Shown: piece after piece, positions 1 through 64,000 of the stretch
Position numbering within the stretch: the stretch's first letter is position 1
How the letters are laid out: every line of letters starts with the position of its first letter
Notes under the pieces: generated by a model
Seen by the model: the letters and a program-made list of their open reading frames with translations, nothing else
Databases searched by the model: none
What the model was told of the DNA's origin: nothing
Assembly (NCBI GenBank): GCA_036500405.1
Contig: DASYCD010000256.1
Coordinates: 5,816-69,815, forward strand
Length of the DNA stretch: 64,000 nucleotides
DNA from: Bryobacteraceae bacterium
Lineage (GTDB): Bacteria; Acidobacteriota; Terriglobia; Bryobacterales; Bryobacteraceae
Direction: 5' to 3'
Position numbers and translations under genes: made by a program

Positions 1-402
1 CGGCACATGCGCACGATCGTGCGCGAGATGAAGCAGCTCACGGTACTCGGCAAGGAAGAATTGATGCATGAAGCGAAGTTGCTGCAGGCGCCGTTCGAAC
101 TGGTGGAGTGGGTCGCGGAGAATGGCAAGCTGCCGGTACCGAATTTCTCGGCGGGCGGCATTGCGACTCCGGCCGATGCGGCGCTCGTGATGCACCTCGG
201 CGCGGAAGCGGTGTTTGTGGGTTCTGGCATTTTCAAGAGCGAGGATCCGGCCGCGCGCGCGAAGGCGATCGTGATGGCGACGACCTATTACAAAGATCCG
301 CAGAAGCTGCTCGAAGCGAGTGAAGGACTCGGCAACGCGATGCCCGGTCTTGAAATCTCGAAGCTGCCCGAGAGCGAGCTGATGCAGACTCGCGGCTGGT
401 AA
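1..402 (+). CDS. pdxS: Pyridoxal 5'-phosphate synthase lyase subunit PdxS (5' end outside window)
   Basis: The frame is open from base 1. The C-terminal sequence [33 protein letters not shown] is typical of PdxS/SNZ. pdxT follows 6 nt downstream. Confidence 0.9.
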
Positions 403-408
403 TCGGTA

Positions 409-999
409 ATGCCCGAAAAGAAAAAGCGCGTCGGAGTCCTCGCTCTGCAGGGGGACTTCGAAGCGCATGCGAAAGCCATTCAATCCGCAGGCGGCGAAGC
501 AGTCGAATGCCGGACTGCGCAGGACCTCGGCTCCGTTGATGGGCTCGTCATTCCGGGGGGCGAGAGCACCACCATGCTCAAGCTCCTCAACATGATGGAT
601 CTGATGGAGCCGCTTTCCGAATTTGTGCGTACAAAGCCGGTCTTCGGAACGTGCGCGGGCGCGATCCTGCTCGCGAAAGAAGTTACGAACCCGCCTCAGC
701 AAAGCCTGAATGCAATGGACCTGACCGTGGAGCGCAATGCATATGGGCGTCAGATTGACAGTTGTGTGACGAACCTTTCACCGGCCCCGGAATTTCAACA
801 GAGGGCGGGCGAAGGTGATGTGGAAGCGGTATTCATCCGCGCTCCGAAAATCCGCCGCACGGGACCGGAAGTGAAAGTGCTTGCAGAGTATGATGGAGAC
901 CCCGTGCTTGTGGAGCAAGGGCGGCATTTGGTAGCTACTTTCCACCCGGAACTCACTAAAGATTCGAGGGTACACCGATTATTTCTCAGCAAGCTCTGA
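409..999 (+). CDS. pdxT: Pyridoxal 5'-phosphate synthase glutaminase subunit PdxT
   Basis: VGVLALQGDFEAH, IPGGESTT, FGTCAG (nucleophile Cys) and TFHPEL (His-Glu) match the class I amidotransferase triad. It forms the canonical pdxS-pdxT pair. Confidence 0.9.
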   Translation: MPEKKKRVGVLALQGDFEAHAKAIQSAGGEAVECRTAQDLGSVDGLVIPGGESTTMLKLLNMMDLMEPLSEFVRTKPVFGTCAGAILLAKEVTNPPQQSLNAMDLTVERNAYGRQIDSCVTNLSPAPEFQQRAGEGDVEAVFIRAPKIRRTGPEVKVLAEYDGDPVLVEQGRHLVATFHPELTKDSRVHRLFLSKL

Positions 1000-1406
1000 A
1001 GCGCGTCGTCTTTGTCTGCATCGGTAATGTTTGCCGAAGCCCCATGGCGGAGGGTTTCGCGAACTGTTACGGGGCGGACATTCTCTTTGCGGAGAGCCGC
1101 GGTCTCGCGCCCGTGCCCAAAGTCCCGAGCCATGGCATTGCGGCGATGCGGGAGAAGAATATCGATATTTCGAAGCACGTCTCGAAGCGCTACGATCCGT
1201 CGGTCGCGGCGCTCGCCGATCTGGTGGTCAACATGTCGGGATACCCCTTGCCAGGCGTGCAGCCGAGGAAGACGCTGGTGTGGCAGGTGGTCGATCCGTA
1301 TGGCAGATCGCTCCAGGAATTTCAGCAGACGCGCGATTTTCTGGAGGACCAGGTGATGAATCTGATTCTCGAATTGCGGCGGCAATCGAGAGCGCAGGGC
1401 GCTTAG
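996..1406 (+). CDS. Low-molecular-weight protein-tyrosine phosphatase (LMW-PTP/Wzb-like); proposed CTG start
   Basis: The track ORF 1044..1406 lacks the catalytic loop. The same frame is open back to TAA 957-959 and reads (CTG)KRVVFVCIGNVCRSPMAEGF, which contains the C-X5-R-S P-loop. A DPYG Asp loop lies downstream. No ATG, GTG or TTG is available upstream. Confidence 0.7.
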   Translation: MKRVVFVCIGNVCRSPMAEGFANCYGADILFAESRGLAPVPKVPSHGIAAMREKNIDISKHVSKRYDPSVAALADLVVNMSGYPLPGVQPRKTLVWQVVDPYGRSLQEFQQTRDFLEDQVMNLILELRRQSRAQGA

Positions 1407-1433
1407 GCTGAAGCAAACCGACAGTCCGTCGTA

Positions 1434-3319
1434 CTACATCACCTCGAAATCGACCGTGCGCGTCGCGGTCTGCTGACTCGCCGGAATCATTGCGCGCACC
1501 TCCAAACGATATGACCCGGAAGGAAGCCGATCCAGAGGCAGATGCGTCGCGAACGGCACGACCGGATTACCTGCATGGACATAGTTCTGCAGGCTGACTA
1601 CGTCCGAACACCCCAGGCGAACGCCCGTCTTCCGGTCTACAATGCAATACTCCATCTTCAGCCCGGAGGGGTCGCTCGCTCCCGGATCGTAGAATTCCGT
1701 GTAGAAATAAGCCGGGCCGGATTTCTGAAATTTGTTCGTCGCGGCGGGAACGAATTGCTCACCGCCTGCAATCAGCGGACCCTGCCCTTCCAGAATCGGC
1801 GCGAGCAACGCCGCCGGATCCACGCGCTGAGCGTCTCTGCTTAACACGAGGCTTCCCATTTCAAGACTCTGGGGCTTCCACGCGTCCACTTGCAGCGGCA
1901 TCTCCACTTTGCCGAAGGCGTTTGGACCCGCGCCAATTTCCAGCCGGAAAACATATGTTCCTGGCGTCACGAAGAACTGCTGCTCGTAATGATAAGGCGT
2001 CTTCATGAAAGCGTCGGCGCTTTGCTGATTCTCTCTATCGACATCGATGCTATCGGCGAAACGCTCGGCCGTGGCGCGATCGGGCCGCAACGCGGCGCCA
2101 ACAATATCGATCTCGCCATGCAATCCCTTTTTGTCATCCGTGAATTTCATGCCGGCAGGAACGAAATCAGCCGCCAGGCGAACGCTCGCCCGGTTGGAGC
2201 CCGCATAGAAATAGGGAAGCTGCATGGCAATCCTCAGCGTCCCTGCAACTTCGCCCGCCGCGCCTGATTCCAGCGACTGACCGGCTATCTTGCCGGCCAC
2301 TACGTCGGGCTGCTTTTGCGCGCAATATTCGTTTCTGGCTCTGGCGGAGAGACCGCGTACGTTCACTGACACCCGCACTTCGTGGCAGGCGCCGGCTTTC
2401 GAAGGAGGTGGAGTGTCAGGAGGCAGCGGCGGGCGCGTGGGTGGGCGCGGCGTATTGCCGCCCCCGGAACTCGCTTCGCCACTCTCGGATCTGTCCGAAC
2501 AAACCGGCGGTCTGGGCGTTCGGCATCACGTCCGCGCTTGGCGCTGATCTGGCGGCCGTGGCGCGTGAGCAGGACGAGTATTATCGCGTTTTCTAGCATC
2601 GACGACGGGAGAAAAATATCCCACAATGGAGTAAACACCTGCGTTGGCGCGGTTGCAGGCCTCTATTCCTCCACCGTGAGATGCCGAGCCTCGGCTTAAT
2701 GAACGGATCGAAGGGCCGTCCGAATAATAAGTCCCGAAAAGAGCACCGCTTTCCGTCCCGTTGCGGGAGCCATGGAAAGACATACGGCCGCGAGCGAAGG
2801 GGAGAGTTCGTAACTCCGCGGCCCAGTCCGTATTGGCGCGCGCGCCAGCCCTACATCTGCAATGGCTTTGCTGAGCGCGGCGGGCGAAGTCGTAAAATCC
2901 TGCAATACCCGCGAGCCGACGCCGGTCATGTTCACTACCGCCATATAACGGTCCGGCCTGGCCATGCTCGCAACGAAGTTGGCAGCCGCATCTTTACTGG
3001 CCTTCTGATCGGCAATTGTCATCGCGCTGGTATCGAAGTAAAGGACAAAGTGCTTTAGTGATGTCTCAGGATCGGCGGCCGCGGGTTGCACGCTGTTGAT
3101 TTTCTGCGTCTTGCCGTCTTCCTTTATCGAGAAATCTTCCGGGGTCAATTTGACCGTGGCGGCGGTTTTTCCCGTGACGATCACGTCAACCGGCACTTCA
3201 CGCGATTCCACTCTGATAACCGGAGATTCCGCGCCGGCATGGGTTTGCGCCTGCAGGAGCGGGATGAGCGATGCGATCTCCAACGCAGCAAGCGCCCATA
3301 GAGCGACTGGCGTCTTCAC
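1434..3319 (-). pseudogene. VWA-domain protein (VWFA-related Acidobacterial domain family), apparently disrupted by several frameshifts
   Basis: ORF 2696..3319 gives the signal peptide and VWA N-terminal part, ending GRKAVLFSG. The motif continues in another frame (ORF 2526..2783: YSDGPSIRS...ACNRANAGVYSI). LFGQIREWRSEF appears in the third frame. GACHEVRVSVNVRGLSARARNEY and the rest lie in the frame of ORF 1434..2378. Confidence 0.5.
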
Positions 3320-3407
3320 TGCGGAATCTCCACGCCCGTGCTTTGCTCCGCCATCGCGGCTCCTTCCGAATCCCGCACCACCACGCGCACCAGGTATCTG
3401 CCCGGCG

Positions 3408-5015
3408 CTACTTTGAAATCGGTGGCGGAGGGAATGCCGGAATGCCGGATTGAATCCAGGCGCGAAGCGTCGCGTCTTTCAATTGCATCCGCACATCTTT
3501 CTGAATTGCGGAGATGAAGTTGCCGTTCTGATCGAAAAGCCCCACAACCAATGTCAGATTATCGAGATTGCGCCCGTCTTCCTTTCGAAACGTCAGCCTG
3601 GAGGCGTCCACATTCGCGGTTATTGTCAGAGTCGCGGCGTCGCCGTCTTTGTAGAATTTCGTTCGTAACCGGACTGGCAGATCGTCCCGCTCTTTGCTGG
3701 AGAAGAACGCTTCTTCGATTTCCCGCGTGGCGGAGTCCGCCGGGTCCGCGTTATGGATATCGGCGAAATAGCCGTTGCGCGCCTGGACGGTGAGTCCACG
3801 GTCATTTTTGAGAGTGACTTTCAGATTGTGGCGCTTGCCATCGAACCGGAGATCGGCGGGCGTGAATGCGAGCAGATAAATATACTCCGGAATCGATTCC
3901 GCGCGTTGAATCCCGGCATCCGGATCGTTCTCACGATAGTAAATGCCCCCCGAGCCCGAGGTGATTTCGTCCAAAAATGCCCCGCCCTGTTGTTCGTCGA
4001 ACACAATCGGCGTGGCCGGCGCAACGCGCTTCTCCGCTGTTTGGCCATCTGAGTCGATCACACCGCGTGGATCCACTCCGTTGATGACAACCTGCGCGCG
4101 GATGGCAGCCGCCAAAATATCTTTGAATTGCCGCCGGTATCTGTCTGGCACATAGATTCCCGGTGAAAGCAGAAGAATCGAGCGTTGCCCCGGCAAAACC
4201 GAGATTTTAGCGACCAGGTTCTGCAATGCCTGAAAGTACGCCGTCTCGTCCTTTTCCCCCCAGTTCTGCATGATGTACCACATCTCGGCAGGCGATCCTT
4301 TGCAACCCGGTATGTCGTCGTCATTTTGATAAAGCTTCATGTCGAGGTTGTAATATGTGACGCGGCAGTGGCGCTGGCCGTCTCCCAGCCGGTAATGGGA
4401 ATTTGCGTCAACCGAGTTGATGCTCACCAGCGCGTTTCGCAGCTTCTGCCGATCGCCGGTGAAATCGAGTGTGGTCTTCCCGGAGGCTGAGTAGACAGCG
4501 ACGCGTTCCTCCGGACGAAGAGTGTCCACGTAGTGGAGCGCGGCGTTGCGCCCTCTCACTAAGTCAACGACGCTGAGGCTCACATCATCCAGCAGCATGC
4601 CCACGTACCGGTTCGCCAGTTGGGCCGTAATTTCGGGACTTTGACGCTCCAGACTGCCCGCTCTGTTTTTCAGCACATCATTCGCGTCGAATTTTTCAAT
4701 CGAGAACCGAGAGATCGTCTCGGGTTTACCGTTATCGAATACCTGAAAATCTTCCGCCCGGAGCGCGCCTACAGCGTGTCCGCTGTTGTCGCGCACCACG
4801 ACCGGAACCTGGACCAGATTGGAAGATGACGTAAACACCGCGGCTGCCTGGCTGGATGTGACTTCGGGGCCGGCCTGATTCGATGCGTCTGTTTGTCCTT
4901 TTGCAATGGAAGACGGCAGAATCGACAGAAAGACGGCCAGAACGGAAGCAAAGAGCGCCGCGCCGAATACTGGCCTATGTCGCTCACGGCGATGTCCTGC
5001 CACGGTCTGGGGCAT
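3408..5015 (-). CDS. VWA-domain protein (VWFA-related Acidobacterial domain family), secreted or membrane-anchored
   Basis: It has an N-terminal hydrophobic anchor. VPVVVRDNSGHAVGALRAEDFQVFDNGKPETI is the typical family N-terminal motif. The VWA core is GQRSILLLSPG. It is a paralogue of 12401..13570. Confidence 0.8.
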   Translation of the reverse strand: MPQTVAGHRRERHRPVFGAALFASVLAVFLSILPSSIAKGQTDASNQAGPEVTSSQAAAVFTSSSNLVQVPVVVRDNSGHAVGALRAEDFQVFDNGKPETISRFSIEKFDANDVLKNRAGSLERQSPEITAQLANRYVGMLLDDVSLSVVDLVRGRNAALHYVDTLRPEERVAVYSASGKTTLDFTGDRQKLRNALVSINSVDANSHYRLGDGQRHCRVTYYNLDMKLYQNDDDIPGCKGSPAEMWYIMQNWGEKDETAYFQALQNLVAKISVLPGQRSILLLSPGIYVPDRYRRQFKDILAAAIRAQVVINGVDPRGVIDSDGQTAEKRVAPATPIVFDEQQGGAFLDEITSGSGGIYYRENDPDAGIQRAESIPEYIYLLAFTPADLRFDGKRHNLKVTLKNDRGLTVQARNGYFADIHNADPADSATREIEEAFFSSKERDDLPVRLRTKFYKDGDAATLTITANVDASRLTFRKEDGRNLDNLTLVVGLFDQNGNFISAIQKDVRMQLKDATLRAWIQSGIPAFPPPPISK

Positions 5016-5176
5016 TTTCCTGCTTTGCCAGAAGCACGGGCGGCCATCGGGGAGGAAAGCATGTCCGGGCCGTCGAGCGCCGCGTCGCTGCTCCCATTAT
5101 CTTAGGGCAAAGGACGGCAATGAAGAATACACCCAAGCCTGTAAATTGGCTCAAAATGCTCTGTAGATTCCGATTC

Positions 5177-6763
5177 CTAGCGCGAAATCTTCAGCAGGAC
5201 GACGCCGTGAGATGGAACTTCCGCCCAGATTGCGTCGGAGCCCGTGCCTCGATCGGCATGCGCCCAAAGATCGCGTACCTTCTGTGAACCGGTAAGGCCA
5301 AGTTCAGACCATTTCGCTGTCACCCTGGCGGTTGCGGCGCCGCGATTGAAAAGACCAACGGCGAGGCTGCCATCCGCTAGCGGACGGGACCAGACTTCCA
5401 GATCGCCGTCCTTGGCAGCCCGCGTCGCCTGTTTGCCCAGTGCATCCTGATCGATCGCGACGACTTCCTTGTTCGTGAGGATATCCAGAATATCGGGCGC
5501 GACACTGCGCAGATCGTTGCCTGCCAGCAGCGGCGCGGCTAACAGACTCCAGAGACTCATGTGGGTGCGGTACTCGGTGTCGGTCATTTCTCCGTTGCCG
5601 ATTTCCAGCATGTCGGGATCGTTCCAGTGACCCGGTCCGGCGAATTTCTCGCGGCCGATTTGCTGATCGAAACCGATGGTCGACATGGAGGTCCAGTTGT
5701 CCCGAATGTCTCCCGTGGTGCGCCATGAGTTGCCGTCAACCTTCGCGCCCCATTCGCCGACATCCTGCTGGCCGTACTGGCAGAGGCTGTATACGATAGC
5801 GCGGCCGGAATCGAGAAGCGCCTGACCCATTTTTGCGTAAACGGCCGGCTGCGATGTGGGTTCATAGACCTGACTCGCGGAGCACCAGTCGTACTTGAGA
5901 TAGTCGATGCCCCATGCCGCGTAGGTTTTCGCGTCCTGCTCTTCATGCTGATAACTACCTTCGTAACCGGCGCAGGTCTTCGGGCCCGGCGAAGAGTAGA
6001 TGCCGAGTTTCAGCCCCTTGCTGTGAACGTAGTCAACCAACGCCTTCATATCGGGAAATTTCTCGTTGGGCCGGATGTTGCCTTTTTCGTCGCGGGTTCC
6101 CTGCCAGGTGTCATCGATATTGACGTAGATATATCCGGCGTCTCGCATTCCGTTCTTCACCATGGCGTCAGCGACTTCGCGGACCACCTGATCGTTCACG
6201 CCACGCTGGAATTTATTCCAGCTGTTCCAACCCATCGGAGGCGTCTTTGCGAGACCGTTCGAGCGAACCGTCGTCGTCGGCATCGGCAGAGCGATCTTAG
6301 CGGGAATGGCAGGCATAGGCGGCGGGGTCGCCGTTGAGACTCGCTTCGCAAGCTGCTGCACTGGCGGAGCAGCGGCGCCGGGAGCTGGAGGATTACCGAA
6401 TCCGAAGCCACCGCCACGGCCGCGTCCAAAACCGCCGCGGCCACCTCCGGCGGGCACTTTCAGCAGCAGCCCTTCCGGCGTGATGGCGCCAGTGTATGCG
6501 ACCTTTGCATTTCCATTCGGCGTCCGGCGCGTGACGTTGAACGTGACTTCATTGCCCTTCACGATTCCGTCGGAGATGGCCTCCGGCGTCTGTCCGCCGA
6601 TATAACCGGTGAAGACATCGCCTTTGGCGACGATGAAATAGTCGGTCTCAGTAGCCTGGCCGCCCCGGCCCTGAGTGGTGGCGGTCCACTTTCCCGTGAG
6701 GTCTGCCGCGAGAAGGCTTTGCGCCATGAGCGCGCCGAGAATGCAGAGAGTGACCTTTGTCAT
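5177..6763 (-). CDS. Glycoside hydrolase family 27 alpha-galactosidase with N-terminal extra domain and Gly/Arg-rich linker
   Basis: PPMGWNSWNKF, YVNIDDTWQ, GLKLGIYSSPG and IDYLKYDWC are GH27 signatures. A signal peptide is followed by about 85 aa of beta-rich sequence and then GGGRGGFGRGRGGGFGFG. Confidence 0.85.
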   Translation of the reverse strand: MTKVTLCILGALMAQSLLAADLTGKWTATTQGRGGQATETDYFIVAKGDVFTGYIGGQTPEAISDGIVKGNEVTFNVTRRTPNGNAKVAYTGAITPEGLLLKVPAGGGRGGFGRGRGGGFGFGNPPAPGAAAPPVQQLAKRVSTATPPPMPAIPAKIALPMPTTTVRSNGLAKTPPMGWNSWNKFQRGVNDQVVREVADAMVKNGMRDAGYIYVNIDDTWQGTRDEKGNIRPNEKFPDMKALVDYVHSKGLKLGIYSSPGPKTCAGYEGSYQHEEQDAKTYAAWGIDYLKYDWCSASQVYEPTSQPAVYAKMGQALLDSGRAIVYSLCQYGQQDVGEWGAKVDGNSWRTTGDIRDNWTSMSTIGFDQQIGREKFAGPGHWNDPDMLEIGNGEMTDTEYRTHMSLWSLLAAPLLAGNDLRSVAPDILDILTNKEVVAIDQDALGKQATRAAKDGDLEVWSRPLADGSLAVGLFNRGAATARVTAKWSELGLTGSQKVRDLWAHADRGTGSDAIWAEVPSHGVVLLKISR

Positions 6764-6888
6764 TGTTTTGAAACCCCTTCCAGTGTATGACGGTTGCGCC
6801 GGGCGGACAGCTGACGGCCCGCCTCGGAAGTTCCGAACTCATGCGAACGCATGTGGGGCAGGGTGGAATCCGGGGTGGAATCCTGCCG

Positions 6889-6945
6889 CCGATTGTAAAT
6901 CGGCTTCTACGATCAACGGCTACCGACCTGCCGATTCACAATCGG
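6889..6945. promoter_or_regulatory. Two copies of the palindrome CCGATT-N3-AATCGG, 42 bp centre to centre, upstream of the alpha-galactosidase gene
   Basis: CCGATTgtaAATCGG lies at 6889-6903 and CCGATTcacAATCGG at 6931-6945. They are flanked by the 13-nt inverted repeat TGCCGCCGATTGT (6884-6896) / ACAATCGGCGGCA (6938-6950). Confidence 0.3.
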
Positions 6946-6978
6946 CGGCAGACTGCCAGTCCGCCCCACCGGTTCACA

Positions 6979-7959
6979 CTAGTCGCGGCCTTCGGTGCCC
7001 TGCACCCAATGAGGCGCCGGCTGGACAAAACCAGCGATGGCCTTGTACAAACGCAAGGCGGGAAGCCGGGTGGAATCCGGGGGATGATCGATGCCGCCAG
7101 GGCCATTCATTTCGATACGGTGATTGGAGAGAGATAGTGCGGGGGCTGGGCCGGCAAGCGTCGACCATTGAATGGTGATCTTTAAATAGTTATTGGACGA
7201 GAAGCTTGCCGCGGGCAGCAGAAAGCGCTGCCATTCCTCCACCTGGTCGTAAGGCATCCGCCATTCTCCCAGCCAGCCTTCGTTCTCGATGCTGCTCAAC
7301 TGGACGGACAAGGAGCCCGAGGAGCCTGCGGAGCGTCGAAAGTGCAGATCCAGTTGCGACAGACCTCGCAGTTGGTGCGGAAACCCGAAAACGGCGACGT
7401 TGCCCTTATCCTCCGGCGCCCATATTTCACCCGCGGGCTCCAGGAAAGCGACGATCCATGGCTTGCCCGGTATTGCCTTCGATTTCAGCTCCGCGATCAG
7501 CGCATCGGCGGTCTCCACCTGCGTTCGCAGCGACAGGATCTGATCGTGTAGATCCACATTGGATTGCGTCACCCGCCTGTTCATTTCCTTGAAATGTCCC
7601 AGCATCGCCCGCATAACAGCCAGGCCCAAATTTGCCAGGCCAGGTTCACCGTCCATCGGTTCTATCATCGGAGCTGGCAGCCCCCCTGCCCCGGCCCACC
7701 ATGCCGATAAGGCGCGAAGCTGCTCCCGGCCGGCGGACGACTGCGCCACGAACACACAGGAAGATGTGGGAGGCGACGAAAACTCATCAAGACTTGCCTG
7801 TTCGCCGCTCAGCGATTGAAAGCCTGACGCCTCGTCGAACAGAACAACCGGAATCCCGGTTAACGCAGCGAGATCACTCGCCAGGTGTGAGTCGCTGGAT
7901 CCGAGGATCATCAAGGCGCCCGAACCGAAAAGACTGTATGCCAATGTTGTGCGATTCAT
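6979..7959 (-). CDS. Hypothetical protein with central coiled-coil segment, partner of the GT2 gene
   Basis: This 326-aa ORF starts 20 nt downstream of the GT2 stop. It contains a heptad-like stretch, DLHDQILSLRTQVETADALIAELKSK. I recognise no family. Confidence 0.45.
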   Translation of the reverse strand: MNRTTLAYSLFGSGALMILGSSDSHLASDLAALTGIPVVLFDEASGFQSLSGEQASLDEFSSPPTSSCVFVAQSSAGREQLRALSAWWAGAGGLPAPMIEPMDGEPGLANLGLAVMRAMLGHFKEMNRRVTQSNVDLHDQILSLRTQVETADALIAELKSKAIPGKPWIVAFLEPAGEIWAPEDKGNVAVFGFPHQLRGLSQLDLHFRRSAGSSGSLSVQLSSIENEGWLGEWRMPYDQVEEWQRFLLPAASFSSNNYLKITIQWSTLAGPAPALSLSNHRIEMNGPGGIDHPPDSTRLPALRLYKAIAGFVQPAPHWVQGTEGRD

Positions 7960-7979
7960 CGATCCTGCACTCCCCCGGT

Positions 7980-9818
7980 CTAAACGTACCTATCCAGATT
8001 CGCGGAAAGCTTATCGGCTGGAACGCCCCTGGCTCCGAGATCCGCCGCGATTGTAACGGACTCGGCAAGATAGCCCCTGATCGCGTATTCGTACTCCAGT
8101 CCGGCGTTCAACATGGACCGCATAGACTCGCGATTCTCGTTTTCACAGATGGAGAACAGCGTAGCTACGGACAAACGCCCTAACTGGCCCGCAATGGTCA
8201 GCCATTCGGGGCATCCGTGATTCACGACAAGATCCATGACGCACAGCAGCCCGAGCATCGACCGCCGCGAACTTTCCGAAAGGGTGTCCTCGAACTCCGT
8301 TGCCGATAACGGAGTGATTGTGTCGAATACCGGATCCAAAGGCTGCCGGGGCGTCCGGTTGTCGTGAATCCAGAAGATGTGGGTCGCCCACTCTCCGGAC
8401 AGGATCATAGAGACCTGCGACGCAAGATGCCGAAGCTCATTACCACTGAGCTCTTGTTTGACGAGAATGCCGAGATTGCGGCGCCGGACAGAGACCGGAA
8501 ACAAGGTACCTGTATCGAATAACGAGCAAATGCCATGTACTGCCGGAACCTTCCGGCGATTGTTCGTGTTCACAAGAAACGCCGCACCGTCATTTTCAAG
8601 CCGGCATCGATCCTGAACTCCCGCGATGACGGTCATAAGCTCCGTGGCCGCTGCGGCATACCGTTCGTGAGCCAGACTGATGCCCCGCACTTTGCGAATG
8701 GCGCCGGATGGCGCACGAGGCGGAGACAGCGCAACATCCAGCCGCGCGCAGGCGATCTGCCCCTCTGACCCCACGCCAATCTCGCGTATTTCGACGCCGT
8801 CCTCCGTTCCGGCCGCTACGACAGGTAATGGGGATTGCGACGCGGCGGTTTCCAGGTTCCAGAGCAATCCACGCAAAGAGCGGCTCTTCGTCAACTGGCT
8901 CAGAACCGTTTCCGAAGTTGCGAGCAGGTACGCTGGCAGCCGGCCCCATTGCTTTCGCATGCCCCACCGGGAGATTCGAGCCTGGAACTCATTTCGCGGC
9001 ATTCGCCTCCCGAGATCTTCAGGGTCGCTGAAGAGAAGTACATCTTCTCCCCATTCCGCGACCAGAAGCGCATATCTCGGCGCTTCTTCGTGCTCCAGGC
9101 GAACACAGTTCCTGGGGTTGATCCAGTCGCGATGTTTACGCCGCATGAGGCTGGCGACTCCATCCCGGTCCCGCATCTGAATCTGCACCAGGCTTTCAGC
9201 GCGGTAGCGATACAGGAAGCCGGTTGCGGGCACGTATTCGCCGCGGTAGCCAAGGCGCGTAGCTCCCAGCCAGAAGTCCCAGTCGTCAAAACCAATTGCG
9301 GGGTCAAAGCGCACCCCGCTTTCCAGCACACGCCTGGCGACCATGCTACCGGTATCGACATAGCTGCGGAGCATATGTTCGAGCAAAAAGTACTGTCCCG
9401 CCGTTCCAATCAGCCCCCGATGAGCAACCATCTGCATATCGGTAAAAACCCAGCCGGCCCCCGTCTCCGCGAGGCGCTGATACAGACGCCTTAATGTCAG
9501 AGGGCCCAGCCGATTATCCTGATCGAGAAAGAATACGCCTTGCACGGCAGGCCAGGCTCTCAGGGCGACCGCGATAGCGGCGTTTCGCGCGGAAGACACG
9601 CCGCGATTGATCTGGCGAAGATATAAAATCCGATCGGGATGCGCGTCGCGGACGCGGAGGCAAAACTGATGAGTCTCTTCCTGTGGACAGCCATCGTTGA
9701 CAAGGACCAGGCCGCACGGAAATTCCTGACGCAGCACCGAGCACACTGCCTCAGGCAACAATCCGGACTCAGCGTAACACGGAATAATCACGCATACGAG
9801 AAAGTCACTTACTCCCAT
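7980..9818 (-). CDS. Family 2 glycosyltransferase with about 380-aa C-terminal extension
   Basis: The N terminus reads VIIPCYAES...VLVNDGCP...NRGVSSARNAA...FLDQDN (GT-A fold, DxD). The remaining 380 aa have no motif I can name. Confidence 0.7.
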   Translation of the reverse strand: MGVSDFLVCVIIPCYAESGLLPEAVCSVLRQEFPCGLVLVNDGCPQEETHQFCLRVRDAHPDRILYLRQINRGVSSARNAAIAVALRAWPAVQGVFFLDQDNRLGPLTLRRLYQRLAETGAGWVFTDMQMVAHRGLIGTAGQYFLLEHMLRSYVDTGSMVARRVLESGVRFDPAIGFDDWDFWLGATRLGYRGEYVPATGFLYRYRAESLVQIQMRDRDGVASLMRRKHRDWINPRNCVRLEHEEAPRYALLVAEWGEDVLLFSDPEDLGRRMPRNEFQARISRWGMRKQWGRLPAYLLATSETVLSQLTKSRSLRGLLWNLETAASQSPLPVVAAGTEDGVEIREIGVGSEGQIACARLDVALSPPRAPSGAIRKVRGISLAHERYAAAATELMTVIAGVQDRCRLENDGAAFLVNTNNRRKVPAVHGICSLFDTGTLFPVSVRRRNLGILVKQELSGNELRHLASQVSMILSGEWATHIFWIHDNRTPRQPLDPVFDTITPLSATEFEDTLSESSRRSMLGLLCVMDLVVNHGCPEWLTIAGQLGRLSVATLFSICENENRESMRSMLNAGLEYEYAIRGYLAESVTIAADLGARGVPADKLSANLDRYV

Positions 9819-9934
9819 AAGACCCTTCGGCCGTCCCGCGCCAGACCGGGAACGGGTTGCGCAAGAAATGGCTCGACTGCTTCCCGTTCATCGATGTGCC
9901 GGAATAGTTAACGTACCACTCCGGTACGAGCCCC

Positions 9935-11779
9935 TCATCGGGCGACTGGTTGCAGGACCACTCCGTCTCCTGCATTGGCGAAGCCAGGGATAGAGACCGG
10001 CAGCTTGCCGTTGATCAGGATGTCACCAAACAGAGCTTTGGCCACGGCGATTTCCGACGGCCGCACCGTGCTGTACGTCGCGAGGTACGCCGACACTCCT
10101 GGAAAATTGCGCAGCAGGTAGGGATTTCCCATCGCGATGAAGGTGACGGGTTTCTTTGTCGCAATGAGTTCCTCCACCAATTTGGGGAGAAAGCCGCTGA
10201 GCGCCGCGGTTCCGCGGCTCGGCGCCACAGAAGCGAACGCCGCGATGACAAACTGGCGCGCGGAGGAACCGCGGGCAATCAGGGCATCCATGTCCGCTTC
10301 GCTCAGCGAGGAGGCGGCGCGGATGACTTCCGCCTGCGGGGAGCGTGCGTGGAGCGCCGTCGCGAATGCATTCCCTTCCGTTGACGAGGAGCTTTCCACC
10401 AGCGTGTAGAACATCGTCCGGGTAGCGTCGCGGAGCGGAATGAGCCCGCCCTGGTTGCGCACGAGTGTGACGGAGCGATCCGCAATGCGCTGGGCGGCGG
10501 CGTTGGCCTCCGGGGTATCGATGCGCTTCGGCAGTTGCTGCAGATCGACGAATTTCGATTTCGCCAGTCCCAACTCCGCTTTTGCGCGCAGCAGGCGCGT
10601 GACGCTGCGGTCGATTCTGGCCTCAGTCAGACGTCCACTCTTCACCGCAGCCTGCACGGCGTCAATTGCGGCTTCCGGATTCGCCGGCATGAGTAGAACA
10701 TCGGCGCCCGCTTCCAGAGCGCGGACCGAGGCATCGCCGGCGCCGAAGCCGTTCACGATCCCTCCCATATCGAGCGCATCGGTCACGACGATGCCCTGAA
10801 ATCCGAGCTCATCACGCAGAATGCCGGTCAGGATCTTCGGCGAGAGTGTGGAAGGCAGACCGGGGTCATCGAGCGCCGGCACCGCGATGTGGGCGGTCAT
10901 GATGGCATCCACGCCGCTCGCGATCGCAGCGCGGAAGGGGGCCCATTCCACGGATTCGAGGTGGGGACGATCCGCCGTAATAGTGGCGAGATTCATGTGC
11001 GTGTCTGTCGCCGTATCGCCGTGGCCGGGGAAATGTTTCGCCGTGACCAGAACACGGTTCCCGGTACTCGCGTGCGCTCCTTCGATGAACGCGCTCACGA
11101 AGCGGGACACGCTCGCCGGATTTTCCCCGTACGACCGGATATTGATGATGGGGTTATCGGGATTGTTGTTGACGTCGGCGTCCGGAAAGAACAGCCACTG
11201 GAAGCCGAGGGCGCGCGACTCCTTCGCGGTGATATCGCCTTCGATGCGGGCTTCATCCGGATCGCCCGAGGCGGTGAAGGCCATGGCATGCGGAAATACC
11301 GTAGTGTCTTCGATGCGCATGGAGACGCCGCGCTCGAAATCTCCCCCGACCAGAAGCGGGATCTTCGCCATGCGCTGCATACGGTTGATGAACGTGGCGG
11401 CTTCGCGGGCGGTCGCTTTGCCCACGATGCGTCCCTCGGCCGTGTTGACGAGGATCATGCCGCCAACATGTTCGCGAGAGATGAGGTTGAGAAACCGGGT
11501 GGCATCGCGGGAGCGGCGCAGCGGATGCCCGCTGAACGGCACGATGACGAGCTGAGCAATTTTTTCGCGCAGGCTGAGCGAGGCCAGCCATTTCGCCGCG
11601 ATCGCTTCGGGAGTGGAAGGCGGGAGTGCAGCAGGTTTGGTTTTGCGAACGGGGGGAGTGGGAGCTTTACGGGAAGGAGTTTTGTGAGACGCCGCCAGGG
11701 CGCCGGACGCGATGACGGCGGCGATAACAGCGGCGATTACAGGTACAGCGGCCAGCCGCCAGGCGGCCTTCCGGATCAA
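9935..11779 (-). CDS. Glycoside hydrolase family 3 (NagZ-like beta-N-acetylhexosaminidase type) with C-terminal domain
   Basis: KHFPGHGDTATDTH and GVDAIMTAH are GH3 N-domain signatures. There is an N-terminal membrane anchor. Its start overlaps the stop of the upstream receiver gene by 4 nt. Confidence 0.85.
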   Translation of the reverse strand: MIRKAAWRLAAVPVIAAVIAAVIASGALAASHKTPSRKAPTPPVRKTKPAALPPSTPEAIAAKWLASLSLREKIAQLVIVPFSGHPLRRSRDATRFLNLISREHVGGMILVNTAEGRIVGKATAREAATFINRMQRMAKIPLLVGGDFERGVSMRIEDTTVFPHAMAFTASGDPDEARIEGDITAKESRALGFQWLFFPDADVNNNPDNPIINIRSYGENPASVSRFVSAFIEGAHASTGNRVLVTAKHFPGHGDTATDTHMNLATITADRPHLESVEWAPFRAAIASGVDAIMTAHIAVPALDDPGLPSTLSPKILTGILRDELGFQGIVVTDALDMGGIVNGFGAGDASVRALEAGADVLLMPANPEAAIDAVQAAVKSGRLTEARIDRSVTRLLRAKAELGLAKSKFVDLQQLPKRIDTPEANAAAQRIADRSVTLVRNQGGLIPLRDATRTMFYTLVESSSSTEGNAFATALHARSPQAEVIRAASSLSEADMDALIARGSSARQFVIAAFASVAPSRGTAALSGFLPKLVEELIATKKPVTFIAMGNPYLLRNFPGVSAYLATYSTVRPSEIAVAKALFGDILINGKLPVSIPGFANAGDGVVLQPVAR

Positions 11780-12234
11780 TGACCGCCGCCCGCCGATTTT
11801 CTCATGATGAGCCGGCGGCCGGATTTGGCGCCTGACGGCGGACGACGGCGCGGCGACTGACTGCCAAGCTTGCGCACCGCGCGCAACAGCTCGGGAACTT
11901 CCTTGTTGCTCTTCAGAATGACTTCGTCGGCGCCGGCTTTATCGTCATTCAGACCCACCACGCCGAGGAAACCGGAAAGCAGAATGACGCGCGCGGGAGA
12001 ATCGGCGCCGCGAATGAGACGGATGAGTTCGCCGCCGTTCATGCCGGAAAAACGGTAGTCCGTCACGACGACATCGAAACGCGAACGCTGGAAGATCTCC
12101 CAGCCTTGCTCGGCGGTCGCGCAGGTCGTAACGCCGAAGCCCTGCTCTTCGAGGATCAACTGTCTCGCCGCGAGGCCGTTGGGGTTTTCATCGACAAGAA
12201 GGACAGAGAGCGCTGCGCAGGGATCAGATTTCAT
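11776..12234 (-). CDS. Single-domain response regulator (receiver only)
   Basis: LSVLLVDENP...DVVVTDYRFSGMNG...ILLSGF...ILKS is the receiver pattern. The start was trimmed to ATG 12234 (MKSDP), which removes the overlap with the upstream VWA gene. Confidence 0.75.
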   Translation of the reverse strand: MKSDPCAALSVLLVDENPNGLAARQLILEEQGFGVTTCATAEQGWEIFQRSRFDVVVTDYRFSGMNGGELIRLIRGADSPARVILLSGFLGVVGLNDDKAGADEVILKSNKEVPELLRAVRKLGSQSPRRRPPSGAKSGRRLIMRKSAGGGH

Positions 12235-12400
12235 TGCGGGAACGGTTGAAAGTAACAGACCTGTCATGGGACTGTCAAGACTTTTGCATCCGGTTGAAAC
12301 AAGAGCAAATTCAGTTCTTGACTTCAACGCGATGCCTTCGAAGCAGCGCGCGAAAACAACGCAGGCGCAATGCGTTTTATGAATGCGGCTTATCGCAACA

Positions 12401-13570
12401 TTATTCAACGGCGCGAGGCGCTGTGTAGCCCGCCTTGGCGACGATCGAGTACTTGATTACCTTGCCCTTTTCATCGCGCATGACTACGGGCTGATTGGTT
12501 GCAGGATCGAGCAGTTGCACGGTGATCTTGCGGAATTTGCCATCCCGCGTTGTGTTTGAAGGCGCATAGGCCAGCGTGTACTGATTGCGCATGGCGGCCT
12601 GGATGGCGTTAAACACATCCGGGATTTCCGCTGGCCAGCGCGGCAGGTAGGACTGTCCGCCGGTTTCTTTCGCGAATGTCCGCATCTCATTCTGCGCCTG
12701 GAGAAGAGTGATGCCCTCCATGGCGCCGGGGTTGATCATCTGGAGCAGGCCAATCCCGTAGATGGGGACGCCGGAATCCTGCAGCTTGCGGCGCGTCTGA
12801 TCGAAGGTGATTTTGCTGAACGTATCGATGCCGGAGGTGAGCACCAGGATGGCTTTGCGGCCTTCAATTTTCGACATGCGGTCGGCTGTGTCAGTGAGAG
12901 CATCGAAAAGATTGGCTTCGGAAAAATCGGGGAAACCGAAGGAGCGCAAACCTTCGTTGAGCGCCTGCTTGTCATTAGTGAAATCGGAAACGATGGTGGT
13001 GCGGAGGTCGTAGCGGATGAGGGCGAGATAATCATCCGGCTTCAGCGAGTTGATGAATGCGCCGGCCGTCTGGAGAGTGTAATACCAGTTGGCGCTGCCA
13101 TACCACTGGAAGCGGTTGCTGAATTCGACGACCAGCGCGATGGTCATGGGCGCCTGGCCCATGGAAAATTCCTTGACGGTTTGCGGAACGTTGTCTTCGA
13201 GGACGCGGAATATGGGGCGCGGCAGATTCGGGATGAAGTTGCTCTTATTGTCGAGCACGGCGACGTCGACGGAGACGAGGCTTGCATCGGAGGAGAAGGT
13301 GGCGGAAGCGGGTCCGGCATCCGCGCCTGTCTTTGGGCGGGGAGCCAGTTTAGAAGGAATCTTCGGGAGATTTTCCGCGGGGCCGGGCTGAGCGGGCATG
13401 GGAGCCGCTGTGGCGGGGGCCGGGGTGGGATTGGCGGAAGGGGTATTGCTCACCGCCGGATGGCGGGGCCGCGCGACGGTTTCGCTGCCAATGGAACCGG
13501 GACCTTCCTGCGCAAACAACGCGGCGAGGAGCGCCAGCAGAATTGCGGACGCGGCGAGTAATTTTTTCAT
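12401..13570 (-). CDS. VWA-domain protein (VWFA-related Acidobacterial domain family)
   Basis: It has a signal peptide. Family motifs are LVSVDVAVLDNKSNFIPNLPRPIFRVLEDNVPQ, GRKAILVLTSG, FAKETGGQSY and RDGKFRKITVQL. Confidence 0.85.
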   Translation of the reverse strand: MKKLLAASAILLALLAALFAQEGPGSIGSETVARPRHPAVSNTPSANPTPAPATAAPMPAQPGPAENLPKIPSKLAPRPKTGADAGPASATFSSDASLVSVDVAVLDNKSNFIPNLPRPIFRVLEDNVPQTVKEFSMGQAPMTIALVVEFSNRFQWYGSANWYYTLQTAGAFINSLKPDDYLALIRYDLRTTIVSDFTNDKQALNEGLRSFGFPDFSEANLFDALTDTADRMSKIEGRKAILVLTSGIDTFSKITFDQTRRKLQDSGVPIYGIGLLQMINPGAMEGITLLQAQNEMRTFAKETGGQSYLPRWPAEIPDVFNAIQAAMRNQYTLAYAPSNTTRDGKFRKITVQLLDPATNQPVVMRDEKGKVIKYSIVAKAGYTAPRAVE

Positions 13571-13620
13571 AAGCTCGTCTCCTTATGAGGACGCGGCGGG
13601 GTGGGGATCTGTTTCAACTC

Positions 13621-14373
13621 TCAGTTCACCCACGGCCCTTTATCCGAGCCGTGCTTCTTCATATATACCTGAAATTTCTTCTTTGCGCGTTGCAGCTTGT
13701 ATTCGCGCCACCAGCCGGTGGGGCTGAAGGAGGGCGATGAGGCAAGCCGCGGGCGGCGGGGGGCAAACTGGCTCTTGATATAGATGTAGCCGACCAGCAT
13801 GCCGCCGAGATGAGCCACGTGGCTGACGGGACCTCCCTGCGGCAGGGCGAAGAATTCGATCGCCGCAAATATCATGACGGCGTATTTCGCACGGACCGGG
13901 AAAAGGAAGAACAGAAGAATTTCCTGGTCGGGAAACAGCATGCCGAAGGCGATCAGCAGGCCGTAGATTGCGCCGGATGCGCCGATGGTCGGCTGCCTCA
14001 CGTCGCCGATGGCCAGATTGGCGAGCACGAGGCACACGCCCGCGCCGATTCCGCAGACGAAGTAATACTGCAAAAATCTTCGCGTTCCCCAGGTCTGCTC
14101 CACCGCGGCCCCGAACATCCAGAGCATGAGCATGTTGAACAGGATGTGGGTGATGCTCCCGTGCAGGAACATGTAGCTGGCCAGCTGCCAGATTTTGGCG
14201 CGATGCACCACGTCCCAGGGCAGCAATTGAAAAATGCTGAGGAAATCGGTGTTGACGAAGAAAAGCTGGAGGATGTAAACCGCGACGGTGACGGCTATCA
14301 GCCACTTCACGCCGGGAGGGAATGAGGGGAACAGCAGCGACGCCGAACTTCGATAGCGCGTGTCAATCCGCAT
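13621..14373 (-). CDS. Rhomboid-family intramembrane serine protease
   Basis: It has multiple TM helices, GASGAIYGL (catalytic Ser) and AHLGGMLVGY (catalytic His). Confidence 0.85.
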   Translation of the reverse strand: MRIDTRYRSSASLLFPSFPPGVKWLIAVTVAVYILQLFFVNTDFLSIFQLLPWDVVHRAKIWQLASYMFLHGSITHILFNMLMLWMFGAAVEQTWGTRRFLQYYFVCGIGAGVCLVLANLAIGDVRQPTIGASGAIYGLLIAFGMLFPDQEILLFFLFPVRAKYAVMIFAAIEFFALPQGGPVSHVAHLGGMLVGYIYIKSQFAPRRPRLASSPSFSPTGWWREYKLQRAKKKFQVYMKKHGSDKGPWVN

Positions 14374-14418
14374 GGAAAAATGACTGAACCTGCCGCCAGA
14401 ATAGCAGATCGCGCAACA

Positions 14419-14793
14419 TCAACTGGCGCGCGCGGCGGCGCTGCCGGTGGCCGATTCTTCTGGCTTCGCTTCGTCGTTTTCGGGCTCAGCGAGCTTCGAA
14501 TAGCGCATCAGCCGCCAGACGGCATACTGGGTGGCGGCAGCGGCAGCCATCCAGACCTGCCAGTGGGAAAGAAGGCCCGTGGGGAACACGAAATCGCCCA
14601 AAATATCCAGATCCTGACCGAGGCGCCAGAAGCCGAAGATCGCGAACGAGATGGCGATCAGAGTCAGCAGGCTCGCGAGCAAACGCGCGGCGCGGCCGTT
14701 TTTTCCCCTCCGGTTGGTGACCAGCCGACCCCGCCCGAAACGGATTCTGACGATCATGGGATGTTCCTCACTCCAATATAACTCCGGCTTCAA
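14419..14793 (-). CDS. Small hypothetical membrane protein
   Basis: This 124-aa ORF has two hydrophobic helices (LLASLLTLIAISFAIFGFW and WQVWMAAAAATQYAVW). The competing plus-strand ORF looks like an antisense artefact. Confidence 0.4.
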   Translation of the reverse strand: MKPELYWSEEHPMIVRIRFGRGRLVTNRRGKNGRAARLLASLLTLIAISFAIFGFWRLGQDLDILGDFVFPTGLLSHWQVWMAAAAATQYAVWRLMRYSKLAEPENDEAKPEESATGSAAARAS

Positions 14794-14925
14794 AATGCGC
14801 GGCCTCCCCAGCCTTCCTTATAGATTGCAGGCGTTTACGAAAGATTCGCCGGAAGCTGCCAAAGAGGCTGTTATTATGGGGAAACAGTCGAAACGCGTCT
14901 TCGCGGATTTCCTGCTGGAGCCTGA

Positions 14926-15645
14926 ATGTATTACTTGTGGATGGCGGTCATGACATTTGTAATCGTGCAAATGTCGGTCTTCTGCACCACGATATACCTG
15001 CATCGGACCAGGACGCATCGGGGGCTGGAACTGCATCCTGTGGTCGGTTTCCTGATGCATCTGCATCTCACGGTTTTTACGGGAATCATCCCGCGTCAGT
15101 GGGCCGCTGTCCACCGCAAGCATCATCATTTTTCGGATCATGAAGGCGATCCGCACAGCCCGATTCTCTTCGGCATGTGGAACGTTCTGTTCAACAACTT
15201 CTTCATGTACCGGAAGGAAACCCGCAATCCGGACACGATTCGCAAGTACACTCCTGACTGGAAAGACGATCCGCTCGACAAGATCCCCGGCATGAACCGC
15301 GGCGTGTATGTCGGCCTGGGAGTGTTCGTGCTGATGTTCGGATGGGCATGGGGGCCGGCGATGTGGATCGCCAATATGGTCGTCTACATATTCCTGAATT
15401 CGATGATCAACAGCCTGGGCCATGTGGTGGGCTATCGCAATTTCGATGAGCAGGCGACCAATCTGCAGTGGGTTGCGATGCTGACCGGGGGCGAAGGCCT
15501 TCATAACAATCACCACGCGCATCCGACTTCCGCCCGTTTTTCACTGCGCGGCCGCGAATTCGATCCTGCGTGGCCGGTGATCCGGACGCTGGAGCGCTTC
15601 GGTCTGGCGCGGGTCAACCAGTTGCCGATCGCCAAAGCGGCTTAG
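14926..15645 (+). CDS. Membrane fatty-acid (acyl-CoA/acyl-lipid delta-9 type) desaturase
   Basis: It carries three His boxes: HRTRTH, HRKHHH and HNNHH. Confidence 0.85.
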   Translation: MYYLWMAVMTFVIVQMSVFCTTIYLHRTRTHRGLELHPVVGFLMHLHLTVFTGIIPRQWAAVHRKHHHFSDHEGDPHSPILFGMWNVLFNNFFMYRKETRNPDTIRKYTPDWKDDPLDKIPGMNRGVYVGLGVFVLMFGWAWGPAMWIANMVVYIFLNSMINSLGHVVGYRNFDEQATNLQWVAMLTGGEGLHNNHHAHPTSARFSLRGREFDPAWPVIRTLERFGLARVNQLPIAKAA

Positions 15646-15656
15646 GGGGAACTTCT

Positions 15657-18068
15657 GTGGGCGGCCGTCTCAATTTCGGCGCACTGCTTCCGATTGTGGT
15701 TCTGTGGCCGGTAACGGGTGCTCTGGCGCAAACCGCCGTTTCCCATACTGCTTCGGACCTGGTACAACAAGTCCTTTCAGCCAGTCTCAATCCGGCGGAG
15801 TGTTATCACGTCCGGGATATTGAAATCCATCAGCAGGACGTCACCTTCTATCTCACCGAAGGCTATCTGATCTTCGGAACGCCGGTGAATGGCGCGCCAA
15901 TCAACGCCGTTTTCAGCACGGATGTGGAAGGCGGCGATGGCGAGGTGGTGCTGCTGCCGCCGGATCGCGCGGAGCGGCAGACACTGGCATCGTTTACCGG
16001 ATCGCCCAATCTCGACGAGCACTTCAGCAACGCAGTCTTCTTCTTTACTGACGCGAGCGCGCGGGCGCTGGCGGAACGGATACAAAAAGATCCGACGGCG
16101 GAGAAGTCGAGGGAGATGGGTCTGCTAATGGCGGACAAGTGGAATCTGACGGTCACGAATCTGACGACGAGCTTCGAGACGCGAATTGCGCTCGATCTGA
16201 TGACAAAAGGGCCGAGCGGCGAGGGATTCTTCGACGCCACGGTGCGCGGGCGCAAGCTGGGGGATTTCGACATTGTGCATGACGCGCGGGCGGCCGAACA
16301 GATTGGCGCGGGCAAAGTGGAATTCCGGAACGGCGTGGGCACGTGGGAGACGTGGACGCGGTTTGTGGCGCGCGACCGGCGCGGGCAGCCGGAGTTCCGG
16401 CCCGAGGAAGAGATTCTGGCGTACACGATCGATGCGTCCATGGATGCGTCTCTGAATATGCGTTGCGTGACGAAGTTTCGGATTCGCGCACGGCCGGATT
16501 CGCGGGACGTGATACCGCTGGATCTGGATAGTGAGATGCGGGTGAAGTCCGCGAAAGTGGATGGCGTGCCGGTGGAGTTTTATCAGCACGATTCTCTGCG
16601 CGGCGGGCTGGTGCAAAATTCGGGCAACCAGCTTTTCCTGATTGTGCCGCCGCATCCGCTGGAGGCGGGGTCGGAGCACGAGATCGAGGTGGTGCACGAA
16701 GGCAAGGTGGTGGAGCAAACGAGGGACGGGATTTATTCCGTTCGCGCGCGGGGCACGTGGTATCCGGCGCGCGGCGCGCAGTTCGCAACTTATGACGCGA
16801 CGTTTCACTATCCGGAGAATCTGAATCTGATTTCGGCGGGCGCGATTCGCGACGAGCAGACGCGCGACGGCGTGCGAACCGCGCATCGAGTGCCGGAAGG
16901 AAAGCTGCGGCTGCTGGGATTCAATCTGGGGCGGTACACGCGGCGGGAGTACGTGAAGAATGGGATCACGCTGGATGTTTCGGCGAACCGCGAGTTCGAG
17001 GATTCGCTGCGGCCGCCGCCGCAGCCGGTTTTTTCGCCGACTTCGCAGCCTGGGTCGCACGCCATCCGCGTCCCTGATGTATTGACGGCCGCGCCACCGC
17101 CGGATCCGGCGGAGCGGCTGGATACGATTGCGTCCGGTACGCTCGCGGCGATTGAATATTTTCGCAGCCGGTTCGGGGATCCTCCGCTGAAACATATTGA
17201 GATTTCGCCGGTGACCGGGCGCTTCGGTCAGGGATTCGCGGGGATGATTTATTTACCGACGCAGATGTATCTGGATCCCTCGCTGATACGGAGCCGCCCG
17301 GGCGCGCTCGCGCCGGATGATGGGTTCATGGGTGACCTGTTGCGGGCGCATGAGGCCGCGCACCAGTGGTGGGGCAACATCGTGACGACGGATTCGTATC
17401 ATCACGAATGGCTGATGGAATCGCTCGCGAATTATTCGGCGCTGATGTTTCTGGAAAGCCGGATGGGACCGCGCGCAATTGAGCGAGCGCTCAATTACTA
17501 TCACGATCAGTTGCTGCTGAAAGGCGCGGATGGAACGATCGCGGAAGAGCGCGGGCCGGTCGTGGAAGGGCGGCGGCTGGAGAGCGCGGATGCGCCGTCC
17601 GCGGCGGATGCGGTGCTGTATGGGAAGGGGACCTGGATCATCCACATGCTGCGGCGGCGCATGGGAGATGCTGCGTTTGTGAAGATGCTGGCGGAGGCGC
17701 GGCGGCGTTATGAATTCAAGACGATGACGACCGAGGAGTTTCGGCAACTTTGCGCGGAGTTTCTGCCGAGGGGCTCGGCGGATCCAAAGCTGGTGGATTT
17801 CTTCGATCAGTGGGTTTATGACACGGGGATGCCGACGCTGAAGCTGACTTATTCGGTGAGTGGACGCAGGCTGAGCGGGACGATTACGCAGAGCGATGCG
17901 CCGGATGATTTCACGGTACTGGTTCCGGTGGAGATTCGGGTGGGCAACGCGAAGCCGATTGTGAGGCACGTTCGCACGAGTAATGGGGCGGTGAAGTTTA
18001 CGGTGGATGTGGCGGGACAGGGAGCGAAGGCGACGCTGGATCCGGGGATGAGTGTGCTGCGGCGGTAG
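15657..18068 (+). CDS. M1-family zinc metallopeptidase (aminopeptidase N-like), secreted
   Basis: HEAAHQWWGN followed by ESLANY gives the HExxH-X18-E motif. The start was trimmed to the in-frame GTG 15657, after a GGGGGA motif, which yields a signal-peptide-like N terminus. The track start 15570 overlaps the desaturase gene. Confidence 0.8.
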   Translation: MGGRLNFGALLPIVVLWPVTGALAQTAVSHTASDLVQQVLSASLNPAECYHVRDIEIHQQDVTFYLTEGYLIFGTPVNGAPINAVFSTDVEGGDGEVVLLPPDRAERQTLASFTGSPNLDEHFSNAVFFFTDASARALAERIQKDPTAEKSREMGLLMADKWNLTVTNLTTSFETRIALDLMTKGPSGEGFFDATVRGRKLGDFDIVHDARAAEQIGAGKVEFRNGVGTWETWTRFVARDRRGQPEFRPEEEILAYTIDASMDASLNMRCVTKFRIRARPDSRDVIPLDLDSEMRVKSAKVDGVPVEFYQHDSLRGGLVQNSGNQLFLIVPPHPLEAGSEHEIEVVHEGKVVEQTRDGIYSVRARGTWYPARGAQFATYDATFHYPENLNLISAGAIRDEQTRDGVRTAHRVPEGKLRLLGFNLGRYTRREYVKNGITLDVSANREFEDSLRPPPQPVFSPTSQPGSHAIRVPDVLTAAPPPDPAERLDTIASGTLAAIEYFRSRFGDPPLKHIEISPVTGRFGQGFAGMIYLPTQMYLDPSLIRSRPGALAPDDGFMGDLLRAHEAAHQWWGNIVTTDSYHHEWLMESLANYSALMFLESRMGPRAIERALNYYHDQLLLKGADGTIAEERGPVVEGRRLESADAPSAADAVLYGKGTWIIHMLRRRMGDAAFVKMLAEARRRYEFKTMTTEEFRQLCAEFLPRGSADPKLVDFFDQWVYDTGMPTLKLTYSVSGRRLSGTITQSDAPDDFTVLVPVEIRVGNAKPIVRHVRTSNGAVKFTVDVAGQGAKATLDPGMSVLRR

Positions 18069-18115
18069 GGGCGAAAAAATTTATTGGGCCACAGATGCAC
18101 ACAGATCAGAAAAAA

Positions 18116-19651
18116 CTACTTCTTTGAGAGCCGCTCGATTTCCGCGCCCAGCTGGCGGCGGACATCTTCTATCGCGCTGCCTTTCTGACTCCAGTGAGTC
18201 CAGTCCGGGGCGACGGTGTGGATTTTTTCGAGGGCCCAGTCGGTGCGGCCGAGATGGCGGAGCATTGCGACGTATTCGTAATCCTGCACGCCTTCGCGAA
18301 GCTGCTTGAGACGTATGGAAGGGACAATGCCGTCGACGCCAGCGGGCCCGCCAGGGTAGACCAGCATGCCATCGCCTGGATAATTGCCGGGGCTGAAGAC
18401 GCCCTGGTTGTTGACATTTTTCCAGGGGTCGCCGTCCCAGCGATCGATACGCCAGTAGAGGAGTCCGCTCAGGCCGTAGGTCTGGCTAAGGAAGCCCGCC
18501 TGGATGCGGTAGTCGATAGGATCGTAGTCGATCAGCCACTTCGGTGAATACGAATCCTGAATGAGCGCGTTGTATGACCAGATCTCGGCGCCGTGCGTTC
18601 GGGCTTGCGCGATAGCGGAAGTGGCGTATTCCCACTGCATGGGGAGCAGGACCCAAATGTCAACAGCGTCTAACAACTCCGGCGTGGGGCCCATCACGAC
18701 GAGATTTTTGATGTGCGCCTGGTGCAGGACGCGGCCCCAGGCTTCAATCTCCGGATAGAGATTTTTGCACTTGCCGACCTCATCCGCCGTGTAATTGAAA
18801 AGCGTGAGGTCTTTGTCGTGCGCGGCGACGGTCGTGGCCAGATCGCGCAGACTGGGCGGCGGCTTCATGGAACAGTTGGAAGCATCGGCGCCGCTCCAGA
18901 AGCCGGTGTCGCTCATGCGAAGGCCGCCCGAAGCCTGGAGGCTGCGTTCGAGCGCGGCATCGGCCTTCCCCGCCCCGTGCTGCGGCATGAGTTTGTGGCG
19001 CAGGAGTTCCTCGACATCCGCCTTGCCATGCGGATTCCAGAAGGCGAAGCTCGATTGCAGCGAAGGCTTCAGAGGAACAGTGAAGTCCCAGACGGAGAGC
19101 GTGAAGGGCAGATCCGTTTTGCCGCGGTTCGTCGACAGCGTGATGGAACCGTGATAATCGCCCGGGACGGCGTTGCGCGGTACGAAGACGTCAACCCAGA
19201 GTGTGGCAGGCTCGGTTTGGGTGGGTTCGAAAGGCGCGGCGCGATACGTTCCGGTTTTGTGAAAGGGGATGAGAGCGTCCGGATACCAGCCGGCGCCGAG
19301 AGAGCGGTTTGAGCCGTGTCGATCCGGGCTCGGGGTATCGACGTGAACGTAATGCTCACGATAGAGCGCGACGCTCGATGCAGGGATCTGGTGCTGATGG
19401 GCGTCGGTGAGCGATGACGCCGCGGCATCCAGAAACGTAACTCCCGGCGCCGGCGACGTCAGCGTGATCTGGAACGCTTCGTATTCTCCGCGCGCGCCGT
19501 ACAAGTGCGTGGCGGATTGCGCAGAAACAGAGTGGCCGGGAATGGCGCGTTCGTATTCCGGAAACGCCTGCCAGACAACGGCCTGCGGCGCGGCGGGCTG
19601 GGCACAGAGATAAGAGAGCGACAGCGCAGCGATGGGCAGGAGCTTACGCAC
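18116..19651 (-). CDS. DUF4091-type (glycoside-hydrolase-like) secreted protein
   Basis: The C-terminal pattern WSYNALIQDSYSPKWLIDYDPIDYRIQAGF...GLLYWRIDRW resembles DUF4091 proteins. The start was trimmed to GTG 19651 (VRKLLPIAALSL, a signal peptide). Confidence 0.6.
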   Translation of the reverse strand: MRKLLPIAALSLSYLCAQPAAPQAVVWQAFPEYERAIPGHSVSAQSATHLYGARGEYEAFQITLTSPAPGVTFLDAAASSLTDAHQHQIPASSVALYREHYVHVDTPSPDRHGSNRSLGAGWYPDALIPFHKTGTYRAAPFEPTQTEPATLWVDVFVPRNAVPGDYHGSITLSTNRGKTDLPFTLSVWDFTVPLKPSLQSSFAFWNPHGKADVEELLRHKLMPQHGAGKADAALERSLQASGGLRMSDTGFWSGADASNCSMKPPPSLRDLATTVAAHDKDLTLFNYTADEVGKCKNLYPEIEAWGRVLHQAHIKNLVVMGPTPELLDAVDIWVLLPMQWEYATSAIAQARTHGAEIWSYNALIQDSYSPKWLIDYDPIDYRIQAGFLSQTYGLSGLLYWRIDRWDGDPWKNVNNQGVFSPGNYPGDGMLVYPGGPAGVDGIVPSIRLKQLREGVQDYEYVAMLRHLGRTDWALEKIHTVAPDWTHWSQKGSAIEDVRRQLGAEIERLSKK

Positions 19652-20498
19652 TGGCGGCGGGTCCCGACGATCCGGGATGCAATTGTTCTTTTGACCATGC
19701 CGCGGTATGCAGACCACGGCGGAAACTTTCGACGTTCAGCAAATCTTCGAGGCGGACATCGCAGAGATGTACTTCCCGGCCGAAATGCTGGAGCAGCGAA
19801 TACTGCGTGCAGGGATCCGGCGCGGAGAAGGTCATCATATCGAGGCCGAAAGCGTGAACGAGACGTTCGGCGAAAACGGGATTGAAATGACCGAGCGGAT
19901 CGTAGTAGCCGGTGCCGCGCTCGGCATCGCCCGCAGGCGCGGCGATCTGGACGGCTCCGGCGTTGAGCCAGCTATCGCCCTGATCGATCATCTGCTCGAC
20001 TGTCTCACTGGCGGCGAAACGCCCGCCCAACTCGAACTGGACTTCGAGACCGCGGGCATGCGCCATCTTGACGACGAGCGAAGGACGCATCGGCAGGTCC
20101 GTGTGGCTCTCGCCGCATTCGACGCGAACCACGCCGAAATCAGCGCAGAGATCGAGATAAGACTCGATCAGGCCCTGGGCAACGGCAATCTGGAAGAGGC
20201 CGTTCCCCGTGACGGTGGGAACGCTGTGCGCCGCGGCAGCCGCCACTTTGCGGCGGGTCACCGTTTCATCGGCGATGATCCAGCACGCCATGGATATCTT
20301 CAGAACCTCCATGAGATTCGCGCTCTGCGCCAGGTGACCTTCCACCGTGGAAAGATCGTAGCCCGGGTCAAAGGGCGAAGTGCATGGACGAAGCTGAGGT
20401 ACGCCGATCTGGTGCAAATACTCCGTTGCTGTAATGTGGCCTCTGACCGGAAGTGACTCTGGCGCCGTTGCTTTCCTCGCAAGGACTACGGTGGGCAT
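19644..20498 (-). CDS. Phosphosulfolactate synthase (ComA) family protein
   Basis: These blocks align by eye with archaeal ComA: LKISMACWII, TGNGLFQIAVAQGLIESYLDLCADFGVVRVECGES and MTFSAPDPCTQYSLLQHFGREVHLCDVRLEDLLNVESFRRGL. Confidence 0.6.
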   Translation of the reverse strand: MPTVVLARKATAPESLPVRGHITATEYLHQIGVPQLRPCTSPFDPGYDLSTVEGHLAQSANLMEVLKISMACWIIADETVTRRKVAAAAAHSVPTVTGNGLFQIAVAQGLIESYLDLCADFGVVRVECGESHTDLPMRPSLVVKMAHARGLEVQFELGGRFAASETVEQMIDQGDSWLNAGAVQIAAPAGDAERGTGYYDPLGHFNPVFAERLVHAFGLDMMTFSAPDPCTQYSLLQHFGREVHLCDVRLEDLLNVESFRRGLHTAAWSKEQLHPGSSGPAASA

Positions 20499-20551
20499 TA
20501 GTCAGTTCCTGAAGATCGATTTCATGAGATGGCCGTTCTTCCGCCGGCCCG

Positions 20552-21565
20552 TTAGTACTGGCCAGCGCCAATCATCTGCCCTGGCAGCGGCGGCGCCGGA
20601 CTGGCGTCCGGGAAACCGGCGCGTTCCGCGAGCGCCTCCATGCGGGTGGAAAGCTGGGCCATCGTCAGAATCGAGACGTCACCCTTCTGGCGCGCGTGCG
20701 CCAGCCTTTCAACCAGCGAATCAAACAATTTATAGCCGCGCGGCGACTCGGCCAGGTTCACCGGATGCAGGCCGAAGTGAAAGACGCCGCGATGCCTGGC
20801 AGCGGCTTCGATGCCCTTTTCAAAGCGATCCAGCCTGGTCTGATGGTCGATAATGCGGCTGCGCGCTTCGCCGATCGGATAGAGAAACATGGACGCCGGA
20901 ATGTTCCAGAGTCCCGGCATTTTCTGTTGCGGCCAGACGAGAGGCGGCACAGCGCGCCCAAGCTCATCCATCACGCGAAGAACAGCGCCCGGGATGGTGC
21001 GGCCCATCTTTTCGGAAAGAGTCGGAGCCGTACCCCGATAGCAGCGCAATCCGGCATCGGCGAGCAGAGTATGGTGCCGCTCGAGATTGCGCGGAAACGA
21101 GAAGGACGCGGGTTGCGCGCCTGCATCGCGCAGCGCGGTCAGCCCGCCTTCGAGCTCCGCTTTCGCGACAGAGGGAACCGAGTGGCGATCCGTCCAGATG
21201 AGATGCGACAGGCCGCCGTGGAGACCGATGTCCTGCGGGACGGAAGCGTTCGCGAGATGGCGGATGAACGAGCGGCGATACCACAGGGGCGACGTCAATT
21301 CGTTACCGGCAGGGATGCGTTCCCGCCAGGCGGCCGGAAGGCCTTTCATGCGGGCGTCCGCCCCGCCCCGGCACTCGCTGAGCGCCATGCCTCCCACTAC
21401 CAGCCACGTGGCGCTCACGCCGGAATTGCAGAATGAGCGCAGCACGTGATCGTAAGAGGCGCGAGCGTTCGGATAGCGCGCGTTGAACCGCTTTTCATCC
21501 AGCATATCGAGATGACCCCAGAGCATTTCCGCGTCAAGCGAAAGCACCACCGCTCCCTGGTCCAT
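20552..21565 (-). CDS. Polysaccharide deacetylase family (CE4-like) protein
   Basis: VVLSLDAEMLWGH, ATWLVVGG and GLHGGLSH motifs are present. The start was trimmed to ATG 21565 to avoid overlap with the upstream gene. The start remains uncertain. Confidence 0.6.
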   Translation of the reverse strand: MDQGAVVLSLDAEMLWGHLDMLDEKRFNARYPNARASYDHVLRSFCNSGVSATWLVVGGMALSECRGGADARMKGLPAAWRERIPAGNELTSPLWYRRSFIRHLANASVPQDIGLHGGLSHLIWTDRHSVPSVAKAELEGGLTALRDAGAQPASFSFPRNLERHHTLLADAGLRCYRGTAPTLSEKMGRTIPGAVLRVMDELGRAVPPLVWPQQKMPGLWNIPASMFLYPIGEARSRIIDHQTRLDRFEKGIEAAARHRGVFHFGLHPVNLAESPRGYKLFDSLVERLAHARQKGDVSILTMAQLSTRMEALAERAGFPDASPAPPLPGQMIGAGQY

Positions 21566-21629
21566 CACGAAGGTCGGATTTTCTTTGGCCTTCAGCACAG
21601 TAGCCAACTTGTCTCCCTGGGTGAACGCT

Positions 21630-23267
21630 CTATCTGGCGCCGGCGACAGCGGGCTCGGCAACGAGATTCGCCGTATCCGAGCTGAACGGTTCGCAGGGCG
21701 CGGAGAAGGCCGCCATGACTTTGGCGTCCATCTCGTCCGTGCGAGTCGAAACACCGATCGCTTTCAGGAACTTCTTGTTGTCGTAGCTGATGTCGCGGTA
21801 GTCAGCTACCTTGCCGTCTTCGAACGCCTGCTTCATTTCGCGAATACCGTCATCGAGATTCAGGCTGCAATCGAAGCCGAGCTGGCTCTGAATCTTTTTG
21901 AATGACACGCGATAGTTGCGGCGGTCGGCGTTTTCGACATGCTCGACCTGGGTGTTGGGGAAGTGTTCACGAATTTTCGCGGCGACGTCGCCCAGAGTGT
22001 AGTTCAGATCGGGGCTGCCAACGTTGAAGACCTGACCGCTGACGAGTCCGAGCGGCGCATTCATCACGTGAGCGCAGGCGGCGGCGATGTCGCGCACATG
22101 GATGAACGGACGCCATTGCGTGCCATTGAAGATCGTGATGGAACCTTCCTGATGAGCCTTCGCGGAGAGCAGGTTCACCACGAGATCGAAGCGCGGACGG
22201 AACGAGAAGCCAAAGACTGTCGCGAAGCGCAGAATCGTCGGGTGGAAATATTCGTTGCGCGCCCGCAGCAGAGCCTGTTCGGAATCCACTTTCGTCTGAG
22301 CGTAGAGCGAGATCGGGCAAACGGCCGAAGTTTCATCCGCCAGTTCGTCCGTAGCGCCGTAGACGCTGCAGCTTGAGGCGAAGATGAAGCGCTTAATGCG
22401 GAAGCCCTTCGCGACTTCAATCAGCATGCGGGTAGCGGCGTAGTTCGTTTCGAGCGCGGTCTGGCGGTCTTCTTCGCAGGCGGGGTCGCCGACGATCGCG
22501 GCCAGATCGATGATGGTGCTGGTTCCCTTGACGGCGCGCACGACGGTCTGAATGTTGCGGCAATCGCCGACAATCAACTGAAAGTTCGGGTGATTGAGAA
22601 CCTCTTCGATTGCGGTGTAGCCGTATACCAGGCTGTCCAGCACGCGGACTTTGTGACCAGCCTCCAGCAACTGGCGCACAAGGATAGAGCCAATGTAACC
22701 GGCGCCGCCTACGACGAGAACAGGACCCGCTTCATTACTGCCGCGGGACTTTCTGGGAGAGGGAGATTCCGTTTCTTTCGGCCGCTTCTCAAAGAACGGG
22801 GCGGCAATCATGGCGCCCGTCACAAGGACCGAGAACCAGATCACAACGCTGCGCGAAACGAGATCGTCGCGGAACATCAGGTAATTCGCAGCCAGAAAGA
22901 AAAGGAGCGAGAGGCCGGCACCGCGCAGGATGGTGTTGACGCGATAGCGGATCGTGTAAAAGCCCGAACGCTCATAGACACCAACCATCAGGAAAACCAG
23001 AGGAAACACAAGTGACAGCGGCCAGAAAAAGTGGCCATAGTAGTGGGGAAAATACTCGGCGACGGTGCGAGCCGTGTCCGTCCTTCCCATCACCGTGTAC
23101 GAAGTCACCGCCGCGGCGAGAGCCACGAGCAGGCACGCGTGAATCACCAGAAAGTCTGTAAGCATCCTCCAGGAAGCAGATCGAAAGGGCGTCCGCCGAA
23201 TTGCATCAAGCATTGTCTTATTTTTTTCCTTGTCCCGATTCAAAATTCGTTTGCGTTTACCGGTCAC
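21630..23267 (-). CDS. Membrane-anchored extended-SDR NAD-dependent sugar epimerase/dehydratase
   Basis: About 170 aa with four TM helices are followed by VVGGAGYIGS (Rossmann motif), SSCSVYG and YAQTK (YxxxK). The GTG start overlaps the aminotransferase stop (GTGA). An internal ATG at 23216 is also possible. Confidence 0.8.
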   Translation of the reverse strand: MTGKRKRILNRDKEKNKTMLDAIRRTPFRSASWRMLTDFLVIHACLLVALAAAVTSYTVMGRTDTARTVAEYFPHYYGHFFWPLSLVFPLVFLMVGVYERSGFYTIRYRVNTILRGAGLSLLFFLAANYLMFRDDLVSRSVVIWFSVLVTGAMIAAPFFEKRPKETESPSPRKSRGSNEAGPVLVVGGAGYIGSILVRQLLEAGHKVRVLDSLVYGYTAIEEVLNHPNFQLIVGDCRNIQTVVRAVKGTSTIIDLAAIVGDPACEEDRQTALETNYAATRMLIEVAKGFRIKRFIFASSCSVYGATDELADETSAVCPISLYAQTKVDSEQALLRARNEYFHPTILRFATVFGFSFRPRFDLVVNLLSAKAHQEGSITIFNGTQWRPFIHVRDIAAACAHVMNAPLGLVSGQVFNVGSPDLNYTLGDVAAKIREHFPNTQVEHVENADRRNYRVSFKKIQSQLGFDCSLNLDDGIREMKQAFEDGKVADYRDISYDNKKFLKAIGVSTRTDEMDAKVMAAFSAPCEPFSSDTANLVAEPAVAGAR

Positions 23268-24466
23268 GCCACAGCGAGAGTTAACGACGGAGCAGGCGAT
23301 TCCGAATTCCGCCGCGAGGCGCCGATGACTTCGTGAACCGCTTCGATTACGTCCTCCACATCACGGTCCGACATCGCCGGGTAACACGGCAGCGAAACCA
23401 GCCCATGGTACCGGCGTTCCGCTACAGGGAACATTGCAGGTGTATAGCCAAGCTGTTCACTGTAGTAAGGATGCCGATGAACCGGGATAAAATGTACGCT
23501 CGTACCAATTCGCGCCTGCTTCAGCGCGTCGATGAAGGCGTCACGATCCAGGTTTGTGACTTCCCTGCGAATCTGCACAGCGTACAAATGATACGTATGG
23601 TTCCTCCCCTCCATCTCTTCGGGGAGCCGCAGTTCAGGGTACGCAGCGAAGGCTTCGTTGTAGCGGGCCGCGATGGCGCGCCGCCGGTCGTTGAATGATT
23701 CGAGCCGCCGAAGCTGATGAATGCCGATGGCAGCCTGCATGTCCATCATGTTGCACTTGAATCCCGCTTCTGTGACCTCGTAATACCACGAGCCGGTCTC
23801 GCCATACCGCTTCCATGCGTCACGATTCATACCGTGGAGCGACAAACGTCGCACATGGTCCGCGAAAGCGTCGTCATTCGTTGTGATCATTCCACCTTCA
23901 CCCGTTGTCATGTTCTTCGTTGCATAGAAGCTGAAGCAGGTGGATAAGCAGTGGGTTCCGATGAGGCGGCCGTGATAACGCGTACCTGCGGCGTGCGCGG
24001 CGTCTTCGACGATTGGAATATTGTGTTGTTGCGCAACGCGGATGATTTCATCCAGATCGCACGCCATGCCGGAATAATGTACCGGAACGATTGCACGCGT
24101 GCGGGGAGTAATTGCACGAGCAACCGCCTGGGGATCGACCTGCAGATATTCGTTCACATCGACCAGAACGGGTTTCGCGCCTGTGTGCACCACCACATTT
24201 GCGGTGGCGCAGAAAGTCATTGTGGGCACGATCACTTCATCGCCGGGACCGATACCGAGCGCCATCAACGAGAGGTGAAGAGCCGCCGTGCAGGAGCCGA
24301 CTGCGATCGCATGACGAGCTCCCACGTATTCCGCGAACTCAGTTTCGAAGCGCTTCACTTTGGGTCCAGTGGTGAGCCAACCCCCGCGAAGGCTATCGAC
24401 GACTTCGTTGATTTCATCCTCTCCGATAGACGGCAGCCCATAAGGCAGAAATGCAGTGCGTGTCAT
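23264..24466 (-). CDS. DegT/DnrJ/EryC1/StrS-family sugar aminotransferase
   Basis: The N terminus is LPYGLPSIGEDEINEVVDSLRGGWLTTGPKV. It also has AVGSCTAALH and FYATKNMTTGEGG (PLP lysine). Confidence 0.9.
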   Translation of the reverse strand: MTRTAFLPYGLPSIGEDEINEVVDSLRGGWLTTGPKVKRFETEFAEYVGARHAIAVGSCTAALHLSLMALGIGPGDEVIVPTMTFCATANVVVHTGAKPVLVDVNEYLQVDPQAVARAITPRTRAIVPVHYSGMACDLDEIIRVAQQHNIPIVEDAAHAAGTRYHGRLIGTHCLSTCFSFYATKNMTTGEGGMITTNDDAFADHVRRLSLHGMNRDAWKRYGETGSWYYEVTEAGFKCNMMDMQAAIGIHQLRRLESFNDRRRAIAARYNEAFAAYPELRLPEEMEGRNHTYHLYAVQIRREVTNLDRDAFIDALKQARIGTSVHFIPVHRHPYYSEQLGYTPAMFPVAERRYHGLVSLPCYPAMSDRDVEDVIEAVHEVIGASRRNSESPAPSLTLAVA

Positions 24467-24512
24467 GAATAGAATTCCCCGTTCGACTTATTTTGGTGAA
24501 AAAGAATCGTAG

Positions 24513-25496
24513 CTAAACGATTCGGCGCCAGGTGAGATTGGCGGCGGCCAGGCGGAAACCGCATCGCTCATAAAGCCGCGCAGCAGCGATGTTGCGGAGC
24601 TGCGTACCGACTTCGACGAATGAAACACCCTGAAGCGAAAACCATTCCAGCGCGGCCAGCGTGGCTGCGGACGCAACTCCGCTCTTACGCGCAGTCGCAG
24701 CGGTAGCAACCATACCAATCTCGCCACAACCGATACCAAGCACGCGCGTTGCCTCTTTATCTATGCGGCATGTCACATATCCGAGAACGCGATCACCGGC
24801 GCTGGCGATAATGACGGCATCCGCTATGTGACCAAGACAACTGTTCACGACCCATGTTTCATTGACGCGATCCGCGGTCTCCGTATCGAGCGCCGAGTCA
24901 GCGTGAAAACGATCATGAATGTAAGCAGTGCGCGCGAGTTCCCGTACCTGTGGAAGATCGGATTCACGATACAGACGGAGATTGAAGGGGAGAGATTCTG
25001 TGTTGAATTTGGTCGCTGCGGGAATCTGGAGCGAGAAAGTTTGAATGCCGTCAATGAGATCAAAGTTGTTTCTTCGTAACGCCTCAATCGAAGTGAGATC
25101 GGCGGCATCGACGCGCGCAGCGATGTGGCAAATGCCACGATTACTGCAGGCGAGTACCGCTTCCGATACGAGATCTCGCTTCACCACCGCCGCTTCGCTG
25201 CGCGCGCCGCTTGCGACAAGCAGATCCAGGCGGGCGGCGGGAAAGCCAAACTGCTCCGAATCCCACGCGAGCTCGGTCCAGCAAGCGAGGCCGGCGATTT
25301 CGAAATCGTTACGCGTGCAGATGCGATGTGTACTTTCCCGCATCAGCAGATTATGCATGCGGAGATTTACGAGGGCCTCCACACGGTCTGAAGTGGCAAT
25401 CTGATGCCACGGAGTGTACTGCTGCCTTCCGTGCCTGGCGACAAAGTGTTCCAGCTCTTCTACAGTAGATGCGGGAACCGTTTGGGCCGCGATCAT
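24513..25496 (-). CDS. Two-domain GNAT N-acetyltransferase (WecD-like architecture)
   Basis: The C-terminal GNAT motif is VATAATARKSGVASAATLAALEW...RLYERCGF. The start was trimmed to ATG 25496, which overlaps the upstream stop (ATGA). Confidence 0.7.
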   Translation of the reverse strand: MIAAQTVPASTVEELEHFVARHGRQQYTPWHQIATSDRVEALVNLRMHNLLMRESTHRICTRNDFEIAGLACWTELAWDSEQFGFPAARLDLLVASGARSEAAVVKRDLVSEAVLACSNRGICHIAARVDAADLTSIEALRRNNFDLIDGIQTFSLQIPAATKFNTESLPFNLRLYRESDLPQVRELARTAYIHDRFHADSALDTETADRVNETWVVNSCLGHIADAVIIASAGDRVLGYVTCRIDKEATRVLGIGCGEIGMVATAATARKSGVASAATLAALEWFSLQGVSFVEVGTQLRNIAAARLYERCGFRLAAANLTWRRIV

Positions 25497-27259
25497 AGTG
25501 AGGACTCCTTCTGGCTGTTGTTGGTGTGAATTCCCTGACGGCGCAAAACGAAGCCCACTGTTTGACACAGCACCCGCGCATCGTATGCGAACGACCGGCG
25601 GTCCATGTATTCGACATCGAGCTGGCGTCGACGCTCCCACGGAATTTCGTTGCGGCCGCTGATCTGTGCGAGACCCGTCACGCCAGGCCGCGCGCACAGG
25701 CGCCGCTTATCGGTTTCGGAGTAGAAGCGGATCTGATCAGGTAGTTCCGGACGCGGACCCACCAGGCTCATATCGCCAGTGAAGACGTTGATCAGTTGGG
25801 GAAGCTCATCGAAGCTCGTGCTGCGAAGGAAGTGACCGAGGCGCGTGACCCGCGGATCTTCCGGGGAACTCCAGGCGGAGCCGTCTTCATTGCGGAGGTC
25901 CGGCGCGTTCACAGTCATAGTGCGGAATTTATTCAGCGTGAAGACGCGACCGCCGCGGCCGAGCCGCTTCTGGCGGAACAGTGCGGGCCCAGGCGACGTG
26001 AGACGAATCGCGGCGGCAATCCCGAGAAGCAGAGGGCTCAGAATCACGAGCGCCGCGCCCGAGAGAATTACATCGAGGGTGCGTTTACCGAAGGGCTCGC
26101 GATCGTCACCGGCGACCATGGGAATGCATTCCGAAAGAATTTTGTCGTACTCGGCGCTGTAGCGGTCGAGCATCGCGCGGCTCGTGTACGTGGACTGGAA
26201 TCGAGCAGAAGCCGCCTTCGCGAGCTTCTCGGCGTACGCCGGCTCATTCGCGATCTTCATGATGGCAACGGCGAGCGCGGCCCGATCGCGCGGGGCAATC
26301 AAATGCGCGCATTCGCCCTCCCGCGTCACCTCGCGATTGCTGCCGATGGCGGTCGCGACGATTGGCTTTTCCATCGACATGGCTTCGAGCAGCGCGATGG
26401 AGAGCCCTTCACGCAGGCTGGGTAATGCCACCATGTCCGCAGCCGCGAGAAGATCGCCGACATCTTTGCGGAAGCCGAGGAAGTGAACCACGTCCTGCAG
26501 GCCGAGCCGGGCGGCCTGTTGTTCCAGAGCGCTCTGGATAGGCCCGGTCCCAGGCAGCCAAAGTTTGACGGGCCGTGCAATCTGCCGGCGCACGGTCGCA
26601 ACGGCGGCGAGAAGATCGTCGAGCCCCTTGCCATCAGCAAGACGACCGATAGAGACGATGAGGAAATCGTGCGGGCTCAGGCCAGCCTCCGCACGGGTCG
26701 ATTCCCTGCCCCTGGCAACGGTAATACGCTCCATCGCGATGCCGTTCGGGATTGCGACCATCTTGTTTTCATCGCCGATGCCGAGCGAGAGGCCCCAGCT
26801 GCGATGGAATTCGCTTACAGTAATGATGCGATGACACCAGTTGGCGGCACGGCGCTCAAGAGCGGCGTACACCCGAAGCGCCCACGGCTGCGATTGTTCA
26901 TGAAACGCGAAACCGTGAACGGTGTGGACCACCGCTGGTACGCCGGCCATCTTCGCGGCAAGGCGTCCAACGAATCCGCCCTTGGAGGTGTGAGTGTGAA
27001 CCAGCGTGTAGGGGTTGCGGCGAAGGAATCGGTAAAGACGCCAGAGCCCACGCATATCGCGGAATGGCCGGATGTCACGCCAGATCGCGTCCAGATAGAC
27101 AACACCGATGCCATTCTCTTCGAGAACTTCGATCAGTGCGGGATCCGTGGTGAGTACATCGACCTCCCAGCCAAGATCGCGCGCCATGCGGGCAAGGTCC
27201 AGAATGATGACGGAGCCGCCGCCGAATTTCGATTCTCCGACGACGTGGAGCAGTTTCAT
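25493..27259 (-). CDS. Fusion of a GT4 glycosyltransferase and a PglC-type (small monotopic) phosphoglycosyl transferase
   Basis: The N-terminal GT-B part has [18 protein letters not shown] (E-X7-E). The C-terminal 200 aa read [20 protein letters not shown]...FRQKRLG...FTLNKFRTM...SFDELPQL...SLVGPRP. Confidence 0.85.
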
Positions 27260-27285
27260 AGTGCTTTCGATTCCTCAGAGCGCTG

Positions 27286-28629
27286 TCATTTGACGACAGG
27301 CTCGGCCCGGTATTGCACCTGACAGTCCACAGAACCGGGGCCGGCCGATGAATTATTCGTGAAAGGATCGAGCCGCCTCCAGCGGAGGACGAGCCAGGCT
27401 CCGGCTGCTGTGCCGGCCTGAGTGGCGACCACGACCCAGGCCATACCCACGCCGCCGAAACGCGGGGCGAAGGCGATCGCCAACAGCACATTCAGCGCGC
27501 CACATATAAGAACGATGCTGTTCAGTTCCTTCTCCAGGTCGAGCGGCAGCATGCAGTGGATGGCCAGGACATTTCGAAGCGCAATAAAGGGCGCGAGCAG
27601 ACTCAGGATCCGGAGTGGCATGATGGCGGCCTCATAGCCGGGACCGAGCAGCAAGCGCACCAGCAGAGGCGACAGGACCCACATGATTGCGGCCATCGCT
27701 ATACCGACGCCGCACATGATCAGAGCGCCCAGCCTGGCCAGACGCAGCGTACGGTCGCGCGACTGAGTGGCCAGGTGGCTGATGCGCGGATAGACGGCTT
27801 CACTGGCGGGCGCAAGCAGACCGGTAAGCGCGCGGCAAATGCGATCGGCGCCGCCATAGAATCCAACAATCTCGGGCCGCGCGAAAAAGCCGAGCAGGAA
27901 GGTATTGCCGACGGAAAACAGCGTTGAAACATTTCGCGGAATGAAAGTCTTCGCACTGCCGGCGAGCGCGTTGCGAACCGCGCTCACCTTCGGAACTTCA
28001 AATCCTGTGATTCTCGAGATCAGCGCCAGCGAAATTGCGAGCGAGAAGAATGACGCTCCAGCCAGACACGCCAGCGCCGCCCACGTATCGCCGGGGCCAC
28101 GCACGAATATAAACGTGGCGACAACGGCAAGAGCTCGAACGACGAAATCGCACGTCGCCATCAGCCGCATCCGCTCAATCGACTGGAAGAACCACATCAT
28201 GTTCGAGCCCTGAAACACGGCCCAGGCAATTCCCCACCAGAACGTATTGGGGTGATCGCGGAACAGCGGCATGCTCCATTCCACGAGAAGAGCAAGCGCG
28301 CAACTCAGGACAGACAGGACGACTTTGGCGCCCAGCACCGCGGAGACGACTTCGCGAAGAGAGGCGCGGTCGCCTTTAGTGCGCGCCGCTTCGCGCGTGC
28401 CGGAAAAGGTAAATCCGAACTCGACGCCCAGCAGAAGACAGCCGCTGAACGACTGTATTGCCACAAGCACGCCCCACGCAGGTGGACCCAGTGTGCGGCT
28501 CAGGTAAGGGACCGTGACCACCGCCAGCAGATAAGTGGAGCAGTAGATCCCATACATCGAAAAAAGGTTGGTGATGACTCCAGTGGGAATGGAGAGACCG
28601 AAGCACTTGCGTGCGCCCTCAGTCTTCAT
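27286..28629 (-). CDS. wzx: Wzx-type oligosaccharide flippase (MOP superfamily)
   Basis: It is a polytopic membrane protein with the N-terminal pattern ITNLFSMYGIYCSTYLLAVVTVPYLSRTLGPPAWG. The start was trimmed to ATG 28629. Confidence 0.7.
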   Translation of the reverse strand: MKTEGARKCFGLSIPTGVITNLFSMYGIYCSTYLLAVVTVPYLSRTLGPPAWGVLVAIQSFSGCLLLGVEFGFTFSGTREAARTKGDRASLREVVSAVLGAKVVLSVLSCALALLVEWSMPLFRDHPNTFWWGIAWAVFQGSNMMWFFQSIERMRLMATCDFVVRALAVVATFIFVRGPGDTWAALACLAGASFFSLAISLALISRITGFEVPKVSAVRNALAGSAKTFIPRNVSTLFSVGNTFLLGFFARPEIVGFYGGADRICRALTGLLAPASEAVYPRISHLATQSRDRTLRLARLGALIMCGVGIAMAAIMWVLSPLLVRLLLGPGYEAAIMPLRILSLLAPFIALRNVLAIHCMLPLDLEKELNSIVLICGALNVLLAIAFAPRFGGVGMAWVVVATQAGTAAGAWLVLRWRRLDPFTNNSSAGPGSVDCQVQYRAEPVVK

Positions 28630-29884
28630 ACTGGAATTCCCGGCGAAATACGAGATCGCGCGCGGCGGCCATTGCGGCGCAGGCGAGCATCGCCATGACG
28701 AACCACCAGTGGCGCTGGTAAAGGACTTCAATTCCGCTTGAAAGACCCAACATGCCGGCGTGGGCGCCGAGCAAGCCGACCACAAGCGGCTTTGCCTGGG
28801 AATCGGCTTTTTTGAGGGCAGACCTGCCGCGCCAGAAGAACCAACCGACGAATGCCAGGTAGATCGTGAATCCGACAAGTCCCAGCTCCGTCAGAATCCA
28901 GACCGTCGTGTTGTGAATGATGAGCGGATGATAGCCGGCGGGATCGCTGCGCAGATCGAACTCGCCGAGACCGACGCCGCGGATCGGGTGCGATATGAAC
29001 ATCGGGATCGCCTGCCGAATCTGTTCGACGCGTTCCATGGCGGTATCCTGGCGAGCGATGAGTTCTTCATTTTTCGCGCTGAGCTGGCTCTGAACCCAGA
29101 GATACGTGCCGCCAGTGATGGCCAGCGCCAGCACCGCTGAAATCACCCACAGGCGGGGGCGCAGAAAGCTGACCAGGATGAAGCCGAATGTGAAACCGAT
29201 CCACGCGGAGCGAGAGAGCGTGAAAAACAGACCGGCGCCCAGCGCTATGGTGATCGCTGCTCCGAGGATACCCGGGACGGCCGTGCGTCCGCCCAGGTAA
29301 GAGCCGACCTGCATCAGCAAGGCAACCAGCACGAGTCCGCCAAACGCGTTCGGGTCGATATACATGCCGGACACGCGAGCGTTTCCGTAATTCAGCCAGG
29401 CGGCCGAGTAACCCGCTTTTAACGCGACCACCGAAATCAGACAATGGAAACTTACGGCGACGATGAAGATCCGCATGAACTGCCGGATCTCCCGCCAGGT
29501 ACGCGCGGCTGTGGTCAGGCAAAAATAAGAGGCGAACAGAGTGAGCAGGCCGACAATCTTGACGGCTACATAGTCCGTCATGGTCCCGTGCAGATAAACC
29601 GACACTCCCGCGGCACTGAGGAAGACCAGCATCAGCGCGGCGTGCGCCAGACTCCACACCGCGGGAATGAACCGCAGGCGGAACAGGCACAGGAGCAAGC
29701 CGAGAGCGAGAAACAAATCGGATGGAGCGATGTTGACGGATGTCCCCGGGAACTGGACGGGAAAAAAGAATATGTAGAGGCCCATCAGCCAGACGAGCGG
29801 GCCGTTGTGCGCGGCGACCGCCGGTCTGACGCGAACCTGCGCCGGAAGAAAATCGTCCTGCACGTAAAAGGGGACGCCGCTCAC
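28619..29884 (-). CDS. wzy: O-antigen ligase/polymerase family membrane protein (Wzy-like)
   Basis: It has about 10 TM helices and a TLSRSAWIGF motif typical of the Wzy_C/O-antigen ligase domain. The GTG start overlaps the wzc stop. Confidence 0.7.
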   Translation of the reverse strand: MSGVPFYVQDDFLPAQVRVRPAVAAHNGPLVWLMGLYIFFFPVQFPGTSVNIAPSDLFLALGLLLCLFRLRFIPAVWSLAHAALMLVFLSAAGVSVYLHGTMTDYVAVKIVGLLTLFASYFCLTTAARTWREIRQFMRIFIVAVSFHCLISVVALKAGYSAAWLNYGNARVSGMYIDPNAFGGLVLVALLMQVGSYLGGRTAVPGILGAAITIALGAGLFFTLSRSAWIGFTFGFILVSFLRPRLWVISAVLALAITGGTYLWVQSQLSAKNEELIARQDTAMERVEQIRQAIPMFISHPIRGVGLGEFDLRSDPAGYHPLIIHNTTVWILTELGLVGFTIYLAFVGWFFWRGRSALKKADSQAKPLVVGLLGAHAGMLGLSSGIEVLYQRHWWFVMAMLACAAMAAARDLVFRREFQYED

Positions 29885-32133
29885 TGGACCGCGGTCTCCA
29901 CCTCAGGCTCGGACGGAAGATAGCTGCTGTAGGCGGAACTGTCGGATCGCGGATTCCAGTCGTTCAGAATGGTGCCGGCGAGCGGGATGCGATCGGCCGC
30001 CAGACGGCTGGCGGCGGCGACGGCGTCCTGACGGGTGGTCTTGCGAGCGCGGGTAATAAGGACGGCCGCGTCCGAAAGCCGTCCAAGGAGGCGCGCGTCG
30101 GGACCGTGCAGAACCGGCGGCGCATCGATCAGGATGACGTCGTACTGGCTTCGCATGCGGTTCAGAAAATGACCCAGACGATTGCCGCCGAACAGAGGCG
30201 CGTAGCTTGACGAAAGCTTACCTGCCGTCATCAGCGAGAGGCTGGGAACCGGCAGCGTATGAATCTTTTCGGGCTCCGGATTTGCCTTTGGATCCGCGTC
30301 ACGCAGAGCGTCGGCGAGACCGGGCTCCAGGGGCACGTTGAAAATCTGATTGAGGCGCGGACGCCGCAGATCGCCATCGATCAGCAGAACATTGCGGTGG
30401 CAAAGCGCAAGCGAGATTGCCAGATTCGCGGTGATGGTAGTTTTGCCGTCGCCCGGATTCGGGCTGGTGAAGAGCAGGACGCGGCAGCCGCGGTCGCAGC
30501 TCGTCATGATGGAGGCGAGCGCGTCGTGAATGGATTCGATCAGCAGCGCGGGAGTTCCGTTCCACGCAGCGAGTTCGAGACGATCGTCCAGACGTTCGCC
30601 GCCGGGCGGAGGCAAAAGATATTGGGCGTCGCGCCGGCGATCGATAGACGGCACGGCGGCCAGTTCGGGAAGCTGCAGGAGCGTGGAGGCATCGCCGGGA
30701 GCCCGCAGGCGCGGGCGAACCTGCTCGCGCGACACCGCGGCGATCACGCCGGCGAACAGGCCCATGAAAAGACCGAGCGCGAGGTTCAGCGAATAGTTCG
30801 GCGTGTAAGGACGAACCGGCGGCGTCGCGGGCGCAACAATCTTGAGATCCGTGTTGGGCGCCACCGATGCGAGCGCGAGTTCCTGAGCTTTCTCGAGCAG
30901 TGCGGCGTGCATGGCGCGCGTGGTGTCGAGTTGCTTCTGCAGCGTCCCGTAGTGGATGAACCTGGATTCCTGCGACGAGACATGCTGCGATTCGGCGTCA
31001 AACTTTTGCTGCAGCATCGCTTCCCGCCCCGTGGCCGCTTTGAATTCGTTCTGCGCACGGTCACGGACGGCCTGGGTCTCTTTTGCGATTGCGTCCTTGA
31101 CGACAGTAATCTGCTGCTCGACTTCCTGGACTTTGTAGCTGCCCGGCTGATACATCGATTGCAGCTTCTGGGATTGCTGCTGGAGATCCGTCAGTTTGCT
31201 CTGATAAGCCTTGAGCGCCGGATCGTCGATCAGCTGGGTCATCGCGTCCGATGAGGCATTGGCCGCGACCTGATTGCGGGACTCCTTCATCATGCGGTCG
31301 GCTTCGGCGCGGCCCAGTTCCTCGCTCAGAAGACGAAGTTGCTGCTGGGTGACGGTATCCTGGCTATCGGTCTGAACAATTCCGGCGCTCTGCGCGTAGC
31401 GCTGCATTTCCTCTTCGGATGCCGCGAGCTTGCTATTCAGATCGGCGGTCTCCCGGTCCAGATAGTCGCGAAGCTGCTTCGTCGTCGCTTCATCGGACGT
31501 AGAGGAGCGCGTCATGTGCTCGGATACGAGGGTATTCACGAAATCGGCGGCGAACTTCGGGTCATCGGAGCTGTAAGAGACGTTAATGATACGGGCCTGA
31601 TGCCGGATCGAGAGGTTGTGACTGGCCATGCCAATCGCGCTTTCCAGCGGGGTGACGGCGGGCAGGTCCTGCCGGCGGAGGGTGTGCCAGATCATCTGCG
31701 CTGTATCTTTGCCGGACGCAGATCCGGCGTGCTTGTCCAGACCCATTTTCTGGACGACGTCCCGAAGGAGCGGTTCGCTGTTCAGCAGCGTCACCTGGGT
31801 TACGATAGCGTTGTCCGTCGCCGCATCCGATGCGGCGCGGGCCGGCGTGAACGGAGATACCGTGCGGCCGGGGTCCCGCAGCTCGAGAATCGTCGTCGCC
31901 CGATACATCGGCGTCTGGAATCCGCTGATCACGAGAGCGAGCACTATGGCTCCGGCGACACAGGCAAGAATCAGCCATTTGCCGCGCTGGATGGAATGCC
32001 ACGCGCTGGACACGGTGTCGGATTCGGGAGCCGACGGAGCCGGCGGCGAGAAAACATTGCGCGTGGGAGGCTGCCTGCGAACCGGCAGCGCGAGCGACGG
32101 CGGATAACTGACTGGGAATTTGGACTCATTCAT
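29881..32133 (-). CDS. wzc: Polysaccharide co-polymerase / bacterial tyrosine autokinase (Wzc/GumC-like)
   Basis: The N-terminal Wzz-like TM and coiled-coil region is followed by a C-terminal kinase domain with Walker A NPGDGKTT, A' LLIDGDLRRP and B DVILIDAPP. The tail is Tyr-containing (SSAYSSYL). Confidence 0.85.
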   Translation of the reverse strand: MNESKFPVSYPPSLALPVRRQPPTRNVFSPPAPSAPESDTVSSAWHSIQRGKWLILACVAGAIVLALVISGFQTPMYRATTILELRDPGRTVSPFTPARAASDAATDNAIVTQVTLLNSEPLLRDVVQKMGLDKHAGSASGKDTAQMIWHTLRRQDLPAVTPLESAIGMASHNLSIRHQARIINVSYSSDDPKFAADFVNTLVSEHMTRSSTSDEATTKQLRDYLDRETADLNSKLAASEEEMQRYAQSAGIVQTDSQDTVTQQQLRLLSEELGRAEADRMMKESRNQVAANASSDAMTQLIDDPALKAYQSKLTDLQQQSQKLQSMYQPGSYKVQEVEQQITVVKDAIAKETQAVRDRAQNEFKAATGREAMLQQKFDAESQHVSSQESRFIHYGTLQKQLDTTRAMHAALLEKAQELALASVAPNTDLKIVAPATPPVRPYTPNYSLNLALGLFMGLFAGVIAAVSREQVRPRLRAPGDASTLLQLPELAAVPSIDRRRDAQYLLPPPGGERLDDRLELAAWNGTPALLIESIHDALASIMTSCDRGCRVLLFTSPNPGDGKTTITANLAISLALCHRNVLLIDGDLRRPRLNQIFNVPLEPGLADALRDADPKANPEPEKIHTLPVPSLSLMTAGKLSSSYAPLFGGNRLGHFLNRMRSQYDVILIDAPPVLHGPDARLLGRLSDAAVLITRARKTTRQDAVAAASRLAADRIPLAGTILNDWNPRSDSSAYSSYLPSEPEVETAVQ

Positions 32134-32143
32134 ATTTTCGACC

Positions 32144-33082
32144 TCAGCGGAAGATGGCTACGCCCGTACCGATGGAGAGAGCGGCCTGGGCGGCTTTGAG
32201 CGCCACATTTTTCGTACGGCTGTCCGGAATGTACAGGAAGTCACCTGCCTCCAAGCGGACATTTTCGGCCTTGCCGTTGAGAACCTTATCCATATCGAGC
32301 GGAATGTCGGTGCGGGTCCCATCGGGCTTTTCACGCAGAATCCGAGCCTTGCTCAGCTTGGCCGTGGGCAATGGTCCCCCGGCCAGCGACATGGCCTGAA
32401 GAGCGGAGATCTGCTCGCGCTGGCCGACCGCGTACGCGCCCTGCTTATTGACATCGCCCATGACGTAAATCGTTTGACCCGGCTCAACGCTGATCACGTC
32501 GTGTGGCCGCATGATCAGGCCGCTGACCGCGCTCTTGTTGTCGAGCGCATCGCGCAAACCGGCCTCCGCGACATAAAAGTGCCCGGAAGGATCCAGAGCG
32601 GCGCCTGGAACGGGGAGCTGTCCCTGATCCACCTGACGCGAGATTCGGACTTTATTACCGGCATCGGCTTTAACGCCTTCCGCAAGGGAAAGAACTTCCA
32701 GCAGCGTCTTCTCACCCTGTAGTTGAAATTCGCCCGGCTTGTTGACTTCGCCCATGACGGAGACGGGCTGGCTGCGAAGCTCGGTCACGCTCACGGTAAC
32801 CTGCGGGTCTTTCAGCTGGGTGTGGAGCTGTTTCACCAGTTCGGCGTGCAGTTGATCGACGGTCAGGCCTGCGGCGTGAATCGTCCCAGCGAGAGGAACA
32901 TCCACATTGCCGCTCAGATCGATGCGGAACGGATGCGTCCCGATCTCCTCGACTCCGAGTGCCCAGATAGTGACTTCATCGCCGGCGCCGAGCTTATAGG
33001 ACGGAGGCGCCTCGGCGGCCCAGGCAGCGAGCGCCGCACAGCAGCAAATGGCGGCGGACCGCAGAATTGGTTTGAATACCAT
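32144..33082 (-). CDS. wza: Polysaccharide export protein (Wza-like, Poly_export plus SLBB domains)
   Basis: After trimming to ATG 33082, the signal peptide is MVFKPILRSAAICCCAALAAWA, with GGAGA 9 nt upstream. YKLGAGDEVTIW is the export-domain motif. Confidence 0.8.
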   Translation of the reverse strand: MVFKPILRSAAICCCAALAAWAAEAPPSYKLGAGDEVTIWALGVEEIGTHPFRIDLSGNVDVPLAGTIHAAGLTVDQLHAELVKQLHTQLKDPQVTVSVTELRSQPVSVMGEVNKPGEFQLQGEKTLLEVLSLAEGVKADAGNKVRISRQVDQGQLPVPGAALDPSGHFYVAEAGLRDALDNKSAVSGLIMRPHDVISVEPGQTIYVMGDVNKQGAYAVGQREQISALQAMSLAGGPLPTAKLSKARILREKPDGTRTDIPLDMDKVLNGKAENVRLEAGDFLYIPDSRTKNVALKAAQAALSIGTGVAIFR

Positions 33083-33204
33083 GACAGAATTTCTCCAGGG
33101 GGCGCGCAGGAAACCGACGGGCCATGTTCGAAAAAGGACGTGAGATGACTGTGTAGCTCCTGCAGCTTGAGTTTCCGGACAGATCCCCACTGGGCTAGTA
33201 CTCT

Positions 33205-33219
33205 GCAATGCTTGTGCCA
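33205..33219 (-). promoter_or_regulatory. Sigma-54 (-24/-12) promoter of the polysaccharide operon
   Basis: The minus strand reads C-TGGCAC-AAGCA-TTGC-A, an exact match to TGGCAC-N5-TTGC. It lies about 120 nt upstream of the wza start, in an intergenic region. Confidence 0.65.
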
Positions 33220-33384
33220 GGTAACCGTTGCCGCTCTTTGGCGGTAAATAAGTGGTCTGAATATCACCGGACGGGAATGTGAAGCGGCGTTCCATGGAAG
33301 AGAGTGGCAGCGAAAGCCTCTGAAATGGTGTTTCAATCCTATTGATTCCACTTTGAGGCACATCCATGGCTTCCGTCTGTTTAA

Positions 33385-34602
33385 GTGGAAGGCGTGTTGC
33401 ATGTATTCGTACGTGCGAAGGGGGCAACAGCAGATCTGAGCGAATCTGAGCAGGGCCAGCGGGAGCGAAACAGTGCGAGAACATTCACAACGGCGAAGAA
33501 GCCGTTCGGCGCCGCGATACTCGCGCTCACCAAACACGAGAGAAAATTACTCGCCGCCTGGCAGAAGCAATTGCAGGGGCCTCGCGAACTGCGGGGCGCC
33601 TTTGGCGCTCACACGGAAATTGCGCTCTGGAACGCCGCCCGAAAACTACCGAAGGTCGGCTATCCGGAATTTTCTTCCAAACTTGCCGAAGTGGGCGACG
33701 ATCTTGCGCGCCGCGAAGTTCCTCCGGAAGAAATTGTCGCGGTGATCACTAATCTGCAAAATGCCGCGCTCACCTGCCTGGCGCGAGATGAGCAGGTGGA
33801 AGCAATTGCGCTTCTGCGAATCAGTTCGCTCGCGTCCAGTATTCTGGTCGCCGGATATGCCAGGCACTGGCAGAAGCGCGCTGACAGCATGGAAGCCAGG
33901 CTGCGCGACGCGGAAGAACGGATGCTCGGTACGTCTTCTTACGTTACCGGGGTTTATGAACGTGAGCGGCGACGACTCTCGCACGATCTTCATGATGAAA
34001 TCGGACACGAACTCGTTGTGCTGAAGCTAAGGCTGGAACTGATTGCGGCGGACGTCAGTCTGAGCAAGTTCGCCCTGCTCACGCCGAGGCTGAACGACGC
34101 GCTGGAATTGGTCGGGCGGGCAATCGACTCGGTGCGGCGGCTCGTGATGGATCTGGGACCCGCCGTCTTTGACGACCTCGGATTTCTGCCCGCCATTCGT
34201 CTGTACGGAAGACAGTTCAGCGCGAGCACCGGCATTGATGTGACGATTCGAGAGGGCGATATGCCGGCTGAGATTCCGCTTTCGCACCAGACCGCGCTTT
34301 ATCGCGTGATGCAGGGAGCGCTTTCCAACACTTTGCGCCACGGAAAGGCGAAGCATGTGACCGTGGCATTCGCCTGTTTGAAAAATTCTCAATTAATGAT
34401 GACGATTGAAGATGACGGAGTAGGTTTCGATACAACCGCGGTGCGCGTCAAGCAGCGATTCGGCCTGACGGCCATGCGGGAGCGCATCGCGGTGCTGGGC
34501 GGGAAGGTTCATGTGCAGTCCTGGCCCGCAAGTCCGCTGGGTGGCCGCCGAGGCACTCGAATTGAAGTCGATTTACCGCTGGCCGGAGGGAACCCACGAT
34601 GA
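33385..34602 (+). CDS. Cytoplasmic sensor histidine kinase, HisKA_3 (NarX/DegS) type
   Basis: RRRLSHDLHDEIGHEL is the H-box. The C-terminal HATPase has ALSNTLRHGKA, EDDGVGF and FGLTAMRER. The start codon is uncertain (no internal ATG for 170 aa). Confidence 0.8.
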   Translation: MEGVLHVFVRAKGATADLSESEQGQRERNSARTFTTAKKPFGAAILALTKHERKLLAAWQKQLQGPRELRGAFGAHTEIALWNAARKLPKVGYPEFSSKLAEVGDDLARREVPPEEIVAVITNLQNAALTCLARDEQVEAIALLRISSLASSILVAGYARHWQKRADSMEARLRDAEERMLGTSSYVTGVYERERRRLSHDLHDEIGHELVVLKLRLELIAADVSLSKFALLTPRLNDALELVGRAIDSVRRLVMDLGPAVFDDLGFLPAIRLYGRQFSASTGIDVTIREGDMPAEIPLSHQTALYRVMQGALSNTLRHGKAKHVTVAFACLKNSQLMMTIEDDGVGFDTTAVRVKQRFGLTAMRERIAVLGGKVHVQSWPASPLGGRRGTRIEVDLPLAGGNPR

Positions 34603-35249
34603 ATAAGCTGCGTGTACTCGTTTGTGACGACCATTCGCTCTTCCGGGAAGGAGTGAAGTCGATTTTGACGGCGCAGCCGGATATCGAAGTCGTGGGCGAA
34701 GCCGTCGACGGGCTCCAGGCTGTGGAGCTAGCGAAAACTTTGCGGCCGGACGTGGTCCTTATGGACATTTCCATGCCGCTGCTCAAAGGCTTTGACGCCA
34801 CGCGGCGCATTCACCGGATGCTGCCCGATTTGAAAATTCTGGTGCTCACGATTCACGACGATGAGGACCTGGTGGCGCGCTGCCTCATGGAAGGCGCCGC
34901 CGGCTACATTCTCAAGGACGCGCCGCCTTCACAACTTGTTTATGCCACTCAGGCGGTGGGGCGCGGAGAGCGTTATCTGAGCCCGCGTGTGCTCGGCAGC
35001 GTGGTCAACGCTTATAAAGGAACCACAGAGCGCGCGGGCCAGACGAAATACGATCTATTGAGCGATCGCGAACGTGAAATTCTGGTATTACTCGCGGGTG
35101 GCGACGCGTTGAAGGAAATTGCGCAGCGCCTGAACCTCAGCGTGAAGACAGTCGACGCGCACAAAGCCAACCTCATGCGCAAGCTCGAGCTGCATGATCG
35201 CTCGGAACTGATCCGTTACGCGATTCGCAACAAATTGGTGGAGCCTTGA
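34599..35249 (+). CDS. NarL/LuxR-family response regulator
   Basis: The receiver part is LVCDDH...VVLMDISMP and the C-terminal LuxR HTH is LSDREREILVLLAGGDALKEIAQRLNLSVKTVDAHKANLMRKL. There is an ATGA overlap with the kinase gene. Confidence 0.9.
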   Translation: MNKLRVLVCDDHSLFREGVKSILTAQPDIEVVGEAVDGLQAVELAKTLRPDVVLMDISMPLLKGFDATRRIHRMLPDLKILVLTIHDDEDLVARCLMEGAAGYILKDAPPSQLVYATQAVGRGERYLSPRVLGSVVNAYKGTTERAGQTKYDLLSDREREILVLLAGGDALKEIAQRLNLSVKTVDAHKANLMRKLELHDRSELIRYAIRNKLVEP

Positions 35250-35294
35250 TTTAGCGGGAAGGGCTGCGCCGCCCTGCCCCGCTCACTCTATTTA

Positions 35295-36719
35295 TCAGCC
35301 TGCAGCGCTGCTGCTGCTCGCGCCTGCGCCAATCTGCCACCGCTTGATCTTATTCAGCAGCGCCTTGTAGCTGATGGACAACTTCTTCGCGGCCAGCTTG
35401 CGATTCCAGTTGACCTCATTCAGAGTGCGCAGCACAACCTCCCGCTCCACGCGTTCCGCCGCGAGCGAGGAAAGCTTCTTGAGGGAAGAAGTATCTTTCG
35501 GCAACTCGGCGACAGGCGAACTCTCCGAGGACGAAGCCGCCGCGGCGCGCGCAACGGGAACCTCGGCATGAGCTTCGGGCTCGACCAGATCGCCCAACAC
35601 AAGCTTGACATCGGGCAGAATGACGAAGCGCTTGATGATGTTTTCGAGTTGACGCACGTTGCCCGGCCATGAGTAATGTTCAATGGCGTCCATGAGATCC
35701 GGTGGAATTTCACGCGCCGGTCGTTTGTACCGGCTTGAGTAGAGATTGATCAAAAACGTGCACAGGGGGGCAATATCTTCCCTCCGATCACGAAGCGGCG
35801 GAATCTCAATCCGGATGACGTTCAGGCGGTAATAAAGATCTTCGCGGAAAGTTCCCTCAGCAACGCACTCTTCAAGACGCTGATTTGTCGCGGCGACTAC
35901 ACGGGCACCGGAGCACTGCGGCTTGGTCCCACCCAACCGCGTAAACTCTCCATCCTGAAGTACATGCAGGAGTTTCGCCTGAAGCAACGGGCTCATTTCC
36001 CCGATTTCATCAAGGAAGATGGTGCCCCGTCCGGCGAGTTCAAACTTGCCGGGTTTATCGCGCAGGGCGCCGGTGAAAGCGCCACGCTCATAGCCAAACA
36101 GTTCCGATTCAAGGAGTTCGGAGGGTAACGCAGCGCAATTCACCTTCAACAGCTGCTCATTGCGGCGAGCAGAAGAGTAGTGAATATGGCGGGCCATCAC
36201 TTCTTTTCCGACTCCCGATTCCCCCAGAATCAGGACCGGCACATCGGTATCGGCAACCTGCGCCGCCAATTCCCGCATCTGCATCATTTGCGGATTGCAC
36301 GAAATCACTTCGCGTGCGGGCGTTCCTGTCGGCGCTGGAGCGCCGCCCTGGCTCTCATCGAGAGCACTTTGAACAGCACGCTCTAAGTCTTCGTCGGCAA
36401 AAGGTTTAACAAGGTAGTCGCTGGCGCCCAGTCGCATCGCTTTCACGACCATGTTTACCTGTCCCATGCCGGACAAAACGATTGTCGGGACGGCGCGCCG
36501 GGAGCGCGCCATTTCTTCCAGAACATCAATGCCGCCGACGCGGGGCATCATGAGATCGAGAATCAGAACATTTGGCTGGCTGGCAGCGCGGAGCCGCGCA
36601 ATTGCGCGCTCGCCGGAAACCGCAGTTTCCACATCATAGCCACGCTGCGTGAGAAAGGCGCCGAGTGACGAACGAAACGACTCGTCGTCATCGACTACAA
36701 GGACACTGGGTTTGGTCAC
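35295..36719 (-). CDS. NtrC-type sigma-54-dependent transcriptional activator (REC, AAA+, Fis HTH)
   Basis: The receiver is VLVVDDDESF...LILDLMMP, Walker A is GESGVGKE and the GAFTGA loop is YERGAFTGA. A C-terminal Fis-type HTH is present. The GTG start 36719 overlaps the upstream stop (GTGA). Confidence 0.9.
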   Translation of the reverse strand: MTKPSVLVVDDDESFRSSLGAFLTQRGYDVETAVSGERAIARLRAASQPNVLILDLMMPRVGGIDVLEEMARSRRAVPTIVLSGMGQVNMVVKAMRLGASDYLVKPFADEDLERAVQSALDESQGGAPAPTGTPAREVISCNPQMMQMRELAAQVADTDVPVLILGESGVGKEVMARHIHYSSARRNEQLLKVNCAALPSELLESELFGYERGAFTGALRDKPGKFELAGRGTIFLDEIGEMSPLLQAKLLHVLQDGEFTRLGGTKPQCSGARVVAATNQRLEECVAEGTFREDLYYRLNVIRIEIPPLRDRREDIAPLCTFLINLYSSRYKRPAREIPPDLMDAIEHYSWPGNVRQLENIIKRFVILPDVKLVLGDLVEPEAHAEVPVARAAAASSSESSPVAELPKDTSSLKKLSSLAAERVEREVVLRTLNEVNWNRKLAAKKLSISYKALLNKIKRWQIGAGASSSSAAG

Positions 36720-37348
36720 GCATCTATACCAGCATGCTGCAGACCAACTGCAATCTCGCCTAAACGATTGATGTTTCGAAGCGCGGCGGAAAGATATTCC
36801 GGACTCCCCACGCAAGCAGTTCGCGCATCATCGAGCGCCATACGCGTAAATCCACGAGCCGCCATAAGGGGATCCGCGAGCTCGCCCGCAATGGTGATCA
36901 TCGTCTGCATGGCTTCGTCCCGCTCCCGCAAACCCGCAAGAACGACAGCCGCAGGCTCGCAGATTTTGCGGAGAGCACGTATTGTTGAGCCATCCACGGG
37001 GCGCTCGGCGGCGAGAGCCAGAATTCCTTCCAGGCGGCCGGATGATGCGATCGGGATCAAAACACGTCCGGCGAACGAGACATCGTCGCCTCGCTCCAAT
37101 GCGGGAAGCGTTGCCGGATGCTCCGCGATCCAGCTATGGAAATCGCCCTCCCAGAGCCGACGTTCGCCTTCCCATCCGCAGGCGGAAACAAAGCGGGGAG
37201 CTGACGCGTCCCAGCAAAAAGCTACAGCGTCGCCGGCGTCGAAAATCGGCCGCGCGGAAGCACACAAAAGCGTGAGAAGAGCGCGAACTGAAGGCGACGG
37301 TTCGCGGCCCGACATTTTTACCTGCGTGCTTCCGATGGCAACCTCCAT
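36716..37348 (-). CDS. GAF-like domain protein with degenerate HisKA/DHp-like tail (no phospho-acceptor His, no ATPase domain)
   Basis: The N-terminal 140 aa are GAF-like (RLEGILALAAERP). The tail IAGELADPLMAARGFTRMAL...YLSAALRNINRLGEI mirrors the HisKA motif sHELRTPL, but with Gly in place of His. Confidence 0.5.
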   Translation of the reverse strand: MEVAIGSTQVKMSGREPSPSVRALLTLLCASARPIFDAGDAVAFCWDASAPRFVSACGWEGERRLWEGDFHSWIAEHPATLPALERGDDVSFAGRVLIPIASSGRLEGILALAAERPVDGSTIRALRKICEPAAVVLAGLRERDEAMQTMITIAGELADPLMAARGFTRMALDDARTACVGSPEYLSAALRNINRLGEIAVGLQHAGIDA

Positions 37349-37517
37349 ACGACCCCTGTGTGCGTTCCTGGTGAGTCAACATAACTCACTTCCGGCGAGG
37401 GTTCTTTTAGCCATATCGTAGCTAATCGCACGATTCATGGCACTGAGAAAACACCTAAACTCCCAGGATAAAATCCCCTGGTCACCTGCTTGCTGCGCAT
37501 AAGCAGACCTTGCTTGA

Positions 37518-37874
37518 ATGCGAGTACCCATTCTTAAACAGGGCGACTATCTGATCGCCTCCATACAATCCGCTCTTTCCGATGAGGATTTGATTCAGCT
37601 GCGGGATGACCTCGCGGCTCGGGTTGGAAAGTATCGTTCCAAAGGCGTTATCGTCGACGTGACCGTTCTCGACGTCATGGATTCCTTCGCTACCCGCACA
37701 TTGCGCGACCTTGCCCAGTCCGTTCGTCTACGCGGGGCACAGACCGTAATCGTGGGGATTCAGCCGGAGGTGGCGTTCGCCATGGTGCAGTTGGGTCTCG
37801 AACTGGGAAATGTTCATACAGCGCTCGATCTTGAAGAAGGCCTGGAGCTGATGACGGCGGGCCTGCCTGCCTGA
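37518..37874 (+). CDS. rsbS: STAS-domain stressosome scaffold protein RsbS
   Basis: This 118-aa single STAS domain starts VPILKQGDYLIASIQ and contains VIVDVTVLDVMDSFATR, with the conserved DS phospho-serine position. Confidence 0.8.
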   Translation: MRVPILKQGDYLIASIQSALSDEDLIQLRDDLAARVGKYRSKGVIVDVTVLDVMDSFATRTLRDLAQSVRLRGAQTVIVGIQPEVAFAMVQLGLELGNVHTALDLEEGLELMTAGLPA

Positions 37875-37883
37875 GGATCGCCG

Positions 37884-38285
37884 GTGGCGGTGGAAACCAG
37901 GCATCTGCCAATTCGGTCGGATAGTGACGTGGTGGAAGCGCGTATGGCTTCACGCACGCTGGCGGGGCGCGTCGGTTTTTCGGGCACAGATCAGGTGCTC
38001 ATTGCGACCGCTGTCTCCGAGATCGCGCGCAATATCGTTGAATACGCGCGCGGTGGCGAGGTGTTGATCTCGGCGCTTGAAGGAAGGCGAAAGGGTTTGG
38101 AAATCATTTTTCTGGATGAAGGGCCGGGCATCGCGGACGTCAGCCGGGCCATGGAGACCGGCTTCACCACCGCGCGTGGCTTGGGGATGGGTCTGCCGGG
38201 CGCCAAACGTCTGATGGACGAGTTCGATATTGCGTCGCGCGTGGGGCGCGGCACCGCAATCAAAATGAGGAAGTGGGTCGGATGA
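37884..38285 (+). CDS. rsbT: RsbT-type serine kinase / switch protein
   Basis: This is a 133-aa GHKL kinase-only protein with an N-box (EIARNIVEYA), G1 (DEGPGI) and G2 (GLGMGLPGAKR). It has a GTG start. Confidence 0.8.
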   Translation: MAVETRHLPIRSDSDVVEARMASRTLAGRVGFSGTDQVLIATAVSEIARNIVEYARGGEVLISALEGRRKGLEIIFLDEGPGIADVSRAMETGFTTARGLGMGLPGAKRLMDEFDIASRVGRGTAIKMRKWVG

Positions 38286-38908
38286 CGCGCTCATTCCGCA
38301 AACAGCGCTCGCTGATCGAGTGGAGTTTCTCGTCGGTACGGCCGCCGGGCGAATCGGAATCGGGCGACATGGCTCTCGTCAGGCCGGTAACCAACGGCGT
38401 GCTTCTGGCCGCGGTGGATGGCGCCGGACACGGTCATGAGGCGGCGAGTGCGGCGCAGATTGCCGTGACGACTCTGAAGGAACACGCTGGCGAAGGAATC
38501 GCCGCGCTGCTGCGGCGGTGCCACCTGAAACTCAGAGGGACGCGCGGCGCCGTCATGAGTCTGATTTCGTTCGACGGCGAACGTAATGAGATGAAGTGGC
38601 TCGGCGTCGGAAACATCTCCGGGCTGCTCGTGCGCCGGCGCGATCATCCGGGCGCAACTCAGGAAGGGATTCTGCTGAGAGGCGGTTTGCTGGGATACGC
38701 GCTGCCACGCCTGCAGCCCCAAATCGTCGCGATACTGCCAGGCGACACGGTCGCGCTGGCGACGGACGGAATCCATCCGGATTTCGTCAAAGATATGGAT
38801 GCCGACACGCCGCCCGGGACTCTCGCCGCCCGGCTCTGTTCGCGATACGCCACCGGGCGCGACGACGGCATGATGCTGGTGGCGCGATATCTGGGGTGGA
38901 ATACGTGA
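38282..38908 (+). CDS. rsbX: PP2C/SpoIIE-family phosphatase (RsbX-like)
   Basis: LAAVDGAGHGHEAASAA and ALATDGIHPDF are the metal-binding Asp motifs of small RsbX-type PP2C proteins. There is an ATGA overlap with rsbT. Confidence 0.65.
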   Translation: MTRSFRKQRSLIEWSFSSVRPPGESESGDMALVRPVTNGVLLAAVDGAGHGHEAASAAQIAVTTLKEHAGEGIAALLRRCHLKLRGTRGAVMSLISFDGERNEMKWLGVGNISGLLVRRRDHPGATQEGILLRGGLLGYALPRLQPQIVAILPGDTVALATDGIHPDFVKDMDADTPPGTLAARLCSRYATGRDDGMMLVARYLGWNT

Positions 38909-38996
38909 CCCGAAGGACGAAACAGTACGTAGATGGACCGTCGCGTGCATTCTGTGCGATACGGCGGGAGTGCGCGCTGGTGGAGGAACGAAGCTG

Positions 38997-39902
38997 ATGG
39001 CGATCAAAGATCGAGTCCGCAAGGACGCCGTAATGAAGTTGCCTGTGGCGGGCGAGTCCACCAAAGATCTGCTGACAGAGCTCGTTGCCCACCTGCGCCA
39101 GAACCGGACTCAGTTGCGTGAGGAGTGGGCGCGCCGCATTACCGAATCCCGCCTGCTGATGGCGATGACGCGGGAAGAAATTTTCGTGGAAGCCACAGCG
39201 GTTTACGACAACTATGTCGCGGTGCTCGAAACCGGCAGCGTGGAGGCTCTCCAGGAATACGCGCGCGATCTTTCTGAACGCATTATCCCGCGGGGCGTCG
39301 AAACCCATGAAGTGCTGGGAATCGTGCTGCTGCTGCGCGACGTTCTGGCGCGCTCTCTGTTCAAAAAGTACCAGGCCAATTTCGCCATGCTGAACCGCGT
39401 GCTGGATGCTTATGAGCCCGCCGCCAACCGCATTGCGAACACGGTGGGCGTCAGCTTCGTCCAGGAGCGCGAACGCATCATCCGCGAGCAGCAGGAAGCG
39501 ATCCGGGAACTCTCCACGCCGGTGCTCCAGGTACGTGAGCGTCTGCTCATTCTTCCCATCATTGGTGTAATCGATCCCCAACGAGCCCGGCAACTTACTG
39601 AGCAGTTACTGCGCGGTATCCGGGGAAACCGCGCGAAAGTGGTGGTGATCGATATTACGGGGGTCCCCTCGGTAGATTCCGGGGTGGCAAATCATCTGGT
39701 CCAGACCGTAGATGCCTCGCGGCTTATGGGCGCTACAGTTATTGTTACCGGCCTGTCATCGGAAATTGCGCAAACCCTTGTTACGATCGGCGTGGATCTG
39801 ACTAAAATGAAGACGGTCGGCGACTTACAGGGTGGAATTGAAGAGGCGGAACGGTTGCTGGGATATCAGATTGTTAGTCCCGCGTCATCGGCGGGCAGCT
39901 AA
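38997..39902 (+). CDS. rsbR: RsbR-type stressosome sensor protein (N-terminal globin-like sensor domain plus C-terminal STAS)
   Basis: The C-terminal sequence LSTPVLQVRERLLILPIIGVIDPQRARQL...VVIDITGVPSVDSGVANHL...VIVTGL is classic RsbR STAS. The start ATG 38997 is preceded by GGAGGA. Confidence 0.8.
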   Translation: MAIKDRVRKDAVMKLPVAGESTKDLLTELVAHLRQNRTQLREEWARRITESRLLMAMTREEIFVEATAVYDNYVAVLETGSVEALQEYARDLSERIIPRGVETHEVLGIVLLLRDVLARSLFKKYQANFAMLNRVLDAYEPAANRIANTVGVSFVQERERIIREQQEAIRELSTPVLQVRERLLILPIIGVIDPQRARQLTEQLLRGIRGNRAKVVVIDITGVPSVDSGVANHLVQTVDASRLMGATVIVTGLSSEIAQTLVTIGVDLTKMKTVGDLQGGIEEAERLLGYQIVSPASSAGS

Positions 39903-40066
39903 CGAAGATAACTGCCGGATCGTAGTGGATCAGGCAGTACAGAACATTTCCTGGCTGTGAATAATGCCGGTTGATCGCGGGCCGTTTTCCATTAACATAT
40001 AGTCATCTGAGCCACCGCTTAGCCAAGGTGTGCTTCGATACCAGTCACATTCCGGGAGGTTTTTCC

Positions 40067-41128
40067 ATGTCGCGACAGGTAAATGTGACATCGAACCAGG
40101 GTTCCCCCTTGCTTACCAATGATCTCCGGAGACTCGACGCAACGTTTTCCGACGCGGCGAGCCAGGGGAAACGCTGGGCGATCGTGCTCGCGGGCGGCGA
40201 TGGAAAGCGTCTGTTGCAGATGACGCGCGTTGTTGCCGGCGATGACCGTCCGAAACAATTTTGCGCGCTGGTGGACGCTGACACGCTACTGGAGAAAACG
40301 CGCAAACGCGCCGAGCGCAGTGTTGCGCCCGAACGCACGCTTTTTGCTCTGACGCGCGGACACAGCCGCTTCTATCTGAAGGAATCCGGCATTCGGGCCT
40401 CGCAGCGAATTGTGCAGCCCTGCAATAAGGGCACGGCGGCGCCAATTGTTTATGGATTAATGAGCATCGAGAAGCAGGATCGCGATGCGGTAGTGGCCGT
40501 CTTGCCGAGCGATCATCACTACTCCGACGAGGCGGCGTTCACGCGAGCGCTGAATTCGGCATTCGATGCGGCACAGCGTTATACGGGATCGGTCATTCTG
40601 ATGGGGGGGCATGCGCGGGGCGCCGAAACGGAATACGGGTGGATCGAACGGGGGGACGCGGTTGGCGGCGGAGCAAGCACGGCCTGGCGCGTCCGGAGCT
40701 TCCACGAAAAGCCGCCGGCGCCCGTCGCGCAGCGCTTGTTCGAAGAGGGCGCACTGTGGAACACATTCGTAATGGTAGGCCGCGTTCGCGATTTTATCGA
40801 TCTGGTGGGAGCAGCGCGCACCGGTCTGCTGAAAGCGTTCCCTCAGGAACATCTGTGGAACGGCTCGGAGGTTCACCTGGAAGAGTGGGTCTACAGCCGC
40901 ATCTATAACATCGATTTTTCGCGCGAGGTCCTTTCGAGCCAGACAGACCGGCTTCTGACGTTACCTTTGGAAGTCGGCTGGAACGATCTGGGACATCCGG
41001 AGCGCGTGCTCGACGTACTGCAGTCGACCGGGATGGAGCCGTGGTGGATGAAGGAATGGCAGGCTATGAAGCGGCCGGCGGCCCGCGCCGCGGCAACTGC
41101 CGGAGCGAGCGAAGCCGCCGTCGCGTGA
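40067..41128 (+). CDS. Mannose-1-phosphate guanylyltransferase-like sugar nucleotidyltransferase
   Basis: WAIVLAGGDGKRL...DRPKQF is the nucleotidyltransferase signature. The start was trimmed to ATG 40067, which has GGAGG 7 nt upstream. Confidence 0.75.
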   Translation: MSRQVNVTSNQGSPLLTNDLRRLDATFSDAASQGKRWAIVLAGGDGKRLLQMTRVVAGDDRPKQFCALVDADTLLEKTRKRAERSVAPERTLFALTRGHSRFYLKESGIRASQRIVQPCNKGTAAPIVYGLMSIEKQDRDAVVAVLPSDHHYSDEAAFTRALNSAFDAAQRYTGSVILMGGHARGAETEYGWIERGDAVGGGASTAWRVRSFHEKPPAPVAQRLFEEGALWNTFVMVGRVRDFIDLVGAARTGLLKAFPQEHLWNGSEVHLEEWVYSRIYNIDFSREVLSSQTDRLLTLPLEVGWNDLGHPERVLDVLQSTGMEPWWMKEWQAMKRPAARAAATAGASEAAVA

Positions 41129-41135
41129 TTTTCCT

Positions 41136-41435
41136 CTAAACTACGCTGGCGGTAGCGCGCGCCAGTTCTTCCGGATCATTCGCATGCTGGCTCTCGCGCA
41201 GCTTTCGCACGAGCGCGGCGATCGACCGTACGGAACGAAGGTCGTCAATTTCCAGATCCGCCAGTTCGATCCGGATATCGAAGGTCTGCTCGAGGTGCAT
41301 GATCAACTGCACGAGCGTGACTGAATCGAGCACGCCCTCCGCGAGCAGGTCCGTATCGTCACTCGCCACTTCCACGGCGAGTTTATCCGCGATCAACCGC
41401 CGAACGACGCCGGCGAGATTCAACACCGCACTCAC
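41136..41435 (-). CDS. Acyl/peptidyl carrier protein
   Basis: This 99-aa protein has LLAEGVLDSVTLVQLI (DS phosphopantetheine attachment motif). Its start overlaps the stop of the adenylation gene. Confidence 0.8.
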   Translation of the reverse strand: MSAVLNLAGVVRRLIADKLAVEVASDDTDLLAEGVLDSVTLVQLIMHLEQTFDIRIELADLEIDDLRSVRSIAALVRKLRESQHANDPEELARATASVV

Positions 41436-43087
41436 TGAAATGCCTCCTGGGTGGCCGTTGCGCTGCGCGTCCCGAGAGGGCGCGGCATGGGCGATTCCGC
41501 ATTAGCGGCGAGTTCAAGGAACTTCTCTTTCAGACAACGCCGGTCTGTCTTGCCGTTACCGTTGAGCGGCATGCGATCGAGCGGCATCCACTGCGCGGGA
41601 ATCATATAGCTGGGGAGCAGCTTCGAAAGACTGCGCCGCAGGGCCGCGGGACTCTCTTCCCCGCCCGGCGCCGGCACCCATGCGCAGCAAATCGTGGTAC
41701 CTTCGAAAGCCGAGCAGTCGATCGCCACCACAGCCGCCGTCTGAATTCCCGGAAGCGAATGCAGCGCCGCTTCGATTTCGCCGAGCTCGATTCGATAACC
41801 GCGGCTCTTGATCTGCGAATCGGAACGGCCGAGCAGACAGAGATCTCCGTTTTTCGTCCACCGGGCCAGATCGCCTGTGCGATAGATGCGTCCTTCCGGT
41901 CCAGGCGTGGCGGGATCCTGCACAAAGACTTCTGCCGTACGCGCCGGATCACGCCAGTATCCCGGACTCAGACCGGCTCCGCCAATATACAGATCGCCAG
42001 CCTCCTCCGGTTTGACCGGCTGCAGCTTTTCATCCAGCACCAGAAGCCGTTCACCCGCGCAGGGTTCGCCAATTGGCGTTTCGGCGGTTTCATCCGAAGG
42101 GCATGCCGGTACTTTGTAAAAGCTGCTCGCGATCGTCGCCTCCGTGGGGCCATAGAGGTTGTAGAATCCGATGCCCGGCAAGCGGCTCATCCAGTAGATG
42201 AGGCCGGGCGTGGGAAATTTCTCGCCGCACCAAAGCAGCCGTTTGAGAGATGGGAAATCATTCTGGCGCACTGCGTCCGATTTCGCCATGTGGGTGAGAA
42301 TCGACGGCACCGAAAACCACTGCGTCAGCTTCGCATCGCGGATGAAACTTGCCAGGCGGGCCGGCAACAGGTTCAGTTCGGGCGGAACAAGATGCAGTTC
42401 GGCGCCGACGCGAACGGTTCCATGAATGTCGAAAGTGGAAAGATCGAAATGAAAGGGCGGATGCGCGGAAACGCGATCGCTCGATTCCATGCCGAAATAC
42501 GGCACGGCCCAATCGAGAAACTGCAGCGCGTTCGAGTGCGTAATCATCACGCCTTTGGGCGCCCCGGTGGTGCCGGAAGTAAACAGCAGGTGCGCGATGT
42601 CTTCGTCCGTTGTGGAGGATGGAAGAGGCGCCGAAGAGAGCGACTGCACCTCCGGCCAGGAGAAAGCAGCGCGGTCATCGTCCGGGCTTTCCGTAACAGG
42701 ATCCATCCAGCCCACTTTGGCTGAACCGCGTAACAGATCCGTCAAGAGGGGTCCCGCGGAATGCATGGCCAGTACGCAGCGGCAATCTGCCGCTTCGAGG
42801 ATGCGCGCAAGCCGGGCGGCGGGCGAGGACGTATCCAGCGGAACGTAGATGCAATCCGCCTTGAGCGCGCCGAACATGCCGATCAGAATTTCAAGCGACT
42901 TCGGAAGGAACAGACCGACGCGGTCCCCTTTCACGCAACCAGCGTTCCGCAACGCGCGCGCCACGCGATTGGAAGCCTGCTCCCATTCCGCATAACTCAT
43001 CCGCTGATTTTTAAAGACGACAGCAGTTTTCTCGGGGTGATTTTCCGCCGACTTCGTCAGAGCGTCCTGCAATCTCCGCCTCACCAA
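41432..43087 (-). CDS. Stand-alone adenylation enzyme (ANL superfamily, DltA/NRPS A-domain-like)
   Basis: LFTSGTTGAPKGV (A3), YGPTE (A5), YRTGDLARW (A8) and GRSDSQIKSRGYRIELGEIE (A8-A10) core motifs are present. Confidence 0.85.
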   Translation of the reverse strand: MVRRRLQDALTKSAENHPEKTAVVFKNQRMSYAEWEQASNRVARALRNAGCVKGDRVGLFLPKSLEILIGMFGALKADCIYVPLDTSSPAARLARILEAADCRCVLAMHSAGPLLTDLLRGSAKVGWMDPVTESPDDDRAAFSWPEVQSLSSAPLPSSTTDEDIAHLLFTSGTTGAPKGVMITHSNALQFLDWAVPYFGMESSDRVSAHPPFHFDLSTFDIHGTVRVGAELHLVPPELNLLPARLASFIRDAKLTQWFSVPSILTHMAKSDAVRQNDFPSLKRLLWCGEKFPTPGLIYWMSRLPGIGFYNLYGPTEATIASSFYKVPACPSDETAETPIGEPCAGERLLVLDEKLQPVKPEEAGDLYIGGAGLSPGYWRDPARTAEVFVQDPATPGPEGRIYRTGDLARWTKNGDLCLLGRSDSQIKSRGYRIELGEIEAALHSLPGIQTAAVVAIDCSAFEGTTICCAWVPAPGGEESPAALRRSLSKLLPSYMIPAQWMPLDRMPLNGNGKTDRRCLKEKFLELAANAESPMPRPLGTRSATATQEAFQ

Positions 43088-44184
43088 GTGACCTCGCGGG
43101 CAGCCATCCGGAACGCGGTTCGCATGTGCTCGAATTCCTCTTCGAGAGCGGGAATATCCAGAATGAAGGTGTCGTATCCGGCCAGGAGATAACCCGATAG
43201 CGCCCGCGCCACCGACTCATAATTCCCGACGAGATACGGACAGAACGTCTTGTAGTTTTCGTAAGGACCGAGCCAGTATGGGTTGCGGCCTGTCGCACTC
43301 GCCGACGTTTCCTGCGGGTTCGATTTACCAAGCTCAGCCAGACGCTGGTGCCAGACAGAATCCGAAACCTTGAGGGCGAGCTTATGCGTGATCTGTCCCT
43401 GCCGATCGTCCGGGAATCGATCGAGCGCGACGCGCCACGCTTCCTCTTCATCGGACCGCGCAATAATGCCGATGCGAAGACCGTGGCCTCCGAGCGGCTT
43501 GCCGTCCGATGGTTTGCTTTCCGATAATGACGCGTAGTGCTCCGGCGGTTCAGGATACTGCACGGGAATAGCGCCAATGGCGCGGGCTGAATTCAAACCG
43601 GCGGGTGAGGAACCCGACATCAGTACCTGCGGCATCAACTCGGCCGGCAATGCAGGCTGGAGAGTCAGATTGCGAACCTGATAAAAGCGCCCTTCGAATG
43701 TGGATGGCGAAGGGTGGCGAAGCAGATCGAGCATGACCTTCGCATATTCCGCGAGGCGTTCGTAACGCGCGTCATGCGGAGTGGGGTCATTGAGGGCAAT
43801 CAGATCGTTGCGGAATCCACCGGCGACAAGGTTAAGATCCACACGCCGCTCATGCAGCGCCGAGAGCGAACTGACCATTTTTGCCGCGCTGAACGGATGC
43901 ATGTAGATGGGCTGCAGCGCCACAAGTGGGCTTAAATGGAACGTGTTCCCGATAACAAGTTGCGCGATCAGCCATGGATCGACCATTTGGTTATCGGTGT
44001 AAATCAGCATCCCCTCGCAGCCTGCGTCCTCACTCCACTGCGCCGCGCGAGTTACCGATTTTTTGTATCTTCTGAAGTCTTTTTGCCCGTAGCTCGGCGG
44101 ACAGGTCGAATAAACTTTGGCGCCCGGGCAAAGAATATCCCGGCCTGAAGCGGCGGGCCGCGGGGCCGCCAGCGTTTCCACCAT
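43081..44184 (-). CDS. Luciferase-like (LLM class) flavin-dependent oxidoreductase
   Basis: GCEGMLIYTDN...DPWLIAQ...MVSSLSALHERRVDLNLVAGG is LLM-like. The start was trimmed to ATG 44184, which has AGGAGGA 6 nt upstream. Confidence 0.75.
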   Translation of the reverse strand: MVETLAAPRPAASGRDILCPGAKVYSTCPPSYGQKDFRRYKKSVTRAAQWSEDAGCEGMLIYTDNQMVDPWLIAQLVIGNTFHLSPLVALQPIYMHPFSAAKMVSSLSALHERRVDLNLVAGGFRNDLIALNDPTPHDARYERLAEYAKVMLDLLRHPSPSTFEGRFYQVRNLTLQPALPAELMPQVLMSGSSPAGLNSARAIGAIPVQYPEPPEHYASLSESKPSDGKPLGGHGLRIGIIARSDEEEAWRVALDRFPDDRQGQITHKLALKVSDSVWHQRLAELGKSNPQETSASATGRNPYWLGPYENYKTFCPYLVGNYESVARALSGYLLAGYDTFILDIPALEEEFEHMRTAFRMAAREVTW

Positions 44185-44212
44185 CTGCGATCCTCCTACT
44201 TCACCCGGACGC

Positions 44213-44228
44213 AGCACGATCAGTGCCA
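44213..44228 (-). promoter_or_regulatory. Candidate sigma-54 promoter of the LLM / adenylation / carrier-protein operon
   Basis: The minus strand reads TGGCAC-TGATC-GTGC-T, with a perfect -24 element and conserved -12 GC spacing. It lies about 30 nt upstream of the SD-supported ATG 44184. Confidence 0.45.
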
Positions 44229-44344
44229 GAGCAGGTGTGTTTTTATTACCCGATTTTCAACACCCGCGAAATTCCAGATACCACTTCAGGGGTAAACATT
44301 TCCACTCTTTTCCCGGAGTGGAACCGAACGACATCCATTGTCCC

Positions 44345-44393
44345 GAAAACAAAATCCGCGAGCGAAGGCATTTCCTGCCGTCGCTCGCGGATT
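44345..44393 (-). terminator. Rho-independent terminator of gene 44438..45709
   Basis: A perfect 12-bp stem, AATCCGCGAGCG (44353-44364) / CGCTCGCGGATT (44382-44393), is followed on the minus strand by TTTTGTTTTC. Confidence 0.7.
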
Positions 44394-44437
44394 GTACTTT
44401 ATAAAACGTGAAGCGCTGGAGGCTTTCGCGCCCGCGC

Positions 44438-45709
44438 TTACCTCTTTACAGTGATCTTCAGACCACCCTGCGTGTTCACTCCCTGGTAGGTGCACTGGAT
44501 CGGGTTGTCGCCGTCAGTGGCTCCATTCGGGATTACGACATTGAGCTGGTAAAGACCGGGGCTCACCACGCCGGCATAGGTAACTGTCGCCGATGCGTTG
44601 TTGATCTGACAGGTTGGCAACACGGGAAGAGGGCTCGACTGGGTATTGGAGCCCGGAACCAGCGTGTCCTTCGGCAGACCGAAGCCGCTCGTCCACAACA
44701 CTACGGTTTCGCCAACAGACGCGGGAGTCGAGAAGCCCGTAAAGAGACTGGTGGGGCCCAGTATCCTGTAATCGGCGTGGGTTGCTGTTACGTAGGGCTT
44801 GCTTCCGTCCCACTGGAACAGCGAGGGGGTCACCTGAGTCTCAGTGACTTTAAACGCCGCCGAAGTGGCTGAGCCATTCGAGACAACTACGTCGACCGGT
44901 CCTGTCGTGGCGTCGAGCGGTGTCAATGCATTGATTTGATCCTGCGAAGTGCAAACAGATCCCGGCGCAGTGCTGGCGGCGCAATAGAAGTAAACGTAGG
45001 CCGTTTTGCCGTTCACTTTTACGCTCACGCCATTCAGCGAATCCGGCATCAATCCATTTGCGAATGAAGGGGCATTGCTCCAGAGCGCGCCGCCCACTGG
45101 TGTTCCAGCTGGGGCCAGGTTCGTACCCCGGATTGCGATCCACGTATTTTGCGAAACTCCCGTGCCGTATGCGGCTGCCGCAGACGCAATGACCGGGGTA
45201 TTCCCGCCGCCGGCGCTCACAGACACTTGAACGCTCACGCCAGCCACCGATTGCAGCGTAAGGTTGCCAGCCGACGTTTTCATCGGGCTGGCTGTGGGAA
45301 ACACATTCGTGGTGCCCTGAGTGGCGGCCTGGCTGGCAGACAAGGTATAAGTCGAAAACACTGGATTGCCTACAGTCAGGTAATCCGGAGAGTCGTAGTG
45401 CCAGACGCCTAGCGTCTGCTCGTCCTGATGGACGAAGACGGACTGGTTGTCAGCAAGAGTGAACTTTCCAGCTGGCCCGAAGTCCGCCGCCGCAGGTGTT
45501 CCCGAAGGTGTTGAGTAATCCTCCGCGCAGCACGGGGTTCCATGGGTCACGCTTGACGTATCGGTAGTAAAGGTGATCGAGAATGGCTGGTTGGTGAACG
45601 CCGTAGCGCCGACGCTGCCAGTCGCATTACCGGAAAAGACAATGGTCATCGGCGCCGCCAGAACCGGAGATGCAACAAGAGCTGCCAGCAGCAAAAAGCG
45701 TTTGATCAT
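44438..45709 (-). CDS. Secreted protein with C-terminal Solibacter-type (TIGR03437-like, IPT/Ig-like) domain
   Basis: It has a signal peptide. The C-terminal 230 aa read NTWIAIRGTNLA...VSVKVNGKTAYVYF...PSLFQW...YAGVVSPGLYQLNVVIPNG. Confidence 0.7.
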   Translation of the reverse strand: MIKRFLLLAALVASPVLAAPMTIVFSGNATGSVGATAFTNQPFSITFTTDTSSVTHGTPCCAEDYSTPSGTPAAADFGPAGKFTLADNQSVFVHQDEQTLGVWHYDSPDYLTVGNPVFSTYTLSASQAATQGTTNVFPTASPMKTSAGNLTLQSVAGVSVQVSVSAGGGNTPVIASAAAAYGTGVSQNTWIAIRGTNLAPAGTPVGGALWSNAPSFANGLMPDSLNGVSVKVNGKTAYVYFYCAASTAPGSVCTSQDQINALTPLDATTGPVDVVVSNGSATSAAFKVTETQVTPSLFQWDGSKPYVTATHADYRILGPTSLFTGFSTPASVGETVVLWTSGFGLPKDTLVPGSNTQSSPLPVLPTCQINNASATVTYAGVVSPGLYQLNVVIPNGATDGDNPIQCTYQGVNTQGGLKITVKR

Positions 45710-45877
45710 TTATGTGAAAAGCCTCCGGGCCGCATTAAGGCAACTGGGATGCCAGAAAGCAGACTTGTGAGTAACACGAGTAATTCACAGGTGAAACTAT
45801 TGATAATCACGCACATAGCGACTTACGCTTGTGAGCGCACTCACCTTCCGGGGGATTTAAAGGAATAAAAGTGCCAC

Positions 45878-47647
45878 TTAGCTGGTGCACTTTCCGCGCC
45901 GCGAAACCATCGCATTGCCCACGAACAGGAAATCTATTCCCGTTCGCAGGAACGTTTCGACCGCCTCTTCGGGCGTGTTCACAATGGGCTGACCCTTTAC
46001 ATTGAAGCTGGTGTTCAACACCATCTCCCGACCTGTGGTTTTTCCCATGGCGCGCAGCAGCGCGTGAAAAGCCGGATTGCTGGTGGCCGATACCGTCTGG
46101 ACGCGGGCGGATCCGTTCACGTGAGTGATTGCCGGCAACTGTTCGCGATACGGCTTGCGGACGTCGACGGTCACGATCATATAAGGAAGCTTCGTTCCCG
46201 GCTCGACTTCGAACCATTGATGAACCTGTTCCTCGGAGACCGCGGGGGCGAAGGGTCGAAACGCTTCCCGCATCTTCACCATGGCGTTGACGCGGTCGCG
46301 CATTTCCACGCGGCCCGGATCGGCAATGATGCTGCGATTGCCGAGAGCGCGGGGACCGAACTCCATCCTGTCGCGATACCAGGCGAGCACATGCCCACGC
46401 GCCATCAGGTCCGCGGCTTTCGCGCAGGTCTGGTCGAGACTGTCAAAATGTTCCACCTCGATCGAGTCGCGAAAACGCGCAAATGCGGTGTTCGTATCCT
46501 GCTGGCCATATCCGGGCCCGAGATAGGGCACGGGAAATCGCTTGTGGTTCACTTCGCCCGCCAGCATGGCGCGATAGAGAGCGGCGCCGAGCGATGAGCC
46601 ATCATCGGCGGCGGCGGGCTGAATGTAGATTTCATCGAACAGACCGGAACGCATCAGATGGCCGTTCGCCGTGCAGTTGAGCGCTACGCCGCCCGCGAGC
46701 GCAAGCCGCCGCTGTCCGGTGCGCTTGCCCCAGGACCCGCAGAGATGCAGAAAAGCGCGGTCCAGGCACTCCTGCAAACCGGCCGCAAGATCGCGATGAC
46801 GATCAGTGATTTCGGAATCCGGCTCGCGCACTTCCATCAATTCCGAACTCAGATAGCGCCGAGTGGCGAGATAGTTTTCCCGTTCGTCCGGCGTGCGATT
46901 CAGGGCGAGGATCGGAATCCGGATTGTTCCGTCATCCCGCAGTTGCACCGTCTTTTCGAAAAACGGCCGAAACCGCGCGGGATCTCCATACGGCGCGAGT
47001 CCCATAATCTTGTATTCGTCCGAATTGAAATCGAAACCGAGATGCAGTGTGATCAGCGAATACAGAATGCCGATGGAGTCATGAACGGGAATCCACGCCA
47101 CGCGATCGAGCGAACCGCCGCGCGCCAGAAACGCGGACGCGCTTTCCGCCTCGCCCATCCCGTCAATCACAACCGTGAGGCACTCATCCCAACCGGACGT
47201 GCATGCCGCGCTGGCCGCATGCGCCTGATGATGACTCACCTGAACAACGCGATCCTCCGGATAATCCGGCAAATGTTTGCGCACCAGGTCAAGCAGAGCG
47301 GCTTTCGAATACACCTCCGCATATCGCGCGGCCGAAATCGTGCCCGCGGGATAGAACTTCGCGTAGGGAGAATAATCGAAACCGTGAGCGATCTCGTCGA
47401 TATCGCTCATCTTCAGCCCCGCCTCGCGCATGCAGTATTGAATCGCGTTGATGGGGAATCCGGCCGTGTGCTTCTGACGCGTGAAGCGCTCTTCCGCGGC
47501 CGCGGCGACACAGACGCCATCCACGATCAGCGCCGCCGCCGAGTCATGGCCCTGTGAGATACGGTATTCGCGCTCGTCCAGATTTGGCCAGTGGCGCTTC
47601 TTAAAAGGAACGGAGGTTTCGAGTCCGCTGATTCCGATGATGTTCAT
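45878..47647 (-). CDS. Carbamoyltransferase (NodU/CmcH family)
   Basis: MNIIGISG...HDSAAALIVDG...AAAEERFTRQKH and the C-terminal NTSFNVKGQPIV are family motifs. The start was trimmed to ATG 47647. Confidence 0.9.
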   Translation of the reverse strand: MNIIGISGLETSVPFKKRHWPNLDEREYRISQGHDSAAALIVDGVCVAAAAEERFTRQKHTAGFPINAIQYCMREAGLKMSDIDEIAHGFDYSPYAKFYPAGTISAARYAEVYSKAALLDLVRKHLPDYPEDRVVQVSHHQAHAASAACTSGWDECLTVVIDGMGEAESASAFLARGGSLDRVAWIPVHDSIGILYSLITLHLGFDFNSDEYKIMGLAPYGDPARFRPFFEKTVQLRDDGTIRIPILALNRTPDERENYLATRRYLSSELMEVREPDSEITDRHRDLAAGLQECLDRAFLHLCGSWGKRTGQRRLALAGGVALNCTANGHLMRSGLFDEIYIQPAAADDGSSLGAALYRAMLAGEVNHKRFPVPYLGPGYGQQDTNTAFARFRDSIEVEHFDSLDQTCAKAADLMARGHVLAWYRDRMEFGPRALGNRSIIADPGRVEMRDRVNAMVKMREAFRPFAPAVSEEQVHQWFEVEPGTKLPYMIVTVDVRKPYREQLPAITHVNGSARVQTVSATSNPAFHALLRAMGKTTGREMVLNTSFNVKGQPIVNTPEEAVETFLRTGIDFLFVGNAMVSRRGKCTS

Positions 47648-47663
47648 TTGCCGGCGTGTAGGA

Positions 47664-48902
47664 TCAAAGGTGGATGGGGCCGTCCCCGTCTCCCCGAGTG
47701 ATGTGAACGCGATCCCCCCGTGGATCGCATTCACTCAGAAGAGCGGTAAAGGCCTTCGAGGCGCCCAGAATATAGTTCGACGGGCCTTCGATGAAGCCCG
47801 CTATGCGGCAGGCTTGCCGCCAGGAAGAGTGACTTTGATTGGTCACGACGATATCGGCGTCGCGCCTCACCAGAATGCGCAGCGCCTCTTCCATCACCGT
47901 GGCTTCTTCGCCCGGCACGGCCAGGCAATCCACCACGGAACCCACCAGCATGTTGCCGAAATACTTGCTCTCTTCCATTCGCGTGCAGAGCAAAACGGCC
48001 CAGCCAACGGTGCGATCCCGCCGCAGCACGCGGATTCGAATGAATCTGTCACTATCGGGCGGATACAGGATGTTGAGGATGTCAGCGGTGCGCACGGCGA
48101 TCGTCGAATAGTGATCGCCGCATTGGCGCCAGATATCGTCCGCCCAGCATCCGAAGGCGGAAAACGATTCCGCGAATACGTCGCAATTTCGAGAAAGCTT
48201 TGCCAGCACGCCATGGCGAAGCGTAGTGAGTTGCCGCGCTGCCCAATGAGCCAGCTTGGCGCCCAACGAAGCAATACCGGACCATGCCGCCAGATTCAGC
48301 AGCAACCGGCGAAGCGGCGACGTCCGCAGGTAGCGGATCTCCCGCGCAAAAGCGCGACCATGCTGAATCCGGAAGTAAAACGGCAGGGCGCTGAAACTCC
48401 ACCCCATCGCCTTGTGTACCTTCGCGATCGACGCATCGAAGCTGCCGATCCCCAGATCGTAGGCAAGCGGCTGCCGGCGCAGCGCGTCCTGCATAATCTG
48501 AATCCCCACCAACGCATAACGCTTATCGACAATGCCTTCGGAAATCGGCATCTGACAGCTTCCCACCGTCCGGATTTCGCCGCCGCACAGGAATTCCTGG
48601 AGCTTGAGCGTATATGCTCCGCGCACGCCGGTGTCATCGAGAGCCAGAAAGATCTCGCGATGCAAAGTCCGGTCCGGCGCCTTGGGCAGCCAGACCGCCG
48701 AAGGAGTGATGGGAACGCTGAAAGAAATGTTCGCGGGCGCAACCCGGCGGTTGAAGTCTGCGACGGATTCGCTCAACTCTTCTGTATACGGCCGGATCTG
48801 GATGCCCACAATAACGAACGTTCTCGGGTGCAATTTGAGTGCCGGAATACAAAGGCTTTCGTTGCTTGTAATTAAAGGACTTTTCGCGACCGCCAACTCC
48901 AC
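47664..48902 (-). CDS. Hypothetical acyltransferase-like protein (GNAT/FemAB-superfamily-like)
   Basis: This 412-aa ORF ends 16 nt upstream of the carbamoyltransferase start. Its composition is protein-like, unlike the antisense ORF 47481..48875. The family call is weak. Confidence 0.45.
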   Translation of the reverse strand: MELAVAKSPLITSNESLCIPALKLHPRTFVIVGIQIRPYTEELSESVADFNRRVAPANISFSVPITPSAVWLPKAPDRTLHREIFLALDDTGVRGAYTLKLQEFLCGGEIRTVGSCQMPISEGIVDKRYALVGIQIMQDALRRQPLAYDLGIGSFDASIAKVHKAMGWSFSALPFYFRIQHGRAFAREIRYLRTSPLRRLLLNLAAWSGIASLGAKLAHWAARQLTTLRHGVLAKLSRNCDVFAESFSAFGCWADDIWRQCGDHYSTIAVRTADILNILYPPDSDRFIRIRVLRRDRTVGWAVLLCTRMEESKYFGNMLVGSVVDCLAVPGEEATVMEEALRILVRRDADIVVTNQSHSSWRQACRIAGFIEGPSNYILGASKAFTALLSECDPRGDRVHITRGDGDGPIHL

Positions 48903-48954
48903 CGGGAGGTTTCAGAAGCAACATTGGCCGAAAGTGTGCTGTTTTTGCCTCTCC

Positions 48955-50430
48955 ATGACTCCGCTCGAAAATGATGAGATTGATCGTGCTTCGGCCGGGT
49001 CTTTCCCCGCCTCTGACCCGCCGCCGTGGACTTTGGGGCCGGAACAGACCGATTGCCGGATTGAACATGACTCCATGGGTGAGGTCGCTGTTCCCTCACA
49101 TGCGCTTTATGGCGCACAGACGCAGCGGGCCATTCTCAACTTTCCGATCTCCCACCACCGGCTTCAGCCGGAATTTGTCCGTGCGCTGGGGCTGATCAAG
49201 GCCTGCGCTGCCGAGACGAACGCCGAGTTGGGTGCGCTGCCGGCCGATATTGCCGGACGCATTGCCGCCGCGGCTGGAAAGATCTCTCAGGGCGAGTATC
49301 TCGATCAGTTTGCCGTTGACGTTTTTCAGACCGGCAGCGGCACGTCCACCAACATGAACGCGAACGAAGTGATCGCCCATCTGGCCGGCTGCCATCCGAA
49401 TGACCACGTGAATCGGAGCCAGTCGAGCAATGATGTGATCCCATCGGCGATTCACATCGCCGCGGCACGCCGAATTCACGGCGAACTGCTGCCCGCCATG
49501 GAACTGCTGCGCGGCACGCTCGAAGGTAAGGCGATGGAGTTTGCGGAAATCTTCAAGATTGGCCGCACCCATCTGCAGGACGCCACGCCGATGACGCTCG
49601 GTCAGGAATTCAGCGGCTACGAACATCAGGTGCGGGCGAATGCGGCGCGGCTCGAAGCATCCATGCAGGGCTTGCTGGAATTGCCGCTCGGCGGAACAGC
49701 GATCGGCACAGGGGTCAATGCTCCCGCGGGATTCGCCGCGAGGACCATTGAACGCATTTCGCGCATCACGGGGCTGGACTTTCATGAGGCGCGCAATCAT
49801 TTCGAGGCGCAGTCATCCAAAGACGCCGTGGTGTTCGTGAGCGGCGCTCTGCGAACGTATGCCGTGGCGCTGACCAAAATTGCTAACGACATTCGATGGC
49901 TCGGCTCCGGACCTCGCGGTGGGCTGGGTGAAATCCGGCTGCCCGAACTGCAGCCAGGGTCGAGCATCATGCCGGGCAAAGTCAATCCCGTAGTGCCGGA
50001 GAGCGTGCTGATGGCGTGCGCGCAGGTGATCGGTCACGACGCGACGATTGCCTGGTGCGGCGCCGCTGGCAATTTCGAGCTGAACACCATGATGCCGCTG
50101 ATCGCGTGGGACCTGCTGGACTCTATCAATCTGCTCGCGGCATGTTCACGCAACTTCGCGGTTCGCTGTATCGCCGATCTGGCTGTGGACCCGAAGCGCT
50201 CGGAAGCCCTGATCGAACAATCACTCGCGATGGCAACGCTGCTGGCGCCGGAGATTGGCTATGACAAAGCGGCCGGCATCGCAAAACGCGCCGCGGACAC
50301 TGGCCGTACCGTGCGGGAAGTCGCAGCGGAAATGAGCGGCCTCGATTCCGCGCGCCTCAATCAGCTGCTGTCGTTCCGTCCGCATGGAACAGGTGAGGAC
50401 GGAGATTCCCCGCTTCGTCGAACTCAATAG
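48955..50430 (+). CDS. Class II fumarate hydratase / aspartate ammonia-lyase family enzyme
   Basis: HPNDHVNRSQSSND and GSSIMPGKVNPVVPE signatures are present. The motifs are mixed between FumC and AspA. The start was trimmed to ATG 48955, because the track start overlaps the divergent gene. Confidence 0.85.
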   Translation: MTPLENDEIDRASAGSFPASDPPPWTLGPEQTDCRIEHDSMGEVAVPSHALYGAQTQRAILNFPISHHRLQPEFVRALGLIKACAAETNAELGALPADIAGRIAAAAGKISQGEYLDQFAVDVFQTGSGTSTNMNANEVIAHLAGCHPNDHVNRSQSSNDVIPSAIHIAAARRIHGELLPAMELLRGTLEGKAMEFAEIFKIGRTHLQDATPMTLGQEFSGYEHQVRANAARLEASMQGLLELPLGGTAIGTGVNAPAGFAARTIERISRITGLDFHEARNHFEAQSSKDAVVFVSGALRTYAVALTKIANDIRWLGSGPRGGLGEIRLPELQPGSSIMPGKVNPVVPESVLMACAQVIGHDATIAWCGAAGNFELNTMMPLIAWDLLDSINLLAACSRNFAVRCIADLAVDPKRSEALIEQSLAMATLLAPEIGYDKAAGIAKRAADTGRTVREVAAEMSGLDSARLNQLLSFRPHGTGEDGDSPLRRTQ

Positions 50431-51637
50431 GAAACGCAGGCCCGGCGATTTCGAGATCCGGATTCGCGTCGATTTCCCGGCGCAGATTTTCACTGAGCGC
50501 GAGGGCGCCGAGTTCCAGCGAATTGTGGATCCACGCGATTGTCACATCGGCGGGGTTGAGTTTGCCGACTGTTGCCATGAGCAGATCGATGCATTCGCGA
50601 TCGGACGGAAAGTGCAGGGGAATTCTGACCGTAGCCAGCGAGCCGGACGTCCTCGCATTCAGACCACTCACCTGCAGGTTCACGCGCGGCAGCACATCGT
50701 CATGTACAACATCGGCCAGGCCCACGCCCACCGCGTTGCCGCCGCTGTGAGGCGAGAGGCTGCGGATGAAAATGCGCTCGACGCGCGGCGTATTCGGCCA
50801 CGGGTTGTACTCCCCGTGGACCCCGCGGTTCACGACTTTCAGATCCATTCCGGTGCCGCTGATGTTCTTGCCAATTTCGTCCACAATCAGAATGTCCACC
50901 GCCGGAATGGGAATGCGCGGCATCCACGACTTGACAAGGCTCAGCAGTTTCTCTTCGCGTTCGATGAGTTGCGCGGCCGGCAGCACGGCGACCTCCGCGG
51001 TCTCGTGTGTAGCGTCTTCCAGAATCGCCAGTCCGCCGAGAACTTTGCCCGTTCCGAAAATCAGCTCGCCGGACGAGCGGATCACGCGGTCCATGCCGAG
51101 GCTGCGCGCATGAGAGTGCGACGTTTTCGCCCCCTCCAGCTTTCCAAGACCAATCGCCGCCATCTTCGTGAGACCGCTTTCGAGCGGGCCGGCGAAGCTC
51201 GTGTGCCACTTGATGCGATTGATCAGGAAGATGGCGTCGGCATTCCACGCGTCGCGGCTAACAAAGGTTTCAACGCCTAAGTTCGATTCGCCAAGCGAGA
51301 GAACATCGAGCGAGCTGACGATGGGGCACCCCATCGTCGCTTCGTCGATGCCGTAGTGTGCGAGCGTCGCGGCCTGACCTTCCGCGGTCCCGCCGCCATG
51401 ACTGCCCATCGCCGGAAAAATGAAAGGCCGAAAGCCGTTCGTCCGGAAGAATTCGACAACCGTTCCGACGACCGCGCTGATATTCGAAACGCCGCGACTG
51501 CCCGCGCCGATTGCGACCCGCGCCCCGGGCGACAGTCCTGCGGCGATGCCGCTTGCATCCAGTTCACGGCGGACCGCTCCAGCGACATCCGCCAGAGCTC
51601 GACGTGGAAAGTTTTGCCGTACTGGCAGAAGCAGCAT
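50357..51637 (-). CDS. LarA-like (lactate racemase N-terminal domain / DUF2088-type) protein
   Basis: This 426-aa protein contains IAIGAGSRGVSN...FPAMGSHGGGTAEGQ, which resembles the LarA-related family. The assignment is tentative. Its start overlaps the MEDS gene stop by 1 nt (TGATG). Confidence 0.45.
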   Translation of the reverse strand: MLLLPVRQNFPRRALADVAGAVRRELDASGIAAGLSPGARVAIGAGSRGVSNISAVVGTVVEFFRTNGFRPFIFPAMGSHGGGTAEGQAATLAHYGIDEATMGCPIVSSLDVLSLGESNLGVETFVSRDAWNADAIFLINRIKWHTSFAGPLESGLTKMAAIGLGKLEGAKTSHSHARSLGMDRVIRSSGELIFGTGKVLGGLAILEDATHETAEVAVLPAAQLIEREEKLLSLVKSWMPRIPIPAVDILIVDEIGKNISGTGMDLKVVNRGVHGEYNPWPNTPRVERIFIRSLSPHSGGNAVGVGLADVVHDDVLPRVNLQVSGLNARTSGSLATVRIPLHFPSDRECIDLLMATVGKLNPADVTIAWIHNSLELGALALSENLRREIDANPDLEIAGPAFPIEFDEAGNLRPHLFHADGTTAAD

Positions 51638-52200
51638 CAGTTCTTGTTGGATAAATCGTGGTTATGGGCCCGGGAAATCCGATCCCGAAGGTCCTGCCCC
51701 ACGGGCCGCAGCGCATCGAGAGAATAGCTGCACAAGACCGGGATATACTGCGATTCCTCGAGCGAATTCCAAAGCTCTTCCATCTGGACGGCGGCTTCCG
51801 CGCTGCCACAGGAACACATCTGGTTTACCGTTTCGCCATACACCCGCACTTTGCCGGAAGGTGCGCTGGCGATGCCGTGGCGAACCGCCACGCCGACGAA
51901 TGCGTCGAAAGCCTCCGGGCTCGGACTGTCGCGCAACAAATCGCTGCTTCCCACATCGAGAAAAATGAGCCGTCCCTCGCCTTCCAGACCGCGCGCATCG
52001 ATCGAATCCTGGGAAAGCGACTCGATGATAGCCTCGCGGTGTTCATCCGTGACCATCAGGACAACGGCCTGACCTCGCGTGATGCCTTCCGCCGCAAAGC
52101 GGGCCACCACCGGCACGATCTGCTCGAAGTTGCTGTAGGGGTAAACCATGTGCGTCTTCGGAGGCGGATCGGCAAGCAGCGCGGCTGTTTTCGGTGTCAT
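51637..52200 (-). CDS. MEDS-domain protein
   Basis: HMVYPYSNFEQIVPVVARFAAEGITRGQAVVLMV...VRVYGETVN...LWNSLEE...VLCSYS is the MEDS pattern. The start was trimmed to ATG 52200, 2 nt after the upstream stop. Confidence 0.6.
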   Translation of the reverse strand: MTPKTAALLADPPPKTHMVYPYSNFEQIVPVVARFAAEGITRGQAVVLMVTDEHREAIIESLSQDSIDARGLEGEGRLIFLDVGSSDLLRDSPSPEAFDAFVGVAVRHGIASAPSGKVRVYGETVNQMCSCGSAEAAVQMEELWNSLEESQYIPVLCSYSLDALRPVGQDLRDRISRAHNHDLSNKN

Positions 52201-52202
52201 GC

Positions 52203-52853
52203 TCAGTTCGGCAGAAGCTTCTTCACGTGATCGAGAAATTGCTCCGATGAAAACGGCTTCTGAAGAAATTCTACCGCCCCCGGCGTCATTTCCTTCTGCG
52301 AGAGCAATCCGCGCCGCTGGAGTTCGGGCAGACTGAACCCGCTGATATAGAGAAGACGCATGCAAGGCTGGAGGTTTTTCACTTTGCGCGCGACTGCCGG
52401 ACCGTTGCTCTCCTGCAGGACGACACCGGCACCAGCAGATCGATACTCTTCGAAAAGGTTCGCAGTGCTGCACGGCGCATGGTTCGTTGGCGCATTGGAG
52501 AATCCGGGCCTCCGTGCCAGGACGCGCTCGGTCACGTCGATGCCGCTTCCGATGTAACCCTGAAATGCGCCGTCATCGGCGTAGAACGGGAAGCCGCGAT
52601 CGAATATCCAGCGATATTCGCCGTCTGCGTGCTTTATCCGGTAGTGCGTTTCGAAAATTTCACGCCGGCCGAAAAATTCGAGGTAGGTCTTCAGGCAGTG
52701 ATCGAAATCCTCGGGATGTACGCCTTCTGCCCACTGATTGCCGGTCTCCTGGTCCATCGTGCGTCCGCGGAATAGAAGCCAGCGGTCATTGAAGTAGTCG
52801 CACTCCGTGCTGGTGTTCGCTCGCCAGATCATGATCGGGGCTTGTTCCACCAA
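52203..52853 (-). CDS. PAS-domain protein fused to a C-terminal partial receiver-like segment
   Basis: The PAS part is APIMIWRA...YFNDRWLLFRGRT...GNQWAEGVHPEDF...YRIKHADGEYRWIFDRGFPFY...GIDVTER. The tail RLLYISGFS...FLQKPFSSEQFLDHVKKLL is the last half of a REC domain. Only a TTG or GTG start is available. Confidence 0.55.
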   Translation of the reverse strand: MVEQAPIMIWRANTSTECDYFNDRWLLFRGRTMDQETGNQWAEGVHPEDFDHCLKTYLEFFGRREIFETHYRIKHADGEYRWIFDRGFPFYADDGAFQGYIGSGIDVTERVLARRPGFSNAPTNHAPCSTANLFEEYRSAGAGVVLQESNGPAVARKVKNLQPCMRLLYISGFSLPELQRRGLLSQKEMTPGAVEFLQKPFSSEQFLDHVKKLLPN

Positions 52854-52905
52854 TGCCCGGTATTCAATTGCCGAGAGCGGAAGCCACTTTGTCGATCCTC
52901 AGGAC

Positions 52906-53802
52906 TCAAGCAAACACGTCCCTCACCACGATGGACCCGGCGGTCAGCATCCAAGGGCAGTGCTGATAGTCGGAAACCCGCTCAACCTGTCCGTCCGCCC
53001 GGATACCGAGCCGGATAACCCCCTCGATTTCCCATACGCCATTCCGTTGGTTGACGACAACAATGGAGGGCTCGCCGTCAACCTCTCCCATCGCCAGCCG
53101 CCAAATCTGCTTCATCCGTGAGTAGACGCCAAGATAGTCACCAGCGGCGAAGCTGCCTGAATAGCGATCGGCCACCAGCAGCCGGGCGTCGGCGCTGATC
53201 AGTTCGCGAAGTCCGTCCCAGTCGCGACTGTTGAACCGGTCGACGTAAAGCCGCAGAATCTGCTGATTACCAGGCGTCGAGCCGCGTGGGGCGGCTGGCA
53301 TATTCTGCAGTGACTCCAGTTTCGACCTGCCGCGATTCAAAGCTGCTTTGACGCCGCCGGCCGTCGATTCGACCAACTCCGCGATTTCCTCCAGCGAATA
53401 CTCGAAGACATCCTTCAGCAGCACGCATGCGCGCTCCTTCGGCGGAAGATTCATCACCAGATGTTCGATCGCGGGGCCAATAGCCGGCCCGATGGGGTCG
53501 CCGGGCTCGGTGAAGTCCGGCGCCGCCACGGCCGCTTCCGCCTCGATCCGCACGCCGCGGCTTCGCAGAAAATCGATGCACTGATTGTGCGCGATGCGAA
53601 AAATCCACGGCGTGAGCGGACGGTTGTCGTCCCACATTTCCAGGTTGCGATAGGCGCGAAAAAGCGCGTCCTGCACCACGTCTTCGCCGTCCATGATGGA
53701 GCCGGTCATGCGGGCGCAGTATCGATGGAGCCGCGGCCGCAGGGGGCCGAGGGTTTCCAGAAATGCGAGATAGCGAGCTTCGAACTTTCCGGTGTCTTCC
53801 AT
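52906..53802 (-). CDS. ECF sigma factor with C-terminal SnoaL/NTF2-like extension (ECF41/SigJ-like)
   Basis: Region 2 is DGEDVVQDALFRAY...PWIFRIAHNQCIDFLR and region 4 is ERACVLLKDVFEYSLEEIAELV. A roughly 110-aa extension follows (LYVDRFNSRDWDGLRELI). Confidence 0.85.
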   Translation of the reverse strand: MEDTGKFEARYLAFLETLGPLRPRLHRYCARMTGSIMDGEDVVQDALFRAYRNLEMWDDNRPLTPWIFRIAHNQCIDFLRSRGVRIEAEAAVAAPDFTEPGDPIGPAIGPAIEHLVMNLPPKERACVLLKDVFEYSLEEIAELVESTAGGVKAALNRGRSKLESLQNMPAAPRGSTPGNQQILRLYVDRFNSRDWDGLRELISADARLLVADRYSGSFAAGDYLGVYSRMKQIWRLAMGEVDGEPSIVVVNQRNGVWEIEGVIRLGIRADGQVERVSDYQHCPWMLTAGSIVVRDVFA

Positions 53803-53809
53803 GTTTACT

Positions 53810-54580
53810 TCAGCCGCAGTTGCAGCCTTTCGCCTCTTCGTCGCGCCTCCGCGCGGCGGCTCCTTCAGGGTCGGAGATCATATCGAGCCATTTCGCGTCA
53901 GGCCCGGGCTGCGCGGCGTATTGGTCATGCCATCTCCACCATTCGTACGGCTTGGTTTGAGGGTAACCCTCCGGCGAATCTTCCCAGGTCTCCTGGCGGC
54001 CGAGCGGGGTGATGTCGAGATAGCTCCAGACGCTCCCCATCGCCTCATCCCCGCGGTTGTTGATGAGGTAGGTGCGGAACACTTTCTCGCCATCCCGCAA
54101 GAACACGTTGTGCCCGTGCCACTGATCGACACCGAAGTCTTTGTCGAAGTCGCCGGTGATCGTGTACCACGGCATTTTCCAACCCATCCGTTGTTTGAGG
54201 CGTGCGATATCGGCCTGCGGAGCGCGCGAGGCATAAACGAGCGTTGTATCACGGGCGTTCAGGTGTGAGAGATGTCCTACCTGATCCGCGCCGAGAGAGC
54301 ATCCGCGGCAGGCATGGTCTGGCCAGCCGATAACGCCGGGCTCAAAGAAGGCGCGATAGAGGATCAGTTGTTTACGGCCTTCAAACAAATCGAGCAGGCT
54401 CACCTTTCCGCCCGGCCCGTCGAACTCGTACTTCTTCTCAACGCTCATCCACGGCATACGCCGGCGTTCGGCGGCCAGCGCGTCACGCGAGCGGGTAAGC
54501 GCCTTTTCTTTCACGAGAAGCTGCTGCTGCGCTGCCTCCCACTCCTGCCGGGACACGATTGAGGGTGCATTCATTACCAT
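53810..54580 (-). CDS. DUF899 thioredoxin-fold protein
   Basis: REKALTRSRDALAAERRRMPW, YEFDGPGGKVSLLDLFEGRKQLILY and CRGCS are present, with a Trp-rich C-terminal part. AAGGAG lies upstream of the ATG. Confidence 0.85.
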   Translation of the reverse strand: MVMNAPSIVSRQEWEAAQQQLLVKEKALTRSRDALAAERRRMPWMSVEKKYEFDGPGGKVSLLDLFEGRKQLILYRAFFEPGVIGWPDHACRGCSLGADQVGHLSHLNARDTTLVYASRAPQADIARLKQRMGWKMPWYTITGDFDKDFGVDQWHGHNVFLRDGEKVFRTYLINNRGDEAMGSVWSYLDITPLGRQETWEDSPEGYPQTKPYEWWRWHDQYAAQPGPDAKWLDMISDPEGAAARRRDEEAKGCNCG

Positions 54581-54963
54581 TCGGTTTCTCCTTCTGCTTT
54601 CTACAATATGACTTCCAAAATAAACGGAAACGGTTCGCGTCGAAAAAGGTTCGGAGCCGGCCGGCGGCTATCGCGAGAATTCCTCCGGCGGACCCGGCCC
54701 CGGCGACTACTACTGCTGTGTTTGCTATGCAGAGCGGACACATCTTGTTTCCCTTTCATCGCTAACTACGGTCTTCGAACGAGAAAAGATACGGAGCCGC
54801 TGTCCGGAAATGAAACACCTTCATTTTTTTATTAACTTTGGTAATACCACTTTGGGTATATATGCCACCTCCGTCGCTTTTTGCCGTTTTTCCACAGTTT
54901 GGATCGCCCGATTGAAGAAGTTTTCTTTTGCACTGCGGCCAATGGGTGTTATTCTGCTTCCAA

Positions 54964-55455
54964 ATGGAATCGGAATCGCCGGACATGGTGGCCGGCAGAT
55001 CGACAAACAGGCCGGCGGCGGTCGACAAACGCGTCCTCGTCGTCGTGGGTTTTCTTTTCATCCTCGGCGCCGCTTATCTGCTCTCGCGAGCAAGCACACC
55101 GGTCTCGCCCGCGCCGCAAACATCGGTTTTTGCGGTCTCTCCCCCCAATGGCGCAGTGGCTGCGGCCGAAGCCGCGGTAAAACAAAGCGCAACGCCCGAA
55201 AACTATCTGAACCTATCCCTGGCGTATAGCAGGGCGCGGCGATTTCAGGAGTCGTTGGACGCCGCGAAAAATGCGGTCCGGCTGCGTCCGAATTATGCCG
55301 AAGCCTTCAACAATGAAGCTGCGGCCTACGAAGATCTACATCAGTGGGACGATGCAATTGCAGCCGCGCGGGAAGCTCTAAGATTAAAACCGGATTTCAC
55401 GCTCGCCCGCAACAACCTGATCTACGCGGCATCGCAAAAGACGCGCGGTAGATGA
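54964..55455 (+). CDS. Membrane-anchored TPR-repeat protein
   Basis: It has one TM helix (VLVVVGFLFILGAAYLL) and TPR repeats (NYLNLSLAYSRARRFQESLDAAKNAVRLRPNYAEAFNNEAAAY). The track start 54928 is a TTG that coincides with a -35-like hexamer. ATG 54964 or ATG 54985 is more likely. Confidence 0.6.
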   Translation: MESESPDMVAGRSTNRPAAVDKRVLVVVGFLFILGAAYLLSRASTPVSPAPQTSVFAVSPPNGAVAAAEAAVKQSATPENYLNLSLAYSRARRFQESLDAAKNAVRLRPNYAEAFNNEAAAYEDLHQWDDAIAAAREALRLKPDFTLARNNLIYAASQKTRGR

Positions 55456-55462
55456 AAACTCA

Positions 55463-55497
55463 GGCCATAATGCCGAATGGCCTGCGAAATTTGTTTC
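55463..55497 (+). terminator. Candidate terminator hairpin after the TPR gene
   Basis: A 7-bp stem, AGGCCAT (55463-55469) / ATGGCCT (55478-55484), is followed by a T-rich GCGAAATTTGTTTC. Confidence 0.35.
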
Positions 55498-55579
55498 AAT
55501 TTCGTGTTTTTTCATCTCTATTACACCAGTATTGTTTCCAGTTTTCGCCACCGCCCGTACTATTTCACACCAATCTTCA

Positions 55580-55609
55580 TTGACCGCTAAATGTGTGCTC
55601 CAGTAGAAT
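55580..55609 (+). promoter_or_regulatory. Sigma-70-like promoter candidate for the collagen-like gene
   Basis: TTGACC (55580-55585), an 18-nt spacer and TAGAAT (55604-55609) lie in an unusually AT-rich intergenic region, 88 nt upstream of the ATG. Confidence 0.35.
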
Positions 55610-55696
55610 GCTCTGGTACCACCTGTACTAATTATTATTAAGCGTGTAAATTTTAAATTTATCGCTTAATATTCCGGGGGAGGTCTGCGCAAAAAT

Positions 55697-58681
55697 ATGG
55701 TATTTTCGCGACTTGGGAAAGTTCCGTGCTATGGGATTATTTTGCTGGCGGCAGCTGTCTCCGCTGCCGCGCAGGGGCCCGAAATCACGTCGGTTCAGAG
55801 CGCAGCTCCACTTGTGCGCTCCACCGGCAACGTGGCGCGCGGCGAGTTGATCAGTATCTACGGCTCGGGTCTGACAACGGGTGTCACGCTGAACGCCTAT
55901 CCGCCGACTGCTCCAACGACCCTCGCAGGCACGTCAGTGAATATTGGAGGTATTGCCGCCCCGATCCTTTATATAAGTCCTGGGCAGCTGAACGTCCAGG
56001 TCCCCTTTGAGCTTCCCGCGGGCTCGGCCTCTGTGAACGTGACGGTTACCTCCGGAAGCCAGACGAGCACCCCATTCCTGATGACTTTGGCCGCGTCGGA
56101 CCTGGGAATGTTTGTGGCGCAGGGAACGAGTATCGCCGCTCCATCCTCGGCGAACACCGCCGTGATTTTGGCGGCTCCAGGAAATACAATCCACATCGTG
56201 GCGACCGGGCTTGGCGCCATTGCGCCTGCTGTGCCGAGCGGTATGACGCCGAGTCCCGTGGGGCCGACGTCTAATGCTCTCGCAATACCGGCGGTTACAG
56301 TGAACGGAGCGGCTGCCCAGGTTGATTCGGCCACATATTCCGGCCTCGGACTCTATCTCATTTCGGCCATTGTGCCGCCCAGCGCCGACACAGGCACAGT
56401 CACGGTAGCTCTCGGAGCAACGGGGCTTGTCGGACCAACCGGAGCAACCGGACCTTCTGGCGCGACGGGAGCGACAGGGCCAATCGGTCCAGCGGGAATA
56501 GATGGGTCTGCGGGACCGGCGGGACCGGCGGGGCAAGCAGGTCCTGCCGGATCAGCGGGACCAATGGGTCCGGCGGGAGCAGCAGGGTCGCCTGGAGCAG
56601 TTGGCGCTAACGGGGCAACAGGCGCTACCGGTGCAGTCGGCGCAACCGGTCCCTCGACCGTAAACTACACATCGAACGGCAGCACGGGAAATCTGCTGCA
56701 GACACTGGCAGTCGTCGGCACGGCGTCGGAAGCTCAGGACGCGACCACGTCCACCTTGACCGGTATCGTTGGAATCGCCGGTAACACAACGACTGCCGGT
56801 TCGCCTGTAGCGGTAAGCTCCTACGGCACCACGGCTTGTGTGTTTGACGGTCCGACGACCGCTGGCGACTATTTCCAGGCCAGCACCACCGTTGCCGGAA
56901 ATTGCCACGATGCGGGAGCGATCTATCCCACCAGCAACCAGATCCTTGGGTTTGTTTTGTCAACCAACGGTAGTGCGGGCATGAACCCGGTATTTCTGTT
57001 CGGAGTGGAAATTCGCGGCGGCGCAACGGGCCCGACAGGAGCCACCGGCGCGGTTGGTGCGACGGGCGCAACCGGAGATGCAGGCGCGACAGGCGCGCAG
57101 GGAATTCAGGGCATCACCGGAGCCGTAGGCGCGACGGGCGCGCAGGGAATTCAGGGCTTCACCGGAGCCGTAGGCGCCACCGGCGCAGAGGGAATCCAAG
57201 GCATAACCGGAGCTATAGGCGCGACAGGCGCGCAGGGAATTCAGGGCTTCACCGGAGCCCAGGGACCAGCCGGCTCGCAAGGCGTTACAGGCTCCCAGGG
57301 AATTCAGGGACCTCAGGGAATTCAGGGCATCCCGGGTACGACAGGCACAACCGGCGCGATGGGCGCGACAGGAAATCCGCCGACGGCGGCGGGGACATGG
57401 TCAGCGGGAGACGGCAGCGGCGCCGGCGGCAGTTACAACGCCGGAGACGTCGTATTCTACGCTCCGACGCAATCTTCGTATATCAGCGCCGCGAGCCTGA
57501 ACTTCAGCGTGCCCCCGGCTTCGCCATGGCAACTGCTTTCCGCGCCAGGTCCGACCGGGACCACGGGTACGACTGGGGCTGTGGGGTCGACCGGAGCAAT
57601 CGGAGCGACAGGCGATACCGGAGCACAAGGTATCCAGGGAATCACCGGCCCTGTTGGGGCAACGGGTACGACCGGAACCATGGGCACAACGGGCGCGCAG
57701 GGTATCCAGGGATTCACCGGACCGCAGGGACCGGCCGGCGAGCAAGGCATCACGGGCGCACAGGGAATTCAGGGTAATCAGGGTAATCCGGGCTTTGCTG
57801 GTGCGACCGGCGCGACAGGCGCAACCGGCGCCACAGGCAGCCCGTTGCTCGCGGCGGGAACATGGTCGGCGGGAGGCGGCAGCGCTCCCGACCATAGTTA
57901 CAACGCGGGCGACGTCGTATTCGATGCGCTGACACAGTCGTCCTATATCAGCGCTTCGAGCGAAAACAACAGCACGCCTCCGAACGCGCCATGGCAGCTG
58001 CTCTCGGGGCCAGGCGCGACGGGGACCACGGGGTCGACTGGCGCGACGGGCGCGACAGGCGATGCTGGACCGCAGGGTATTCCGGGAATCACCGGCGCGG
58101 TAGGGGCAACGGGCAGCACTGGCGCCACCGGAGCTACAGGCTTAACGGGTGCGCAGGGCATCCAGGGTATTACAGGACAGCAGGGACCCGTTGGTGCGAC
58201 AGGCGTGGGCTTGACGGGAGCGGCGGGTTCACCTGGTCCAGCCGGTCCGACTGGTGCCACTGGCCCCAGTGCAGCCGGAGGCGGAGTATATGCGGGAACG
58301 TTCACAAATACTGGCAACACAACGCCGACGGTAGACTTTTACCCCTTCTTCGCCTCAGGAAACGGTGGCCCCAATTTCTCGATCGGCGCGACGATCTTGC
58401 CGGCCGCGTGCACGGTAAAAGCGATGTACGTCCTGGCATATAACAATGGCCAATTTAGCGCCGCCGCAGATACGCTGACTTTCGTTCTCTATCACAACGG
58501 CAGCGTTGTATCCGGCGCTACAGCCAGCGTGACGACGAGTAGTACGTCATTCCAAAGATTTACTAACAACGTGACGGGCCTCAGCGAATCCATCTCAGCA
58601 GGCGATGTGATCGCGATAGGAATCCAACAATCAAGCAACGCCCCCGGCGTGAGTGGTTCTTACTCGATTAGTTGCCAATGA
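55697..58681 (+). CDS. Secreted multi-domain collagen-like (Gly-X-Y triple-helix repeat) protein
   Basis: GGGGGAGG lies upstream of the ATG and a signal peptide follows. The N-terminal roughly 210 aa form a Solibacter-type Ig-like domain. The four Gly-X-Y blocks are 56414-56656 (27 triplets), 57020-57379 (40), 57548-57844 (33) and 58013-58270 (28, with one G-X-G break). They are separated by globular inserts and followed by a 136-aa C-terminal globular domain. Confidence 0.9.
57083..57262 (+). repeat. Four tandem 45-bp (15-codon) repeats inside collagen block 2
   Basis: The units start at 57083, 57128, 57173 and 57218. Each encodes [10 protein letters not shown](I/F)TGA(V/I) and variants. 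Units 1, 2 and 4 are nearly identical and each contains GAATTC. Confidence 0.9.
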
Positions 58682-58862
58682 GGATACAGAACACGCCCAT
58701 ACAGGAGAAACCGAAATCCTGACCGCTCTCCTTACATCCCGGGATCCGGCGAGGACCGTCTGGCGCTGAGTACGTGCGACGGACCTCGCTGGCATTCTTG
58801 ATTCCGGCGCGAATTGCAGTCTTAAGCAGCAACTACCGTATACAACAGAAAGGACCTTTCCA

Positions 58863-59429
58863 ATGGCTGACACACCTATTCTCGGATGCATTTACATGTT
58901 CGCGGGCAATTTCGCGATCAGAGGCTACCAGATGTGCAACGGACAAATTTTGCCGATTTCCCAGTACGCGGCATTGTTTTCCATTCTCGGCACCACTTAC
59001 GGAGGTAACGGCACGACGACCTTCGCCCTCCCCGATTTGCGCGGACGCGCTCCGGTCCATCAGGGCACCGGACTTGGACTGTCGCCGGTGGAGTTGGGTG
59101 AAGCCGCAGGCAACCAGAACGTCTCGCTTACCGTAGCCAATCTGCCGGCGCATACGCACGTACCGACGGTAACGGTCGCGGTCAATGGAGCGGGTGCCCG
59201 CCCAACCGCCAACACGCCCGCCGGGAATCTCCTCGCCACAACCGCAACGACAAATAATATATACTGTCCTGGAAACTCAACCCCGCTTGCTCCCCTCGCC
59301 GCGGCGGCTGCCACTGTTACTGCGCAAAACGGTTTGACCGGAAGTAACATTCCTGTAGCTACCCAATCGCCCTTCCTCGGCGTCACGTTCCTCATTGCTA
59401 CGGAAGGCATATTCCCATCACGGAATTAG
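58863..59429 (+). CDS. Phage-tail-collar domain protein (MdpB / tail-fibre-like family)
   Basis: ILGCIYMFAGNFAIRGYQMCNGQILPISQYAALFSILGTTYGGNGTTTFALPDLRGR, NLPAHTH and C-terminal IATEGIFPSRN form the typical full-length family pattern. Confidence 0.85.
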   Translation: MADTPILGCIYMFAGNFAIRGYQMCNGQILPISQYAALFSILGTTYGGNGTTTFALPDLRGRAPVHQGTGLGLSPVELGEAAGNQNVSLTVANLPAHTHVPTVTVAVNGAGARPTANTPAGNLLATTATTNNIYCPGNSTPLAPLAAAAATVTAQNGLTGSNIPVATQSPFLGVTFLIATEGIFPSRN

Positions 59430-59435
59430 CTTGTC

Positions 59436-59936
59436 ATGCATAAAATGCTCCGGGTCTTCTGCGCGACGGCATGGGAACTGGAGGGAGAGCGCCGCGCTTT
59501 CCATGAAGCAATTGGAGAATTCAACGAAACCGAGGCCATGAAGCATGGTTTGCTCTACGTCCCGGTTTCGTTGATTAACATCCGCGACAAGCGTCCTTAT
59601 CAGTACGTGGTCGAAGAGAATATCGGCGCCTGCCGTGCGTATATCCTCGCGCTCTGCGACGGCTCCTGGGGGCCGCCCGAGCGAAACTTTGAGCGAGACC
59701 TGATGCTCGCGGCACAGCAAAGCGCCAATCCGGATTTTCCGATGCGCGATGTCACGCTGCTGTATCGCGAGCCTTCCTCGCCCCCCAAACCCCTTCCCGC
59801 AGACGTGACCGTATCGCCCTTTTCCACGACCGAAGATTTTGTCCGCCAGTTCCGCGCATTGATGTCCACCTGGCTTGCCGCCGACCTCGCCGTGACGGAG
59901 AGCCCCGCGCCGGCTGGCGCCTCACCCGCTTTATGA
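59436..59936 (+). CDS. Hypothetical protein
   Basis: This 166-aa ORF lies 6 nt after the tail-collar gene and has an ATGA overlap with the next gene. I cannot name a family with confidence. Confidence 0.5.
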   Translation: MHKMLRVFCATAWELEGERRAFHEAIGEFNETEAMKHGLLYVPVSLINIRDKRPYQYVVEENIGACRAYILALCDGSWGPPERNFERDLMLAAQQSANPDFPMRDVTLLYREPSSPPKPLPADVTVSPFSTTEDFVRQFRALMSTWLAADLAVTESPAPAGASPAL

Positions 59937-60415
59937 CGGTTTCGTTCCGTCCGGAGACTCCCGGCGACGAGCCCTATCTTCGCGAACTGATCGTGGAAGC
60001 CGTGAGCCAGGAGCTGGGCGCCGACTCATGGCCGGAACCGATGCGAAGCCATCTGTTGAGAATCCAGTACACGCAGCGCCGCTACGCCGTTCGCGTCCAC
60101 TATCCCGAAGGCGAAAGCCGCATCATTCTCGCCGACGGGAAAACCGCTGGCTGGATTTATGTGGCCGCTCTTCCGGATGAGATCCGCATCGCGGAGATCA
60201 TGGTGATGGCCGGATCCCGGAGTCGCGGAGTGGGGTCGGAGGTTATCCGGCGGATCGTCGCCGAGGCTGGCCCTTCCGGTAAGCCCGTGCGCCTGCACGT
60301 GAACGTGATGAACGTACGCGCCGGCGGCTTTTATGAACGCCTCGGATTTCAGCGCATCGGCGGCGACGAACTGCAGCACCTGATGGAGCGCCTTCCGTCG
60401 GCTGAGATATGCTGA
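59933..60415 (+). CDS. GNAT-family N-acetyltransferase
   Basis: IAEIMVMAGSRSRGVGSEVIRRIV (motif A, R-x-x-G-x-G) and FYERLGFQ are present. Confidence 0.8.
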   Translation: MTVSFRPETPGDEPYLRELIVEAVSQELGADSWPEPMRSHLLRIQYTQRRYAVRVHYPEGESRIILADGKTAGWIYVAALPDEIRIAEIMVMAGSRSRGVGSEVIRRIVAEAGPSGKPVRLHVNVMNVRAGGFYERLGFQRIGGDELQHLMERLPSAEIC

Positions 60416-62079
60416 ACGCCCTCGATCTCCCGCTTCGATTTGATCCGGCAAAACTACAGGCGGACCTCGCGCGCATTCAGCCGCACGAATGGGCGCCGCA
60501 CTATAACGAACAGGAATATGGCGGCGAGTGGCGCGGCGTTGCTTTACGATCCGCATCCGGGCAACTGGGCGGGATTGCGGCCCAGGGCAGTTCCTTCGCC
60601 GACACGGAAGTGCTGCGGCGTTGCGATTATTTCCGCGAAATTCTGGCGGGCTTCGAATGCCGTCTGCTGTCGGTTCGCCTGCTCAGCCTGGCTCCGGGTT
60701 CGTTTGTCCGAGAGCACTGCGACCGTGCGCTTGGCTTCGACGACGGCGAAGTACGGATTCATATTCCGATCGAGACCAACACCGGCGTCGAGTTCTATTC
60801 CTGCGGCGAACGCCTGCGTCTGGCGGAAGGCGGCTGTTATTACGTGGACGTGAGCCGGCCACACCGCGTCGCCAACCGCGGGGGACGCGATCGCGTTCAC
60901 CTGGTGATCGATGCAGAAGTGAACGACTGGATTCGCCAACTGTTCTCAGAGGCGAGGGCAACCGAACGAATCGCGCCGCCGCCGCTGGGGTTCGCGGCAT
61001 TTCGCGACGTGGTTCTGGCGGATACCGAATTGCGGCAGGCCCTGCACGCAATTTCGGAGCCGCGGGAATTCGTCGACGAGGTGATTCGCGCCGGCCACAG
61101 CCGTGGTTTCGAATTCGACGCGGCGGATGTCGAAGCGAAACCAAACCCGCTTCCCGAGTCTTCCCCGCCCGCTTCTTCTCCATCCGGCGCGTGGATTCCC
61201 ATAGCGCTGAAGGAGACCGCCGCGGAGTGGATTTATTTCGGCGCTCGGCGCTTCACCCAGCCATTTTTCGACGACGACGTGAAAGCGGCGCTGCAAAATC
61301 GCTTCGCGCGGACATTCCGGCGAATCGCGCCGCTGCCGAATGGACAGAATTGTTCCCCGTCCGGCTTCATCCTCCACATGTCCCGCTGCGGCTCCACGCT
61401 GGCCGCGCGCATGCTTGCGGCGCTCCCCAACGCCACTGTGATCTCGGAAGCTCCCATTCTCGATGAGGCGATTCAAACCGGCCGCGCCGAAATCGTGCGA
61501 TCCGCCGTCGCCGCTCTGCAGATCGAAGCCGGGCCGTACTTCATCAAATTCGATGCCTGGCACATTCACCGCCTGCCGCTGATCCGCGAAGCCTTTCCCA
61601 ATACACCCTGGGTGTTCCTCTATCGCGAGCCGCTCGAGGTCCTGGTATCGCAATCCCGCATGCCCGGCCGAATGTCCCTCCCGGGCGCCATGGATCCGGC
61701 AATCCTGGGGATGCGACGCGAAGACATCACGATTCCCAGAGACGAGTGGTGCGCGCGCGTCATCGCCGCGTTCTGTGAATCGGCTCTGCGATACCGGTCC
61801 GATCCTCAGGGATTATTCGTGAATTATCGCGATCTCTGCGAAGCCGGCCCGGCAATCCTGCTTCACCACTTTGGCGCCGGTATGGATGACACCAAACAGG
61901 CCAGCATGGACCTCGCGATGGCTGCGGACGCGAAATTCCCCTCCCGCCCGTTTCAGCCGGATGGCGAAAGTAAGCGCGACGCCGCTCCGGATGCTCTGAG
62001 ACAGCTTTGTGTGCGCACTGTGAATCCTCTTTATCGCGAACTCGAGGCGGCGGCCGAATCCGCTTTCGCTAAGATTTAA
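60409..62079 (+). CDS. Three-part fusion of an Asp/Asn beta-hydroxylase-type 2OG oxygenase, a Nif11-like linker and a sulfotransferase
   Basis: The N-terminal cupin has VREHCD...RIHIPI...VSRPHRVAN (H-x-D...H triad). The middle part FAAFRDVVLADTELRQALHAISEPREFVDEVIRAGHSRGFEFDAADV is Nif11-like. The C-terminal part has ILHMSRCGSTL (PAPS 5'-phosphosulfate loop) and FLYREPLEVLVS. Confidence 0.65.
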   Translation: MLNALDLPLRFDPAKLQADLARIQPHEWAPHYNEQEYGGEWRGVALRSASGQLGGIAAQGSSFADTEVLRRCDYFREILAGFECRLLSVRLLSLAPGSFVREHCDRALGFDDGEVRIHIPIETNTGVEFYSCGERLRLAEGGCYYVDVSRPHRVANRGGRDRVHLVIDAEVNDWIRQLFSEARATERIAPPPLGFAAFRDVVLADTELRQALHAISEPREFVDEVIRAGHSRGFEFDAADVEAKPNPLPESSPPASSPSGAWIPIALKETAAEWIYFGARRFTQPFFDDDVKAALQNRFARTFRRIAPLPNGQNCSPSGFILHMSRCGSTLAARMLAALPNATVISEAPILDEAIQTGRAEIVRSAVAALQIEAGPYFIKFDAWHIHRLPLIREAFPNTPWVFLYREPLEVLVSQSRMPGRMSLPGAMDPAILGMRREDITIPRDEWCARVIAAFCESALRYRSDPQGLFVNYRDLCEAGPAILLHHFGAGMDDTKQASMDLAMAADAKFPSRPFQPDGESKRDAAPDALRQLCVRTVNPLYRELEAAAESAFAKI

Positions 62080-62082
62080 ATC

Positions 62083-64000
62083 ATGCGACGATCGATGACG
62101 TTCGTTGCGGCGCTCTCTGTATTGCTTGCCGTTACGCTGACCTACACGAATCATTTTCATAACGCGTTTCAGTTCGATGATTTTCACAGCATCACAGACA
62201 ACGTCTTTATCCGCGACCTCTCGAATATTCCGAAGTTTTTCACCGACGCCCGGACGTCCAGCGTCTATCCCACGCACCAGGCATGGCGTCCGCTCGTCAC
62301 AACGTCTCTGGCGCTCGACTACTGGCTCGGCCAGGGTTACAACACCTTCTATTTCCATCTCTCCACGTTCCTGTGGTTCCTGACGCTGCTGGTTTTCGCA
62401 GCCTGGCTATTCCGGGCCATTCTCGACAAAGTCGAGCCCGATCCGCGAAATCTCTGGATTGCCTGGTTTGCGGCGGCCTGGTTCGGCCTGCATCCCGCGA
62501 TTGCCGAAACGGTGAATTACATCATCCAGCGGGCGGACCTGATGTCCACGTGCGGCGTGGTTGCCGGCGTTGCGATCTACGCGGCCTTGCCGAAGTGGCG
62601 GGCGTGGGGCATCTACCTGCTGCCAGTCGCGATCGCCTTTCTTTGTAAGCCGCCCGCCATGATTTTTCCGGCGTTGCTGGCCCTGTATATTTTCCTGTTC
62701 GAAGAGGATGCATCGCGCGGGAGCTGGCCGCGGGTGTTTCGGAGGACATTGCCATCGTTGGCCCTGACGATTGCGTTCCTTGCGCTTCAGGCCACAATGA
62801 CGCCGAAGAGCTTTTCGCCCGGATCTGTTTCGGCGTGGCGCTACCTCATCACACAGCCCTATGTCTGGTTCCGTTATTTCGTTTCGTTTTTCCTGCCGTT
62901 CCACCTGAGCGCCGATACCGATCTCTCCGCGCTGAGCAGTCTGCTGAGCCTGGAGGCGCTGGGAGGGCTGCTCTTTGTTGCCGTGCTCGTCTTCGCAATC
63001 GTCGTTTTGTCGAAACGTCCGGCGGCGCGGCCGGTTGGGTTCGGACTCGGGTGGTTTGCGCTGAGCCTGATTCCGACTTCGATCTTCCCGCTCGCGGAGG
63101 TCGAAAACGATCACCGCATGTTTCTTCCATTTATTGGCCTGGTGCTCGCGGGTGCGTGGACAGGCGCGGCGATCCTGAGACGACGCCGCGAATTCCAGAC
63201 CGTTCTTGTAGCCGGAGCGCTCTGCGTGCTGCTCCTCTACGCCCTGGGAACTCGCCGCCGCAACGAAGTCTGGCGAACGCAGGACAGTCTCTGGGAAGAC
63301 GTGACTTTGAAGAGTCCCCAAAACGGCCGGGGACTGATGAATTATGGGCTGGCGCGAATGTCCGTCGGGGACTATCGCGTGGCGCTGAATTATTTCGAAC
63401 GCGCGCTTCAGTACACGCCCAACTATCCGTCGTTGGAGATCAACCTCGGAATCGATTCCAGCGCTTTGGGCCGCGACACGGAAGCCGAGGCGCACTTCCG
63501 GCGCGCGATCGCACTCGCTCCCACAGACTCCGAGCCGCATTATTACTACGGGCGATGGCTCCGCGGCAAAGGACGGAATGATGAGGCTATCGGGGAGTTG
63601 CGGACAGCGATCGGCTTCAATCGCGCGGACATGAACTCTCGTGTTCTGCTGCTCGCCACGTACGCGGATAAGGGAGATTGGGCGCAGCTCAAACCGTTGG
63701 CGATGGAAACGCTGCAACTCGCGCCGAACGATCCGGAAGTCCGCCGTTATGCGTCCATGCAGCCGTCGCAGCAACAGCCGCGGCCAGCGGCGGCTGCTCC
63801 CGCGAATGCGGTAGATTCGATGATCAACCTTTCCCTTCAGGCGTTTCAGAAGGGGGACTTCGAAGGCTGCATCCGTGACGCGAAGATGGCGCTCCAGCTA
63901 AAGAAGGATTCCGCGGAAGCCTGGAATAACATCATCGCCGCAAATAACGCGCTTCACCGATGGGATGAAGCCATCCAGGCGGGCCACGAGGCGCTCCGGA
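62083..64000 (+). CDS. TMTC/PMT-like GT-C-fold membrane protein with C-terminal TPR repeats (3' end outside window; absent from ORF track)
   Basis: I translated 639 codons from ATG 62083 to the window end without a stop. It has about 10 TM helices, FQFDDFHSITDN after TM1 (an acidic GT-C loop motif), then TPR repeats (GLMNYGLARMSVGDYRVALNYFERALQYTPNY...). Confidence 0.75.
   Translation, partial: MRRSMTFVAALSVLLAVTLTYTNHFHNAFQFDDFHSITDNVFIRDLSNIPKFFTDARTSSVYPTHQAWRPLVTTSLALDYWLGQGYNTFYFHLSTFLWFLTLLVFAAWLFRAILDKVEPDPRNLWIAWFAAAWFGLHPAIAETVNYIIQRADLMSTCGVVAGVAIYAALPKWRAWGIYLLPVAIAFLCKPPAMIFPALLALYIFLFEEDASRGSWPRVFRRTLPSLALTIAFLALQATMTPKSFSPGSVSAWRYLITQPYVWFRYFVSFFLPFHLSADTDLSALSSLLSLEALGGLLFVAVLVFAIVVLSKRPAARPVGFGLGWFALSLIPTSIFPLAEVENDHRMFLPFIGLVLAGAWTGAAILRRRREFQTVLVAGALCVLLLYALGTRRRNEVWRTQDSLWEDVTLKSPQNGRGLMNYGLARMSVGDYRVALNYFERALQYTPNYPSLEINLGIDSSALGRDTEAEAHFRRAIALAPTDSEPHYYYGRWLRGKGRNDEAIGELRTAIGFNRADMNSRVLLLATYADKGDWAQLKPLAMETLQLAPNDPEVRRYASMQPSQQQPRPAAAAPANAVDSMINLSLQAFQKGDFEGCIRDAKMALQLKKDSAEAWNNIIAANNALHRWDEAIQAGHEALR

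What the first reader, a model, noticed from the sequence alone, without database searches (positions are those of the whole stretch)
33083..33310. A perfect sigma-54 promoter drives an 11-gene exopolysaccharide operon
On the minus strand 33219-33205 reads TGGCAC-AAGCA-TTGC(A), matching all ten fixed positions of the -24/-12 consensus. With equal base frequencies about 0.1 such matches are expected by chance in both strands of 64 kb, and this one is intergenic and correctly oriented. It predicts a leader of about 110 nt before wza (ATG 33082). Downstream, wza, wzc, wzy, wzx, GT4-PGT, GNAT, aminotransferase, SDR, deacetylase, ComA-like and DUF4091 all lie on the same strand down to 18116. Their gaps are at most 64 nt and several have ATGA, GTGA or 8-11-nt overlaps. 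An NtrC-type activator with an intact GAFTGA loop is encoded 2 kb away (35295..36719).
Basis: partly seen in the sequence, partly recalled or inferred. Interest (0 to 1): 0.6.

Follow-up and report, generated by a model that had tools for sequence, protein, structure and literature searches.

The report
Sigma-54 promoter of an acidobacterial EPS operon
A conserved sigma-54 (RpoN) type promoter sits in front of an 11-gene exopolysaccharide export and synthesis operon in an uncultured soil acidobacterium and is probably switched on by the activator encoded 2 kb away; the prediction is sound, but this kind of control of slime genes is already well known.

Summary
TGGCAC-AAGCA-TTGC lies at 33205-33219 (-), is unique in the window, and sits 123 nt upstream of the wza ATG in a 302-bp divergent intergenic region.

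- **Sigma-54 system:** the genome (a Bryobacterales MAG) encodes a full-length RpoN and about 11 activators.
- **Genome-wide signal:** only 10 exact core matches exist, but 7 are intergenic and face a gene start. Control spacers give 0-1.
- **Conservation:** the motif is invariant in three congeneric orthologous loci (one spacer change). A fourth has TGGCAT-N5-TTGC. The surrounding DNA diverges.
- **Operon:** all 11 genes are confirmed, including the "deacetylase" (CE4 fold). They are tightly packed and collinear in relatives.
- **Activator:** the neighbouring NtrC-type protein has an intact GAFTGA. It occurs in exactly the same 5 of 48 genus genomes as this wza. In more distant Bryobacterales its homologue lies directly upstream of wza-wzc, often with a -24/-12-like motif.
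- **Candidate enhancer:** an exact TTCCACTT element lies 100-170 nt upstream in both groups.

The start site, RpoN dependence and single-transcript status therefore remain inferred.

Sigma-54 control of EPS loci is familiar (syp/SypG, PrsR). This scan has already reported similar cases on other DNA. Verdict: a new member of a known kind.

The parts
33205..33219 (-). Sigma-54 -24/-12 promoter core, TGGCAC-AAGCA-TTGC
   Evidence: unique exact match; 14 of 15 columns are invariant in four orthologues; genome-wide positional enrichment.
33192..33194 (-). Predicted transcription start, 11-13 nt downstream of the -12 GC (inferred, not mapped)
   Evidence: Inferred from canonical sigma-54 promoter geometry.
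33083..33193 (-). Leader of about 111 nt. Its first 25 nt or so (33168-33192, AGTGGGGATCTGTnnGGAAA) and the SD region (33083-33100) are conserved; the middle is not. No significant RNA structure and no ops element.
   Evidence: conservation is 80% and 76% against 31% in the middle; fold z-scores 0 to +1; no GGCGGTAG on this strand.
33220..33255 (-). Conserved block from -60 to -27 (CTTATTTACCG ... GGCAACGGTTACC) directly upstream of the -24 element. Role unknown; it could be an architectural-protein or co-regulator site.
   Evidence: 69% invariant columns against 38-42% further upstream.
33346..33390 (-). Candidate enhancer (UAS): an inverted pair on the wza-sense strand, TTCCACTT (33390-33383) and AAGTGGAA (33353-33346), 134-171 nt upstream of the -24 element. 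The distal copy abuts the HK start codon.
   Evidence: exact TTCCACTT also lies upstream of wza in the distant Bryobacterales loci L043-L046 and L054; this is the only place in the genome where the element pairs with a strong -24/-12 site. Caveats.
33303..33307 (-). Third CCACT core (gCCACTc), about 88 nt upstream of the -24 element. It is the only CCACT-type element also kept in G021.
32144..33082 (-). wza: outer-membrane polysaccharide export protein (Poly_export + SLBB), first gene of the operon
   Evidence: The start at 33082 is supported by orthologue open frames of 328-472 aa that do not conserve the upstream extension.
29881..32133 (-). wzc: chain-length determinant / tyrosine autokinase
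28619..29884 (-). wzy-type polymerase (Wzy_C)
27286..28629 (-). wzx-type flippase (Polysacc_synt)
25493..27259 (-). Fused GT4 glycosyltransferase + initiating phosphoglycosyl transferase (Bac_transf)
24513..25496 (-). WecD-like GNAT N-acetyltransferase
23264..24466 (-). DegT/DnrJ/EryC1 sugar aminotransferase
21630..23267 (-). SDR nucleotide-sugar dehydratase/epimerase with an N-terminal extension
20552..21598 (-). CE4-fold polysaccharide deacetylase-like protein, not covered by any Pfam model
   Evidence: no sequence hit. (invariant His residues; fold match to CE4 deacetylases).
19644..20498 (-). ComA-like (phosphosulfolactate synthase family) protein
18116..19651 (-). GH123 / DUF4091-like protein, last gene of the operon. 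A convergent M1 peptidase gene ends at 18068.
   Evidence: this gene is absent from G062.
35295..36719 (-). NtrC-type bacterial enhancer-binding protein (REC + AAA+ with GAFTGA + Fis-type HTH); probable activator
   Evidence: Synteny. Co-occurrence.
36716..37348 (-). 210-aa ORF translationally coupled to the EBP gene (GTGA overlap); only faint GAF and HisKA-like signals
   Evidence: Conserved in G047, G062 and L041.
33385..35249 (+). Divergent two-component pair, HisKA_3 histidine kinase (33385-34602) and NarL/LuxR-type response regulator (34599-35249). It lies between the EBP and wza only in this genus clade. Possible co-regulator.
24504..24523 (-). Weak hairpin + T5 in the GNAT/DegT gap. It is a possible attenuator, but it is not conserved and terminator-like hits are not above the shuffle expectation.

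Best explanation
The motif is a functional sigma-54 (RpoN) promoter of a Wzx/Wzy-dependent exopolysaccharide operon, wza to the GH123-like gene, 18116-33082 on the minus strand.

Proposed mechanism:
1. RpoN holoenzyme binds the -24 GG and -12 GC elements at 33205-33219 as a closed complex. It cannot start on its own.
2. The NtrC-type activator encoded at 35295-36719 is activated through its receiver domain by a kinase that has not been identified.
3. The activator oligomerises on upstream sites. The best candidates are the TTCCACTT/AAGTGGAA pair and the CCACT element 90-170 nt upstream.
4. It contacts sigma-54 through its GAFTGA loop and uses ATP hydrolysis to open the promoter.
5. Transcription starts near 33193, giving a leader of about 111 nt. 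It then runs through the tightly packed, partly overlapping genes.

Shown here: the motif, its conservation, the genome-wide positional signal, the presence and integrity of RpoN and the activator, the gene content, and synteny.

Inferred: the start site, RpoN and activator dependence, the identity of the enhancer, and that all 11 genes are co-transcribed.

Rough odds: real sigma-54 promoter for wza, 0.85; the adjacent EBP is its activator, 0.65; TTCCACTT is that EBP's binding site, 0.4; a single 15-kb transcript is the main mRNA for all 11 genes, 0.55.
For: - The exact core is unique in the window.
- RpoN is full length, with AID, CBD and DBD.
- Genome-wide there are 10 exact cores against 13.6 expected from composition. 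Even so, 7 of 10 are intergenic, correctly oriented and within 200 nt of a start, in a genome that is 90% coding. Spacers of 3, 4, 6 and 7 nt give 1/12, 0/3, 0/5 and 1/7.
- With the leave-one-out matrix, 43 of 88 sites scoring at least 14 bits are in promoter position.
- Orthologous loci G063, G047 and G062 (Wza 92, 79 and 78% identical) carry the same core at 123-124 nt from the ATG. G021 (69%) has TGGCAT-N5-TTGC at 223 nt.
- 93% of motif columns are invariant, against 31-42% in the unconstrained intergenic segments.
- Wza paralogues at 51% identity or less in relatives lack the motif, so the signal is locus-specific.
- The EBP has GAFTGA, a Walker A motif and REC residues intact.
- The order EBP / HK-RR / wza is syntenic in all four relatives.
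- The EBP and wza orthologues are found in the same 5 of 48 genus genomes.
- In distant Bryobacterales and Nitrospirota the EBP homologue lies directly upstream of wza-wzc. A -24/-12-like motif with at most 1 mismatch occurs in 4 of 18 such gaps. My estimate from the counts is about 0.15 expected.
- Exact TTCCACTT lies upstream of the promoter in the focal clade and in 5 of 6 distant Bryobacterales loci.
- No sigma-70 consensus lies in the gap.
- Gene order is conserved to the end of the operon.
Against:
- The extended-matrix rank is only 57th, so the site is not outstanding beyond its core.
- G021 lacks TTCCACTT although its EBP recognition helix is identical.
- TTCCACTT is common in the genome: 247 copies, 26 of them non-coding. 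The enhancer assignment is therefore weak.
- The distal TTCCACTT copy overlaps the ribosome-binding and start region of the divergent kinase gene, and it might serve that gene instead.
- The five genomes that share the EBP and wza are probably one subclade carrying one linked block, so their co-occurrence is not independent evidence.
- About 10 other EBPs are encoded in the genome.
- The sigma-70 scan uses an E. coli-type consensus, which may not fit Acidobacteria.
- A weak hairpin + T-run lies in the GNAT/DegT gap.
Confidence: 0.75

Rival explanations
1. The promoter is a real sigma-54 promoter, but the adjacent EBP is not its activator. One of the other ten or so EBPs, or the divergent HisKA_3 / NarL-type pair acting as co-regulator, controls it. 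In that case the TTCCACTT elements belong to that other factor or to the kinase gene's own control region.
For: - The genome has about 11 full-length EBPs.
- The HK-RR pair shares the intergenic region.
- HK/RR homologues are also nearby in the distant loci L045, L047 and L068.
- G021 keeps the EBP helix but not TTCCACTT.
- The distal TTCCACTT abuts the HK start.
Against: - EBP-wza adjacency is conserved from this genus to other Bryobacterales and even Nitrospirota loci, where no HK-RR intervenes.
- The EBP and wza are co-distributed in the genus.
- NarL-type regulators do not activate sigma-54 holoenzyme (established knowledge).
Confidence: 0.2
2. The sigma-54 promoter drives only the proximal export and assembly genes (wza-wzc-wzy-wzx...). 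Distal sugar-modification genes get part or all of their transcription from unrecognised internal promoters, or are separated by attenuation. The '11-gene operon' would then be a cluster of sub-operons.
For: - The 46-nt and 53-nt gaps before DegT and ComA could hold promoters.
- A hairpin + T5 lies in the GNAT/DegT gap.
- G062 lacks the last gene.
- In distant loci the GT4-PGT and DegT genes sit apart from wza-wzc.
- Long polysaccharide operons often have internal promoters (general knowledge).
Against: - Five junctions overlap by 4-11 nt, and all gaps are 53 nt or less.
- No sigma-70-like or sigma-54-like site lies inside the cluster on the minus strand.
- The hairpin is weak, is not conserved in G021, and terminator-like hits equal the shuffle expectation.
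- Gene order is conserved in G063, G062 and G021.
Confidence: 0.3
3. The match is a chance or vestigial sequence with no promoter function. The operon is transcribed from a sigma-70 or ECF-type promoter that these scans do not recognise.
For: - 14% of shuffled windows contain at least one exact match.
- Three of the ten exact genomic matches are inside genes (one search confirms C224).
- The genome-wide count is not above the composition expectation.
Against: - The core plus flanks is conserved in four orthologous loci against a diverging background.
- Exact matches show strong positional bias.
- Homologous EBP-wza gaps in distant taxa also carry -24/-12-like motifs.
Confidence: 0.05

Closest known systems
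Vibrio fischeri syp locus and its sigma-54-dependent response regulator SypG (PMC10162802 and the papers it cites)
   Same: An NtrC-type REC-AAA+-HTH activator encoded beside a large polysaccharide synthesis and export locus. It is activated by phosphorylation and turns on sigma-54 promoters with upstream enhancer sites.
   Different: - syp has four sigma-54 operons, each with its own enhancer. Here a single promoter heads 11 genes.
- The kinases feeding SypG are known (RscS, SypF, HahK, BinK). Here no cognate kinase is evident.
- The phylum differs and the EBP is not orthologous: LuxO/SypG-type NCBIfam scores are far below cut-off.
PEP-CTERM / exosortase regulon with PrsK-PrsR-PrsT and the sigma-54 'PEP-CTERM box' (Haft et al. 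2006, PMC1569441)
   Same: Sigma-54 promoters with an upstream activator motif, and an NtrC-type response regulator, associated with EPS loci of soil and sediment bacteria. Wza and Wzc give weak hits to the XrtA-system models.
   Different: - The EBP scores 338.5 bits against a 502.6-bit cut-off for PrsR.
- Wza scores 98.8 against 180.
- No exosortase or PEP-CTERM gene is in the operon.
- The target is the EPS operon itself, not single PEP-CTERM protein genes.
General association of sigma-54 and EBPs with exopolysaccharide and cell-envelope genes (Francke et al. 2011, PMC3162934)
   Same: The candidate regulon of this genome is dominated by cell-exterior functions: EPS, two OmpA, BON, PEGA, a subtilase, a GT2 and GlgE. 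This is what that comparative study predicts.
   Different: That study gives a general trend. It does not describe this locus, the Bryobacterales EBP-wza block or the TTCCACTT element.
Burkholderia cenocepacia Bep exopolysaccharide cluster regulated by BerB, an EBP, with sigma-54 (PMC9684580)
   Same: An EBP and RpoN are required for expression of an EPS gene cluster.
   Different: BerB acts together with the c-di-GMP receptor BerA and RpfR. Here the EBP has a phospho-receiver domain and no c-di-GMP link is evident.

Membership tests
Sigma-54 (RpoN) dependent -24/-12 promoter | GG and GC doublets ten bases apart within TGGCAC-N5-TTGC(W) | tested here: met
   Exact 10/10 core followed by A, at 33205-33219 (-).
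Sigma-54 (RpoN) dependent -24/-12 promoter | The host encodes a complete sigma-54 | tested here: met
   A 528-aa ORF with AID, CBD and DBD domains on contig C495.
Sigma-54 (RpoN) dependent -24/-12 promoter | The host encodes an enhancer-binding protein with an AAA+ domain and a GAFTGA loop | tested here: met
   About 11 full-length EBPs in the genome. The neighbour at 35295-36719 has GAFTGA at residue 213 and a Walker A motif.
Sigma-54 (RpoN) dependent -24/-12 promoter | Non-coding position, oriented towards a gene start at a plausible distance, and more frequent in such positions than chance | tested here: met
   The motif is 123 nt upstream of the wza ATG. Genome-wide, 7 of 10 exact cores are in promoter position, against 0-1 with control spacers.
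Sigma-54 (RpoN) dependent -24/-12 promoter | Conservation of the element in orthologous upstream regions | tested here: met
   An identical core in G063 and G047, one spacer change in G062, and TGGCAT-N5-TTGC in G021. 14 of 15 columns are invariant against 31-42% background.
Sigma-54 (RpoN) dependent -24/-12 promoter | Transcription start 11-13 nt downstream of the GC, and dependence on rpoN and an EBP | not testable with these tools
The organism is an uncultured MAG.
Sigma-54 (RpoN) dependent -24/-12 promoter | Upstream activator (enhancer) sites bound by the cognate EBP | tested here: inconclusive
   TTCCACTT/AAGTGGAA lies 134-171 nt upstream and recurs in distant EBP-wza loci. It is missing in G021 despite an identical HTH helix, and it is common genome-wide.
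Wzx/Wzy-dependent exopolysaccharide or capsule assembly locus | Wza-type OPX exporter, Wzc-type PCP/tyrosine kinase, Wzy polymerase, Wzx flippase and an initiating phosphoglycosyl transferase | tested here: met
   All five were found by Pfam above gathering cut-offs.
PEP-CTERM / exosortase PrsK-PrsR system | The EBP is a PrsR equivalog (TIGR02915) | tested here: not met
   338.5 bits against a 502.6-bit cut-off.
PEP-CTERM / exosortase PrsK-PrsR system | An exosortase (EpsH/XrtA) and XrtA-type export proteins in the locus | tested here: not met
   No operon protein hits an exosortase family. Wza scores 98.8 against 180, and the Wzc-type models are all below cut-off.
RfaH/ops (JUMPStart) antitermination leader of polysaccharide operons | An ops element, GGCGGTAG, on the transcribed strand of the leader | tested here: not met
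   No match with 1 mismatch or fewer on the minus strand between 33083 and 33193.

The most novel reading that the evidence does not exclude
In Bryobacterales a conserved block couples four parts: a stressosome module (RsbS/T/X/R-like, 37518-39902), the small GAF / His-less DHp-like protein, the NtrC-type EBP, and the sigma-54 wza promoter. On this reading the stressosome's output in these Acidobacteria would be sigma-54/EBP-driven exopolysaccharide production rather than a sigma-B partner switch. TTCCACTT would be the enhancer of this dedicated circuit.
Probability: 0.15. Interest if true: 0.65.

Novelty: new member of a known kind. Interest (0 to 1): 0.3.

Why it matters
Acidobacteria are among the most abundant soil bacteria. 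Their exopolysaccharides are thought to contribute to soil aggregation and desiccation tolerance, yet almost nothing is known about how they regulate EPS genes.

This locus gives a concrete, testable regulatory model: one promoter, one probable activator and one candidate enhancer word. It is conserved across a Bryobacterales lineage and can be reconstituted in E. coli without culturing the organism.

As a mechanism it adds nothing new. Sigma-54/EBP control of EPS loci is established in Vibrio, Burkholderia, Myxococcus and PEP-CTERM systems, and this scan has already reported similar promoters in at least eight other genomes.

Tried and rejected
- **Wza paralogues.** I scanned 29 homologues at 51% identity or less in relatives and found no motif. 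They are different EPS loci and say nothing about this promoter. My first scan used the wrong strand orientation and was discarded.
- **Leader RNA structure.** Not more stable than shuffles, and there is no convincing conserved fold. A riboswitch or attenuator reading is rejected.
- **RfaH/ops element in the leader.** Absent.
- **PrsR / PEP-CTERM membership.** Rejected on NCBIfam cut-offs and the lack of an exosortase.
- **Hairpin + T5 in the GNAT/DegT gap as a terminator.** It is weak, not conserved, and terminator-like hits equal the shuffle expectation.
- **The exact motif on C224 as a second EPS promoter**, near a paralogue of the CE4-like gene. It lies antisense inside a gene.
- **TTCCACTT as a way to find further targets of the EBP.** No other non-coding copy pairs with a good -24/-12 site.
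- **A palindromic TTCCA-N4/5-TGGAA form of the enhancer**, as noted for other phyla. Only L044 comes close, and the flanks are not conserved.
- **IHF site in the -60 to -27 block.** By eye there is no match to WATCAANNNNTTR. This was not tested further.

Full report
**Observation**

The minus strand of the window reads TGGCACAAGCATTGC at 33219-33205. It is the only exact TGGCAC-N5-TTGC in the 64 kb. Dinucleotide shuffles expect 0.16 matches, and 14 of 100 shuffles have at least one.

The motif lies in the 302-bp gap between wza (ATG 33082, minus strand) and a divergent HisKA_3 histidine-kinase gene (GTG 33385, plus strand). The wza frame stays open upstream to 33484 in this genome. The orthologues, however, have open frames of only 328-472 aa. 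The Poly_export domain also starts at residue 24 of the 312-aa form. ATG 33082 is therefore the start, and the motif is non-coding.

**Gene content**

Pfam and NCBIfam confirm the operon list:
- Wza
- Wzc
- Wzy
- Wzx
- a fused GT4 + phosphoglycosyl transferase
- a WecD-like GNAT
- a DegT aminotransferase
- an SDR
- a ComA-like protein
- a GH123/DUF4091-like protein

An alignment of 17 homologues shows invariant His residues. A profile search gives only marginal CE4 hits. A confident AlphaFold model (pLDDT 88.3) matches CE4 polysaccharide and peptidoglycan deacetylases (Foldseek E 1e-10, TM 0.56-0.67). The label stands at the level of fold.

The junctions are gaps of 10, 26, 46, 31 and 53 nt and overlaps of 4, 11, 4, 4 and 8 nt. 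A convergent M1 peptidase gene closes the cluster at 18068.

**Is there a sigma-54 system, and does the motif behave like its promoter?**

The window belongs to a 5.87-Mb, 541-contig assembly. Related records are titled uncultured Solibacteraceae/Bryobacteraceae, that is Acidobacteriota, order Bryobacterales. The assembly encodes one full-length RpoN with AID, CBD and DBD domains and about 11 full-length EBPs.

Genome-wide there are only 10 exact cores, against 13.6 expected from composition. My own codon-usage gene caller gives 5,386 genes and 90% coding sequence. By those calls, 7 of the 10 exact cores are intergenic, point at a gene and lie within 200 nt of its start. Control spacers of 3, 4, 6 and 7 nt give 1/12, 0/3, 0/5 and 1/7. 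One-mismatch sites show the same bias: 29 in promoter position against 7-12 for the controls.

I trained a weight matrix on the 35 other promoter-positioned sites. It ranks the wza site 57th of 727 (15.3 bits). Among sites scoring at least 14 bits, 43 of 88 are in promoter position. So the site is perfect in the core and ordinary in the flanks.

Genes behind the other strong sites are mostly cell-exterior functions: BON, two OmpA, PEGA, a subtilase, a Gly-zipper protein, a GT2 and GlgE. KdpA, KaiC, AIM24 (next to rpoN) and two DksA/TraR-type genes are also among them. This fits the theme of Francke et al. 2011 (PMC3162934).

**Conservation**

Within the GTDB genus (48 genomes), four carry a true Wza orthologue: G063 (92%), G047 (79%), G062 (78%) and G021 (69%).
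- The first three have the same core 123-124 nt from the ATG, with one change inside the spacer in G062.
- G021 has TGGCAT-N5-TTGC at 223 nt.

In the four-way alignment the share of invariant columns is as follows.

| Segment | Invariant columns |
|---|---|
| -24/-12 motif | 93% |
| -60 to -27 block | 69% |
| First 25 nt of the leader | 80% |
| SD region | 76% |
| Remaining intergenic segments | 31-42% |

Wza paralogues at 51% identity or less in relatives carry no such motif. The operon is collinear in G063, G062 and G021 as far as their contigs reach. G062 lacks the last gene.

**The activator**

The protein at 35295-36719 has REC, sigma-54-interaction and HTH_8 domains. It has GAFTGA at residue 213, a Walker A motif (GESGVGKE) and the receiver acidic pocket. 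It falls below the NCBIfam cut-offs for AtoC, NtrC, PrsR and LuxO, so it is an unnamed NtrC-family member.

The order EBP / NarL-type RR / HK / wza is conserved in all four relatives. The EBP is 81-92% identical, which is better than Wza. EBP orthologues occur in exactly the five genus genomes that have this wza. These genomes are probably one subclade carrying one linked block.

A wider comparison is more telling. In Bryobacterales loci where the EBP is 53-56% identical (L043-L046, L054, L068), and in some Nitrospirota (L056-L058), the EBP homologue sits directly upstream of wza-wzc on the same strand, with no intervening HK-RR. Of 18 such EBP-to-wza gaps:
- 4 carry a -24/-12 motif with at most 1 mismatch. 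I estimate about 0.15 expected from the genome-wide rate.
- 8 carry one with at most 2 mismatches, against about 1.8 expected.

The loci are not all independent. The HK-RR pair therefore looks like an insertion into an older EBP-promoter-wza unit.

**Candidate enhancer**

The focal clade conserves an inverted pair on the wza-sense strand: TTCCACTT (33390-33383) and AAGTGGAA (33353-33346). A further CCACT lies at 33307-33303. These elements sit 88-171 nt upstream of the -24 element.

I defined the word in the focal clade and then searched the distant loci. Exact TTCCACTT turned up in L043 (two copies), L044, L045, L046 (an inverted pair) and L054. In L044, L045, L046 and L054 it lies 100-137 nt upstream of their best -24/-12-like motif. 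L068 has a one-mismatch copy. Non-Bryobacterales loci have none. About 0.14 copies would be expected in those gaps at the non-coding rate of this genome.

Four points count against the assignment:
- The word is common in the genome: 247 copies, 26 of them non-coding.
- G021 lacks it in 19.6 kb, although the Fis-type recognition helix of its EBP is identical.
- The flanks are not conserved.
- The distal copy abuts the HK start codon.

No other non-coding copy in the genome pairs with a good -24/-12 site. This fits a dedicated local regulator. I rate the enhancer assignment at about 0.4.

**Other features**

- The leader of about 111 nt has no significant structure (z 0 to +1) and no ops element.
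- No E. coli-type sigma-70 consensus lies in the gap.
- A weak hairpin + T5 sits in the GNAT/DegT gap. It is not conserved in G021, and terminator-like hits equal the shuffle expectation.

**Mechanism**

See Best explanation. The promoter, its conservation, RpoN, the EBP and the operon layout are shown. The start site, the dependence on RpoN and the EBP, the enhancer identity and co-transcription of all 11 genes are inferred.

**Comparison with known systems**

The closest functional analogue is the V. fischeri syp locus with SypG (PMC10162802). The PEP-CTERM/PrsR regulon (PMC1569441) is similar in logic, but membership fails on model cut-offs and on the lack of an exosortase. Burkholderia Bep/BerB (PMC9684580) is another EBP/RpoN-dependent EPS cluster.

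I found no paper on sigma-54 control of EPS in Acidobacteria. This scan has already followed up similar sigma-54 promoters in front of EPS operons in at least eight other genomes. Two of those notes mention TTCC/GGAA-type enhancers. They are AI notes and are used here only as leads.

**Verdict**

This is a well-supported prediction of a familiar kind: a new member of a known class, of modest interest.

The most novel reading left open concerns the stressosome module. It is confirmed by Pfam and lies next to the EBP in every Bryobacterales locus fetched. It might signal through this EBP to EPS production. I found no literature on such a link and did not test it.

Noticed in passing
window 37518-39902 (+), and L040-L046, L054, L068: A four-gene stressosome-like module: RsbS-like STAS, an RsbT-like HATPase_c_2 kinase, an RsbX-like PP2C, and an RsbR-like RsbRD_N+STAS protein. 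It is divergent from the orf210-EBP operon. It stays adjacent to the EBP homologue in every Bryobacterales locus fetched, down to 53% EBP identity. No sigma-B-type output was seen nearby.
   Followed up: partly
window 44214-44228 (-), 45740-45754 (-), 48830-48844 (-): Three further one-mismatch -24/-12 motifs in promoter position in the same window: TGGCAC..CGTGC, TGGCAT..GTTGC and CGGCAC..ATTGC. They lie 204, 31 and 21 nt upstream of minus-strand genes.
   Followed up: no
window 33385-35249 (+) compared with L043-L046, L054, L068: The HisKA_3 kinase / NarL-type regulator pair lies between the EBP and wza only in the focal genus clade. In more distant Bryobacterales the EBP directly precedes wza, and HK/RR homologues sit elsewhere in the neighbourhood. 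The pair looks like an insertion or inversion into an older EBP-promoter-wza unit.
   Followed up: partly
window 20552-21598 (-); paralogue at G000:C224:6582-7514: The CE4-fold deacetylase-like family has invariant His127, His132, His274 and His278 and is not covered by any Pfam or NCBIfam model. It was found in 12 of 151 Bryobacterales genomes sampled, and there is a second copy in this genome.
   Followed up: partly
window 19644-20498 (-); L044 11138-11890: A ComA-like (phosphosulfolactate synthase family) gene sits inside the EPS operon. A 55% homologue is also found near wza in a distant Bryobacterales locus. This hints at an unusual, possibly sulfonated or lactyl-type, sugar modification.
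   Followed up: no
G000:C495:6855-6869 (+), about 1.1 kb from rpoN (C495:5226-5699, -): An exact sigma-54 core lies 41 nt upstream of an AIM24-family / zinc-ribbon gene, close to rpoN itself.
   Followed up: no
G000:C66:8128 and G000:C499:16320: Two separate DksA/TraR-type zinc-finger genes are each preceded by a strong sigma-54-type site. On C499 the site is back-to-back with another one facing an OmpA-family gene.
   Followed up: no
G062:C180 (L145 8191-8248): The orthologous operon in G062 ends after the ComA-like gene. The GH123/DUF4091-like last gene is missing, and the convergent M1 peptidase gene follows directly.
   Followed up: no
L032 9600-9700 (G021 upstream of wza): G021 has no TTCCACTT. 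It has its own repeats instead: ATCTGCCAAT twice about 27 nt apart, and a GGCAACC-N6-GGTTGCC inverted repeat. The enhancer region may have been remodelled while the EBP helix stayed the same.
   Followed up: no
window 36716-37348 (-): The 210-aa ORF overlapping the EBP start has only faint GAF_2 (E 0.11) and HisKA (E 0.12) signals. It is conserved at 74-84% in G047, G062 and L041, and at about 40% in G021.
   Followed up: partly

What the first reader, a model, noticed from the sequence alone, without database searches (positions are those of the whole stretch)
37349..39938. A stressosome module has non-canonical gene order and no sigma-B partner-switching output, divergent from the sigma-54 activator operon
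The four genes are rsbS (single STAS with the DS phospho-site), rsbT (kinase-only GHKL), a small RsbX-like PP2C and rsbR (sensor domain plus STAS). They are packed with 9-nt, overlapping and 88-nt junctions in the order S-T-X-R. The Bacillus paradigm is R-S-T...X. I see no RsbU, RsbV, RsbW or sigma-B homologue, and no protein with an RsbU-like N-domain to receive RsbT. The only regulators nearby are the divergently transcribed GAF/NtrC pair 170 bp away and the polysaccharide operon they may control. An imperfect hairpin at 39911-39938 may end the unit. The output of this stressosome is therefore open, and a link to sigma-54-dependent polysaccharide synthesis is a testable idea.
Basis: partly seen in the sequence, partly recalled or inferred. 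Interest (0 to 1): 0.6.

Follow-up and report, generated by a model that had tools for sequence, protein, structure and literature searches.

The report
Stressosome operon that lost its output kinase
This soil acidobacterium carries an intact four-gene stress-sensing "stressosome" cassette in an unusual gene order; related genomes indicate that the kinase gene which normally receives its signal was deleted, yet the cassette is still under selection and sits behind a sigma-54-type promoter next to a sigma-54 activator.

Summary
Window 37518-39902 encodes RsbS, RsbT, an RsbX-type PP2C and RsbR, in that order, with 9-nt, overlapping and 88-nt junctions.

The order is a lineage-specific variant of a widespread cassette:
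- 67 of 80 related loci are canonical R-S-T-X, and the next gene usually starts with the RsbT-docking domain RsbU_N.
- In a Bryobacterales clade the order is S-T-X-[RsbU_N hybrid histidine kinase]-R.
- The window and its close relatives lack that kinase gene, and no RsbU_N domain or sigma-B/F/G sigma factor is found anywhere in the genome.

Where the kinase is gone, the neighbouring small DHp protein (U210) has also lost its phospho-acceptor His (G/S/T/R/A), in at least two independent lineages. S, T, X and R remain under strong purifying selection (dN/dS 0.01-0.14).

A conserved sigma-54-type -24/-12 element lies 39 nt upstream of rsbS. Similar elements precede the adjacent globin-coupled kinase/NarL pair, the wza polysaccharide operon and the LLM operon. 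All four surround one NtrC-type activator.

SigB-less stressosomes with two-component outputs are already known. The current target of RsbT remains open. New variant of a known kind.

The parts
37518..37874 (+). rsbS: single-STAS scaffold protein (118 aa) with the MDS Ser55 phospho-site
   Evidence: Pfam STAS. Listeria RsbS match, E 5.5e-26. 88-99% identical in the S-first clade, dN/dS 0.01-0.02.
37884..38285 (+). rsbT: stand-alone GHKL Ser/Thr kinase (133 aa)
   Evidence: HATPase_c_2. Homologues are named RsbT. It always lies between rsbS and rsbX in related loci. dN/dS 0.03-0.05.
38273..38908 (+). rsbX-type PP2C feedback phosphatase (211 aa; likely ATG at 38282, ATGA overlap with the rsbT stop)
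   Evidence: SpoIIE/PP2C. Matches Moorella MtX 3zt9 and B. subtilis RsbX 3w40. Metal-binding motifs are present. dN/dS 0.10-0.14.
38997..39902 (+). rsbR: N-terminal RsbR-type sensor domain plus STAS (301 aa)
   Evidence: Full-length match to Listeria RsbR, E 2.6e-34. 80-94% identical across several phyla. dN/dS 0.01-0.02.
37479..37494 (+). sigma-54-type -24/-12 element (TGG-N8-TTGCT) 39 nt upstream of the rsbS ATG
   Evidence: Found by pattern search. Conserved at -39/-40 in 8 close relatives; variants occur in L154/L044, L155, L078 and L156/L166. Not found upstream of rsbR in canonical loci: 1 of 70, with a background of 0.017 per 340 nt.
39911..39938 (+). stem-loop just after the rsbR stop; possible end of the transcription unit
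   Evidence: dG -16 kcal/mol, z -5.25. No U tract, and missed by the terminator scan. Several relatives have a stem-loop of different sequence at the same place, followed by a conserved block before the next gene.
36716..37348 (-). U210: small protein with a GAF-like N-terminal part and a DHp (HisKA-like) helix whose phospho-acceptor His is Gly
   Evidence: Weak GAF_2/HisKA hits. The H-box alignment shows His only in loci that keep the RsbU_N hybrid kinase. dN/dS 0.15-0.20.
35295..36815 (-). NtrC-type sigma-54 activator (REC + AAA+ with GAFTGA + HTH_8); the real start is probably the GTG at 36719
   Evidence: Pfam/NCBIfam. REC phospho-chemistry residues and GAFTGA are intact in all relatives. 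Divergent neighbour of rsbS in nearly all S-first loci.
33385..34602 (+). HK405: globin-coupled HisKA_3 histidine kinase; the real start lies downstream of the promoter element at 33386-33401
   Evidence: HisKA_3 + HATPase_c. N-domain AF2 model has pLDDT 90 and matches sensor globins: AfGcHK 5ohf and Geobacter 2w31, TM 0.62-0.71. No similarity to RsbU_N.
34599..35249 (+). NarL/LuxR-type response regulator paired with HK405
   Evidence: Response_reg + GerE. Present with HK405 next to the module in the window clade and in L074-L079 and L085.
33386..33401 (+). sigma-54-type element in front of HK405
   Evidence: Found. Conserved in L073, L154, L155, L159, L163 and L167.
33204..33219 (-). consensus sigma-54 promoter of the wza polysaccharide-export operon
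   Evidence: Found. Conserved in relatives.
40068..41128 (+). NTP_transferase (mannose-1-phosphate guanylyltransferase-like) gene downstream of the module, with its own conserved upstream block
   Evidence: Pfam/NCBIfam. Conserved downstream of rsbR in the window clade. Upstream block seen.

Best explanation
What it is. This is a genuine, intact RsbS-RsbT-RsbX-RsbR stressosome module of the widespread RSTX type, the same family as the Mycobacterium module.

How the gene order arose. In a Bryobacterales lineage rsbR came to lie at the 3' end, giving S-T-X-[RsbU_N-PAS-GAF-HisKA-HATPase-REC hybrid kinase]-R. In the window's clade the hybrid kinase gene was then lost, which leaves S-T-X-R.

Ancestral signalling (inferred). 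RsbT released from the RsbR/RsbS core docked on the RsbU_N domain of the hybrid kinase. Phosphate then passed through the small His-bearing DHp protein to the divergently encoded NtrC-type activator. That activator drives sigma-54 promoters in front of rsbS, the globin-kinase/NarL pair, the wza polysaccharide operon and the LLM/adenylation operon.

State in this genome. The relay is cut at two points: there is no RsbU_N protein anywhere, and the DHp His is Gly. The four stressosome genes are still under purifying selection and probably still sigma-54/NtrC-dependent for transcription. RsbR/RsbS therefore still sequester and are phosphorylated by RsbT, RsbX resets them, and RsbT must act on a target without RsbU_N. 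The likeliest targets are the neighbours that stay linked in every kinase-less locus: the globin-coupled HisKA_3 kinase/NarL pair, or the His-less DHp protein/NtrC pair.

Shown versus inferred. Shown: gene identities, gene order, loss of the kinase, the His/kinase co-variation, selection, and the promoter elements. Inferred: the direction of phosphate flow and the present target of RsbT.
For: Identities.

Canonical order elsewhere:
- 67 of 80 loci are R-S-T-X.
- 41 of 54 ORFs found directly after rsbX start with RsbU_N.

S-first relatives:
- L075, L076 and L156 carry an 836-842-aa RsbU_N hybrid kinase between rsbX and rsbR. L074 has a matching hybrid-kinase hit in the same position.
- The window, L073, L154, L159, L160, L163, L167, L077 and L085 lack it. 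G021 (L044) is syntenic but its locus is too short to show the rsbX-rsbR gap.

Loss rather than gain:
- The outgroups have the kinase, and the S+T+R tree requires at least 2-3 independent losses.
- The genome has no RsbU_N by Pfam or by a clade HMM that scores 75-140 bits on acidobacterial relatives, and no hybrid-kinase orthologue.
- G021 and three other genomes with S-T-X-R architecture also lack RsbU_N, while L075's genome has exactly one.

His co-variation:
- His is kept in L156/L157, L074 and L075, which keep the kinase, and in L166, a close homologue of L156 whose contig is too short to show the kinase.
- It is G/S/T/R/A in the loci shown to lack the kinase, and also in G021 (L044) and in the truncated contigs L162 and L165.
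- L078 and L079 lack the HisKA gene altogether.

Selection: dN/dS is S 0.01-0.02, T 0.03-0.05, X 0.10-0.14 and R 0.01-0.02 at dS 0.4-1.5.

Sigma-54 elements are conserved upstream of rsbS, HK405, wza and LLM. rpoN is present. The NtrC REC residues and GAFTGA are intact.
Against:
- The relaxed -24/-12 pattern is not over-represented in the window as a whole (3 found, 3.9 expected). Its weight rests on position, orientation and conservation.
- The His/kinase co-variation rests on few independent events, and the L155-L156 sister node has 90% support while the next node has 69%.
- The phosphotransferase role of the DHp protein is inferred. In L074/L075 the His protein is a different, short HisKA protein.
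- HK405 has a sensor-globin N-domain, not a docking domain, so it may be an independent sensor.
- Relatives that have also lost rsbX (L155, L078, L079), or both rsbT and rsbX (L080), suggest ongoing reduction of the module.
- The assembly has 541 contigs and 6% contamination.
Confidence: 0.7

Rival explanations
1. RsbT signals directly to the divergent GAF-like/DHp protein and NtrC, for example by binding the His-less DHp protein and releasing or activating NtrC. This would switch on sigma-54-dependent polysaccharide genes.
For: NtrC is the divergent neighbour of rsbS in nearly all S-first loci. U210 remains under purifying selection after losing its His (dN/dS 0.15-0.20), so it keeps some function. 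Sigma-54 elements surround NtrC. RsbT is a GHKL domain of the kind that normally docks on DHp helices (established knowledge of histidine kinases).
Against: No interaction data exist and complex prediction was not possible with these tools. L077 and L085 keep S-T-X-R without an adjacent NtrC/DHp pair. The His loss tracks loss of the hybrid kinase, which points to the kinase, not RsbT, as the former partner of the DHp protein.
Confidence: 0.25
2. The output is the adjacent globin-coupled HisKA_3 kinase and NarL-type regulator (33385-35249). RsbT would modulate or phosphorylate this kinase without an RsbU_N domain, as has been proposed for the Vibrio vulnificus stressosome and its downstream two-component system.
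For: The HK405/NarL pair is next to the module in every kinase-less locus, and those loci derive from at least two independent losses. In L077 and L085 the pair directly follows rsbR. In Terriglobia the module is followed by an RsbU_N-HisKA_3 kinase plus a NarL regulator of the same kinase family. There is a precedent for outputs lacking RsbU_N (PMC9237108).
Against: The N-domain is a sensor-globin fold with no similarity to RsbU_N, so the kinase can sense on its own. The pair is absent within 10 kb in L156. Here it is separated from the module by the divergent NtrC operon.
Confidence: 0.25
3. The module is a remnant in reductive evolution. After loss of the output kinase, RsbT and RsbX have no downstream role, and only RsbR/RsbS are retained for some other function.
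For: Relatives show stepwise loss: S-T-R without rsbX in L155, L078 and L079, and S-R only in L080. RsbR and RsbS are far more conserved than RsbT and RsbX.
Against: In the window clade rsbT and rsbX have intact catalytic motifs and low dN/dS (0.03-0.14) at dS up to 1.5. No frameshifts or stops are seen.
Confidence: 0.12
4. RsbT acts at a distance on a partner-switching set elsewhere in the genome: the RsbW/RsbV-like pair on contig C249 and one of six large PP2C phosphatases.
For: A 144-aa HATPase_c_2 protein and a 114-aa STAS protein are adjacent on C249. Six SpoIIE-type phosphatases have GAF, FHA, PAS or MHYT N-termini, and one has an unannotated 280-aa N-terminus.
Against: None of the phosphatases has RsbU_N. 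There is no sigma factor next to the C249 pair and no SigB/F/G-class sigma over the family cut-off. There is no synteny with the module.
Confidence: 0.08

Closest known systems
RsbR-RsbS-RsbT-RsbX 'upstream module' with variable downstream modules (Pane-Farre 2005/2017 as cited in PMC10014275; Heinz et al. 2022, PMC9237108)
   Same: The same four proteins are present. RsbX is encoded with the core. There is no sigma-B. The module is associated with two-component genes. Cases in which the downstream protein lacks RsbU_N are already described.
   Different: rsbR is last instead of first. The docking kinase seen in sister lineages has been lost. A sigma-54-type promoter precedes the operon, with a divergent NtrC-type activator.
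Mycobacterium marinum / slow-growing mycobacterial stressosome (RsbR, S, T, X, RsbUW; PMC8115616)
   Same: RsbR is about 83-85% identical to mycobacterial RsbR genes found here (L108, L109 and others). The RsbS/T/X families are the same.
   Different: The mycobacterial loci are R-S-T-X followed by RsbU_N-PAS-PP2C-HATPase_c_2, which feeds a SigF partner switch. The window has neither that protein nor a SigB/F-class sigma.
RsbU_N-fused histidine kinases and diguanylate cyclases controlled by RsbT (Moorella MtG; proteobacterial NreB-like kinases; PMC12143880)
   Same: Sister loci (L156, L075, L094) encode RsbU_N fused to histidine kinases directly after rsbX. This is the published RsbT-docking architecture.
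   Different: In the window this partner is absent from the whole genome.
Bacillus subtilis / Listeria sigma-B stressosome (RsbRA-RsbS-RsbT-RsbU-RsbV-RsbW-SigB-RsbX)
   Same: RsbS and RsbR match the Listeria cryo-EM chains over their full length. The kinase and phosphatase families are the same.
   Different: There is no RsbU or SigB. There are no RsbR paralogues; each gene is single-copy. rsbX is adjacent to rsbT, and the gene order differs.
Globin-coupled histidine kinase AfGcHK (Anaeromyxobacter) and other globin-coupled sensors (for HK405)
   Same: The predicted N-domain fold matches 5ohf, 2w31 and HemAT (TM 0.6-0.7) and is fused to a kinase core.
   Different: The kinase core is HisKA_3/NarL-type. 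No His is invariant in the N-domain across homologues, so haem binding is doubtful.

Membership tests
Stressosome RSTX module | RsbS: single-STAS protein of about 120 aa with the conserved phosphorylatable Ser | tested here: met
   STAS domain. Listeria and Moorella RsbS chains match at E 1e-23 to 1e-26. The 'MDS' Ser55 is read from the sequence.
Stressosome RSTX module | RsbR: N-terminal sensor domain plus C-terminal STAS | tested here: met
   Residues 31-294 align to Listeria RsbR 7-275, E 2.6e-34. Pfam gives RsbRD_N (weak) + STAS.
Stressosome RSTX module | RsbT: stand-alone GHKL Ser/Thr kinase encoded next to rsbS | tested here: met
   HATPase_c_2, 133 aa. Homologues are named RsbT. It lies between rsbS and rsbX in about 70 related loci. 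No RsbT chain matched in the PDB search, so the closest solved structure is SpoIIAB.
Stressosome RSTX module | RsbX: small PP2C feedback phosphatase | tested here: met
   Matches MtX 3zt9 and RsbX 3w40. Metal-binding motifs are present.
Stressosome RSTX module | Assembly into an RsbR/RsbS core that sequesters RsbT; RsbT kinase activity | not testable with these tools
   Needs biochemistry or cryo-EM.
Stressosome RSTX module | Downstream effector carrying the RsbT-docking RsbU_N domain | tested here: not met
   No RsbU_N in the genome by Pfam or by the clade HMM on six-frame ORFs. No orthologue of the hybrid kinase. Published modules without RsbU_N exist (PMC9237108), so this feature is not strictly defining.
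Sigma-B partner-switching cascade (RsbU/RsbV/RsbW/SigB) | RsbU phosphatase with an RsbU_N domain, plus an RsbV/RsbW pair and a SigB/F/G-class sigma factor | tested here: not met
   No RsbU_N. The best sigma hit scores 130 bits against a cut-off of 234. An RsbW/RsbV-like pair exists on C249 but has no adjacent sigma gene.
Sigma-54 / bEBP regulon | GG-N10-GC -24/-12 promoter upstream of the operon, an activator with an AAA+ GAFTGA loop, and rpoN in the genome | tested here: met
   The element at 37479-37494 is conserved in relatives. NtrC has Sigma54_activat and GAFTGA. rpoN lies on C495. Promoter use itself was not tested.
His-Asp phosphorelay (hybrid kinase -> His phosphotransferase -> response regulator) | Hybrid kinase with a receiver domain, an intermediate with a phospho-acceptor His, and a terminal receiver | tested here: not met
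   In the window the hybrid kinase is absent and the DHp His is Gly. All three parts are present in sister loci L156 and L075.
Globin-coupled sensor kinases (HK405) | Sensor-globin fold with a proximal haem-binding His, fused to a kinase | tested here: inconclusive
   The fold matches, but no His is invariant in the N-domain.

The most novel reading that the evidence does not exclude
After losing its RsbU_N docking kinase, this lineage re-targeted RsbT to a partner without RsbU_N. The most interesting candidate is the His-less DHp pseudo-kinase that is coupled to the NtrC activator. The stressosome would then gate a sigma-54 activator by protein-protein partner switching, while the same activator drives the stressosome operon from a sigma-54 promoter, forming a feedback loop that controls exopolysaccharide genes.
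Probability: 0.15. Interest if true: 0.7.

Novelty: new variant of a known kind. Interest (0 to 1): 0.5.

Why it matters
How stressosomes signal outside Firmicutes, and how RsbT acts when no RsbU_N domain is present, is an open question that the Vibrio work states explicitly.

This clade offers a natural series of states:
- module with the docking hybrid kinase;
- module without it;
- module without RsbX;
- RsbS-RsbR only.

A co-varying change (loss of the acceptor His) sits in a neighbouring protein, and the remaining genes stay under strong selection. The series gives concrete, testable candidates for the RsbT target. It also ties a stressosome to sigma-54-dependent transcription and exopolysaccharide genes in abundant soil Acidobacteria.

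Tried and rejected
- HK405 N-domain as a divergent RsbU_N or RsbR_N: profile comparisons gave probabilities below 1%. The fold search showed a sensor globin instead. A fold search with the full-length model returned only kinase cores.
- Deletion scar of the hybrid kinase in the 88-nt rsbX-rsbR spacer: local alignments to L156, L075 and L074 scored within the shuffle range.
- Exact look-up of the window's RsbT in public contigs: not on record.
- Sigma-54 element upstream of rsbR in canonical loci: 1 of 70, which is background.
- Intrinsic terminator after rsbR: the scan did not report the hairpin, and terminator-like sites in the region are at chance level.
- Order-level survey with RsbT (200 genomes): 18 further genomes had only paralogue-level hits (at most 51% identity), so it gave no extra orthologous loci.
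- U210 relatives are scarce: 4 loci in species genomes and 6 in metagenome contigs.
- Complex prediction (RsbT with candidate partners): not possible, because the structure tool folds single chains only.
Full report
OBSERVATION

Four same-strand ORFs lie at 37518-37874, 37884-38285, 38273-38908 and 38997-39902. Their Pfam assignments are STAS; HATPase_c_2; SpoIIE/PP2C; and RsbRD_N (weak) plus STAS.

Matches against solved structures:
- The first protein matches Listeria RsbS (E 5.5e-26).
- The last matches full-length Listeria RsbR (residues 31-294, E 2.6e-34).
- The phosphatase matches Moorella MtX and B. subtilis RsbX.
- The kinase matches only SpoIIAB. However, its thousands of database homologues are labelled RsbT where named, and they sit between rsbS and rsbX in related loci.

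The junctions are 9 nt, an overlap (an ATGA overlap if the ATG at 38282 is used), and 88 nt. The hairpin at 39911-39938 is stable (dG -16 kcal/mol, z -5.25) but has no U tract and is not called by the terminator scan.

WHERE THE GENE ORDER COMES FROM

RsbR relatives were fetched from one genome per species, and all neighbours were mapped by tblastn.
- 67 of 80 loci are canonical R-S-T-X. They come from Terriglobia, Vicinamibacteria, Gemmatimonadales, Nitrospirota, FCPU426, Solirubrobacteraceae, Mycobacterium, Nocardia and others.
- Four Nocardia loci show RsbR only.
- Nine loci, all Bryobacterales/Solibacteraceae-type MAGs, put rsbS first.

In the canonical loci the gene directly after rsbX almost always begins with the RsbT-docking domain RsbU_N: 41 of 54 next ORFs match a seed HMM. 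The domain is fused to different effectors:
- a roughly 315-aa HisKA_3 kinase followed by a NarL regulator, in Terriglobia;
- a roughly 830-aa hybrid kinase;
- in Mycobacterium, PAS-PP2C-HATPase_c_2.

In the S-first clade, L075, L076 and L156 carry an 836-842-aa protein between rsbX and rsbR. Its architecture is RsbU_N-PAS-GAF-HisKA-HATPase_c-REC. L074 has a matching hybrid-kinase hit in the same position.

The window lacks this gene. So do the following loci:
- L073, L159, L160, L163 and L167 (RsbT 93-97% identical);
- L154 (82%);
- L077 and L085 (61%).

G021, the only genus-mate with an RsbT orthologue (L044, 82%), is syntenic, but its locus is too short to show the rsbX-rsbR gap.

Further reduction is seen in some relatives. 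L155, L078 and L079 also lack rsbX. L080 keeps only rsbS and rsbR.

A maximum-likelihood tree of RsbS+RsbT+RsbR recovers the S-first clade with 100% support. It places kinase-bearing loci as sisters of kinase-less ones: L156 with L155 (90%), and L074/L075 with L077/L085/L078/L079. Since all outgroups have an RsbU_N effector, the kinase was lost at least two or three times.

IS THE DOCKING PARTNER REALLY ABSENT?

- The Pfam RsbU_N model finds nothing in the 5.87-Mb assembly (100% marker completeness, 541 contigs, 6% contamination).
- A clade-specific HMM scores 75-140 bits on acidobacterial examples but finds nothing better than E 0.4 in all six-frame ORFs.
- tblastn with the L156 hybrid kinase finds only generic kinase cores at about 30% identity. 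Its first 130 residues give no hit.
- G021 and three other genomes with S-T-X-R architecture also lack RsbU_N, while the genome of L075 has exactly one copy, the one inside the module.
- No sigma factor reaches the SigB/F/G cut-off.
- An RsbW/RsbV-like pair exists on contig C249, and there are six large PP2C phosphatases. None has RsbU_N, and the pair has no neighbouring sigma gene.

A CO-VARYING CHANGE NEXT DOOR

The divergent 210-aa gene (36716-37348) has a DHp-type helix in which the H-box His is Gly.

Its orthologues retain His in L156/L157, which keep the hybrid kinase, and in L166, a close homologue of L156 whose contig is too short to show the kinase. L074 and L075 encode a different short HisKA protein, also with His.

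In the loci shown to lack the kinase, the position is variable while the flanking motif stays conserved:
- Gly in the window;
- Ser in L073, L159, L160 and L167;
- Thr in L163 and L164;
- Arg in L154;
- Ala in L155.

It is also Arg in L044 (G021), Gly in L162 and Arg in L165, three loci too short to show the kinase status.

L078 and L079 have no such gene between NtrC and rsbS. On the tree these are at least two independent co-losses.

The simplest reading is a phosphorelay: hybrid kinase -> DHp His -> NtrC receiver. This is an inference. The NtrC receiver keeps all its phospho-chemistry residues and the GAFTGA loop in every lineage, so it is presumably still phosphorylated by some kinase.

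IS THE MODULE DECAYING?

Pairwise Nei-Gojobori estimates were made against five relatives at dS 0.4-1.5. dN/dS values are:
- RsbS 0.01-0.02
- RsbT 0.03-0.05
- RsbX 0.10-0.14
- RsbR 0.01-0.02
- the DHp protein 0.15-0.20
- NtrC 0.06-0.10

Catalytic motifs of RsbT and RsbX are intact. The module is therefore maintained in this clade, although the rsbX-less and rsbT-less relatives show that reduction does occur.

SIGMA-54 CONTEXT

A TGG-N8-TTGC(A/T) element lies at 37479-37494, 39 nt upstream of the rsbS ATG. It is conserved at that position in eight close relatives. Variants occur in L154/L044, L155, L078 and L156/L166, even though the surrounding sequence has diverged.

The same pattern occurs only three times in the window, all promoter-proximal and correctly oriented: at wza (33204-33219, minus strand), at HK405 (33386-33401, plus strand) and at rsbS. 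The count itself is at chance level (3.9 expected). The HK405 and wza elements are conserved as a divergent pair in six relatives. A fourth element precedes the LLM/adenylation/carrier operon.

rpoN is present. Canonical R-first loci have no such element upstream of rsbR (1 of 70, background).

The single NtrC-type activator in the middle of this island thus probably drives the stressosome operon, the kinase/NarL pair, the polysaccharide operon and the LLM operon. This supports a sigma-54 link, but at the level of transcription of the module. In the ancestor it would have closed a feedback loop.

ORF 33385-34602 is a HisKA_3/HATPase_c kinase, and 34599-35249 is a NarL-type regulator. The kinase's 160-aa N-domain has no sequence similarity to RsbU_N or RsbR_N. 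It folds with pLDDT 90 into a sensor-globin fold, matching AfGcHK 5ohf, Geobacter 2w31 and HemAT at TM 0.6-0.7. No His is conserved in it.

The pair accompanies the module in every kinase-less locus and follows rsbR directly in L077 and L085. It is the other plausible present-day output, but it may equally be an independent sensor. Its ORF start at 33385 overlaps the promoter element, so the true start lies further downstream.

COMPARISON WITH THE LITERATURE

- RSTX 'upstream modules' without SigB, and with two-component or c-di-GMP 'downstream modules', are established (PMC10014275).
- RsbU_N-fused kinases and cyclases are described as RsbT targets (PMC12143880).
- Mycobacterial rsbR-S-T-X-UW genes were reported as acquired during the evolution of the genus (PMC8115616). 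This fits the roughly 83-85% RsbR identity seen here between Acidobacteria and Mycobacterium.

Four things I did not find in these papers:
- the S-first permutation with rsbR after the effector;
- recurrent loss of the effector, with a co-varying His loss in a neighbour;
- a sigma-54 promoter on a stressosome operon;
- the extreme cross-phylum conservation of this RsbR.

VERDICT

This is a new variant of a known kind. The evolutionary reconstruction is well supported, but the present target of RsbT is unresolved. I give the NtrC/DHp route and the globin-kinase/NarL route about 0.25 each, the remnant model about 0.12, and distant partner-switching about 0.08.

Noticed in passing
window 38997-39902; loci L073-L152: RsbR is extraordinarily conserved: 80-94% identity over about 280 residues, N-terminal sensor domain included. 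This holds across Acidobacteriota, Actinomycetota (Mycobacterium, Nocardia, Solirubrobacteraceae), Gemmatimonadales, Nitrospirota, Latescibacterota and FCPU426. In the same operons RsbS is 62-90% identical, RsbT 46-65% and RsbX 33-51%. This is the opposite of the Bacillus picture of variable RsbR N-domains and suggests a universal ligand or partner.
   Followed up: partly
L168 (G019:C4:6000-16000), also G001, G003, G005, G009, G012, G013, G015, G016, G020, G021, G023: Other members of the same genus carry a different stressosome-like cluster. It consists of RsbRD_N-STAS, a STAS protein, an RsbT-like kinase, an RsbT-like domain fused to PP2C (338 aa), and an RsbT-like domain fused to a HisKA-HATPase-REC hybrid kinase (600 aa). 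This is a fusion that links RsbT-type domains directly to a hybrid kinase. It is absent from the window's genome.
   Followed up: partly
window 33385-33401: The first codons of the longest HK405 ORF (GTG GAA GGC GTG TTG CA) are themselves the sigma-54-type -24/-12 element. The annotated start is therefore probably wrong, and the real start lies downstream.
   Followed up: partly
window 39940-40067: A block conserved among relatives lies between the rsbR hairpin and the NTP_transferase gene. It includes TTGATC, a 17-nt spacer and TAACAT, and looks like that gene's own sigma-70-type promoter.
   Followed up: no
window 37380-37480: A block upstream of the rsbS -24 element is conserved in relatives (GTAACTAATCGCACGATT ... 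GAGAAAACACCTAAACTCC ... GATAAAATCCCC). The window lacks about 30 nt that its relatives have between this block and the -24 element. It is a candidate activator or IHF binding region.
   Followed up: no
L094 6553-7662(-), 12110-12517(+), 12687-13976(+): In Terriglobia the canonical R-S-T-X-[RsbU_N kinase]-NarL locus is also flanked by sigma-54 activators. One lacks a receiver domain and is divergent from rsbR. Another lies downstream after a stand-alone receiver protein. Stressosome/sigma-54-activator neighbourhood therefore extends beyond the S-first clade.
   Followed up: partly
L129, L138, L141, L147 (Nocardia): RsbR orthologues (about 85% identical) have no detectable rsbS, rsbT or rsbX within 8 kb.
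   Followed up: no
window 41136-44228 and L154-L156: The luciferase-like monooxygenase / adenylation enzyme / carrier protein triad and the carbamoyltransferase stay linked to the stressosome locus even in L156, where the polysaccharide operon and HK405/NarL are not nearby. The triad keeps a sigma-54-type element.
   Followed up: partly

Follow-up and report, generated by a model that had tools for sequence, protein, structure and literature searches.

A probable exported fibre protein of the collagen type from a soil acidobacterium, with predicted globular beads between its collagen stalks

The gene at 55697..58681 on the + strand probably encodes an exported fibre protein of the collagen type, about 0.12 µm in length, from a soil acidobacterium. 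It lies in a 64-kb stretch of Bryobacteraceae DNA, the whole of which is referred to here as the window. The predicted layout consists of four charge-free triple-helix stalks, small globular "beads" between them and a C1q/BclA-like cap, and the 994-aa protein is a previously undescribed variant of a fibre type known from bacteria and viruses. The ORF is present exactly as the original prediction gave it (55697-58681, 994 aa). The features of the gene and its surroundings are as follows.

55676..55683, + strand: Shine-Dalgarno-like GGGGGAGG, read from the sequence, with the ATG 13 nt downstream
55697..58681, + strand: complete gene of the 994-aa collagen-like protein (ORF, Pfam Collagen match; a 907-aa orthologue has the same start)
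55697..55771, + strand: putative Sec signal peptide, aa 1-25, cut before QG (basic n-region, hydrophobic core, AAA-Q)
55772..56413, + strand: N-terminal Solibacter-type ('Soli_cterm') Ig-like domain, aa 26-239, IPT/TIG-like (TIGR03437, Pfam TIG)
56414..56656, + strand: collagen block 1, 27 triplets, the Pro-richest block with 10 Pro in X
56657..57019, + strand: insert 1, aa 321-441, two-Cys domain (C381, C403) with homologues in Acidobacteriota and in phage proteins
57020..57379, + strand: collagen block 2, 40 triplets by count
57380..57547, + strand: insert 2, aa 562-617, divergent CBM5/12-like module (homology via the inserts of relatives)
57548..57844, + strand: collagen block 3, 33 triplets by count
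57845..58012, + strand: insert 3, aa 717-772, second divergent CBM5/12-like module (homology via the inserts of relatives)
58013..58270, + strand: collagen block 4, 22+6 triplets, with the break GVG-LT-G at nt 58208-58216
58271..58678, + strand: C-terminal 136-aa jelly-roll head of C1q/TNF/BclA-C type by AF2 model and structural neighbours, Cys pair C905/C993 conserved
58863..62079, + strand: co-oriented, tightly packed cluster of four genes downstream (domain scans)

Upstream of the gene, the promoter scan found one promoter-like site (55580-55609) against 1.1 expected, and shuffled sequence was no poorer in such sites.

The collagen repeats of the protein are far beyond chance. Pfam Collagen (PF01391) matches it in eight stretches (E=9.8e-52), and among all ORFs of the window the runs of at least six G-X-Y triplets are confined to this one. 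Our own count gives 128 triplets, in blocks of 27 (aa 240-320), 40 (aa 442-561), 33 (aa 618-716) and 22+6 (aa 773-838 and 841-858), which agrees with the four blocks and the single G-X-G break described originally. The break in block 4 (GAT-GVG-LT-G) is a one-residue deletion, kept in the orthologue. Block 2 contains a tandem array (57071-57259) with 4.2 copies of a 45-nt unit, corresponding to five triplets. Concerning composition, 56 of the 128 triplets are G-X-Thr, one fewer than the 57 counted before, and the reported Thr-richness stands: the Y position is Thr in 43.8% and Gln in 20.3% of cases. The 384 collagen residues include 29 Pro (22 in X, 7 in Y); the earlier figure of 'only about 29 Pro' holds inside the collagen blocks and fails for the whole protein, which has 70. 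Neither Lys nor Arg occurs in any triplet, and Asp and Glu together occur six times, so that the claimed absence of charge-pair stabilisation is borne out. The 'clamps' of salt bridges that have been put forward as a general help to collagen folding (PMC11923368) are impossible here because the triplets contain no basic and only these six acidic residues. The stability of the helix is uncertain, since a low imino-acid content is combined with the impossibility of salt bridges. The composition is not exceptional, and less unusual than had been implied: bacterial collagens typically have Thr or Gln in Y and Ala in X, and together with few charges this is the common pattern in those of Gram-positive bacteria (PMC3368898, Table 4). 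The Thr residues may be O-glycosylated; the flanking genes that were scanned yielded no glycosyltransferase.

A 907-aa orthologue with the same start is encoded at a syntenic position in a metagenome-assembled genome (MAG L002). The two proteins differ in length by whole triplets only (indels of 6, 54 and 27 residues, of which the 54 leave block 2 of the orthologue 18 triplets shorter), which is what a triple-helix constraint predicts. The overall dN/dS of 0.126 demonstrates purifying selection. Among the globular modules, dN/dS peaks in the head at 0.236, where identity is also lowest (72.8%); an exposed binding tip would be expected to behave in this way. These data bear on whether the Gly-X-Y regions could instead be flexible, possibly glycosylated Gly/Thr/Ala-rich linkers that form no triple helix. 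The low imino content and the near absence of charge would suit such linkers; we nevertheless regard them as very improbable, given the strict Gly periodicity over 27-40 triplets, the purifying selection, the indels of whole triplets only and a domain of C1q type, a class that trimerises collagen stalks, which abuts the last triplet. Also, bacterial collagens rich in Thr and Gln, BclA for one, are recognised to form triple helices (PMC8968730, PMC3368898).

The C-terminal 136-aa domain had been likened in size to the C1q/TNF-like domain of Bacillus BclA, and the structural comparison upholds the likeness for the fold. Its AF2 model (pLDDT 90.9) is all-beta, with eight strands of at least three residues, and the predicted fold is a jelly roll of the C1q/TNF/BclA type. 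Against the PDB the model has 21 matches at E<=1e-3; the top match is the spike knob of phage phi812, and all others belong to the C1q family, the TNF family or ExsFA/BxpB. These neighbours, C1QL and cerebellin among them, are found at E of about 1e-4 and TM of 0.4-0.55, and BclA itself lies outside the top 50 PDB structural matches. In the viral structure library the head comes closest to collagen-repeat proteins of giant viruses and phages, at their C-termini, and to a protein annotated 'BclB C-terminal domain' (TM 0.60-0.75, E 2e-7 for these neighbours); minor tail proteins of Gordonia phages are among the best matches too. By sequence, the head has no Pfam match at E<=10, the BclA, C1q and TNF families included, and no PDB match; direct searches of Pfam, PHROG and PDB sequences with the isolated inserts and the C-terminal domain likewise gave nothing significant. 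Among 1.84 billion representatives, 22 relatives of the head were found. In all 22 the match ends at, or a few residues from, the C-terminus, and 9 of the 14 relatives examined by sequence have collagen repeats directly N-terminal of it. Because of this position, the head fits a C-terminal nucleation domain, and we presume it to be the trimerisation and nucleation domain as well as the distal tip. A metagenome scan with the C-terminal alignment was empty. The genome scan with the C-terminal domain alone was also empty, because the exact-peptide patterns used in it miss even the 73%-identical orthologue.

Both 56-aa inserts, whose coordinates (57380-57547 and 57845-58012) had been given exactly, are 72% identical to each other, and insert 3 lies within a 300-nt duplication (57206-57505 vs 57671-57970, 76% identical). 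Pfam CBM_5_12 (PF02839) matches neither the whole protein nor the isolated inserts, and no candidate homologues of the 56-aa insert came up in a word-indexed search. The resemblance to CBM5/12 that had been noticed by eye is substantiated through relatives: the inserts align with the inter-collagen inserts of related proteins (hhalign 96.4%, E=1.2e-9), and those do match Pfam CBM_5_12, with 28.2 bits against a gathering threshold of 26.2 in one of them (P0018) and E=4.7e-54 over 11 stretches in another (the L003 protein). Also, the joint insert profile reaches solved CBM5/12 modules (4ILV 1.2e-4, 1ED7 1.3e-3). Based on this homology through intermediates, we assign the two inserts as divergent CBM5/12 modules. 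The position aligned to the Trp of the 'GWEP' motif of ChiA1 is non-aromatic (E, T, S or V) in the family of the 994-aa protein. This residue, W687, is the exposed Trp that is key to chitin binding in ChiA1; sugar binding by the inserts is not assured because the aligned position lacks an aromatic residue.

Judged by its modules, the 994-aa protein belongs to a combinatorial "beads-on-a-string" family, whose members shuffle a common set of modules and contain as many as 14 collagen blocks, some of them carrying N-terminal CBM96 modules. The closest genomes are MAGs of Solibacteraceae/Bryobacterales. The repeats of the form 'SPTFTGT...STKLATTAYV' in two relatives (L005, L008) were considered as a classical phage tail-fibre repeat; Pfam did not detect one, and the reading was dropped. 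The repeated CBM5/12-type modules, the CBM96 modules of relatives, the long multivalent shape and the nucleotidyl transferase and carbamoyltransferase genes, related to polysaccharides, which are found elsewhere in the window, would all accord with a scaffold of the matrix or biofilm, in which the CBM-like beads and the head cross-link the cell's own exopolysaccharide and not a foreign substrate. The inserts do not conserve the exposed aromatic residue that CBM5/12 modules have, which argues against such a scaffold, and we consider it rather unlikely. This scaffold differs from the fibre that we favour, described below, in its ligand only.

Concerning the N-terminus, the protein starts with a putative signal peptide whose hydrophobic core has a Kyte-Doolittle peak of 2.4; similar N-termini are found in the orthologues and family members, and we infer that the protein is exported by Sec. 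The following domain matches TIGR03437 (Soli_cterm) over aa 42-249 (E=4.8e-36, 124.6 bits against a cutoff of 29.05) and Pfam TIG over aa 28-127 (E=6.9e-8). As had been pointed out before, this domain is N-terminal here and C-terminal in the neighbouring gene 44438..45709 (aa 178-422 of 423), and the TIGR03437 positions agree. It is N-terminal in the orthologue too, and the N-terminal sequences of the L003, L007 and L136 proteins look similar on visual inspection. All four Cys of the mature protein fall in two conserved intradomain pairs. No anchoring motif of the LPXTG or PEP-CTERM kind was seen by eye, and the C-terminus is that of the jelly roll, ending in ...SISCQ.

The insert after block 1 had been noted at 120 aa; it is present and measures 121. 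This two-Cys domain was found in at least 86 places, with 79 loci kept, nearly all in Acidobacteriota MAGs, and its carriers are giant secreted proteins of Acidobacteriota and proteins of phage virion modules. It occurs in 51 IMG/VR viral contigs, where the neighbours that were scanned are virion genes: at locus L086 a gpJ-like tail protein (phrog_4271, E=2e-161) and a further tail protein precede it, and genes for DNA ejection and head closure are present at other viral loci. One predicted bead is in this way common to the fibre protein and soil phages. The identity of its fold is more tentative. Phage_cement_2 (PF09956) is a sub-threshold match in 4 of 38 relatives (best E=3.2e-4), L006 matches it at E=0.007, and the window's own copy has no match to a cement-protein profile. 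The AF2 model, made from eight sequences, is poor (pLDDT 50.6). Its top 20 Foldseek matches prominently include Pam3 cement, lambda gpD, SHP and phi29 gp8.5, all at E>=0.03; because of the poor model these are a weak, concordant hint. The profile of insert 1 matched no solved structure. On these weak but concordant signals we tentatively consider insert 1 to be a knob of the phage-cement/gpD type.

The occurrence of insert 1 in viral contigs raises the question of whether the protein is the tail fibre of a phage, tailocin or contractile injection system, or a prophage remnant, with a collagen shaft and a C1q-like tip that bind a receptor. The head, too, has its best matches by fold in the C-termini of phage and giant-virus collagen fibres and in Gordonia phage minor tail proteins; weak PHROG minor-tail matches were obtained, and fibres of extracellular contractile injection systems with collagen shafts and C1q or TNFR-like tips have been described (PMC12923769). 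Also, the first of the four genes downstream, 182 nt from the collagen gene, encodes a protein with a phage-tail Collar domain; the others encode a 166-aa protein without assignment, a GNAT acetyltransferase and a fusion of an Asp/Asn-hydroxylase-like protein with a sulfotransferase. A search of the interval from 58681 to 58863 gave no terminator-like hairpin. The cluster is kept only in two close orthologous loci (L001 and L002), and for this reason its functional link to the collagen gene is unproven. Against a tail fibre stand the predicted Sec-type signal peptide and the paired Cys, unlike what is seen in fibres assembled in the cytoplasm. Moreover, with 548 ORFs called at the viral loci, only the insert-1 segment matches anything in the window, and neither insert 1 nor the C-terminal domain has a match among deposited phage genomes (INPHARED). 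The flanks are ordinary chromosomal genes (fumarase, carbamoyltransferase, a sigma factor and others), syntenic in two genomes. A tail fibre is on this evidence improbable. A prophage location of the window itself is rejected in view of the chromosomal flanks, the synteny with L002 and the restriction of viral matches to insert 1.

The best explanation, which we hold to be reasonably probable, is that the product is an extracellular fibre of a Solibacteraceae/Bryobacterales acidobacterium, exported by Sec, homotrimeric and built on collagen stalks, and probably an adhesin or a surface 'nap' fibril. The C1q/TNF/BclA-type jelly roll would trimerise and nucleate the triple helix, which would then fold from the C- to the N-terminus; such C-to-N zipper folding of collagen has been described (PMC11923368). 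The four charge-free, Thr/Gln-rich helices would act as semi-rigid spacers of about 23, 34, 28 and 25 nm (about 110 nm summed, at 0.286 nm per residue). Wherever the helix is interrupted, a small module with a disulfide or an aromatic core, either the phage-cement-like knob or a CBM5/12-like module, may meet in three copies as a 'bead', which would carry the chain register over to the following helix and might contribute binding sites. The Ig-like Soli/TIG domain at the N-terminus may tether the fibre to the cell envelope or matrix, and because of this tethering the fastest-evolving module, the head, would be displayed distally.

The closest known parallels are BclA and BclB of Bacillus (exosporium nap, ENA tip fibrillae) and Pcl of Pasteuria. 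These share with the 994-aa protein a G-X-Thr-rich, nearly charge-free stalk that leads straight into a jelly roll of about 135 aa, C1q/TNF-like by predicted fold in the 994-aa protein, with fold matches to ExsFA/BxpB and the BclB C-terminal domain, and all are presumed to be surface fibrils with a distal head. There are differences: our protein has no sequence match to any BclA or C1q Pfam family, its host is a Gram-negative, non-sporulating acidobacterium, it begins with a signal peptide and a Soli/TIG domain instead of an exosporium-targeting motif, it has four stalks with three globular modules between them where BclA and BclB have one stalk, and its X position holds Ala or Ile (GAT, GIQ) in place of Pro (GPT). 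In the prophage side-tail proteins EPclA and EPclB of E. coli O157:H7, collagen stalks also join globular domains. They are trimeric fibres whose globular domains trimerise and whose length varies by whole triplets, and EPclB has a globular Pf2 repeat between two collagen domains; in contrast, their stalks are rich in Pro and charge (GPK, GER), and they are prophage-encoded, without signal peptides and with other globular domains (PMC3368898). The order of collagen followed by a jelly roll is also that of fibres of giant viruses (Klosneuvirus, Fadolivirus, Catovirus, Pithovirus) and uncultured tailed phages. No other structures match the head as well as these do (TM 0.60-0.75, E about 1e-7 to 1e-6), yet identity is only 12-26%, and they are viral whereas the gene here is chromosomal. 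CBM5/12 modules (ChiA1 1ED7, chitinase B) resemble inserts 2 and 3 in size and in the pattern W...Y-x-x-G-D-x-V-x-[FY]...Y...P...W-x-L. The copies in the window have 6-residue Gly-rich and 2-residue insertions, are below Pfam detection and stand in line between predicted triple helices, whereas CBM5/12 modules are appended to an enzyme. NCBIfam models of the surface adhesins Scl1/Scl2 (streptococcal) and Lcl (Legionella) match the collagen regions with 149-169 bits, far under their cutoffs of 325-500, and the 994-aa protein has no LPXTG, N-terminal V domain or charge-based stabilisation.

A search of the literature outside subscription journals for acidobacterial collagen-like proteins or collagen-CBM5 architectures returned nothing relevant. 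Collagen fibres with C1q-type heads are already known from Bacillus spores, phages and giant viruses; no description from Acidobacteriota was found in the literature searched. More speculatively, with a probability that we put well below that of the fibre itself, these proteins may form a class of extracellular fibres in Acidobacteriota that has not been described before, a combinatorial assembly of collagen helices with small trimer-forming modules that are traded with soil phages (the cement/gpD-like knob, the CBM5/12-like beads and the C1q-like head). In-line beads, and not Lys-Asp/Glu clamps, would then re-register and re-nucleate a charge-free helix across large interruptions, and the phage-common knob would reflect phages that borrow host adhesion modules or a host that displays phage-like decoys.

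The family offers a natural test of how a helix without basic residues and with three large interruptions folds, which bears directly on the recently proposed 'electrostatic clamp' folding code (PMC11923368). For the engineering of recombinant collagens it would also supply small putative trimer nodes that sit in line. The common knob domain documents a traffic of modules between the secreted proteins of acidobacteria and their largely unknown phages. Acidobacteriota are among the most abundant and least tractable phyla of soil, and the members of this family are candidate surface or matrix fibres for adhesion and aggregation there.

The ORF at 55697-58681 (+) encodes 994 aa and is the sole collagen-like ORF in the 64-kb window. 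It is preceded on the same strand by a Shine-Dalgarno sequence (GGGGGAGG) 13 nt 5' of the ATG, and its product matches Pfam Collagen with E=9.8e-52. A script count gives 128 Gly-X-Y triplets.

Collagen blocks of the 994-aa protein
aa 240-320: block 1, 27 triplets
aa 442-561: block 2, 40 triplets
aa 618-716: block 3, 33 triplets
aa 773-838 and 841-858: block 4, 22+6 triplets, split by the break GAT-GVG-LT-G

The observation behind the original prediction is confirmed: the triplet total, the block sizes (27/40/33/28), the G-X-G break and the coordinates of the two 56-aa inserts are exact, and the triplets contain no Lys or Arg (Asp/Glu: 6). Its Thr-rich character also stands, with 56 G-X-Thr triplets instead of 57, and the figure of about 29 Pro holds inside the triplets but not for the entire protein, which has 70. 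The X position is occupied by Ala (40.6%), Pro (17.2%) and Ile (14.8%), the Y position by Thr (43.8%) and Gln (20.3%). This composition is ordinary for bacterial collagens: those of Gram-positives have 48.3% Thr and 18.4% Gln at Y and 23.1% Ala at X (Ghosh et al., PMC3368898, Table 4), and bacteria and viruses have an excess of TGA and TGP triplets (PMC11923368).

Concerning the N-terminal region, aa 1-25 look like a Sec signal peptide, predicted from a basic n-region, a hydrophobic core and AAA|Q. Residues 42-249 match TIGR03437 ('Soli_cterm') at 124.6 bits against a cutoff of 29, and Pfam TIG also matches this region. In the neighbour gene 44438-45709 this domain sits at the C-terminus, as had been claimed. 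Compared by eye, the proteins of three other loci (L003, L007 and L136) have a similar start; if they share the Soli domain, it can occupy either protein end, which would argue for a binding or attachment domain over a strictly C-terminal sorting signal.

The two 56-aa modules flanking block 3 (inserts 2 and 3) are 72% identical to each other, contain all four Trp of the protein and have no direct Pfam match. Relatives found via the C-terminal domain and via insert 1 carry inter-collagen inserts of 48-50 aa with the same motif, W..Y..GD.V.[FY].GSSYIS...P...W.LL, and these match CBM_5_12 (28.2 bits, above the gathering score of 26.2, in the relative P0018; E=4.7e-54 with 11 matched stretches in the L003 protein; E=3.3e-15 in L007). 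A profile from the relatives alone selects exactly the window's two 56-aa inserts (12-14 bits), hhalign relates the window-type to the relative-type inserts with 96.4% probability (E=1.2e-9), and three single metagenomic proteins (L133, L135, L136) mix window-type and canonical inserts. The joint profile matches solved CBM5/12 domains (4ILV, E=1.2e-4; the ChiA1 chitin-binding domain 1ED7, E=1.3e-3) and also tail-fibre chains. In its alignment ChiA1's 'GWEP'-loop Trp, the main chitin-contact residue, falls on a position that is non-aromatic in the insert family. The CBM5/12 resemblance originally proposed is therefore supported as a fold assignment, through the profiles of intermediates, but not as carbohydrate binding.

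The least known of the modules is insert 1 (aa 321-441, after block 1), which has close relatives. A genome scan located it in at least 86 places (79 loci retained), nearly all of them in Acidobacteriota MAGs (e.g. Bryobacterales, Terriglobales, Sulfotelmatobacter), and two Cys and a Gly/Asp motif never vary. In the L004 protein eight copies of the domain lie between collagen blocks, and further collagen proteins (L003, L006, L007) have one or two; mostly the domain is found in non-collagen proteins, many of 1,200-2,600 aa. Phage_cement_2 is the sole recurrent Pfam match (4 of 38 members, best 3.2e-4; L006, 0.007), and PHROG 'head scaffolding' is matched below threshold in 5 of the 38. The AF2 model is poor (pLDDT 50.6); trimeric phage decoration proteins (Pam3 cement, lambda gpD, SHP, the base of phi29 gp8.5) are prominent in its top 20 structural neighbours, none of them significant. 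These indications, weak but concordant, point tentatively to a possible phage cement-like fold.

The domain is also encoded by 51 IMG/VR viral contigs. In one (L086) it follows directly on two tail proteins, one of them gpJ-like (phrog_4271, E=2e-161); other viral loci contain genes for DNA ejection and head closure. Most of the phage proteins, which belong to virion gene modules (e.g. L113 5353-6744 and L086 5893-6915), start with Sec signal-peptide-like sequences; such starts are unusual for virion components, and the proteins may be secreted morons or envelope-associated fibres. The collagen locus is not a prophage of this kind, since none of the viral loci's 548 called ORFs matches the window outside insert 1.

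Two giant secreted acidobacterial proteins (L005 8921-14302; L008 6741-10535) contain collagen, CBM5/12 and insert 1 together with many repeats of 'SVFGRTGAV...APLASPTFTGT...NSTKLATTAYVQ', which resemble phage tail-fibre repeats and are not recognised by Pfam. A further kind of in-line bead is seen in a 1075-aa family member (L136 7667-10894) with an N-terminus like the window's Soli domain, where mini-modules of ~36 aa ('TVGxGTTTTGAAGTSASVTNSGTSSAAVFNFTIPQG') are repeated between collagen blocks.

The C-terminal domain (aa 859-994), or head, has no Pfam match and no PDB sequence match, and among 1.84 billion representatives filter-free HMMER retrieved just 23 proteins at E<=1e-3. All 23 matches end at the C-terminus or a few residues short of it, collagen repeats immediately precede the head in 9 of the 14 sequences read, and three head relatives have an N-terminal CBM96 (Pfam). 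Based on the relatives' alignment, AF2 predicts a confident all-beta head (pLDDT 90.9, pTM 0.85). Its Foldseek neighbours in the PDB (E ~1e-4, TM 0.4-0.55) are nearly exclusively C1q-family, TNF-family, exosporium and phage-knob structures; matches to predicted viral structures are closer (E 2e-7, TM 0.60-0.75, rmsd 3.4-5 Å).

Structural neighbours of the head
PDB, C1q family: C1QL1-3, cerebellin-1/4, Caprin-2, C1q
PDB, TNF-family ligands: 4-1BBL, EDA
PDB, other: Bacillus exosporium ExsFA/BxpB; phage spike or baseplate knobs
Viral: C-termini of 'collagen triple helix repeat' proteins of Klosneuvirus, Fadolivirus, Catovirus, Pithovirus, Tupanvirus and uncultured tailed phages
Viral: a 'BclB C-terminal domain' protein; Gordonia phage minor tail proteins

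The BclA/C1q-like domain that had been predicted is thus supported at the level of the fold but not as membership of the sequence family. Two nearly invariant Cys, C905 and C993, suggest a disulfide. P0009, a 2904-aa metagenomic protein, has 21 Cna_B repeats that the head query hits (summed E=1e-19, 29% identity); the hits reflect either compositional similarity or distant beta-sandwich kinship, and sit oddly with the C1q-like assignment.

The collagen gene is real and conserved. A MAG contig of an uncultured Solibacteraceae (L002) is syntenic with the window over ~14 kb (neighbours 82-94% aa identity) and carries a 907-aa orthologue of the same layout, with 25/22/33/13+6 triplets and the GVG-LT-G break kept; a second syntenic fragment (L001) stops within the collagen region. 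The dN/dS against the L002 orthologue is 0.126 overall, the head being the most divergent globular module (72.8% identity, dN/dS 0.236). The two proteins differ in length only within the collagen blocks, and always by whole triplets (6, 54 and 27 residues); the largest difference coincides with an array at 57071-57259 in which a 45-nt unit (5 triplets) is repeated 4.2 times in tandem. A 300-nt duplication (57206-57505 and 57671-57970, 76% identity) shows that the unit of block end plus insert 2 and the unit of block end plus insert 3 are paralogous. Just upstream of the locus there is an indel of ~2.3 kb (window 52203-54580, L002 7364-7794): L002, syntenic in other respects, has between MEDS and TPR no counterpart to DUF899, the sigma-70 family gene and most of the PAS gene of the window.

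The neighbouring genes are ordinary chromosomal ones (carbamoyltransferase, fumarase, Ni-pincer isomerase, MEDS/PAS, sigma factor, DUF899, a small TPR protein). The isomerase, at 50357-51637 (-) beside the MEDS/PAS regulators, is a nickel-pincer-cofactor-dependent enzyme of group 22 (NCBIfam, 445 bits; cutoff 400). A tight four-gene cluster starts 182 nt downstream of the collagen gene, with no terminator-like hairpin in between.

Genes of the downstream cluster
58863-59429 (+): 188-aa phage tail Collar-domain (MdpB-like) protein, without signal peptide
second gene: 166-aa protein, no assigned family
third gene: GNAT acetyltransferase
60409-62079 (+), last: 556 aa, an Asp/Asn beta-hydroxylase-like 2OG-oxygenase domain (aa 18-169) fused to a sulfotransferase domain

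The fusion, whose linker has a sub-threshold Nif11-like leader match (24 bits against 32), could be a protein-modifying enzyme. The Collar gene adjoins the orthologues in L001 and L002 and was not found beside more distant family members; because the cluster is kept only in close orthologous loci, a role in modifying or partnering the collagen protein is only a lead. The small TPR protein (54928-55455, +) and an unannotated 455-aa protein (62407-63774, -) flank the collagen-Collar cluster in the window. Their homologues adjoin each other, a few kb from collagen-like genes, in three Bryobacterales loci (L003 13515-15224; L004 6711-8315; L006 12469-14088), as if the cluster in the window sat between the two genes.

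Given these module identities, we infer assembly, location and ligand; the best explanation, which we favour with some reserve, is an exported homotrimeric collagen fibre with C-terminal nucleation and an N-terminal anchor. The C-terminal jelly roll would trimerise and nucleate zipper folding from C to N, a general collagen mechanism (PMC11923368). Four helices of ~23, 34, 28 and 25 nm (at 0.286 nm per residue) would alternate with nodes, each made of three copies of one insert, with the Ig-like domain anchoring the fibre and the fast-evolving head distal. As basic residues are absent, Lys-Asp/Glu clamps cannot form and stability must come from other sources; these may be Thr/Gln hydration networks, possibly Thr glycosylation, and, as we propose, the flanking trimeric nodes.

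The interpretation in the original prediction is supported, and there are precedents for parts of the architecture: the prophage protein EPclB likewise has collagen stalks interrupted by a globular domain (PMC3368898), and eCIS fibres likewise combine collagen with C1q or TNFR-like tips (PMC12923769). New are the host phylum, the Soli/TIG N-terminus, the predicted signal peptide, and the in-line modules, in both their number and their kinds (CBM5/12-like, cement-like). New, too, is the combinatorial family, whose members have up to 14 collagen blocks (L003). A literature search, covering papers outside subscription journals, found no prior description. Xu et al. (2010, Biomacromolecules) reportedly expressed a collagen-like protein of Solibacter usitatus and demonstrated that it forms a triple helix. 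The finding is not a new principle, but triple helices that are charge-free and heavily interrupted, and also phage-host module exchange in soil Acidobacteriota, can be tested here in a clean natural system.
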